Shown here: piece after piece, positions 1 through 35,386 of the stretch
How positions within the stretch are numbered: position 1 is the first letter of the stretch
Layout of the letters: each line of letters opens with the position of its first letter
Source of the DNA: a virus
Taxonomy: Duplodnaviria > Caudoviricetes
Virus record (IMG/VR): IMGVR_UViG_3300048858_000147
Location: 1-35,386 of that record
Length of the DNA stretch: 35,386 bases
Direction: 5' to 3' (one strand)
Position numbers and translations under genes: made by a program
Notes under the pieces: model-generated
What the model was told of the DNA's origin: nothing
The model's database searches: none
Seen by the model: only the letters and a program-made list of their open reading frames with translations

Positions 1-228
1 ATGTCACTACCCAATATCCACGTCGTTCCCACCGACAAGCATGGGTGGGCGGTCGAAGTGGAAGGGACCGACGGCGCGACCACGCACTACCCTTCGCAGG
101 AAGAGGCGATTGCCGCCGGCACGCAGAAGGCCAAACAGGATCGCGTGGAGCTATTTATCCATGGGCGCGACGGGCAGATCCGCGAACGCAACAGCTTCGG
201 CAACGACCCCGCCCGATCGAAGGGATAA
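1..228 (+). CDS. DUF2188-family small protein
   Basis: HVVP...GWAV...G...SQEEAI..G...A...ELFIHGRDGQIRERNSFGNDP matches the DUF2188 pattern; begins at the window edge. Confidence 0.85.
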   Translation: MSLPNIHVVPTDKHGWAVEVEGTDGATTHYPSQEEAIAAGTQKAKQDRVELFIHGRDGQIRERNSFGNDPARSKG

Positions 229-537
229 GCGTTGCAGGCCATTGGCTGAAAACGCCGTTCCTGCAGGCCCCGCGACGCGCGCGTCCGTGGTGCGCGGTGG
301 CGACAGCCGGCGACGGGCCCATGACAGCTGTTCGGATACGTAGCCATCCCAGGCAAGAGGCAGCGCGCCCCGCGCCCGCCTTCCATGACGCCTATATGTG
401 ACGGTTTTTGCTGCGGACTTGCGTTATCGGTGCCGCAGTCCTTTCGCATCGTGTCACTCCCGCAGACCATTGCCGGGCCCCGTGGCCTAGGGGTGGGAGC
501 GGTCGGACGACCCTCTCCATTTCCAACAGGAGCATGG

Positions 538-816
538 ATGAAACGCGATGCAGACATCGAATACCAGATCCTCACGGCCCTCGAAAGGGCCGTCAGTTAT
601 CACGTGTACTGTCCTCACCTGGGCATTCGCGCGCCCGACGGTTCAATGGCCGCCTACGAGACGACACGCGGCCATCTTCTCTGGCTGAGCGACCGCGGCA
701 TCGTGGCCGAAACCAAGTCCAATCACTGGCGACTGACCGCTGCTGGCCATGTGGAACTGGAGCGGTTACGGCAGCGCGGTACGCCGCGCCCGGAAGAGAG
801 CATGGAAGACGATTGA
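538..816 (+). CDS. Hypothetical protein, possible winged-helix (DUF2513-like)
   Basis: ATG at 538 after AGGAG; MKRD..I...IL start and WRLTAAGH..LE end resemble DUF2513-type proteins. Confidence 0.5.
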   Translation: MKRDADIEYQILTALERAVSYHVYCPHLGIRAPDGSMAAYETTRGHLLWLSDRGIVAETKSNHWRLTAAGHVELERLRQRGTPRPEESMEDD

Positions 817-927
817 AGCCTGCTGACCGGCCCTCGCCAGGCTATCGAACGCTTGCCCAGCCAAGGACTGGGCGGGCGCATCGTCTTTGTGGCGAATCCC
901 TTTACGTATGGCTGGATGCGGCCGTTA

Positions 928-947
928 TACTGTATATCCATACAGTA
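928..947. promoter_or_regulatory. LexA (SOS) box
   Basis: TACTGTATATCCATACAGTA = CTG-N10-CAG, two mismatches from the ideal consensus; 13 bp before ATG 961. Confidence 0.9.
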
Positions 948-960
948 TATCCAGCGTCAC

Positions 961-1359
961 ATGCATTCCCGCGGCAACGAACACCTATGGGCAAAAGCGA
1001 TCGCCGCGGGCGAAGTCGAAGCCTCTCCGGCCCGACAACGCTTCCGGGCACCACTGACATCCGTGGAAATGCGCGCCATGTACCTACGGAATCGAACACC
1101 GGAGGTACGCGCCCTGCTATGGGAGGTGGCCCGCCTGCACGCCATCGTGCGCCGCGCCAATCAACTCGCCGCCTGCTTTCCGCTCTACGATAACCAGACC
1201 ACCGCTTCCTCGTTCCATATCATTCTGGAAGCGCTGCGGCGCGAGCTCGCGCTCGAGCCATGCATTCACCGTGACGCCCACGCGATTGCGGGGCAATGGC
1301 CCGAGGAACTGGTCGATGCGATCGGACCGGGCAGACAAGTCAAAAGTCGCCGGCGATGA
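961..1359 (+). CDS. SOS-controlled prophage hypothetical protein
   Basis: ORF directly behind the SOS box; FRAPLT...RN..PEVRALLWEVARL motif recalled from prophage-end hypothetical proteins. Confidence 0.65.
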   Translation: MHSRGNEHLWAKAIAAGEVEASPARQRFRAPLTSVEMRAMYLRNRTPEVRALLWEVARLHAIVRRANQLAACFPLYDNQTTASSFHIILEALRRELALEPCIHRDAHAIAGQWPEELVDAIGPGRQVKSRRR

Positions 1360-1362
1360 GGC

Positions 1363-1791
1363 ATGCACGACAATAGCGGGCTGACCCACCCTCCGCTCTC
1401 TTCGATGCCAATCCTGGAACAGATCAAAACCTGGGCGCGCCGCCTGAAGCTGGAGATCGCGACCCTCTATTTCGTCTGCCGGCATCGGGGCACACCGTGG
1501 CCGGTAAAGCTGCTTGGAGTCCTGGTGGTCGCGTATGCGCTCAGCCCCGTCGATCTGATCCCGGACTTCATCCCGGTCCTCGGCTTTCTTGACGAAGCGA
1601 TTCTGTTGCCAGCGCTGATCTGGCTCGGTGTCCGGCTGACTCCGGCCCCGGTATTGGCGGAATGCCGGGCCAAGGCGCATGAGCGCGATGCCGCGCGGTC
1701 ACGGCTGCCTAGAAGCTATGCAGGCGCGGCGGCTATCGTGCTCGTCTGGGCCGGCGCGGCGTATGGCGTGTGGTGGTGGTGGAAGGGATAA
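1363..1791 (+). CDS. YkvA/DUF1232 membrane protein
   Basis: YALSPVDLIPDFIPVLGFLDE signature; hydrophobic C-terminus; true start may be a downstream Met. Confidence 0.9.
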   Translation: MHDNSGLTHPPLSSMPILEQIKTWARRLKLEIATLYFVCRHRGTPWPVKLLGVLVVAYALSPVDLIPDFIPVLGFLDEAILLPALIWLGVRLTPAPVLAECRAKAHERDAARSRLPRSYAGAAAIVLVWAGAAYGVWWWWKG

Positions 1792-1867
1792 GCGAGGCCG
1801 CGATATGCCGGCTATTGCGATATGGCGAATCGCATGGCAATGCATTCCCTGTCCGATTCTCCCAACC

Positions 1868-2422
1868 CTACCGAGGTTCGTCCCTCTTCCCGCTCAGCGC
1901 ATCGTATGCTCGTTCGCAGGCCTGACCGGCGATGCGGGCCGAATCGGCGTACTCAGCCAAGACTCCCGCTCGACGGTCAGCGCGGCCGAGCACGTCGGCA
2001 AGCATTCCGATGGGATCGCCGGCTGACGTGCCACCGCAGGAAGAGCGGGAATCGCCGGCGGCGGGACGGGCGGCAACAAGGTCGGCGACCCGCCGGCGCA
2101 GCCGCTCAGCAGCAGCATCAGCATCACGGGCAGCCATCCTGGCCGACTTCGCTTCCTTGTTGGCCTCATCGACAATCTCCATCTGTGCCGCGAGGCGGCG
2201 TTGTTCTTCCCGGCGCGCATTGTCGACGGCAATCGCCGCTGCGGAGATTTGCGCACTGCGCTCTAGCACCTGCGCGGCGATGAGCCGTTCGATCCTGCTC
2301 TCCATGCGCCAGCCGTTTGTTGCCCAGCCAGCGACGAAGCCACCCCCCGCAATGGCTAGCGCTGCGACGGCTCGCCACGGCATCGCCGCGGTTGCCGACC
2401 GAATGGCGGCGCCTTCGATCAT
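1868..2422 (-). CDS. Rz-like i-spanin (DUF2514-type)
   Basis: N-terminal TM (AVAALAIAGGGFVAGW), coiled coil, C-terminal YADSARIAGQACERAYDAL; last gene of lysis cassette. Confidence 0.88.
   Translation of the reverse strand: MIEGAAIRSATAAMPWRAVAALAIAGGGFVAGWATNGWRMESRIERLIAAQVLERSAQISAAAIAVDNARREEQRRLAAQMEIVDEANKEAKSARMAARDADAAAERLRRRVADLVAARPAAGDSRSSCGGTSAGDPIGMLADVLGRADRRAGVLAEYADSARIAGQACERAYDALSGKRDEPR
1894..2169 (-). CDS. Rz1-like o-spanin lipoprotein embedded in Rz
   Basis: Alternate frame inside Rz: basic N-terminus MRPTRKRSR, hydrophobic stretch, lipobox LLSGC, Pro-rich mature part with Cys residues. Confidence 0.8.
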   Translation of the reverse strand: MRPTRKRSRPGWLPVMLMLLLSGCAGGSPTLLPPVPPPAIPALPAVARQPAIPSECLPTCSAALTVERESWLSTPIRPASPVRPANEHTMR

Positions 2423-2494
2423 GGCTCGCTCTTCACGAACGGGCGGCACATTGAAGTTCCGGTGCGGCGCATGGTTTTATGCGGCCCGCGCCCT

Positions 2495-2827
2495 TCACGA
2501 AACAGGTCCATCCAGCCTCTCCTTCAGATATCGAACTTCGGCGGTAAGCTCGGCGATCGTTCGCTTCAGATCACCGATCTCGCGCAGCAGATCGTTGCGC
2601 TCCTTGTAGGCGACGTCCGCGCGCTGTTCGGCCGAGTCTGCCCGGGCCGTCGCCTTGTCCAATTGCTCGGACAGCCGCTGGATAATGTCGATCTCCGCCT
2701 TGCTCTGGACCCCTTCGATTCTGTCGTTTCGCCACACCTGCCGGATCAACCAGGCTCCACCGCCGATCGCGGCCATGATTGCCCCGACCGCACCGCTCGT
2801 CCCCCCTGGCATCCCCCAATCATTCAT
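2495..2827 (-). CDS. Putative holin (single TM + coiled coil)
   Basis: Between endolysin and Rz; hydrophobic AVGAIMAAIGGGAWLI then charged coiled coil; GGAAGG RBS before ATG 2827; paralog at 29465-29842. Confidence 0.6.
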   Translation of the reverse strand: MNDWGMPGGTSGAVGAIMAAIGGGAWLIRQVWRNDRIEGVQSKAEIDIIQRLSEQLDKATARADSAEQRADVAYKERNDLLREIGDLKRTIAELTAEVRYLKERLDGPVS

Positions 2828-2851
2828 GTCCGTCGTCCTTCCCATTGGGCG

Positions 2852-3358
2852 TTACGACCCGATGTCGATGCCGCCAAACGCGACGTACCTCTGGCGCAGG
2901 ACATCGAGTCCGTGTTCGCGCTGCCCATAACCCGCGCCCGGAAGGCTGGCCCACTCCAGCCGGCATTTCCTCACGGCCTTTTCGAATCGGCCCTGCATCA
3001 GTTCGGGCAAGGCACCCCGGCGCGTCACCAGATATGCCGCGACCTTGTCCTGCGACATTGGAGAGAAATCGTGCACGCCACAGGCTCGGCTAGCCCAGTC
3101 CCACGTGTCCGTACGGATCCGTCCGGGAATCGCGGCCATGATTTGATATCGGCCTGCCGCATCGCTCCATCCCCAACGGGTAAGCACTGCACGACGGGGA
3201 TGTTCGGCGTAGCTCGCGAACGTGGACCCGCCCACATTGACGTTGTAGCCGTCGTCGCTTCCGGTCATTGTGGACGTTCCTTCGCTGTACGCGAGCATGT
3301 CGAGGAAGGCCGCCATGTTCCTTCCCCCCGGAAGGGCGTTCCATTCTGTACGAGGCAT
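2852..3358 (-). CDS. Endolysin, lambda R-type lytic transglycosylase
   Basis: AFLDMLAYSEGT (catalytic Glu), GYNV.VGG, HPR, AAGRYQI, FSP.SQD, WASLPGAGYGQ motifs. Confidence 0.93.
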   Translation of the reverse strand: MPRTEWNALPGGRNMAAFLDMLAYSEGTSTMTGSDDGYNVNVGGSTFASYAEHPRRAVLTRWGWSDAAGRYQIMAAIPGRIRTDTWDWASRACGVHDFSPMSQDKVAAYLVTRRGALPELMQGRFEKAVRKCRLEWASLPGAGYGQREHGLDVLRQRYVAFGGIDIGS

Positions 3359-3390
3359 CTTCCACCCTCCACATATAAAGCTGCCTGCGT

Positions 3391-3416
3391 AAAAAAGCCC
3401 CTGGATGGAGGGGCTC
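3391..3416 (-). terminator. Intrinsic terminator ahead of the lysis cassette
   Basis: Minus strand AGCCCCTCCATCCAGGGGCT hairpin + T run. Confidence 0.7.
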
Positions 3417-3438
3417 GTTCATCGTCGTTCTCGGTGAT

Positions 3439-3849
3439 TCAAGCAGGCTTACTGGGCCACTCCACAGCGGCCGGGAATCCAGGCTTGCGATCGAGCGCCC
3501 GTAAGGCTTTGCGGTATTCGCTAAACGCACGAAGCCGCTCCTCGTCTTCGACCGTTAGCTCCCCGAGGACAAACTCGTCCATCAATGGCGACATCAATCG
3601 GTCCGCCTCGGCTAACAGCATGTCCCTGATCCCGAGGATTTCCGCCACAGTCGGGGGTGGCGCGATAGGCTCGGAGAACTGCCAGTTGCCATCTTGCAGA
3701 CGCGCCGCATGCCAGCCGAGTTTCGGCATTGGCTCAGTCTTCGAAATGTCCGCCCACACAAGATCCGGGTGGAACATTCGTGCAATGTCTCCATCAGTGG
3801 AGAACACTTCGACTACCTGGCCGTCGGCCACACGAGCGTATGTTTTCAT
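3439..3849 (-). CDS. Tail fibre assembly chaperone
   Basis: Coupled to fibre stop; C-terminal RD.LL.EAD...PL.D...YRKALRALD...FP..VEWP.KP typical of tail assembly chaperones. Confidence 0.85.
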   Translation of the reverse strand: MKTYARVADGQVVEVFSTDGDIARMFHPDLVWADISKTEPMPKLGWHAARLQDGNWQFSEPIAPPPTVAEILGIRDMLLAEADRLMSPLMDEFVLGELTVEDEERLRAFSEYRKALRALDRKPGFPAAVEWPSKPA

Positions 3850-5108
3850 CACGCAAACTCCCACACGATTACGATGCCGGGCGCGCCGTTACCACCCGGT
3901 ACTGCAGCGACAGCTTGACCGGCACCAACACCGCCCCCGCCCGCGCCTCGTCCCACAGCGTGTCCACCCTGCGAGGACGCCGTCCATGGCCCGCCTTCGC
4001 CGAATCTGGATTTGCCGCCCCTCCCGCCCAAGACGTTGGTAATCACGTCCAATGCGAAAGTCGGCCCCCCGGATGCGCCAGGCACACCAACTATGTTGGC
4101 CCCGGCGGGAAGGCCCCCACCGGCCGCCCCGCCAAGACACCGCGGCGGCGGCCCGACCACCCCGCCGGAAGCGGCGCCGCTGCCACCGAACGCACTGAGA
4201 AGGGATCCGAATGACGACGTGCCCCCGTTGCCGCCGCCACCAGCCACCGTCGAGGTACCCCCAATGCCAACAGTCACCGGCACGCTAGGCGAGAAGCCGC
4301 TTGTGTATCGGCCCATTCCGTATGACCCGGAGCCTCCAGAGGCCGAGATTGCGGTCTGGCCGCCCGCGGTGACTGGCGTACCACCGCCTGCACCGCCTCC
4401 TCCCTGGGCCTCCACGATGACGCTGGTCGTGCCCGCCGTCGGCGTATAGGTGCCGCTGGCCGTGAAGACCTTGACGCCAATGAGGCGGCCGACCGCTTGG
4501 CCAAGTTGCATGGCATGCATCGAGCGCGTCGCCGATGGCACTTGCGACGCGCCTCCCGAGCAGCCCACGAGAACCCAGCTGCCAGAATCCTGCTTCCAGA
4601 CAACCAAGGCCTTCCCGTTCGCCGCCAGCTCGGCGCCCTGCAAGGCGCCGTGACCCATCCCCAGTATCGGCATAGGACCGGTGCCATTGACATTGAGCGT
4701 CGATGCACCCGTATTCGCGGATTTCACCTGGAACCACAACGCCATGCCGTCCTCCAGCGCGGCGATGGCGGGACTATAGTTGACGACATAGGCGTTGGTC
4801 GTACCAATGTCCGTCGCCACGACCGGAGAGCCGGACTGCATTGCCCCCGCGATACCTTTCGTCAGGGCATCGCCCATGTCGGCAGTCAGCGCATGGCCCG
4901 TTTCATCCGCCAATGTCCGAAACTGGGCGAACAACCACGCAGCCTTCTCGTCGTTCAGCTGTTGAACCTTGTTGAACTGTTCGACCGAGGGCGGGGTTGC
5001 GCCAATGAAGGCCCATCCCTGCTTGTATTGATTCTCGTCGATGGTTTCGGTACCACCGTTCAGCGCCCACGGCGTCTCAAAGTTATCGAAGAAATTTACG
5101 TCTGCCAT
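3849..5108 (-). CDS. Tail fibre protein
   Basis: Follows DUF2612 gene; N-terminal GW..IG.TPPSVEQFN anchor, NTGASTLNVNG.G middle domain, Gly-rich C-terminal domain ending GAPGIVIVWEFA. Confidence 0.85.
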   Translation of the reverse strand: MADVNFFDNFETPWALNGGTETIDENQYKQGWAFIGATPPSVEQFNKVQQLNDEKAAWLFAQFRTLADETGHALTADMGDALTKGIAGAMQSGSPVVATDIGTTNAYVVNYSPAIAALEDGMALWFQVKSANTGASTLNVNGTGPMPILGMGHGALQGAELAANGKALVVWKQDSGSWVLVGCSGGASQVPSATRSMHAMQLGQAVGRLIGVKVFTASGTYTPTAGTTSVIVEAQGGGGAGGGTPVTAGGQTAISASGGSGSYGMGRYTSGFSPSVPVTVGIGGTSTVAGGGGNGGTSSFGSLLSAFGGSGAASGGVVGPPPRCLGGAAGGGLPAGANIVGVPGASGGPTFALDVITNVLGGRGGKSRFGEGGPWTASSQGGHAVGRGAGGGGVGAGQAVAAVPGGNGAPGIVIVWEFA

Positions 5109-5770
5109 CAAATGCCCCTTGTCATTACTCCCACACCAAACCCGTAAAACCCCTGGCCGGAAAAACCAAACGGCGTCTCCGACGAGCCCGTGATGATCTT
5201 TACCCCCACGCCCGCAGCCTTCGGCACCCACCGGTACGGGTTGTTCATCAACACATCGGTCGGCCCCGGAATCTTGCTCACCCAGATGCGGATCTTTGCG
5301 TTGCCGGCGTCCTGGACAATCACGCGGTCCACGCCAAAAATCGGCTTCAGAGCGGCGGCGATCTCCGGCGCCGTGCCATGCCCGTTATTCAGCGCGATCT
5401 TCCAATACAGCAGCTTGCGGTACTCAGGGTCCTGCAGCGTCGTCGATCCCACCAGCGGGTTCTCATAGGACCGGCGAAGTCGGGCCTGACCGAAGCCGTT
5501 GATCGCCGGCTGGCCAGCAAACCCGAAGAACGCCGTGAAGATCGCCTCGTCGATAACCCTGGAAAGGCCGACAACCTCCCCGATCCCGTCCAGTTGCCGG
5601 CCCTCCGCCGCGTCCAGCCACCGCTGTTGGAAAAGCTCCCGAAGCGCGCCCTGAATACCCTGCGCGGGCTTCAGCAGCGCGCGGACCAGCGCCTCGAGCC
5701 TTGGCTTGCCGTCGAACTGGCCCAGCCAATGGCTCCAGGCTGTACCGGGATGATCCTGTTGAAGGTCCAT
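5108..5770 (-). CDS. Baseplate protein (DUF2612-type)
   Basis: LD.AEGRQLDGIG.VVG..R, FFGF, L.DPEYRKLL..KI..N motifs; located between J-like gene and fibre. Confidence 0.85.
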   Translation of the reverse strand: MDLQQDHPGTAWSHWLGQFDGKPRLEALVRALLKPAQGIQGALRELFQQRWLDAAEGRQLDGIGEVVGLSRVIDEAIFTAFFGFAGQPAINGFGQARLRRSYENPLVGSTTLQDPEYRKLLYWKIALNNGHGTAPEIAAALKPIFGVDRVIVQDAGNAKIRIWVSKIPGPTDVLMNNPYRWVPKAAGVGVKIITGSSETPFGFSGQGFYGFGVGVMTRGI

Positions 5771-7221
5771 CACGACACCTCGACGCGAGAGAGATCGAAC
5801 TTCGCGACTTCAAAGTCCTGGATAGTGATATTCGCTGGCGAAAAATCCGTCGGCTGCGGGTCGAACGCCGGATCGGTCGAGTGCGCGAAGGTCAGATCGA
5901 CATGCGCGATGCCGGGCGTTGCGTAGATCGCGCTGTAGAAGCGCTGCTGCACCACGTCCTGCCCGATACCGAGCGCGCTGCCGGCCGAGGCGATGCCATT
6001 GCCCACCTGCCTGAAGCCATCCGGCGGAAAGGACTGCTCGCTGGCAGGCAGCAGGCTGAGCCGCGCATGCACCCAGACATACACCGGCGACGGCCGGTCG
6101 AACCGCACGATGTGGCGATCGCCATCGTCCGCGCTGACTTCCACGGCGATGGCGCCGTGCGTATCGATGCCGGCGGCCTTCACCCGGTAGATGGCTGCGC
6201 CAATCTCGTCATCCAGGCCGCCGTCCACCACGACATGGATGCTGTGCGGTGGCCGCCCTAACGCATCCGTTGTGTCCGTATCGTTCTGGAAGTCCTTGAT
6301 GGCCGTGATGCCCGCAACCCGGTCTCGCACGTTCGGTGCAATGCTGGGCTTGGTCGCCGCTCCAAGGCGAAACAGGCCGGTCGGATACCGCGCGCGCAGG
6401 GCCGCATCGTTCTCGGTCATGCGCCCGACCGATGCGGCATGCAGATTCACGACCGATTCCCAGCCCTGCACCGTGGTGACAATGCCGTCGAGGTCGCCGG
6501 GAACGGCTGGCTCGGCCATCGGTGCCGTGGTTTCGCAAAGCACGGGGGAGCCAACGCGGGAGACTGAGAGCGGGCCACCTAGCGTCACGGCGAACGCGAC
6601 GCGGCCGTCGGACGTGACCCTGAGCGCTGCGCCATCGCTGGCGACGCTCAACCCTGACCGGGTGACCGCACTGACCAGGCCCGCCAGGACCTCGGCAATG
6701 GTCGGTGTCGCGTCCGACGTGAACGTGTAGTCGGCGCCGTCGATGGTGACGCGATATAGCTGATTGGCGGCCACGGCGGGAACGATCACCACGTCAGCCG
6801 CGGCACTCGTGCTGATGGTTACGTCCGCCGCGGTGGCCCAGACCGACTGCGTGGTGCGATGACGGATCTGCGAGCCGGCCGGCACCACGGTAGACACTGC
6901 TCCGTAGCAGACCACATAGCACCGCGACTTTTCCGCGGACAGTCGCCTTACGCCGGTGAACGAGACCGCATTGTCCAACGAGGTGCCGGACGCCGAGCCC
7001 GGATACATGGCCAGATACACGGCTTCCGCAAGCTCCCACAGCGCGGCTTCGCGCTCGGCGAAGGTATCGATCAGCAGTCCCGTGATCGAGTTGGGGCGGG
7101 TTTCCACGTCGCCGGTATAGCCGGCGTTGCGTAGCCTGTCGTTCAGGTCCTGCACGACTTCCTGCCGCAGTTCGGGCAGCCGAGGGCGAACGAATCCCTC
7201 CGGGGTTACACCGTAGGCCAT
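5770..7221 (-). CDS. Baseplate J/gp47-like wedge protein
   Basis: YGVT..GF.RP.L start, ASG.SLD, E.DAALR.R, PPHSI.VVVDGG motifs. Confidence 0.9.
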   Translation of the reverse strand: MAYGVTPEGFVRPRLPELRQEVVQDLNDRLRNAGYTGDVETRPNSITGLLIDTFAEREAALWELAEAVYLAMYPGSASGTSLDNAVSFTGVRRLSAEKSRCYVVCYGAVSTVVPAGSQIRHRTTQSVWATAADVTISTSAAADVVIVPAVAANQLYRVTIDGADYTFTSDATPTIAEVLAGLVSAVTRSGLSVASDGAALRVTSDGRVAFAVTLGGPLSVSRVGSPVLCETTAPMAEPAVPGDLDGIVTTVQGWESVVNLHAASVGRMTENDAALRARYPTGLFRLGAATKPSIAPNVRDRVAGITAIKDFQNDTDTTDALGRPPHSIHVVVDGGLDDEIGAAIYRVKAAGIDTHGAIAVEVSADDGDRHIVRFDRPSPVYVWVHARLSLLPASEQSFPPDGFRQVGNGIASAGSALGIGQDVVQQRFYSAIYATPGIAHVDLTFAHSTDPAFDPQPTDFSPANITIQDFEVAKFDLSRVEVS

Positions 7222-7242
7222 ATGGCGATTCCTTGTAGGTTG

Positions 7243-7602
7243 CTAGAGAAGGTACCGGCGGGCGATCAACCCTTCGTCGGTATCGGCTTCGAAGGCAATG
7301 GCGAGCGCTCTGCCCTGGTGGTCGATCATCAGATCCAGGCGACGGACGAAGCGCACGCCCTCGACCGCCGTGATACGGGTTCTGAAGATGGCTTCGATGG
7401 CGGCGCGGTCCGGCGTCTTGACCAGTACGCGCTCCAGGTAGGGAACGCCCACGGTGACATCCAGGAACCACTCACCCAACAGCGTCTGCAGCGAAACCTT
7501 GATCTGCTGAGCGATGCGCTCGGCGCCGTCGAGCAGCGAGGCGTCGCCGGAACGCGAAAGGTCCAGGTCATGGTCCGCCGCCAGTGCGAGGTCAAAGGTC
7601 AT
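7243..7602 (-). CDS. Baseplate wedge / sheath initiator (gp25-like)
   Basis: IAQQIK..L.TLLGEWFLD...GVPY motif; upstream of J-like gene. Confidence 0.8.
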   Translation of the reverse strand: MTFDLALAADHDLDLSRSGDASLLDGAERIAQQIKVSLQTLLGEWFLDVTVGVPYLERVLVKTPDRAAIEAIFRTRITAVEGVRFVRRLDLMIDHQGRALAIAFEADTDEGLIARRYLL

Positions 7603-8288
7603 CAGTGCGGCTCCGAGGTTTGTCCACCCATGCTGTCGGTATGGCGATGGCCATCCACAACCACGTTGTCCGAACGGATGGTGCCGCCGGCATGATGGAT
7701 ATCGCCGAGAATCGTCGTGCCGGCGGCACCGGCTTCACCGGCCAGGCCCTGCGCATAAGTGAGGAGCCCTTCGACTCGCAGCGTCTGCCGGAACACCGCC
7801 TTCATGTCCACCGTGAAGACACCCGGCCCGGCAAGCGTGGCGTCGCCCGAGGGAGACAGCTTCAGCGCGCAACTGCCGTACTGGACGCTGACGTTGTCGA
7901 TGTCAGCCGTGCCGGTGCCCGGCCGCAGCACGGGTGTCGCGAAGGCGTCCGACAGATCGAACTGACGGGGATCATCCGGTGCGCTGTCGGAACCCGACAG
8001 CCAGTTCTCCAGCGCGCGTTCGGAGAATGACAGCTTGACCGGATCGCCCGGCTTGAGCGGCACGGTGATCATGGCCAGCTGCCCCTGCACATCGCCGGTC
8101 GGCCAGCACACCGGCACCTGCACGATCAGTGGCGCCGCAAGGACCTGGCCGCTCGCGAGCTGCTTGGGCAGCGCGGGCCGCACCACCGCGCTGCGCCCGT
8201 CATAAGAGACGATGACACCGGGCAGCGTGGTATGGATGTCGGCCAGCTCCGTGGCAATCAGCCTGCGCAGTTCCGTGATATCGATCAT
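7602..8288 (-). CDS. Baseplate central spike (Gp138-type)
   Basis: IHTTLPG.IVSYD, VPV..P, P.KPGD.V.L.FSER.L..W, FDLSDAFA; C-terminal HRH metal-binding tip motif. Confidence 0.88.
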   Translation of the reverse strand: MIDITELRRLIATELADIHTTLPGVIVSYDGRSAVVRPALPKQLASGQVLAAPLIVQVPVCWPTGDVQGQLAMITVPLKPGDPVKLSFSERALENWLSGSDSAPDDPRQFDLSDAFATPVLRPGTGTADIDNVSVQYGSCALKLSPSGDATLAGPGVFTVDMKAVFRQTLRVEGLLTYAQGLAGEAGAAGTTILGDIHHAGGTIRSDNVVVDGHRHTDSMGGQTSEPH

Positions 8289-9196
8289 CTCTTTGTCTTC
8301 GGAGAAGCGTTGGGCTCCACCAGCTGCAATTCGGTGTGCCACTGTTCATCGTCGGTGTCGCCGGTGTGCCGCACGCTATCGGCGCGGTAGAAGCCGTTTG
8401 CCAGTCGGCTCTCCAGCTTCACCAGATCGCCCGGATTGATCTGCGGCAGCAGCAGCGATTGCACTTGCCAGCCGTCACGCTGCTGTGCGGCGCTTACCAG
8501 GTTCGCACGTGTGCCGCCTTGTCCGTTGCGGGACTTGTCCTTTTCGCTCGACGCTGCGCGGGTACGCTGCGGATAGCCCCGGAGTCCGGAATCGGCCGCC
8601 AACACCACCGCCTGGCGCCGGGTGGTGCCGCGCTTTGCCACGACCTGCAGTGTCTGGTTCTGGATCGACCACTCGAGCCCGGTGCCCTGCACCACCTTGT
8701 GCAGCGCCTGGCGCGCGGGCCCGTAGAACGAGAAGCCGTTCTGCCAGGTCCGGTCCGGCACGTCCTGCGCCATCATCAGCGGCAGACCCATCTGCCGTGC
8801 CAGCTCGCGAACGATCGCGGTCGCCGCGACGCCGGGGCCATAGCCGAGCGTGACGGCGGTATCCCGGATTTCGACATAGCCATCGTGGACCTCCAGTTCG
8901 GTCACCACGTCGCTGCCGTCGAAGCGGGTCTGCGCCATCGTGATCGTTCCTGCCGCGATCAGGATGGCGCCATCCTCCTCGGCGTATCCGGCGTACAGCA
9001 GGCAGCGCAGGTCTGGCTGATCGATGCGATTGCGGGTATCCGGGGCAAGGTTGTAGAGCCGGATCTTGTGGACGTTCGGCTGCTCGCCGCTGTCCTTCGC
9101 AATCTCGAACTGGATGCGAACGGGCGCCGTGATTTCCAACCCCGGGCTGCCGGCACGACCCACCTGCAGCCGATAGACCCTATTGAAGCGTGCCAT
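8285..9196 (-). CDS. Baseplate hub protein
   Basis: I.FEI.K...PN...I.LYNL, AGY, WSIQN..LQ, SLLLPQINPG..V.L.S, HTGDT...W motifs. Confidence 0.85.
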   Translation of the reverse strand: MARFNRVYRLQVGRAGSPGLEITAPVRIQFEIAKDSGEQPNVHKIRLYNLAPDTRNRIDQPDLRCLLYAGYAEEDGAILIAAGTITMAQTRFDGSDVVTELEVHDGYVEIRDTAVTLGYGPGVAATAIVRELARQMGLPLMMAQDVPDRTWQNGFSFYGPARQALHKVVQGTGLEWSIQNQTLQVVAKRGTTRRQAVVLAADSGLRGYPQRTRAASSEKDKSRNGQGGTRANLVSAAQQRDGWQVQSLLLPQINPGDLVKLESRLANGFYRADSVRHTGDTDDEQWHTELQLVEPNASPKTKR

Positions 9197-9515
9197 TGGC
9201 CAGTTCCTCCGCCGTGATGTAGACGAGCGCCACGTCGCCCGAGGGCAAGGCCTCACGGCCGATGGTGTCGCGCAGGTCCGGCGTCACCGCGACGAGATCG
9301 CCCGCAGGCATGTGCAGATGGCGATACCGCTGCAGCAGCGGCGTGTCGGGGACCACGACGATGCCGCTGACGACGACGTCGTTGTAGGCGTTCTCGATCG
9401 AGAGCGTCCACAACTCGCCCTCGCTATTCCACGACAGATGGAGAAAGTACGTCTCTTCGTCCAGCACGATTTCTGTCAGGCTGTCGTTTGCGTCCAGCAC
9501 GGGAATCTTGAACAT
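9180..9515 (-). CDS. Small phage baseplate-associated protein
   Basis: Overlaps both neighbours; Y.L.L.WN....W.LSI pattern; position between tape-measure-distal gene and hub. Confidence 0.75.
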   Translation of the reverse strand: MFKIPVLDANDSLTEIVLDEETYFLHLSWNSEGELWTLSIENAYNDVVVSGIVVVPDTPLLQRYRHLHMPAGDLVAVTPDLRDTIGREALPSGDVALVYITAEELANGTLQ

Positions 9516-10090
9516 CAACTTCCCCAGTTAAAGAGTTTCGCCAGCGCCGAGGTTTCCTTCGGAGTGGCATCCATGCCAGACACCTTTCCGGCCTTCGTCT
9601 TCGTCGCGCCCGCCTTGCCTTTGGTGCGTCCGGCTTGGGGCGAGACCTTGTCCGGTGGAATCTCGGTGGTGCGCAGCGTTGCCTTGCGGATCTGGCGGAA
9701 GTCGCAGGCAACCTGGAAGAAATCGCCCTTGCCATCCCGGCTGATCTTGCAGGTCTCCATCACCATGTCGGGATAGGTATCGAGCCCGGTCACGACCGTG
9801 ATCGCAGTGCGCTCGCGGTGCAGCGCACGCAAGGCATCCTTGGCCGTGATCAGCTTGCTGCGGCCGCTGGCGCCAAACAGCGTCGTATCGGCGGCGGTCA
9901 CCCAACCGGAAATCGATAGCCGCTCCGATTCGATCCGGACATGGTCGGAAATCGGCGCGCCTTCCTCGACGGCATGGTGGGTGGCCTGACTGTTCAGTTC
10001 GGTGCTTTCGTCGGTCAGCGCGTCCAGCGTGATGGCGCCTATGCCGGTCCTGGCCACACCGGCGGCAAAGACAAGGGATACAAAACTCAT
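9515..10090 (-). CDS. Tail tube initiator / baseplate protein
   Basis: ATGA overlap with tape measure stop; LDA...E.....S..T.H.VE.GA.ISDH and VVTGL.TY.DM motifs. Confidence 0.8.
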   Translation of the reverse strand: MSFVSLVFAAGVARTGIGAITLDALTDESTELNSQATHHAVEEGAPISDHVRIESERLSISGWVTAADTTLFGASGRSKLITAKDALRALHRERTAITVVTGLDTYPDMVMETCKISRDGKGDFFQVACDFRQIRKATLRTTEIPPDKVSPQAGRTKGKAGATKTKAGKVSGMDATPKETSALAKLFNWGS

Positions 10091-11964
10091 GGCATGACCT
10101 CCACCATGGGAACACCGAACGCCGGGCTCCCGGTTCGCGCACTGGAGAGAGCACCGTTGATGCCGCGCTGCGTGGCGGCGGCGACGGCGGCGGGGTTGGC
10201 ACTGGGCGCGTTGACCGTGACGCCGGCAATATTGTTCTGCACGGTGACCGCGGCCGCGGCGCCGCCGGCGCGCTGCACATCGGCGACGCCCACGCCCAGC
10301 ACGTTCTTTCCGACCCAGGAAGCGCCGGATTTCACCCACTCCGGCATCAGGTCGCTGAACATCGCCTTCGCGGCTTCCAGCTTGCCGGTAATCCACGTCG
10401 AGATGCTTTGGCCTACGCCCTGGATCCAGGCCCCCATGGCTTCGAACGCGGCACCCGCCCCGGAGGTGATGCTCTGCCACGCAGCGAGCCCACTGGCCTT
10501 GATGGCGTCCCAATTCTGGTAGATGGCGACAGCGGCGGCCGCGACCGCGGCCACCACCGCCGCCACCAGCAATGCCGGCCAGCCGACCACGCCCGCCAGT
10601 GTGGATACCAACAGCCATCCCAGGCGGACCACCGTGCCGAAACCACGCACGACAGCAAACACGCCTTGTCCGAGCGAGTAGAGGAACGTGACGACACGCA
10701 GCAGAGGGGGACCCATGCCGACGACCAGAACGGCAATCGTGCCGAGCTTGCTGATCCATGGCTCAAGTTCCATCCCGACGCCGCCAAGCTGGTCCTTGAG
10801 CCAGACCATGCCGCCCCGGATGGTGTCGATCGTCCCTTGCCACTCCTCGAAGCCGCCGATCAGCGAGCCGGTGATCGAGGTGCCCCCTCGCATCCAGACC
10901 AGGATGTCGTCGCCGATCAGGGATACGCTCGTGAGCAGCGCCGCCATTCGCAGGTAAGGCCACAGGGCCTTGACCGACGCCCCGCGGAGTCCGCCCATCA
11001 CACGCTGCAGCAGCGTGGCCGATCGCGTTGCCTTGTCGAGCGCGTTGCCCGCCTGCACGAGCCCCCACGACGCGCCAATCAGTCCCGCCGTGACCAGGAC
11101 GCCGTGGAGGTTGCGCGCCAGCAGTTCGACTGCGCCGGCAAAGATCTGCGCAGCACCGGTGAGCTGATTGAAGCTGTCGATCTCGCGTCCCAATGCGTTC
11201 TGCAGCACGGCCATGGCGCCGCCGAAGGTCGGCGGCATCTGGGCGAACTCGCCGTTGATCTGCTCCGCCTGCTGCAACAGCCCTTGGGCGAGCACACCAC
11301 TGGTCAACTTCCCGGCATCCGCCAGATTGCGGAGTTCGTCCACGCTGGTGCCGAAGGCTTGAGCGATCGCCTGGGCGAGCCGGGGTGTCTGCTTGGTAAT
11401 CGCATCGGCCCCCTCTCCGTCCAGGCGGCCCGACGCGAGGGCCTGCCCCACTCGCTCACCAGCTGCTTGTCCCGCTGCGGAATCGCCCCCGCCAATCGCC
11501 GTCGCCTTGCCGATCAACTCGGTCAGCTTCAGCGAGTCGCCCAGCTCCAGCCCCATCCCTTTGGCGCCGCGATGAAGAAGTTCGAACACCTGCGCGGTGC
11601 CGGCGTACTCCTGTCGGGCTCGTTGGGCAATCTGGTAGATCTCGGCCAGAGCCGTCTTCTGCTCCTGGACGCCATTGGTGGCAAGTCCGACGCGCATCTG
11701 CACGGCCGTCCATTGGTCCGCCATCTTGGCGCCCGCCCACACAGTGGCGGCGATCTTGCCGACCAGCTCGGCGATGCCTGCATACCCTTTTTGGGTCTGC
11801 TGGACCTGCTGCCTGCCGTAGGCTTGCGCCTGTTGCAACAAGCCGCCCTGCATGCCTGCGCCGATCCTGACCATGGTGTCGCGGTACGCAATCTGGTACT
11901 GGCGCAGGCCCGATTTATCCACCTGGTAGCGCAGGACCGTGACAATCTCACGAATCTCTTTCAT
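10087..11964 (-). CDS. Tape measure protein (625 aa)
   Basis: Ala/Gly-rich helical protein, QALASG.L.G and GKLTS motifs, hydrophobic central segment; follows chaperones. Confidence 0.92.
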   Translation of the reverse strand: MKEIREIVTVLRYQVDKSGLRQYQIAYRDTMVRIGAGMQGGLLQQAQAYGRQQVQQTQKGYAGIAELVGKIAATVWAGAKMADQWTAVQMRVGLATNGVQEQKTALAEIYQIAQRARQEYAGTAQVFELLHRGAKGMGLELGDSLKLTELIGKATAIGGGDSAAGQAAGERVGQALASGRLDGEGADAITKQTPRLAQAIAQAFGTSVDELRNLADAGKLTSGVLAQGLLQQAEQINGEFAQMPPTFGGAMAVLQNALGREIDSFNQLTGAAQIFAGAVELLARNLHGVLVTAGLIGASWGLVQAGNALDKATRSATLLQRVMGGLRGASVKALWPYLRMAALLTSVSLIGDDILVWMRGGTSITGSLIGGFEEWQGTIDTIRGGMVWLKDQLGGVGMELEPWISKLGTIAVLVVGMGPPLLRVVTFLYSLGQGVFAVVRGFGTVVRLGWLLVSTLAGVVGWPALLVAAVVAAVAAAAVAIYQNWDAIKASGLAAWQSITSGAGAAFEAMGAWIQGVGQSISTWITGKLEAAKAMFSDLMPEWVKSGASWVGKNVLGVGVADVQRAGGAAAAVTVQNNIAGVTVNAPSANPAAVAAATQRGINGALSSARTGSPAFGVPMVEVMP

Positions 11965-12203
11965 CTTTTCCCCGCCATGCTGTTGGCCGCCTTTTGCTGC
12001 GCGGCCTCCTGCGCATCCATCAGCGCGTTCAGTTTCAGGATGTCAACCAGGTCCACGCAACCGCCCCTGATCTCGCTCACGCTGATGTGCCCCGCGATGA
12101 CGGGGCGCCAGATCACGAGTTCCGCGTCGAAGTCGGCGCGGAATCGGCCGACAGCTTCGCCGCGAGGCCTTGGACCGAGCCAAAACGGCCGGCCCAGCGC
12201 AGA
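11961..12203 (-). CDS. Tail chaperone -1 frameshift extension (lambda T analogue)
   Basis: Open -1 frame from the T7 run (12203-12209) to a TGA overlapping the tape-measure ATG; encodes ...ELVIWRPVIAGHISVSEIRGGCVDLVDILKLNALMD... Confidence 0.75.
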   Translation of the reverse strand, partial: SALGRPFWLGPRPRGEAVGRFRADFDAELVIWRPVIAGHISVSEIRGGCVDLVDILKLNALMDAQEAAQQKAANSMAGKR

Positions 12204-12604
12204 AAAAAATCGGCGAAGTTGAAACGGATGATCTGGAACATCAGCTCGAGGATGTCGCCCGCGTCACGGAATGCCAGGGTGCGCATTTCCCTGGTGAGCT
12301 TGGACTCGCGACCGTTGATCGAGACCGCGACGAATTCCGGATCCAGGAGCCGGTTCGCCCAGGCCTCCAGCGACGCGCCGTCGAGCTTGGCCGAGAGCTC
12401 ACGGACCGCCTCGGACAGAGTGGCATCGGGCGTGGCGTTGCCCTGGCCACCCTGCCCGGCGGCGAAGGCGCCTTCGAGCAGATGGCCCACCGCCGGCAGG
12501 ATGTCGCGCTGCAGATCGCCGAAGATGCGCAGCGCAACAAAGGGATCGATCTTGCGGACCATGAATTCGGCGTCGCCGATGGTGACGTTGGTAACGAGGC
12601 TCAT
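12113..12604 (-). CDS. Tail assembly chaperone (lambda G analogue)
   Basis: Between tube and tape measure; ATGA overlap with tube stop; NFADFF motif at the slippery site. Confidence 0.85.
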   Translation of the reverse strand: MSLVTNVTIGDAEFMVRKIDPFVALRIFGDLQRDILPAVGHLLEGAFAAGQGGQGNATPDATLSEAVRELSAKLDGASLEAWANRLLDPEFVAVSINGRESKLTREMRTLAFRDAGDILELMFQIIRFNFADFFLRWAGRFGSVQGLAAKLSADSAPTSTRNS

Positions 12605-13032
12605 GCGGCATTGCCTCCCACAAAGAACGCGCTGTTGCCGGTCTCGATGGTCCACTCGCGGGTGCCGAGCTCGGCGGCGAACTCGGCGGTCGGGTACTTC
12701 ACCACCCAGGCTTCGGACGAGGTGAAGACGGTGCGGCCGCGCAGGTCGGCCACGGCGATAGGAAACAGGCCCGCGCCGCCACTGAGGCGGTCGGCCTGCA
12801 GCAGCGCCGACAGCACGTCGTTGCCCGCGCTGGTCTGCTGCAGCGTGATGGTGACGCGGCACCGGCGATCCGACGACATGGCGCGTGCCACCTCGCCGTC
12901 CGCGCCGACGACGGAAGTCACGCCGTCGCCCACTTCCTCGATGCTGATAAAGGTGTCCGCGGCAAAGCCGCTCAGGGTTGCCGCGCCGACGGTGACGTTG
13001 ACGCGGGACGGATCATAGGTACGAGTGGTCAT
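12601..13032 (-). CDS. Tail tube protein (DUF3277-type)
   Basis: TYDP..V...VG...LSGFA.D.FI, VGADGE, TITLQQTS..ND.L, REW.I motifs. Confidence 0.9.
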   Translation of the reverse strand: MTTRTYDPSRVNVTVGAATLSGFAADTFISIEEVGDGVTSVVGADGEVARAMSSDRRCRVTITLQQTSAGNDVLSALLQADRLSGGAGLFPIAVADLRGRTVFTSSEAWVVKYPTAEFAAELGTREWTIETGNSAFFVGGNAA

Positions 13033-13044
13033 GGAGTGCTCCGA

Positions 13045-14400
13045 TCAGAGGGCGTAGGTCAGGTTGCCGCGGATGGTGACGGCGTGGATGGCGCCGGCCA
13101 GGCGCGCGGTGAACGACACGTCGTTCAGCACGCGGTTGGCCTTGTCGTTGAAGGGCACGCTCGCGGCAAGCGGCGCGCTGATGGTGTAGGACGGGATCTT
13201 GCGGCCGTCGTCGCCCAGCTCCTCCGGCGCGATGCCCCCGCGCGACACACCCAGGTCGAGCGCCTTGCGCATGGCGGTGGTGATGATCTGGATGCCGCCA
13301 TCGGTGTAGGGCACCTTGCCGTTGGCGTTGACCAGAGCGGATACGACGTTGATCTTGACCTGCTCGGCCAGCCAGTCGCGGAAGCGGATCACGTCGATCC
13401 ATTCGCCAGCCGCGACCTTGCCGCCCTGCGTGATCGCGAAGTTGCGGAACGGCTCGAATGTATTGGCGTTCTTGTTGCGCGCCGCGATCGACTGCCCCTC
13501 GCTGAGGTTGTCGAACGAGATGCCGGCAAGGCGCAGGTTGGCCCACGTCTCGCCGCCCGGATAAAAGGTGAAGCGATTGCCGGCCACCGCGGCCTCCAGC
13601 CATTCCGAGGCCGCGGCCGCGTGGTACCAGACGGCGGTCCGGAAGAACTGCTTCTGCTGCAGCTTCGATGCCAGGTCGGTTTCAGACGCGCCATCGATGA
13701 TCCCCGCCTGGCTCGACGACACGCCCATCAGCTTGGCGTTCGACTCGACCCATTCGGCGGCCGCAAGAATGTCGGCCTCCGCGCGGCTGGCGAGCACGAC
13801 GCCATACCAGTCGTCGTTCTCGGCGCGGCAGGCCGCCAGCGCGTCGACGATGGGCTCCGTCGCTTCCAGCGGCTGCAGCGCGAGGTTGCCTTCCAGTGCA
13901 ACGGCAATGGCAGCGCCTTCCACATCGGCCGCGACCGTCACGGTCGAGCCTGCCGCCGTCGTCGTGACAGGCGCCGCCGTCGCGTTGATCGCCGTCGCGA
14001 GCGCCTGGGCGATCGTCGTGTCACTGTCGGCCGCGGTGGCCGCATAGCTCGCCGTGACGCTCTGCGGTACGCCGCCCGCGTCGTTCCACTGCAGCTTGAC
14101 CTGATACGCCGATTCGGCGGCGCGGGTCACGGCCACATCGAAACTGTCAACGGCCTGCCGCCCGATAAAGCAGCGGTAGATGGTGGGGATCTGCTTGAAC
14201 ACGTCGCGCACGGCCATGTATAGCGGCGACGCGCTGGACAGGCCAAGCTCCAGCAGCTCGTCGGCCGACGTCACGGCCATCACGCGGCCGAGGCCAAGCG
14301 TGTGCGGGCCGACGACAAGCAGGTCGGAAAAGGACTGCTCCTTGATTGCGGTGGTGTTCAGGCTGATCTGAACGTTGACGATACGATCGAGTGTTGCCAT
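13045..14400 (-). CDS. Contractile tail sheath (DUF3383-type)
   Basis: LDRIVNVQISL start, PG.ETW, GEWIDVIRFRDWL, KVPYTD.GI, LAGAIH.V.I.G end. Confidence 0.92.
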   Translation of the reverse strand: MATLDRIVNVQISLNTTAIKEQSFSDLLVVGPHTLGLGRVMAVTSADELLELGLSSASPLYMAVRDVFKQIPTIYRCFIGRQAVDSFDVAVTRAAESAYQVKLQWNDAGGVPQSVTASYAATAADSDTTIAQALATAINATAAPVTTTAAGSTVTVAADVEGAAIAVALEGNLALQPLEATEPIVDALAACRAENDDWYGVVLASRAEADILAAAEWVESNAKLMGVSSSQAGIIDGASETDLASKLQQKQFFRTAVWYHAAAASEWLEAAVAGNRFTFYPGGETWANLRLAGISFDNLSEGQSIAARNKNANTFEPFRNFAITQGGKVAAGEWIDVIRFRDWLAEQVKINVVSALVNANGKVPYTDGGIQIITTAMRKALDLGVSRGGIAPEELGDDGRKIPSYTISAPLAASVPFNDKANRVLNDVSFTARLAGAIHAVTIRGNLTYAL

Positions 14401-14410
14401 GCAAGGCTCC

Positions 14411-14440
14411 AAAAAAAAATAGCCGCCCGAGGGCGGCTTT
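14411..14440 (-). terminator. Intrinsic terminator abutting the sheath RBS
   Basis: Minus strand AGCCGCCCTCGGGCGGCT-A-T8 then GGAG and ATG 14400. Confidence 0.8.
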
Positions 14441-14472
14441 GGTCTTCCAGTCCACGCCTGTGTGGACTGTGC

Positions 14473-14958
14473 TCAGTGGTCAGGGGCGAGCCCCGTCGTT
14501 TCGGTTCCATCTACGTTCACCGTTTCGATCACGGCGATCTCTTCGTCGAGCGTGACGGTGTAGCGCACGCTGAGCGCGAGCTGCATGCGGGGTTCGTACG
14601 TCCCGTCTTCCTGCAGCAGGGAAACCTGTTGCACCTCGCCGATGGAAAAGACGGCCAAGTCCAGCGCCTCGGCGTGGAGCAGCGCCCTCTCCATCTGCAG
14701 ACGCTGCGCCAGGGTCTCCATGGCGTTCATGCCGCCGGCGCCGAAGTACGTCAGTTCGATCCGTGCATCGCGATGGCTGCTGACGGCTCGCACACCATCC
14801 GATGCAACAGGCCCGAGATGCAGCGGCAAACTGGTGGACCCCCGCAGCGTCAGCGCGATATAGGGCCTGGCCGGCGGTGCTTCGTCCTGCTCGGCCACAA
14901 TCACGGGCACAGTGGCTTCCGTCGAGATCAGTTCATGGATGGCCTGCTCGGGTGTCAT
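14473..14958 (-). CDS. Tail terminator / neck completion protein
   Basis: First late gene, upstream of the sheath; VIVAEQ...P.RPYI start and E.R.QL.L.VRY...E.I..IE.V end fit tail-terminator folds. Confidence 0.75.
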   Translation of the reverse strand: MTPEQAIHELISTEATVPVIVAEQDEAPPARPYIALTLRGSTSLPLHLGPVASDGVRAVSSHRDARIELTYFGAGGMNAMETLAQRLQMERALLHAEALDLAVFSIGEVQQVSLLQEDGTYEPRMQLALSVRYTVTLDEEIAVIETVNVDGTETTGLAPDH

Positions 14959-14971
14959 CGTTCACTCTTCG

Positions 14972-15004
14972 GGATGGGATACGGATGGGATACGGATGGG
15001 ATAC
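14972..15004. repeat. Three tandem copies of an 11-bp unit
   Basis: GGATGGGATAC at 14972, 14983 and 14994. Confidence 0.92.
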
Positions 15005-15028
15005 GCATCGCTTTGGGATTGCGGCAAC

Positions 15029-15059
15029 AAAAAAGCCCGCTCGATAGCATCGGCGGGCT
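15029..15059 (-). terminator. Second leader terminator of the late operon
   Basis: Minus strand AGCCCGC-CGATGCTATCGA-GCGGGCT + T run. Confidence 0.75.
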
Positions 15060-15186
15060 GGGCACACATCATTGGACCATCGGCATAGCTTGCTGGTGCG
15101 CTGCATCGAGCGTGGGCGGCCCCCGGCATGAAACATCGATATGCGGCCTGGCAGAACGGCACCACCAAGACCCGCGCCAGAAATGC

Positions 15187-15211
15187 AAAAGCCCCCAACA
15201 AGTGGGGGCTT
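15187..15211 (-). terminator. tR'-like terminator just after the late promoter
   Basis: Minus strand AAGCCCCCACTTGTTGGGGGCTTTT. Confidence 0.75.
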
Positions 15212-15239
15212 CAGATACATTGACTGCGAGTCTGGGAGA

Positions 15240-15268
15240 AATATACAAGGCTTGTCGCAGAACCGCAA
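15240..15268 (-). promoter_or_regulatory. pR'-like late promoter
   Basis: TTGCGG-17 bp-TATATT right after the late-regulator stop; paralogous promoter at 22762-22790. Confidence 0.7.
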
Positions 15269-15279
15269 GCGTTTTTTTG

Positions 15280-15915
15280 CTACGCGTGAACGGCCACTGC
15301 CATCGGCGGCTCGTACTCGGTGGCTTCCGCCACGAGTCCGTGCGCGATGAACGTCGGCTCCAGACGCGACAGCGCCAGATTCTCCAGCGCACGGAAATTC
15401 GTCTCCATCCATTTGGCTGCACGAAAGATCTTGTCCTTGCTGACCTGATGCTTTTCGCCGAGCGCCCGTACCGTCAGGCCCTCGCGCTGCTCGCGCGGCA
15501 GGTAATGACGCGCGGCGAGTTCCAGCAGCAGCGTGCCCGACGTCAATCCCGACGAGCGGCGCGCGTACAACGCCAGCCGCTTGCACCCTTCCAGCTTCTC
15601 GGGACCAATCGCAAAACGCGCGAGCACGGCGGCCATCTCCTGGCTCGGCAGACGATCCCGCGCGGCAGCCGTCACCATGCTGCACTGGGCCCGGATCTCG
15701 TTGGGAGCGAGGCCGTCGAAGTTGACGGTGCCACTGCCCCCGTTCTCGCGCAGCCGCTCCAGCCACGCCTGCTGCTGCCCGGTGGGCCGCTCGAGATCCT
15801 CCAGCAGACGGACCAGCATGTTTCGAAATGGCTGCCCATGCTGCGGCGGCATCGACAGGATCAGATAGGACACGCGCAGCGCTTGCTCGGTGCTGGTGAA
15901 AATGGCTTCAGTCAT
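15280..15915 (-). CDS. Putative Q-type late antiterminator/activator
   Basis: Sits between helicase and pR'/tR' like lambda Q; C-terminal HTH-like segment LTVRALGEKHQVSKDKIFR; function is positional inference. Confidence 0.65.
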   Translation of the reverse strand: MTEAIFTSTEQALRVSYLILSMPPQHGQPFRNMLVRLLEDLERPTGQQQAWLERLRENGGSGTVNFDGLAPNEIRAQCSMVTAAARDRLPSQEMAAVLARFAIGPEKLEGCKRLALYARRSSGLTSGTLLLELAARHYLPREQREGLTVRALGEKHQVSKDKIFRAAKWMETNFRALENLALSRLEPTFIAHGLVAEATEYEPPMAVAVHA

Positions 15916-16023
15916 TGTTTCGTTTCCCCGTGAATCTGTCATGGCTTTCCGTGATCTCATCGCGTGCCGTTCCGCAGCGCATCTGTCCAAACCGTGTTGC
16001 ACCCCCATCCCCCTTGCCCGTCA

Positions 16024-17418
16024 TCACAGGTCCGCGACGACGTCGCGTCTTCGTGCGGCGGCGCCGGCGCTGAGCGACGGCAGTGGGCCCGCCCATTCGT
16101 CGAACCTGGTCACCGCACCGCGGTACAGCAGCGGTACGTCACCGAGCGCGCCGTTGCGCTGTTTGCGGATCATCACTTCGGCGTAGCCCTTCGACGCCAG
16201 GTCCGCGGGCTGGTACATCTCGGGACGGTGGACCAGCAGCACCACGTCGGCGTCCTGCTCGATGTCGCCGGAATCCCGCAGATCCGCGAGCTGCGGCTTC
16301 TTGTCCGGTCGCTCCTCGCTCTTGCGGCTCAGCTGCGACAGCACGATGACGGCGGCGTTGAGATCCTTGGCCAAGGCTTTCAACCCGCGCGAGTACGCGC
16401 CGATCTGCTGCGTGCGCTGCTTCTCCTCGCCGCCCGTCATCAAGCCGAGGTAGTCGACGATAAGCACGTCCAGGCCGTATTTGCGCTGGTGCGTCCTGGC
16501 CTTCATCCGGACATCGAGCAGCGTCAGTGCCGGCGTATCGTCAACCGCGAAGCGCAGCGTTTCGAGCGCCGCGAAGACGCTCTGCATCCCAATCAATGCG
16601 CCGTCGTCGTGCTGATCCAGCCGGCCAAGCAACGTGGATAGCGCCACTTCGCCCCGGCTCGCCACAGCCCGCGCGACGATTTCCTGATCGGCCATCTCCA
16701 TCGACAACAACAGCACGCTGTAGTCGCTGGCCATGTTCAAGCCAATGTTCGTCGTCAGAGCGGTCTTGCCCATCGAAGGGCGGCCAGCGACGACAACCAG
16801 ATTGCCGCGACGCACACCGCCGTTCAGCGCTTTGTCCAGGCAAGGCAATCCGGTCGGGATCGCCGTCTGCCCCGTGCCCGCGATGCGCTCGTCCACCGTC
16901 TGGGCGAAGGCTGGCAGCAAGTCGCGCAGCAACCTCGGCTCCTTGCGCACGCCCGCCTGCGCCAGACGAGCCAGCATGCTCTGGGCGCAGTCCAGTATCT
17001 CGGCGCCATTCATCGCGCTGGGGGTCTGCACCAGCTCCTGCACCCTTCGAACCGTGGCCAGCGTCTCGCGCAGCAAGGCCCGGTCGCGTACGGTCTGCGC
17101 ATAGCGCGCGATATTGGCCGCGCTTGGCGTGCTATGCGCCAGTTCGGTCAGATAAGTCAGACCGCCCACATCCGCCGCGACGCCCCGTTCCTGCAGCGCA
17201 TCGAATACGGTCACGACGTCGGCCGGCTTACCGGCCACGATGAGGCCGAGAATGCGCGAGTAGATCTGCCGGTGATCGAGCCGGTAAAAGTGTGCTGGTT
17301 CCAGACCGGCAATGCGGTCGAAGGCATTGTTATCGAGCAGCAGGCCACCGAGCACAGCCTGCTCGGACTCCACACTCCACAGTGCCCGGCTTGATGCAAT
17401 ATGGTCGGGCGCGGTCAT
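16024..17418 (-). CDS. dnaB: Phage DnaB-like replicative helicase
   Basis: EQAVLGGLL, Walker A GRPSMGKT, SMEM, IVDYL, QLSR, DLRDSGDIEQDAD, KQRNG all intact. Confidence 0.95.
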   Translation of the reverse strand: MTAPDHIASSRALWSVESEQAVLGGLLLDNNAFDRIAGLEPAHFYRLDHRQIYSRILGLIVAGKPADVVTVFDALQERGVAADVGGLTYLTELAHSTPSAANIARYAQTVRDRALLRETLATVRRVQELVQTPSAMNGAEILDCAQSMLARLAQAGVRKEPRLLRDLLPAFAQTVDERIAGTGQTAIPTGLPCLDKALNGGVRRGNLVVVAGRPSMGKTALTTNIGLNMASDYSVLLLSMEMADQEIVARAVASRGEVALSTLLGRLDQHDDGALIGMQSVFAALETLRFAVDDTPALTLLDVRMKARTHQRKYGLDVLIVDYLGLMTGGEEKQRTQQIGAYSRGLKALAKDLNAAVIVLSQLSRKSEERPDKKPQLADLRDSGDIEQDADVVLLVHRPEMYQPADLASKGYAEVMIRKQRNGALGDVPLLYRGAVTRFDEWAGPLPSLSAGAAARRRDVVADL

Positions 17419-18233
17419 GCGGTCACCTGTCCGTGATAGCGGCCTTCGCGAATCTTCGCGAAATTCTCGGCCTTGACCATCCAGTCGAGGCTGGCGATGA
17501 AGGGCTTGCGGCCATCGGCGATCTTCACGCGGCCAGTCAGGAATTCGGACTCGGCCACATAGCTGAAGAACCGGCGCCAGTAATCCAGATCCTGACGCTT
17601 TGCATCCTCGTTCCAACGCGCGCGAAGCGCCTGGGCACGGGTCGGCGTCCAATCACGAATACCGGGGCACATTGGCAGCAGCTCGTGGTACAGCGCCACG
17701 ATGGCCTGATGCGGGCACGTCTGCCTGCCGGCCTTGGCGGTCGTGGCCCCAGGAGCCACGGCGAATCCGACGTCTCCGTCCGCGACCACCACGTCAGTGG
17801 TGGTGATGGTGTCTTCTGGCTGATGGCTCATGGTTGATGGCTGATGGCTTAGGTTTTCTTCGCTTTGCGCATCACTCGCCGGCGGTAACCCGATCGGTTT
17901 CTCCTCTGTTTCCTTTCGCTTTGGTCTGCCACCACGTTTGCCGTTGGCCCGGTTCGCTTCGCTCTGTGCGCTGGCGATTTCGATTTCCCGCTCGCATCGC
18001 GCCTGCCTCCAGGTATCGCTGTCCAGCTCGAAAAACTCGGAGAGCACGGCTTCGACCGCGCTCAGTTCCTCATCGGTACGCGCCCCGATCAGGCGGGCCG
18101 CCTGGCTGGCCGGTATGCCCCCTTCGCGCGAGTAGTAGACGTCCATCAGCCTTGCGTAGACGCCGTGTTCCAGTAGGGACAGATGCGCGGCATCCTTGAT
18201 GTAGTCGCCGATATGGCGCTTATAGAAATTCAT
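17415..18233 (-). CDS. YdaU/DUF1376-family replication initiator
   Basis: MNFYKRHIGDY..D..HLS.LEHG.Y..L.D.YY..E N-terminus, NGKRGGRP linker, C-terminal LDW.VK.ENF.KI.EG.Y; ATGA-coupled to helicase. Confidence 0.9.
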   Translation of the reverse strand: MNFYKRHIGDYIKDAAHLSLLEHGVYARLMDVYYSREGGIPASQAARLIGARTDEELSAVEAVLSEFFELDSDTWRQARCEREIEIASAQSEANRANGKRGGRPKRKETEEKPIGLPPASDAQSEENLSHQPSTMSHQPEDTITTTDVVVADGDVGFAVAPGATTAKAGRQTCPHQAIVALYHELLPMCPGIRDWTPTRAQALRARWNEDAKRQDLDYWRRFFSYVAESEFLTGRVKIADGRKPFIASLDWMVKAENFAKIREGRYHGQVTA

Positions 18234-18333
18234 TCACTGCTCCATGCGGTGGGTCCGGCCGCCAGCGTCACGGGCGCCTGCCGCTTTCGTCCAAGCTTTG
18301 CTTCGTTCGGGGCCGGTTGCCCCCTTGCGACCG

Positions 18334-18404
18334 ATTGTATTACCCATTCGGTAACACATCAACGGAAATTTGTTACCATAACGGTCTATTTACCTTTTTG
18401 GTCC
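18334..18404. promoter_or_regulatory. Divergent control region: PR-like promoter and three operators
   Basis: Minus strand TTGATG-17-TACAAT (18362 to 18334); TTACC-N5-GGT sites at 18340-18354, 18373-18387, 18390-18404. Confidence 0.75.
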
Positions 18405-18415
18405 TTACAGGTCCA

Positions 18416-19333
18416 ATGGCGCCCATGAAATCAATCAAGGAAATCCGCAGGGAGAAGCTCGCCCTGGCGATACGGGACAGGTGCGATGGCAACCAGTCGC
18501 GAGCCGCGGAAGGGCTGGGCTATTCCACGCCCTCGCTGGTCAATCGCTATCTGAGCGGCGCCAAGGACATCGGCGACCGGACCGCCCGCAAGATCGAAGA
18601 AACGTTCGGCTATCCCACCTACTGGATGGATTCCGAAGCCGCGCCTTCAGTACCGGACGACCAGGCGTTGGAAGTGGCGGCACGAGCCGCGCTTTTATTC
18701 CGGCAAACTGGAGCCAGTCCCGCGGCGATTGCGCAGTTGGCCAAGATCCCGCTGAGCGATGTGGAAGAGTGGGCGCAGGGCTTGCGCAAGCCCACGCTGG
18801 ACCAGGCCATCGCCATCCAGGACCGGTATCAGATCAATGCGGTCTGGCTGATGACGGGCAAAGGCCAGCCCTCCCCTACCATCGCCCACAACGACGACTG
18901 GAATCCGATTCCCATTCCACAGCGCGCATACAAAAAGATCGCCGTCGTAGCAATGGCTCAGCTTGGCGACAACGGAAATTTCTGCGACCTGGAGTATCCG
19001 GTCGGCCATGGCGATGGCTATCTGCACTTCATCAGCACGGACCCGGATGCCTATGGATTGCGTTGCGCGGGGCAATCGATGGAACCGCGTATCAGGGACG
19101 GCGAGTTTGTCGTCGTCGCGCCCAACCACCCGGTCACGAATGGCGATGAAGTCCTGGTGAAGTCGCGCGACGGGCGCGTCATGGTCAAGGTACTCGGCTA
19201 TGCCCGGGACGGTTACACGACACTGCTGTCGGTGAACCAGACGCATAAGCCAATCAGAATCCTGTCCGCGGATATCGAAAGGATGTCGTTCATCGAGGCG
19301 ATCGTGAAGCCATCCGCTTGGCGGCCGGATTGA
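18416..19333 (+). CDS. CI-like repressor with two HTH domains and an S24 peptidase domain
   Basis: HTH1 (NQSRAAEGLG..PSLVNRYL), HTH2 (AAIAQLAKI....VEEWAQG..KP...NAVWLMTGKG), AQLG cleavage region, GQSMEP Ser, VMVK Lys; start 18416 or 18425. Confidence 0.9.
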   Translation: MAPMKSIKEIRREKLALAIRDRCDGNQSRAAEGLGYSTPSLVNRYLSGAKDIGDRTARKIEETFGYPTYWMDSEAAPSVPDDQALEVAARAALLFRQTGASPAAIAQLAKIPLSDVEEWAQGLRKPTLDQAIAIQDRYQINAVWLMTGKGQPSPTIAHNDDWNPIPIPQRAYKKIAVVAMAQLGDNGNFCDLEYPVGHGDGYLHFISTDPDAYGLRCAGQSMEPRIRDGEFVVVAPNHPVTNGDEVLVKSRDGRVMVKVLGYARDGYTTLLSVNQTHKPIRILSADIERMSFIEAIVKPSAWRPD

Positions 19334-19483
19334 ATGGAAAGCGAGTCGCGGGCCGTCTTTTGACATATATATCAACTTCTCCGACCAATAAGCGCCCGTA
19401 GCTTCAATATTTGATATATACGTCAACTGCAAAGACCGCCTCGGCATGTCGGCAGCTGCTTGCGCGGCTCGCTGTCCGCGATA

Positions 19484-19503
19484 TACTGTACATCCATACA
19501 GTA
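19484..19503. promoter_or_regulatory. LexA (SOS) box
   Basis: TACTGTACATCCATACAGTA, 16 bp before ATG 19520. Confidence 0.9.
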
Positions 19504-19519
19504 TTCGACGAGCGTAACG

Positions 19520-19783
19520 ATGCCTGCCACCTTCCCCGCCAAGTCCGTCTCTCTCGAAATCCAGTTCTTCGGAGACCTTCGGGACGAATTCCATGTGCCC
19601 TGCGATGCCGTCACCGTCCACACCAATACGATAACGGTCCGAGGCCCCCAGGCATGGCGCCTGGCTTCTGTCGGCTGGACGCCCGATTCCCTTTGCTTCC
19701 ATTGCTACGACCAAAGCCACCGATTTCCGGTAGGCCGTCCGACGATCCTGGATGATCGGACCGCGCGGTTTCCGTTGCTTTGA
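19520..19783 (+). CDS. SOS-controlled 87-aa hypothetical protein
   Basis: ATG directly behind SOS box; no family recognised. Confidence 0.65.
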   Translation: MPATFPAKSVSLEIQFFGDLRDEFHVPCDAVTVHTNTITVRGPQAWRLASVGWTPDSLCFHCYDQSHRFPVGRPTILDDRTARFPLL

Positions 19784-20431
19784 GAGGCCAAGGAGAAGGC
19801 GTAGCTTGGGCGACAAACCAATTCAGAATCGCCCAATGAACAGCCCTACAGATGTGATCCGGGAAGGCAGCTGCTAAAGTGATGCCGTAATCCCGATGGC
19901 ATAGTGTCCTTCGCAGGCATGCCTGCGGTCCTCGCTCGGTCAGCATACTGAGCAAACGATAGGCGTGGTTTCTCTCTATCGCTATACACCTTAGGCACGT
20001 AAGACCTTCGACGCCTAACGCAAGAACCCGGCCTCACCGGGGAGAAGATGGCTGCTCTGTTTCGAGTTGATGGCAGTCAGCAGTGGCGGAAGTACGCCGG
20101 CGGCGCCCAGCGGCGGGAGATGGCTCCGCAGATGCAGTTCTTCGGCGACGCGCGCGGGAGCTCACCGTCCGAAGAGCCGGACCGCATCCTGGGACATCGG
20201 CAGAGGTTGAACTCCAGCGACAAGTAGGCTAGGACCGCCAAGAAGAAAGGCGCGCCCATCGCCCCACCCTGAGACTCGGGAAATGCGTTTGTCTGATGAC
20301 GCTTGATGCGCGGCCTTTCGATCGAAAGTTATTTCTTCCGTTACCCATCGAAGGAAGCTGCAATAGCTTCCTCGGTTTGGCGGCGCCGCCTTGATGGCGC
20401 TGGCGGTGAATTCCCTCTACATATTCTGGGT

Positions 20432-20460
20432 AAAAATGGGCCGCCCTATAGCGGCCCATG
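20432..20460 (-). terminator. Intrinsic terminator after the tailspike operon
   Basis: ATGGGCCGC inverted repeat with 6-nt loop, followed by T run on minus strand. Confidence 0.7.
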
Positions 20461-20477
20461 CTGTCGTCTATTACCCG

Positions 20478-20624
20478 CTACTCAGCGTCGGCAGCTTGGT
20501 TCTGCTGGGCCACATCTAGCTGCCGCAATGCCTCCATTGCGGGAGCAACTTCTCGGTACGGTCGCATCGAGAGGTAGGTCAGAACTTCTTGGAGAAGGGA
20601 GGCGGGGATCAGGTAATTTTCCAT
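20478..20624 (-). CDS. 48-aa tailspike-associated protein (absent from ORF track)
   Basis: Hand translation MENYLIPASLLQEVLTYLSMRPYREVAPAMEALRQLDVAQQNQAADAE; starts 2 nt after tailspike stop and ends before a terminator. Confidence 0.65.
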   Translation of the reverse strand: MENYLIPASLLQEVLTYLSMRPYREVAPAMEALRQLDVAQQNQAADAE

Positions 20625-20626
20625 GG

Positions 20627-22189
20627 TCATACAGTGGTGTTGTCAGTGAGAAGTCCCAGAGAAGCGAGTGCAGCTAGCACGCCTTTCAGTGCTCCATTAC
20701 CTCCGCGAGATCCAGATACGGCTGGCTTCGTAGTGGGAGTCGCCCCGAAGAATCCAATTGAATTGCCGGAGTGGAGGACGCTGTTGTTGAGCGTAACCTG
20801 GTTACCGGTGACCTGGAGGTTGGGATTTCCAGCGACTACAAACAGAAGCCCAGATATGGAACTGGAATACGTGATGTAGTCCCCGTTAAAACTCGTGGTC
20901 CGAAAATCCGACTCGAGGCTTCCCGATGCAAGAGCCGCATTGTTGAAGTAGATTCGGTCATCGCGCTTCAACGAAATCGCGGCTTTTTGCGCTCCGAAAT
21001 CGAGGCCCGACATCGCAAAATCGAGGCCACTAACCCATTTTCCGACACCGGAAAAGATCGCATCGCAGCTCGCGGAGCCGATGTTTTGAGCCCGGTAACC
21101 ATTCCAAATTGCGGACTTCGCGCCGGTAGCCTTAGTGCGCTTGAAGTTGTTCACGATGCCGATAGCCGCGACATCAAAGCCGCCATCGTCCATGACCGTT
21201 TCATATGGATTCATGTAGACGCCATCGGCGCCTGCGTGCATGTCGCCGTTAAACAGAACGGCAGCTGGGTTGGCAAGAAAGCTCGTTGACCCCTGCTTTG
21301 TGCCGGTCACAAAAGCCGAGCCGTTAAAGCATGCCGCATCGCCCTGACCATTCTGATAAACGCGTACGCGGTACGCTGCGATTCCAGTGCGCCCATCATT
21401 GCCGCTCAAAGACTCATTCCAACCGCTCTCGTTGTACAGAAACGTGTAGCTTGGCATCGCTTCTGGACGATACGTATAGCCAGTCGTTGGCTTTCCCAGC
21501 GTGTCCTCGCCGGTAACCCTATGCTCAATTGCGAAGTGGGAACGGGACCAGTCGCCGTTGAACGCAGTAGCTACATCGTCCTCGTTACCGATGGCCGAAG
21601 GGGCCGCAGTTACGGCATTGAACCATTTGCCGCGCTTGTTGCCGCCCCCGTCGCGGATTTGTCCCGGACCATAAAGCGAGTTCTCGAGATTAGCCGCTTG
21701 CGTCGTAGTTCGGAATACCCCCCGCGGTACGAAGGCGATGGCGTTGGAGGCTCGTGCGTTATTGAGGGGGGCGGTATTGTCTGTCATGTCGTCGCCAATC
21801 GCGCCCCAATCAACTACCGCCTCGATGTCTCGCATCTTCGCTTGAGCTGTGCGCGGAACGGATGAAACGCCAGCCTGGATGAAGCCGATGGAGGCAGAGC
21901 CGTGACTTTGGGAGAGTCCCAGCGCCTCTACATTGTCTCGGTCCCAGATGGTGGTGCCAGCGCTGTCCTTCAGCGTCAGCCGGTAGTTTCCAGAGCCGTA
22001 TACGACTGCCTCGCCCCGGGCATTTAGGGTGATGGGATTCGCGTTCGGAGTGGCGCCGTGTGCATCCTGGTAAGTCGCCTTTGCGGTTAGGGTGCCAGCT
22101 GCATAAGTGAATAGCAGCCCTCCGCTTAACGGACGCCCGCTAGCGTCCTCGAACGATTGGACGGGATCCGGCAATAAACTCATTGTCAT
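20627..22189 (-). CDS. Podophage-type tailspike / tail fibre (orphan)
   Basis: N-terminal F.D..G.PL.GG..FTY.AGT....ATYQD...NPI.L.ARGE particle-binding domain; RTAQAKMRD..AVVDWGAIGD..TDNT motif typical of beta-helix tailspikes. Confidence 0.82.
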   Translation of the reverse strand: MTMSLLPDPVQSFEDASGRPLSGGLLFTYAAGTLTAKATYQDAHGATPNANPITLNARGEAVVYGSGNYRLTLKDSAGTTIWDRDNVEALGLSQSHGSASIGFIQAGVSSVPRTAQAKMRDIEAVVDWGAIGDDMTDNTAPLNNARASNAIAFVPRGVFRTTTQAANLENSLYGPGQIRDGGGNKRGKWFNAVTAAPSAIGNEDDVATAFNGDWSRSHFAIEHRVTGEDTLGKPTTGYTYRPEAMPSYTFLYNESGWNESLSGNDGRTGIAAYRVRVYQNGQGDAACFNGSAFVTGTKQGSTSFLANPAAVLFNGDMHAGADGVYMNPYETVMDDGGFDVAAIGIVNNFKRTKATGAKSAIWNGYRAQNIGSASCDAIFSGVGKWVSGLDFAMSGLDFGAQKAAISLKRDDRIYFNNAALASGSLESDFRTTSFNGDYITYSSSISGLLFVVAGNPNLQVTGNQVTLNNSVLHSGNSIGFFGATPTTKPAVSGSRGGNGALKGVLAALASLGLLTDNTTV

Positions 22190-22210
22190 TTTTTTCGGCC
22201 TCAGAAATGA

Positions 22211-22262
22211 AAAAAGCCCGCACGAGGCGGGCATGAAAAAAAGCCGCCCAAGAGGCGGGCTT
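22211..22262 (-). terminator. Tandem terminator-like hairpins before the tailspike RBS
   Basis: GCCCGCCTCGTGCGGGC+T run preceded by a second GC hairpin + T run. Confidence 0.65.
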
Positions 22263-22707
22263 CATGGTGTGGTGTCAGTCTGGCGCGGTCGCGTCGAGGG
22301 GATGATGGCGCCCCGTCAGGGAAGGCTCAACCGCTGCCACTTTTGCGCAGTTATTCCTGAGCGCGTCTGTCTGTACGGTAGTCAACCAAAATTGGCTGAT
22401 CCCGGTACCGCTGTTTTGCCTATCGGGCGACACGATTGTGTATGAGCCTGGCACGAAAGCTGTCTTGGTAACAAATCAAACCAATCGCTACAAGAAGGTT
22501 CTCGGCCTGGCATCAAGCCTTGACGATAGTGCCCCCCGAACTCCCAGGAGGATTGCACACCTTTCGGACCCATTTGAAACGCGGCATGGCTCGGAAAGTG
22601 CATTCACGGCGGAAACCGCCGATATCCGTGTAATACGATATCTGGTTGCCTTGCATTTCGCCTCCTCTGGATTAGAACCACCGGACGATGCAAATCTAGC
22701 GGCCAAT

Positions 22708-22790
22708 AAAAAAGCCCCTTGCAGAGAGGGGCTTCGGAGACTTTTGCGGCGAGTATGGCAAAAATTTACACCGCTTGTTTAAAAAACGCA
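22708..22790 (-). promoter_or_regulatory. pR'-like late promoter and tR'-like terminator of element B
   Basis: TTGCGT-17-TAAATT followed by AAGCCCCTCTCTGCAAGGGGCTTTTT; same layout as 15187-15268. Confidence 0.7.
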
Positions 22791-22812
22791 AACACTTTTT
22801 CGCGGCCAGCCC

Positions 22813-23276
22813 TTATGCCCCAAGGCATCCCGACTCATTGCACGTTGTACGGCCCGCCGCCAGCCTATGCCCGATGAACTTTGGATTCAGCCGCGCCACC
22901 GCCGGCTTCTCCGGCGTTCAGAGATTTGCTCCGTACAATTCGCCGCGCGGAACAGCCGTGTAGCGTCCTGCTTGCGCTGCCGGCGATCGCGCGGAAGGTG
23001 TACCCTTCCTTCGCTCCCGCTCGCCGGGAAATGTCAAGCAGCAGCGCGCCCGCGACCAAGCCGGAAGATGGCCACGCGTACAGCGCTAGGCATTTGCAGC
23101 CCTGCGGTTTCTCTGCGCCCACCGCAAAGGGCGCAAGCACCGCAGCCATCTCGTGGTTGGGCAGCCGGTCGCGCACGGCGGGCCGTGGCCATCCTGCACT
23201 GAGCACGAACCTCGTCAGGCGCCAGCCCGCCAAAGTTATCGTGCTGTTGCCACTGGCGCTGCAGTTGCTCTAGCCA
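22813..23276 (-). pseudogene. Truncated, frameshifted paralog of the late regulator at 15280-15915
   Basis: NFGGLAPDEVRAQC and RDRLPNHEMAAVLAPFAVGAEKPQGCKCLALYA align by eye with NFDGLAPNEIRAQC and RDRLPSQEMAAVLARFAIGPEKLEGCKRLALYA, spread over different frames. Confidence 0.88.
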
Positions 23277-23279
23277 TGC

Positions 23280-23987
23280 ACGTTGCTGTCCGCGCGGCGG
23301 TACAGATTCAGCGACCTGATAAGCATGTTCCTGGATGGCGTTCCTCGAAAAGGTCTACGCAATACGAACCCCGTGAGCGAGGTACCCCCGGCGCCACCGA
23401 AGATAATCGAGACCGCTACATCACGGACGCCGAGCTGGCCGCCGTACGTGCCGCGGCGCTGGTCGGCAGTCATGGCAAGCCAACGCCATCGGGCGCGGCA
23501 ATCGTTGCCCGATTGACCACGCAGCTACTCGTTGATCCGCATGCTTCGAACTGGTGTGATGTCGGCCCGGAGCGATCATGTTCATCTAGCGAAGACGGTG
23601 ATCACTTCTGTCATTCGGATGCTGGTTGACGCGACTTGAGGGGACGCTAGACGCGGCAAGGGCCGGGAAGGTGAAGGCCATCAACATTTGCACACAAACG
23701 GGCCGCAAATTGACCTACAGCGGAGCGCAGACGGCTTGGTAAACGTTCATGCGAACGAGCGCGGCAGCAGAATTAGTAAGGCTGCAAGAAGTCAGGAAAG
23801 AGCTCAACGGCAAGCACCAGATTGGGATGCATTTTGCATTTCCACGATGTGCGCGCAAAGGGTTAGACGGACAAGCGAAGGCGGGAAGGCGCCGCGGCGG
23901 CCCAAGCATTGGCCGGACATACCAACGCGGAAATGACCGCGCATTACACAAAGGCGCAAGAGATTGAGCACGTCCACCGTCGCGATG
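23280..23987 (+). pseudogene. Tyrosine integrase pseudogene
   Basis: Fragments across frames: NPVSEV, RDRYITDAELAAVR, FHDVRAKG-stop-TD, AQALAGHTNAEMTAHY; ends next to the tRNA fragment. Confidence 0.85.
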
Positions 23988-24018
23988 AAGTTAGACAAAC
24001 GCGCCCAAGTTAGACAAA
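23988..24018. repeat. 12-bp direct repeat, probable integrase arm-type sites
   Basis: AAGTTAGACAAA at 23988-23999 and 24007-24018. Confidence 0.7.
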
Positions 24019-24048
24019 AGGCCTAGCGAGTAAAACCCGCTAGGCCTT
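24018..24048. terminator. Hairpin between integrase remnant and att core
   Basis: AAGGCCTAGCG...CGCTAGGCCTT inverted repeat. Confidence 0.65.
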
Positions 24049-24056
24049 CTAATTAC

Positions 24057-24103
24057 TGGTAGGGGCGAGAGGATTTGAACCTCCGACCACCTGCACCCCA
24101 TGC
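24057..24103 (-). mobile_element. att core: 3' half of tRNA-Pro(GGG)
   Basis: Minus strand GCATGGGGTGCAGGTGGTCGGAGGTTCAAATCCTCTCGCCCCTACCA has anticodon loop, T arm and CCA but no D arm or 5' acceptor strand. Confidence 0.88.
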
Positions 24104-24296
24104 TGCCTATCCGACACCCGGAAACCTATAGCCGGAGCGGCTTTGCGGCTCAGCGTTCTAATTTTTTGCTCATCGTTTAAGCACGGCGGCATGCGGCTTT
24201 GCAGGCGATGCAGCCCTCATAATTAGAACGAAGCATCAGGCCGAACTATAGAACAAAGGCGGCCGATGGCCGCCTGTAGTTCTTCCTCGGAATGCC

Positions 24297-24797
24297 TCAG
24301 TCGGTCAGAAGCAGCGTGGTCACCGCAGAATCTGCGCCTCCATTTCCGTATCGGATAGTGAAAGGACCAGACTCTGCGGCGTCGCTCCAGTACTCGCCGA
24401 GATACCGCACCGAGTAGACCTCAGATCCGACTTGGGGTGGCGCAGTGACAGTGAAGCGTGCTGTCGTCTCCGACCCGAGCCCGATGAGGTCATTCCAGCC
24501 ACTGGGCCCCGGCTTGGATACGGTCCGCGTGACCGCAGTGTTGTTCTCGCTGATCCGATAGCGTGCAATCTCAGTGGGGCCACGGTACAAGACGATATAG
24601 CTGCCCTGGCCCGACGCCGCCGGATATATCCACTTCACAAAGAACCATCCCGTGAGCGTCGCCGAGATCTGGAAAGTTTGTCCAGGCTTGACTACGGCCG
24701 GCTTCGTCACGCTGAGCTGCGTCCGATACTCCCCTGCATGGCCCGCGAGCGGACACGCGAGAGCTAAAGCAAGAACGAATTGAAAAATACGGTTCAT
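24297..24797 (-). CDS. Secreted beta-rich (Ig-like) protein with hydrophobic C-terminal tail
   Basis: Signal peptide ending LAGHA; VKPGQTFQISATL and YSVRYLGE....AES resemble bacterial Ig-like domains; ends GGADSAVTTLLLTD. Confidence 0.7.
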   Translation of the reverse strand: MNRIFQFVLALALACPLAGHAGEYRTQLSVTKPAVVKPGQTFQISATLTGWFFVKWIYPAASGQGSYIVLYRGPTEIARYRISENNTAVTRTVSKPGPSGWNDLIGLGSETTARFTVTAPPQVGSEVYSVRYLGEYWSDAAESGPFTIRYGNGGADSAVTTLLLTD

Positions 24798-24879
24798 AGA
24801 TGACCCCGGATTGACCCCACGCCCGCAAACTCAATGCGCTGACGTCAGGGTCGGTTGAGCGAGTTCCGCGGTTACATCC

Positions 24880-25215
24880 TTATTGCGCGAGACCGAGCTC
24901 ACGCAGATCTTCGCCATCCGGCCACTTCGTGCACGTGCCAGCTCCTTCAGCGTACAGGTTTCTGTCGGCATTCATGGCGGACAATGCCAGTGCCATTTGC
25001 TGGCGGCCAACGGACGAGTTCTCGTCCTTAATCATGAAATAGCTCGAGCCAAGGGCGCAGGCCGGCCGGCCGGATGGAGCGCCAGTAAGGGTGATATACA
25101 CGAGCCCCTCGCGAATTGCGATGCTCTGGACCTTACCCGTTGCACTTCCAGCATGTGCGCCCGACAGGGCTCCGAGTGTCAGACACGCGGCCAGCATTGC
25201 ATTTTTCAACTTCAT
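24880..25215 (-). CDS. Secreted small protein, possible OB-fold AB5 B-subunit-like
   Basis: Signal peptide ending AHA, GGGAG RBS, ~89-aa mature chain with two Cys and central helix GRQQMALALSAMNA. Confidence 0.7.
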   Translation of the reverse strand: MKLKNAMLAACLTLGALSGAHAGSATGKVQSIAIREGLVYITLTGAPSGRPACALGSSYFMIKDENSSVGRQQMALALSAMNADRNLYAEGAGTCTKWPDGEDLRELGLAQ

Positions 25216-25252
25216 GGCGAACTCCCGTTCTGTGTTGATGAATGGCTCGATT

Positions 25253-25270
25253 TGTAACGACGATGTTACA
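25253..25270. promoter_or_regulatory. Palindromic regulator site
   Basis: TGTAAC-N6-GTTACA, 37 bp upstream of the ATG at 25215. Confidence 0.55.
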
Positions 25271-25379
25271 TCACCAACGCAAAAAGTGATCTTCTGTGTT
25301 CTTAACTCTCATAAAAGAACAGTTTTCATGAAAAAGGGCCAGCGCACCGATGGCTACTCCAACCGGCTTAACGTCGATA

Positions 25380-25399
25380 TACTGTACATCCATACAGTA
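25380..25399. promoter_or_regulatory. LexA (SOS) box
   Basis: TACTGTACATCCATACAGTA, identical to 19484-19503. Confidence 0.9.
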
Positions 25400-25414
25400 T
25401 CCGCCGAGTGCAAC

Positions 25415-25534
25415 ATGGGCAACAGCAAACTCGCCAACGGCTGCCAGGTGTCCGAGTTGTTCATCCACGGCGAGGACGGCCAGATCCGCGAGCGCAACAG
25501 CTTCGGGAACGACCCGCGCAACATCAGGGGGTAG
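25415..25534 (+). pseudogene. Truncated DUF2188 gene (C-terminal part only)
   Basis: ELFIHGEDGQIRERNSFGNDP nearly identical to the end of 1..228, with an unrelated short N-terminus. Confidence 0.75.
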
Positions 25535-25536
25535 CT

Positions 25537-26147
25537 GTGCCCGCCCCTACCCTCGCCGAGCTGTCGCCCATGCTCCTGACAGAGCGAACGTTTATCCCTG
25601 CTAAGGGCGACTGGCTGTACGAGATCAAGTACGACGGGTATCGCTTCCTGGCGGCGACGGGCGAAGCGCAATTGCAATCCCGGAACGGGCACGTCGCCAC
25701 GCGGTGGTTTCCCCAGATTGCCGAAGCGATGGCGACACTGGCGCCAGGGTGCATCCTCGACGGCGAGGTATGCGTGCTGGACGATCTAGGCAGGCCCGAC
25801 TTCGATAGGCTGCACAAGCGGGCAGCGCGCCGCGGCCGACCGCCCGGGTCCGATCCTGTGGTCTTTTCCGTGTTCGACCTGCTGGTACTGGACGGCGAAG
25901 ATGTCCGGGACCAGCCGGTCGAGGATCGAAAGGCAGCGCTCCGGGGAGTGCTGGACTGCTGCACGTCAGTGCTGCTCTACGTCCAGGACGTGGAGGACGG
26001 CCAGGGGCTGTATCAGCATGCCGTGGCGGGCTAGAGGGCGTCGTCGGGAAACGAATTGGCAGCGGGTACCAATGCGGGAAGCGGTCGAGCGATTGGGTGA
26101 AGGTCAAGCGGCCCGGAGCCGTGCCGCCTGAGCGATTCAAGCGCTAA
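25537..26147 (+). pseudogene. ATP-dependent DNA ligase adenylation domain (LigD-like), frameshifted
   Basis: EIKYDGYR, LDGE, FDLL motifs; stop at 26034 while GLEGVVGKR..S.Y..G.RS.DWVKVK continues in another frame to 26147. Confidence 0.85.
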
Positions 26148-26152
26148 AGCGC

Positions 26153-26542
26153 TCAGTCGTTCCAGCGGATCTCCTTGCCGTCCACCAGACCGTGGACGGA
26201 CATGGCTATCGAGAAATTCTTGAAGAGTGCGAACAGTTCGTCCGAAGTCATGTCGCGATCAATTTTTCGGACCTCCACTGGATTGCCAGATTTCGCGACA
26301 TCTTTCAGAGTTTCATAGTTGCCAAACGATCCGACAAGAAACTTGACTGAGAAGCTGAGCTTCTGTCCTGGCAACTTCACTGTGTGCGCGGAGATCTCGA
26401 TGCCGACCGGTATCTCGCCGGCCTGCATTTCTCCGATTGACGTCAGGTAGGCGCGAATACCGTTGACGTCCACTTGGTCGGCGGCTGCCGTTCCTTTCAG
26501 ATCGCCATAGTGAACTCCCGCTTTGAATGCCTCTTTCTGCAT
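26153..26542 (-). CDS. Hypothetical prophage cargo protein (129 aa)
   Basis: AGGAG RBS before ATG 26542; FKAGVHYGDLKGTAAAD start; function unknown. Confidence 0.75.
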   Translation of the reverse strand: MQKEAFKAGVHYGDLKGTAAADQVDVNGIRAYLTSIGEMQAGEIPVGIEISAHTVKLPGQKLSFSVKFLVGSFGNYETLKDVAKSGNPVEVRKIDRDMTSDELFALFKNFSIAMSVHGLVDGKEIRWND

Positions 26543-26647
26543 GATGACTCCTATCGTCCATAAGTCTTCAGTATGGCCCGCCAAGAGGCGTTGAGTCCAC
26601 CCCGGGACCTCGGAAGTGGGGCGCAACAACGGGGTGGCACCACACAT

Positions 26648-26695
26648 ACAACAAAAGTGTTATTTTTTTCCTGGCGATCACAACATTTATGTTGT
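26648..26695. promoter_or_regulatory. Probable HicB operators
   Basis: ACAACA-TTTA-TGTTGT palindrome at 26680-26695 and near copy ACAACA-AAAG-TGTTAT at 26648-26663 upstream of hicA. Confidence 0.6.
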
Positions 26696-26729
26696 ATTAT
26701 TTCTCCATAGCCACTCAACACGGAGGAGC

Positions 26730-26915
26730 ATGAAATACAGTGAGTTCAAGCGGTGGTTGGAAAAGCAGGGTGCGATATTCACTGCGCACCGCAGCGGATC
26801 AAGCCACTACCGGGTAACTCTGAATGGTTTGACGACGATCTTCCCCTACCACGGAGCCAAGGAAATGGGTAAGGGCCTCGAACTGAAAATCAAGAAGGAT
26901 CTCGGACTCAAGTGA
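26730..26915 (+). CDS. hicA: HicA toxin (mRNA interferase)
   Basis: MKYSEFKRWL..QG, GSSH, P.HG.KE...GL...IKKDLGLK; GGAGGAG RBS. Confidence 0.92.
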   Translation: MKYSEFKRWLEKQGAIFTAHRSGSSHYRVTLNGLTTIFPYHGAKEMGKGLELKIKKDLGLK

Positions 26916-27006
26916 AGGGAGGGCCCGAAAGGGCCTTCTCCGAACGAATCTCGCTCAAAGCATGTTGCTCGCTTCAAATCGCCATCCAGACTGGAGGCAA
27001 TAAAGT

Positions 27007-27426
27007 ATGCTCTCGTACCCTGTAGACCTAGAACCAGACACTAACGGAACACTGCTTGTCACCTTCCCTGACATTCCAGAAGCCGCTAGTGTCGCAGAGA
27101 ATGAACAAGATGCCCTCACAGAAGGGCTGGACGCTCTGGAAGCTGCTATCGAAATTTACTTCGATGAGAAGCGACTCATCCCCATGCCGTCTAAACCCAA
27201 GCGTGGGCAGCTAACTGTTACGCTGCCTGCGCTAGTTACAGCCAAGGTATTCTTGGCTAATGAGATGGTAGAGAAAGGCGTCCGCAAGACTGATCTTGCA
27301 CGACGCTTGAACATTCATATGCCACAGGTCGATCGACTTCTCGACCCGCGACACTCTTCGAAGATTGAGTTGATTGAGTCTGCTCTTGCTGCGTTGGGTA
27401 GGCGCCTTGATGTTCGGCTCGTGTGA
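27007..27426 (+). CDS. hicB: HicB antitoxin
   Basis: YPV.L..D....LVTFPDIPEA, C-terminal HTH VRKTDLARRL..H.PQVDRLLD..H.SKI. Confidence 0.92.
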   Translation: MLSYPVDLEPDTNGTLLVTFPDIPEAASVAENEQDALTEGLDALEAAIEIYFDEKRLIPMPSKPKRGQLTVTLPALVTAKVFLANEMVEKGVRKTDLARRLNIHMPQVDRLLDPRHSSKIELIESALAALGRRLDVRLV

Positions 27427-28334
27427 CAACTAAACTTTCACGGCAACCGATGGCAATGAACAGCGATACTCAGGGTGTTGGGCGGTTACCAGCGATCTTG
27501 GCTCAGCACTTGGTGACGTTCTCGTGCGACGACTCTTCGCCAAAAGTGTTGGAGGCAAACGGCGGTCGTCGCCTTAAAAGAACGTATTCGGGATTCATCG
27601 TGGAAGTGCACGGCCACTGGTGCATCTGCACGGCCGCCCATTGCATTGAGCAGGTCCAAGAACTATTGGAGCAGGGACACGTTCTCACTGACTGGGAGAT
27701 AGACGATTCAGCCATCCAAGCGCCACCAGAGCGCATGCCGTATCGCTTTTCTCCTGACTTTTATAACGACACCTTCATGGTTAGGGACGAGCACTTTGGC
27801 TTCGACTACGGCCTGATTTTGCTGGACACGTTTCCTCGAGTGGCGCTTGCCAAGAACGGGATCCGCCCCATCAACTCAGGGGATCTGGTCGACCCATTCC
27901 AGCATGACGCGAGCTACTGGATTGTCTGCGGCGTCCCGGAGGAGAGCATCAAGACATTCGGATCGGGACTCACGGTAAAGGAATTCACCGGCATATTGGT
28001 GCGCCCCCTGCCAGGAGCGCCCGATTGGTGGATAGATCCACCGGCTCTCCCAAGATTGTACGGGGAGGTATGCGATCCGGCAGACCCTAGCGACATGTTG
28101 AAGAGCGTGCAGGGAATGAGCGGGGGCCCAGTTTTCGCTGTGCAGGAGAAGGACGGCATTTTTTTCGACCCCAAGCTGATCGGCATACAGAGCAGTTGGG
28201 TCCACCGCCATCGCGTGATCGCGGCATGTCCGGCCGCCCCGTTCTTTGATGCCTTAGCGCGAATGCTTGCGGACTATGAAGCCGCGCATCCCAGCGGCGA
28301 AGATCACGGAGGAGCGGACGTCAGGGCGTCATAG
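27423..28334 (+). CDS. Trypsin-like serine protease, no signal peptide
   Basis: TAAHC (His), DYGLILL (Asp), QGMSGGPVF (Ser), LIGIQS; GTG overlaps hicB stop. Confidence 0.8.
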   Translation: MTTKLSRQPMAMNSDTQGVGRLPAILAQHLVTFSCDDSSPKVLEANGGRRLKRTYSGFIVEVHGHWCICTAAHCIEQVQELLEQGHVLTDWEIDDSAIQAPPERMPYRFSPDFYNDTFMVRDEHFGFDYGLILLDTFPRVALAKNGIRPINSGDLVDPFQHDASYWIVCGVPEESIKTFGSGLTVKEFTGILVRPLPGAPDWWIDPPALPRLYGEVCDPADPSDMLKSVQGMSGGPVFAVQEKDGIFFDPKLIGIQSSWVHRHRVIAACPAAPFFDALARMLADYEAAHPSGEDHGGADVRAS

Positions 28335-28850
28335 GCCCTCTCACAGGCAAGTCCGGCGATTCTTGCTGAGTCAGCATATTCAGCCAAAATTCCCGCTCGA
28401 CGGTCAGCGCGGCCGAGCACGCTCGGCAAGCATTCCGATGGGATCGTCGGTTGTCTGGCCTGCGCCGGCAGTGCCGGTATTGTGGCCGGCTCGACTGGCA
28501 GCGACCAGTTCTGCGACTCGACCGCGCAACCGGTCAGCAGCAGCGCCAGCATCGCGGGCGTCGCGGCGCGCGCCCTCCAGTTCTTCTGTTGCAGCATTGG
28601 CTATCTCCTTCTGCGCCGCGGTGCGGCGCTGTTCCTCCAGACGGGCGGCCTCGACCGCTTTCACGTGCGCATAGGCCTGCGCCTTGCGCTCGTCTGCATG
28701 TTGCGACGTCAGCCGGTCAATCTGGCTGTCGTTGCGCCAGCCGTTGACCGTCCACCCGATACCGAACGCCAGTACAGCCAAGCCGACGGCGGCGACCGTG
28801 CGCCACGGGACCGCAGCACCGGCGGCCCGGATTGGAGTTGCTTGGATCAT
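28304..28850 (-). pseudogene. Rz/Rz1 spanin pair with a 1-bp insertion
   Basis: GAGCACGCTCGGCAAG here versus GAGCACGTCGGCAAG in element A; Rz frame stops at 28404 and its C-terminus continues in the Rz1 frame. Confidence 0.85.
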
Positions 28851-29047
28851 CGCTTCCTCGTAGCGCAATCCGCATACAGCGCCGCGGTCTTGTCGATGTG
28901 AGCCAGCATGGCCTGCCTGCCAGCGCCGCGTGGCAGCGTAGGCAGCGGCGCGCAGGCCTGTGGCTCTGTCGCCGGCGTCACGATCTGAACGGGCGGCGGC
29001 GGCACAGCACACCCAGCCAGCAGCATCGAAAGAAGGGCAGCCCTCAT
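28847..29047 (-). CDS. Small Pro-rich lipoprotein (o-spanin-like)
   Basis: Lipobox LLAGC, Pro-rich, two more Cys; ATGA overlaps on both sides. Confidence 0.75.
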   Translation of the reverse strand: MRAALLSMLLAGCAVPPPPVQIVTPATEPQACAPLPTLPRGAGRQAMLAHIDKTAALYADCATRKR

Positions 29048-29481
29048 TTGCCGGCCCTCTGCAGCTTTCGGTTAGCCGCCTCGATCGCGCTGTTGGCCTT
29101 CGCCCGTTCGGCTTCCGTCAACGGCGCGGGCGTACTCTTGCCTTGGGCGACGCGTTTCGCGGTCTGGGCTACCTCGGCTGAAGTGACCGCGGCTTCGGCG
29201 GCAGCGCCTGCAGCCTCAGAAGCCGTCTGCGCAATGTCATTGATCTTCGGCACCAAGGCCCGGAGCGTGATGCCCTAGGTCTCCTGCATCCGTTCGATCT
29301 CTGCCAGGTGGTCGGCACGCTGCTCGATCATGGCTTCACGCGCTTGCCAGATGGCGAGGCTGTATCCGGCAACGCCGCCGCCCATCGCCACCACCAGGAG
29401 CAGCGTCACCGCCTCACAGACATGTGCCGCCCGGCGAAACATCGCCATGTTTCGGCCCACCCATTCACGTAGCTTTGCCAT
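29044..29481 (-). pseudogene. TM + coiled-coil lysis-cassette protein with in-frame TAG
   Basis: ORFs 29275-29484 and 29044-29256 share a frame and are separated by TAG at 29275-29277. Confidence 0.75.
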
Positions 29482-29842
29482 CAAGCCTCTCCTTGAGCAT
29501 CTGCACTTCGGTCGTCAGTCGTGCGATCGTTGCCTTGAGCTCGCCTATCGCACCCAGCGCCTCGTTGCGCTCGGCGTACGCGCGGTCAGCCCGCTGCTCT
29601 GCGAGGTCGGCGCGCGCGTTTGCTTTATCGAGCTGCTCGGCCATCCGCGCGATGATGTCGATGTGTGCCTTGCTCTGCGCAATCTCCGCATCGCTTTGGG
29701 CCCCTTCGACCCTGTCGCTGCGCCATACCTTGCGGACGAACCAGATCGCCCCGCCAATCGCCGACACGATCAAACCGATCGCGCCGCCCGTGCCTCCCGG
29801 CACACTGTTCCCGAGCTCGTCCAAACTAGTCACCCTTCCCAT
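29465..29842 (-). CDS. Putative holin, paralog of 2495-2827
   Basis: PGGTGGAIG...AIGGAIW..R.VWR.DR.EG and QLDKA.ARAD.AEQRAD.AY.ERN shared; start uncertain. Confidence 0.65.
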   Translation of the reverse strand: MGRVTSLDELGNSVPGGTGGAIGLIVSAIGGAIWFVRKVWRSDRVEGAQSDAEIAQSKAHIDIIARMAEQLDKANARADLAEQRADRAYAERNEALGAIGELKATIARLTTEVQMLKERLDGKAT

Positions 29843-29848
29843 TGGGCT

Positions 29849-30344
29849 TTACGCCTCGATGTCCGTACCGCCTCGTGCGACGTAGATCGCTTGAAGCAAG
29901 TCGAAGTCTTGTTCGTGTTGACCGTATCCAGCACCCGGGAGGCTCGCCCATATGTTCCGGCACTTGCTGGTGGCGTCTCGTAGCCGCCCTGCTTCTATGT
30001 CGGTGATGGCCCGGCGCTCCCGGATTTGCTCGACCGCGATGGCGTCCTGGGATGCCGGGCTGAAGTCCGTTAGGCGAAGCTGCTTCTTGTAGGCGTCGAA
30101 ATAGCGAGACAGCAGCTGGTAGCGCCCCGCCGCCGTTGAACTGATGCCCAACCGAGGCAAGCGAATCAGCTTGCGTGGGTGGTCGGCGTAGCCAGTGAAG
30201 AGTCCACCGCCGACCAACACGTCATAACCGCGGTCCTTCGTGGGTTGCCGGCCGTTGTCGGTGCCCTCGCTGAACGCCAGCATGTCCAAGAACGCCGCCA
30301 TGTTTCCGGCCGCCCGGCAGTTGATCGGGATGGGTATGTGGCAT
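29849..30344 (-). pseudogene. Lambda R-type endolysin with +1 frameshift near the N-terminus
   Basis: ATG 30344 (GGAGG RBS) reads MPHTHPDQLPGGR then CGG-AAAC-ATG, one A more than element A's AGG-AAC-ATG; catalytic body open from ATG 30301. Confidence 0.75.
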
Positions 30345-30423
30345 GGCGCCTCCAGAAACGAAAAAGCCCGCACGAGGCGGGCAATAAAAAAGCCACCCGG
30401 AGGTGGCAGGCTTGATTCTGGCA

Positions 30424-31545
30424 TCAGGCTAGGCGAGGCTCCCGGCCTGCGAGCCATCGCTTCAGTAGCGGCCTGGCTGGCTGTTCGATCCAGTGGAATA
30501 TCGCTGCCGCGCCGGCCAGTGAGGCGAACCAGTACAGCAAATAGGCCGCGCCCCAACTCGCCAGAATTGGCTCACGATAGTGCGCGAACATCCAGCGCAG
30601 AACGAGCTGGTGCAACAAATACAGGGCGAAGCTGATCTCGCCCAGGTAGACCAACGGCCGCCACGACAGCAACCGCGAAACGACGCCGCGCTCGGCGTAT
30701 AGCGCGGCCAACGCAGCGCCGAACATAGGGAAGGGCCCAGCGACGCGAATCCAAACGCTGGCTTGGGGGGCACTGGCGGAGATGGCATCGGCAAGACTGG
30801 TGCATCCCACCATTGCCGCGAAGGCAAGGAGGCACGCGGCAACCTCATAGCCGGAGGACTTCGCGAGCGACCAAGCCTTCGCCCTGCTCGCAATAGACAC
30901 TGCTGCCTGGTACGCAACCATACCGCCGAGGAATTCGGCGAACCGAGTCAGCGGAGAAATGTAAAGGATGCCCCAGGCCGTCACGCCCGGCGCAGTCTCC
31001 ACCGCCGGCAGGCCATCTATGGAACAAAAAGCGATCGCCCCACTAATTAGCGCAATGGCAAGCGCGACAAGCCGCCACGATCGCTCACGCGCTCCGGCCA
31101 GCAAGAACGGGAATGCCACATAAAAGAACAGCTCAGTCGAAATACTCCAGCTGACGGCGTTGACCGAGTAGTACCAGCTCTTCAGTGGTATCCAGGACTG
31201 CAGCAGCAGAAAATTCACCAGGGCCTTGAGGCCGGAAGACACATCGGTAGTCGGCACTACCGCCAGCATAGCTAACACCGCTGTCGCAACATGAGCCGGC
31301 CACAGCCTCGCGATTCTCGCAGCCCAGAACTGCCGCAGGCCGTCCCCGGCTCGCAGGTTCCGGTAGGCATGGCTTAGAATGAAGCCCGATAGTACGAAGA
31401 AAAATGACACCGCCTGTCGCGTATCGAACAGCGATATCCCTAGTCCAAAAAAGCTCGGCGATCCCGCGTGCTGAAATGCAATCAGGGCGGCCGCAAAAAA
31501 GCGCAAGGAAGTTAGCGCATCGATCCTCTTGTAATGCGAGTCCAC
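30424..31545 (-). CDS. Acyltransferase-3 (OafA/Oac-like O-acyltransferase)
   Basis: IDALTSLRFFAA..I.F.H, VSFFFVLSGFIL, ARIARLWP, WSISTELFFY, YLGEISFALYLLH, WIEQP; many TM segments. Confidence 0.93.
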   Translation of the reverse strand: MDSHYKRIDALTSLRFFAAALIAFQHAGSPSFFGLGISLFDTRQAVSFFFVLSGFILSHAYRNLRAGDGLRQFWAARIARLWPAHVATAVLAMLAVVPTTDVSSGLKALVNFLLLQSWIPLKSWYYSVNAVSWSISTELFFYVAFPFLLAGARERSWRLVALAIALISGAIAFCSIDGLPAVETAPGVTAWGILYISPLTRFAEFLGGMVAYQAAVSIASRAKAWSLAKSSGYEVAACLLAFAAMVGCTSLADAISASAPQASVWIRVAGPFPMFGAALAALYAERGVVSRLLSWRPLVYLGEISFALYLLHQLVLRWMFAHYREPILASWGAAYLLYWFASLAGAAAIFHWIEQPARPLLKRWLAGREPRLA

Positions 31546-31595
31546 TGGCTGTTATTTTTGTCCCAAACAGCGAAACTCTACCCTATCCGTGCGAC

Positions 31596-31790
31596 TCAGC
31601 CTACTAGCTTAGTAACTCCTGGTAAGTCAAAACCGCCCTCGTCTGTATAGGTCCACCCTTCCTGCGGCCGTGGATCAAAACCTGTCACATCTATCCACAC
31701 CAAGTCAGGGTGAAACATCTTTGTGATATCACCGTCAGTGGAGAGCAGTTCCCTCACAATGCCGTTGTAGACACGCGCGTACGTTTTCAT
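31596..31790 (-). CDS. Short tail-fibre-associated protein
   Basis: MKTYARV...STDGDI..MFHPDLVW.D matches the N-terminal half of 3439-3849; chaperone C-terminal half absent. Confidence 0.75.
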   Translation of the reverse strand: MKTYARVYNGIVRELLSTDGDITKMFHPDLVWIDVTGFDPRPQEGWTYTDEGGFDLPGVTKLVG

Positions 31791-32680
31791 TAGCTGTACT
31801 CCCGCACAATTGCTATGCCGCTGCCTCCGTCAACCCCGACCACTGCGGCACTACTAAAGAATTGAGAAAGCCCGCCACCTCCCGCGCCAGGGCCGCCAGC
31901 AGACTGGCCGCTGATTCCGCGTGCGCCGAAGCGCGACATCCCTCCATGGCTTGGGGTGGCAACCGTACCTGAAAGCATCGTCGTGCCTCCACCCGCTACA
32001 CCGATACTTGATTCAAGGTTCCCTCCGCTCGGAGGCGCCGCGTATATACTCCCGCCGCGAGCGGTCGGCTGCACCACTGGCGCAGACGACTGGCCGCCAA
32101 CTCCTCCGGGGGCTGACACAAGGGCGCCAAAACTGGACGTGCCGCCATTCCCGCCGTTGCTCTGACCCGCCGCTCCGCCTGCTCCCGCGGCTCCCATCGT
32201 GATAGCCACACCCGAAAAACCACTGGACAGTCTGGCCATGGCATAGGAGCCGGCACCCCCACTGCCGCTTGCAGATACGGTGGTTCCCCCGGTGGCCGGC
32301 ACGCCGCCACCCCCGCCTCCGCCCCCCTGAACCTCGACCTCTACGAAACGGGTCGAGGCAAGCGCAGTAAATGTACTGGCGCCCGTAGAGGTAGGGGTGC
32401 CGCCGTCCACCGAAACGAGTTGCGTGCCAGTTGGTCTGGTATAGACGCTAGTCCGTAGAAGACGACCCTGCATAGCCTTGGTAAGCTGTGTCCGGTCGTT
32501 CGGGTCCAAAGTCTGACCTGACGCCTCCACCGCATTCGCAATCTCTTCCTGAACGCTATCGAACCACACGTCCTCAAGGTCCGTTGCGGGGATGCCGCCA
32601 ACCGCATCTCCATTCGTGAAGCCGTCCTTTCCGGGCCCGAACTTGTTGGGAACGCGGGTGGCAGTAGAAATACGTCGCAT
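31790..32680 (-). CDS. Short tail fibre (Mu/SfV-type anchor, Gly-rich tip)
   Basis: KFG.GKDGFT.GD....PAT.....WFDSVQEEI...VE..G..LD....QL anchor; C-terminal domain similar to element A fibre. Confidence 0.85.
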   Translation of the reverse strand: MRRISTATRVPNKFGPGKDGFTNGDAVGGIPATDLEDVWFDSVQEEIANAVEASGQTLDPNDRTQLTKAMQGRLLRTSVYTRPTGTQLVSVDGGTPTSTGASTFTALASTRFVEVEVQGGGGGGGGVPATGGTTVSASGSGGAGSYAMARLSSGFSGVAITMGAAGAGGAAGQSNGGNGGTSSFGALVSAPGGVGGQSSAPVVQPTARGGSIYAAPPSGGNLESSIGVAGGGTTMLSGTVATPSHGGMSRFGARGISGQSAGGPGAGGGGLSQFFSSAAVVGVDGGSGIAIVREYS

Positions 32681-33271
32681 CAGGTTTCTCCGTAGCCGAT
32701 GTAAAGAACAGTGTGAGCAGGTTTATATTTGGCGAGAATGCACGCCAGTCCCGGATCGCCGAATCGGGTCAGCGGTTCGTTGGCGCGGCTGACTGCGTTG
32801 AAGCGCTTTGCCGTCGACGAGGCAGGAACGTGCACGCGCCAGGCGTAACGCCACCCGCCTGGTTCAGCGGCGCGTTGCATTTGCTGTACGCGCGGAAGGG
32901 GCGGAATCCTCGATCGTTACGTCCGCATAACCCAAGGCGGCTAGGAAGTCGATGAAGAACTGTCCCGACTGGCCGCCCTGAAAGACCATCTTCTGCACGA
33001 GCCGGCCGCGGCGCTCCGCCACAGTGGATGCTTCGGGTAGGCATTCATCTGGCAGGCCGAACAGGCGCTCCCAGTCCGCCAGCATCTCGATCGTGGTGCG
33101 TGGGTCCGCCTCTGCTATCAGGTTGTCGACGCGAAGGTCCACGCGAGCCAGTTCTGCCGCAACGGCAGCTAGCATCCGTGTCGTAACAGCCTCGTCGTCA
33201 CGCGGCCAAGCCGGGCCCCGGGGTAGCAGTTCCTGCAGATGCTGCAGGTAATCCCCCGCGGTCAGAGCCAT
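32680..33271 (-). pseudogene. Mu gp48/YmfQ (DUF2313)-like baseplate gene, two frameshifts
   Basis: LLPRGPAW, EADPRTT.EML.DWER..GLPD.C; expected FRPFRA.S.CN.PL and WRYAWRV...KYKPAHT lie in two other frames. Confidence 0.85.
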
Positions 33272-34308
33272 GTGATGCTCCCGAAGGTCGACATCGACCC
33301 GACAGGATTCGTGACGTTCGCCACTGGCGATACCAGCACGTGGTCAACCTCGCCGGCCGCGATACTGATGGCCTCTCGGATGTGGCTGATCAGAATGGTC
33401 TGACCCGGCGCAGCCTCACGGCGGAGCAGATCCCGCAGTTCCGCTTCGACCACAGCCTTTACAGCGACGGTGGACGGCGTGAGGGCAATCTGAAAGTCGA
33501 TCGGCGCCGCAACAGGCGCCACCACGTAGAGCTCGGCTGTCACTGGCCGGAGGCCGTCGATATGCGCCTGCACCGCCTCGACCTCCGCGGCATCCGGGAT
33601 CAGCGACACGTCGTTGTCCCGCACAAAGCGGACGGTAACCGTGCCGGCGCCCATCTCCAACGGATAGACCCACGCCCGCGTGACGCCTGGCACCTCCAGA
33701 GCCCATGCCACATAGTCTGATTCGGCCCCGCCGCTGGGGGGCTTGCGAATGCGGGCGAGGAAGCGGGAGCGCAGTTCGTCAGCGGACTCGATGTCGGAGC
33801 CATTCACCAAGCCCGCCGATCCGACGATGCCGGCAGACTGAACCCCAGCAATAGGGCTCAGCAACGCCAGCGCGACGCCCGCCAGCGCATTGCCAGAGGC
33901 CCCGGCCTCGCTGGCCCTGATCGGGACAGCAGCCGCTCCACCGGCCAGCGTAATATCCGCCGTTACGATGTATTCGATCCCATCAGCCCGGCGAAGCACG
34001 GTACCTTCCGGAATTACCGTGCCGGCGGCCCCGGTAGCAAGCCACTCGCCCACAGCGAATTCGGCGGGCTTCTGCTCGATGCCCCAGATCGACGCCCACC
34101 GCAGTAGCAGTTCGTCATCCGCCGTGTCGTAGATGACCTGATTCGAAATCCAGTCCAGATAGCCGTGCAGTTCGTGCGAGGCACCCGCCAAGACCCGGGC
34201 CAGCACTTCGGAATCAGACCGGCGCAGGAGCTCGTCAGGTGTGAGCCGGGCCAGCATGTCCGCGCGCGTGCGCGCTACCAGCTCGGTCAGCGTCGGTCGA
34301 CTAAACAT
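33262..34308 (-). CDS. Baseplate J / Mu gp47-like protein
   Basis: FSRPTL.EL, GSD.ES.D.LR.R, PPSGGA.SDY..WALEVPGVTRAW, GAGTV, RPVTA. Confidence 0.92.
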   Translation of the reverse strand: MFSRPTLTELVARTRADMLARLTPDELLRRSDSEVLARVLAGASHELHGYLDWISNQVIYDTADDELLLRWASIWGIEQKPAEFAVGEWLATGAAGTVIPEGTVLRRADGIEYIVTADITLAGGAAAVPIRASEAGASGNALAGVALALLSPIAGVQSAGIVGSAGLVNGSDIESADELRSRFLARIRKPPSGGAESDYVAWALEVPGVTRAWVYPLEMGAGTVTVRFVRDNDVSLIPDAAEVEAVQAHIDGLRPVTAELYVVAPVAAPIDFQIALTPSTVAVKAVVEAELRDLLRREAAPGQTILISHIREAISIAAGEVDHVLVSPVANVTNPVGSMSTFGSITWL

Positions 34309-34511
34309 TGAGTTTGCTCCAGACGTTGGCAAAGCGAAGATCCAGTTGTGTGCCGTCGACGCGGTAGATCACAACCATCGTCTGTGCTGACCGGCGGTAC
34401 AGGTTGCATCTTGCTTGAGGCGTTGGCGAGGACTACGGTCCCGCGCACCACCAGATTCTGCAGACGGCGTAGCAGCGGGCCCGCGAGGCGGCCAAACGTT
34501 CGGTCGTCCAT
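34305..34511 (-). pseudogene. Deletion remnant joining Mu gp45 (spike) N-terminus to gp46 C-terminus
   Basis: MDDRTFGRLAGPLLRRLQNLVVRGTV..AN...KMQ runs within ~30 bp into VVIYRVDGTQLDLRFANVW in another frame; only ~200 bp where two genes are expected. Confidence 0.7.
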
Positions 34512-35386
34512 CAGCGTGCCCTCTTCACTTCGTCCCAGCCGCCGCTAGATTTGACCGGCTTGTTGTTGACCTTGGGCGCCTTGCTGTCGGCTGGACGGAC
34601 ATCGCCCCACTCGCCGCTGCCGTCGCCCCCTGCTGCCCTCTTCTTAGCTGCGTCCTTCTTGGCATTCACCTTCGCCGGGTTGTTCACATAGCCATCTGGC
34701 GGACCTACCTGAAGCACGCAGACCATTCCTTGCTCGTTGAGCCTGTAGGTCACCTGGGCTATGACGAACTGGTCGTCAAAGCCGATTACCGGACCTGTCA
34801 CGCGGACAAGTTCGTTGTGCCGCCAGAGGGATCCGTCCGCCTGCCGCCAGCCCTGCACCGTATAGGTCGTGGCGATGGCCTTTGCCCTGCGGCTGGCACG
34901 TTCGTACTTCACCCGGTCCGCCGCCGATCCTCCGTCCGTCTGCCCGCTCGCCTTGATAAGCATCACGCGGCGGCGGCGAACGGTCGTATCGGAGAGCGAC
35001 GCGCTTTCTTCCGCAACTGCGGCGCCGAAGTCCTCATCATTCCCGGCGCGCTGTCCCTTGCAGATGTATTCGCTGAAGACTTCCTTGTAGTCCAGTGCCG
35101 CGTCGGCGCCCAAGATGTTTTCGCCGTAGCGCAAGGCCGTCCCAGCCGTTCCTGCTGAGCCACCATGGATGAACACCAGGCGCCCTTCAGCGTCATCCGT
35201 CGCGAGCAACTGGCGCAGGCGCAGCAGGCGGTCGATGGACTCGAATACCGTCTCCCCCTACTCGATGACGTGGGATAGCGGCTTGCCGGGCTCTACCTCG
35301 CTCGTGACCTGGATGCCGTAGGTAGATGCCAGGTCACGGGCAATCCGCTCCACCGTCGCACCGCTCCAGCTTCCCGGCTTGTAGAG
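34511..35386 (-). pseudogene. Mu gp44/GpP-like baseplate hub, partial at window edge, in-frame TAG
   Basis: GETVFESIDRL, DD.EG.LV, L.YGENIL, FSEY..KGQ, YTVQGWRQ.DG.LW..N motifs; TAG at 35258-35260 in frame. Confidence 0.85.

Follow-up and report, generated by a model that had tools for sequence, protein, structure and literature searches.

A single virus record of 35,386 bp (the window, the whole stretch of DNA analysed here) carries a headless, integrase-less contractile-tail locus from a soil bacterium, which we call element A and which, from its gene content, is likely an R-type-like bactericidal tailocin that has kept a replication initiator and a DnaB helicase. The anatomy of the locus, the selection on its replication genes and the convergence of other lineages on the same arrangement are the established part of this work. 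Long-term selection and repeated convergence on a three-gene module (initiator, helicase, late regulator) argue that replication is a kept function. In line with the proposal of the first-pass annotation, we think that the intact initiator and DnaB would probably replicate the locus in place after induction, raising the dosage of the tail and lysis genes.

Element A has a CI repressor divergent from an initiator-DnaB-late regulator-tail-lysis order (Table 1). The first-pass annotation had described initiator and DnaB as the sole early genes besides the late regulator, and indeed nothing else lies between CI and the tail terminator. Its DUF3383-type tail has phage records no nearer than 40–44% identity, and the tail genes show dN/dS of 0.04–0.47. 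A six-frame search of the window with 432 query proteins for capsid, portal, terminase, packaging, integrase, cro, cII, resolvase and NinB genes gave matches only at 23.15–24.0 kb; neither a terminase small subunit nor another packaging gene was found in the window, and no head genes were found in the orthologue of element A in genome G001 either. The first-pass annotation had seen neither integrase nor packaging genes for element A in this window. The window does contain an integrase at 23316–23995, frameshifted and broken by stops, which adjoins a tRNA-Pro 3' att fragment (24058–24103) in a variable remnant. A 97–98% identical strain from an independent study carries element A but skips 19786–24057 (joint 19786 to 24057), and because that strain lacks the remnant, the broken integrase lies outside element A. 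The element itself bears no trace of att at either end in the DNA examined, its distal end lying beyond the window and having been checked in G001 only.

Table 1. Features of element A and of the adjoining remnant, with positions in the window.
Feature	Position	Strand	Description
Lysis genes	1868–3358	minus	Endolysin, holin-like protein, spanin
Contractile tail genes	3439–14958	minus	Terminator, DUF3383 sheath, tube, chaperone, tape measure (625 aa), hub, spike, baseplate wedge, fibre, fibre chaperone
Late promoter-terminator unit	15175–15265	minus	TTGCGG-17-TATATT, then GC hairpin and U run
Late regulator, predicted AlpA-like antiterminator	15280–15915	minus	211 aa; phrog_17923
DnaB-type replicative helicase	16024–17418	minus	464 aa from ATG; Pfam DnaB and DnaB_C
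Replication initiator	17415–18233	minus	272 aa; Pfam DUF1376, E 7e-28; PHROG primosomal protein
Predicted origin	17800–17950	minus	Within initiator linker; five CCA at 7-bp spacing (about 17813–17850), next to AAAGCGAA-like repeats
Divergent control region	18234–18415		Conserved TTACC-type boxes; sigma-70-like promoter on the minus strand, -35 at 18362, -10 ending 18334
CI-type repressor, HTH and S24 peptidase	18416–19333	plus	Pfam HTH_3, Peptidase_S24; phrog_4; divergent from early operon
Left deletion joint	19360–19783	plus	Paired TTGA-N8-TCAA boxes, CTGT-N8-ACAG box, 87-aa gene
Neighbouring remnant	22985–24103		Broken late-regulator paralogue, broken integrase, tRNA-Pro 3' att fragment

At the left joint the att core is missing, and the conserved 87-aa gene, which has no Pfam, PHROG or NCBIfam match, normally sits just inside a prophage att end. 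Two TTGA-N8-TCAA boxes about 35 nt apart (19360–19426) follow the CI stop and are conserved in all three orthologues, and CTGT-N8-ACAG sites, presumably LexA-box-like, lie at 19479–19783, ahead of the 87-aa gene, and at 25375–25400. Further along, the decayed remnant holds an open 520-aa tail-spike-like gene (20627–22189) behind a second late-promoter-like region; it is absent from strain X2 and might provide element A with a spare receptor-binding protein. The cargo between the elements (25537–27426) includes an ATP-dependent ligase domain gene, with an apparent frameshift near 26.0 kb, and a HicAB-like toxin-antitoxin pair. Element B (28.4–35.4 kb), with lysis, O-acetyltransferase, fibre and Mu-like baseplate genes, is truncated by the contig end; its counterpart in G001 is a complete prophage.

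The replication pair proved as intact and translationally coupled as the first-pass annotation had it. Both frames are open, the initiator stop and the DnaB start overlap as ATGA, and every DnaB motif is present (GRPSMGKT, SMEM, IVDY, LSQLSR, DLRDSGDIEQDAD and KQRNG, which we take to have their usual roles). Residues 14–445 of DnaB align to solved replicative helicases (best 6bbm_A, E 1.9e-88). We also considered the phage DnaB as a substitute for that of the host and rejected this, a separate, higher-scoring DnaB being present in 5/5 genomes tested. The initiator consists of a DUF1376/YdaU N-domain, a disordered linker and a C-domain, and its structure model has two confident domains around a low-confidence linker at 117–165. 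A fold search gave no match under E 0.1, with weak Foldseek rows (winged-helix, DnaD-model, E 0.16 or worse); the role of the protein is predicted from family labels and gene position. Its C-domain is paired with various N-domains, and DnaB is the next gene in every listed locus.

Lambdoid initiators have the origin inside the initiator gene, and by likeness to them the repeat in the linker is predicted to be an origin. The 7-bp CCA repeat runs out of frame, is retained in 3/3 orthologues and in headed relatives, and was matched by none of 30 synonymous shuffles. Synonymous-site identity is 24/32 in the repeat region vs 82/158 elsewhere (p 0.013, for a region picked after inspection). The periodic-repeat test is not universal: 7/9 headless initiators contain runs, and those of G019 and G087 do not exceed shuffle level. 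GC skew has no inflection at the initiator. The origin-like repeat, at about 17.81–17.85 kb, coincides with the site where the first-pass annotation expected a coverage peak.

The TTACC-type boxes of the divergent region are inferred to be CI operators, and CI itself has dN/dS of 0.055–0.077 across orthologues. The CI-initiator gap measures 182, 255 and 165 bp in the three orthologues, with eroded DNA in place of the cro of headed relatives, and no cro match was found in element A. AlpA is a processive antiterminator, and the late regulator is predicted to be AlpA-like, since its structure model (pLDDT 82.5) matches the AlpA complex (PDB 7xyb_G, E 7.1e-6, prob 1.0). The late promoter-terminator unit is almost unchanged among the three orthologues (hairpin z -4.2); its promoter-like sequence was read by eye and was missed by a consensus scan that performed at chance level (2 promoters vs 1.3 expected). 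The late leader also contains an 11-bp tandem repeat (14972–15004), from which strain X2 lacks 22 bases.

The locus occurs also in C. respiraculi LMG 21510 (L021 in G001) and in record G079, and was found in one of the 78 species genomes of the genus. The three orthologues have in common the late joint, the loss of cro and the att-less left joint, and they group as one clade in the sheath tree as well as in the DnaB tree (100/99); loss of the head was therefore a single event. In pairwise Nei-Gojobori comparisons of the three, dN/dS is 0.12–0.20 for the initiator and 0.11–0.17 for DnaB at dS of 0.45–1.08, values no higher than those of DnaB in 10 headed prophages (0.17–0.40, median 0.26, 45 pairs). 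When neutral drift of 0.45 substitutions per site was simulated, about 17 stops arose on average, and 0/200 runs were stop-free. By these measures both replication genes have been under purifying selection since the head was lost, which shows that they work and not what they are for. The branches of the DnaB clade are long (stem 0.29, G001 0.28), consistent with long isolation, although some relaxation could be masked. It is very improbable that the pair are leftovers, either undecayed as yet or refreshed by recombination with active prophages. Prophages do turn over at this tRNA site, related initiator-DnaB pairs are common in the genus, and the available text of the rhizoviticin paper takes such genes as an early evolutionary stage (PMC10811719); however, the three DnaBs form a clade of their own on its long stem, the dS of initiator and DnaB equals that of CI and the late regulator, and adjacent neutral DNA is visibly decayed. 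Decay was seen in another prophage, where a related DnaB is interrupted by an IS21-like insertion (L137; G021:C1 1248–1253 kb).

In G001 a prophage array occupies tRNA-Pro(GGG), with the locus as its distal member after a complete prophage, and in both G001 and G079 a complete prophage with head genes lies 5–9 kb from the repressor end of the element. The initiator linker of the G001 locus is at about C2:452.9 kb, and the adjacent prophage has an origin of its own ~36 kb from there. The first-pass annotation had raised the possibility that the locus supplies DNA to a head encoded elsewhere, and this found no support. The neighbouring prophage differs between the two genomes (contractile Mu-like tail vs lambda-like tail) and is thus no fixed partner, and its head module (HNH, terS, terL, HK97-like capsid) is of a kind that suggests cos-type packaging. 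Gene transfer, in which run-off products would be packaged by the head of the neighbouring prophage as in lateral transduction or the Bartonella GTA, is likewise highly unlikely, even with a headed prophage so close and the precedent described in the available text of PMC2697382; both features of the neighbour argue against it, as do the metabolic genes upstream of the Pandoraea-type loci described below.

Our survey of headless tail loci points to the same arrangement having arisen repeatedly. A sheath-family search, blind to replication genes, had matches in 13/78 genus genomes and 43/396 scored family genomes. It led to 48 fetched sheath loci, 46 of which were classified, 40 as headed and 6 as headless; the counts leave out L166 and L175 (sheath loci at contig ends), five weak or contig-end sheath places and five unscored genomes. 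The headless loci are those of G001, of G034, of G269, G248 and G325 (proteins identical to those of these three are filed under Pandoraea) and of G087. In all six the late regulator is immediately preceded by a full-length initiator with a helicase or loader (full length by six-frame reading for the initiators of G269, G248 and G087), and no head genes were recognised downstream of any of them. Frequent loss of the two genes from orthologous loci, which the first-pass annotation had named as evidence against amplification, is thus not the pattern: in 3/3 orthologues the pair is undamaged and purifying selection acts on it, and 6/6 headless loci found by sheath alone keep it. The headless loci fall at four places in a sheath tree of 37 rows (three sheaths without a match and several headed loci being outside it), three of them with strongly supported headed sister groups and G087 weakly placed but apart. 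A fifth lineage, G019:C2, found through its replication genes and not by sheath, has the same module before a non-contractile tail. The five headless DnaBs do not form a single clade (p-AU 9e-78), and initiator families and helicase/loader types vary among the headless lineages. Helicase and regulator are -3 to 324 bp apart in the five headless lineages vs 632–6638 bp in 23 headed loci (excluding L123, with its uncertain loader, and duplicate loci), where the interval usually holds RusA/RuvC or NinB; as headed loci are not independent samples, these gap statistics are indicative only. The short gaps therefore suggest that deletions took the neighbours and spared the replication pair.

The individual loci differ in how far they have been reduced. 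G034 and G087 retain int, xis and cro, with int and xis of G087 located at tRNA-Ser, and the other three headless lineages are without cro or integrase beside CI. In G034:C7 (412.7–432.1 kb; L118, L119) a headless contractile tail is accompanied by intact integrase, excisionase, cro, initiator and DnaB, and a 25-bp tRNA-Pro direct repeat stands at both ends, ~19.5 kb apart; from this layout it is predicted to be an excisable tail-only element. The G019:C2 locus (3003–3019 kb; L120), with its non-contractile tail, 451-aa tape measure and CI-initiator-DnaB-regulator module, is a possible F-type tailocin. One headless DUF3383 tail locus, always at the same site, is common to G269:C1 (2151–2168 kb), G248 and G325 (L143, L145, L146, L202–L204); its initiator belongs to a different family and its loader is P-like (dN/dS of initiator and loader 0.14–0.19), metabolic genes lie upstream, and tRNA-Pro is distal in two of the three. 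A second survey, by late regulator (matches in 33/396 family and 17/78 genus genomes), added 20 further loci, among which no headless tail locus, whether carrying replication genes or not, was recognised and several were unclassifiable. One could regard these loci as selfish tail-only mobile elements whose replication serves their own spread and which helper phages package, element A being a grounded late stage. The attachment repeats of G034, the int and xis of G087 and the complete prophages adjoining element A are in keeping with this idea, which we nevertheless find quite improbable, because element A is without att in the DNA examined, yet selection went on to dS near 1 after grounding, and because the terminase small subunit and other packaging genes are absent.

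In our model of in-place amplification, DNA damage would trigger RecA-driven self-cleavage of CI and open the early promoter, as in lambdoid phage biology. The early transcript would yield initiator, DnaB and antiterminator; the initiator would bind the repeats within its own gene and load its own DnaB, and forks would pass into the chromosome since excision is impossible. The AlpA-like protein would then read through the terminator behind the late promoter, and more templates would give more tails before lysis. Speculatively, extra operator copies may also titrate CI and so replace the lost Cro. The loss of resolvases from the module is as expected if the DNA has no need for packaging. In the likely source sample, sequencing depth is flat, at 16.5 on the element contig and 17.8 and 14.2 on the flanking contigs; being uninduced contig means, these values cannot reveal a peak, and they lend amplification no support. 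The analysis covered 10 sequencing runs in the form of assembled contigs of uninduced samples, with short joints of 20–47 letters on one side counted as noise. The pieces from the single RNA run were short and shallow and are no evidence of expression.

A different use of the same genes would be as a switch, whereby firing of an unexcisable origin would block forks or tie up primase, prolong RecA activation or titrate CI, thereby committing the cell to late transcription with little gain in copies. The distribution of cro, lost in the three lineages that are also without integrase and retained in the two with int and xis, fits such a role, and late transcripts of rhizoviticin require the replication genes (PMC10811719, whose main text, as available, contains no DNA copy-number measurement and neither of the words 'complement' and 'polar'). 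This is the foremost alternative, but we consider it unlikely, since a full-motif helicase and a conserved origin-like repeat exceed the needs of a stalling device; the switch and amplification readings also overlap. We tentatively propose, as a possibility to which we give somewhat less than even weight, that Burkholderiaceae lambdoid prophages have at least five times been reduced to a repressor plus an initiator-helicase-antiterminator-tail-lysis series. They would start as excisable tail-only elements that still have int, xis, cro and att, of which G034 is an example, and end grounded like element A, where in-place replication would multiply the tail genes and also take over the commitment step from Cro, giving a recurrent class of self-amplifying tailocins.

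These findings run against the definition of tailocins as being without replication genes, as given in the available text of a review (PMC12090994). Rhizoviticin, the described exception, had been taken as an early, transitional state (PMC10811719, as far as its text is available); in-place replication, if true, would also account for the rhizoviticin mutants. A search of the literature found no paper on in-place amplification of a tailocin locus or on the loci described here, subscription papers and supplements, whose gene tables could list tailocin replication genes, being mostly outside its range; the available text of PMC13626063 and PMC12946183 had no bearing on the matter. The question matters for understanding how prophages are converted into host weapons, for tailocin yield and for tools based on coverage, which would label such loci active phages.

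PBSX reportedly replicates in place. Excision-defective prophages undergo run-off replication in Salmonella and Bartonella (available text of PMC2697382 and bioRxiv 2024.11.20.624540). Like Bartonella run-off/BaGTA and Salmonella escape replication, element A has a phage-derived origin (here a predicted one) and helicase fixed in the chromosome and an antiterminator over structural genes. Unlike BaGTA, which has capsid and terminase and whose amplified DNA is packaged, element A has neither of these genes nor other means of packaging, and its amplification is only proposed. The late regulator resembles AlpA (PDB 7XYB, 7XYA) in predicted fold and in its place after a CI-controlled promoter and before lysis genes; it differs in being 26% identical and in preceding the whole tail operon, in one operon with the replication genes.

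With the R-type tailocins (R pyocins, BceTMilo, BglaTNB6 and MEDPRO2), as described in the texts available, element A has in common a full contractile tail set, a lysis cassette, a head deleted up to the tail terminator, with no capsid, portal or terminase, and a damage-inducible type of control; it is also without excision machinery. Burkholderia R-type tailocins are described there as P2/KL3-like or phiE202-like, whereas the tail of element A is DUF3383-type. As for replication, MEDPRO2 works without such genes (PMC10870725), BceTMilo keeps int and xis with no mention of 'replication' or 'helicase' in the available text of PMC5411513, and replication goes unmentioned in that of PMC11524443 on BglaTNB6. 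The first-pass annotation had contrasted element A with known tailocins on this point. R-type tailocins are described without replication genes, but the contrast is overstated, because rhizoviticin of Allorhizobium vitis VAR03-1 keeps and needs both initiator and DnaB: deletion of either gene abolishes killing and reduces late transcripts, the mechanism being left open (PMC10811719, main text). Like element A, rhizoviticin is described there as headless, beside a tRNA and without an att pair, with a LexA/CI-type repressor and with initiator and DnaB upstream of tail and lysis genes. It differs in its F-type tail, in belonging to the Alphaproteobacteria and in retaining RuvC and a sigma-type regulator; element A has a sheath and a contractile tail, an AlpA-like antiterminator and three early genes, has lost cro and resolvase (no resolvase match in the window), and has its module repeated in five lineages. 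By gene content, element A is thus closest to rhizoviticin and resembles an R-type tailocin locus except for its replication genes. The kept initiator and DnaB have their precedent in rhizoviticin, and what is new here is the convergence and the evidence of selection.
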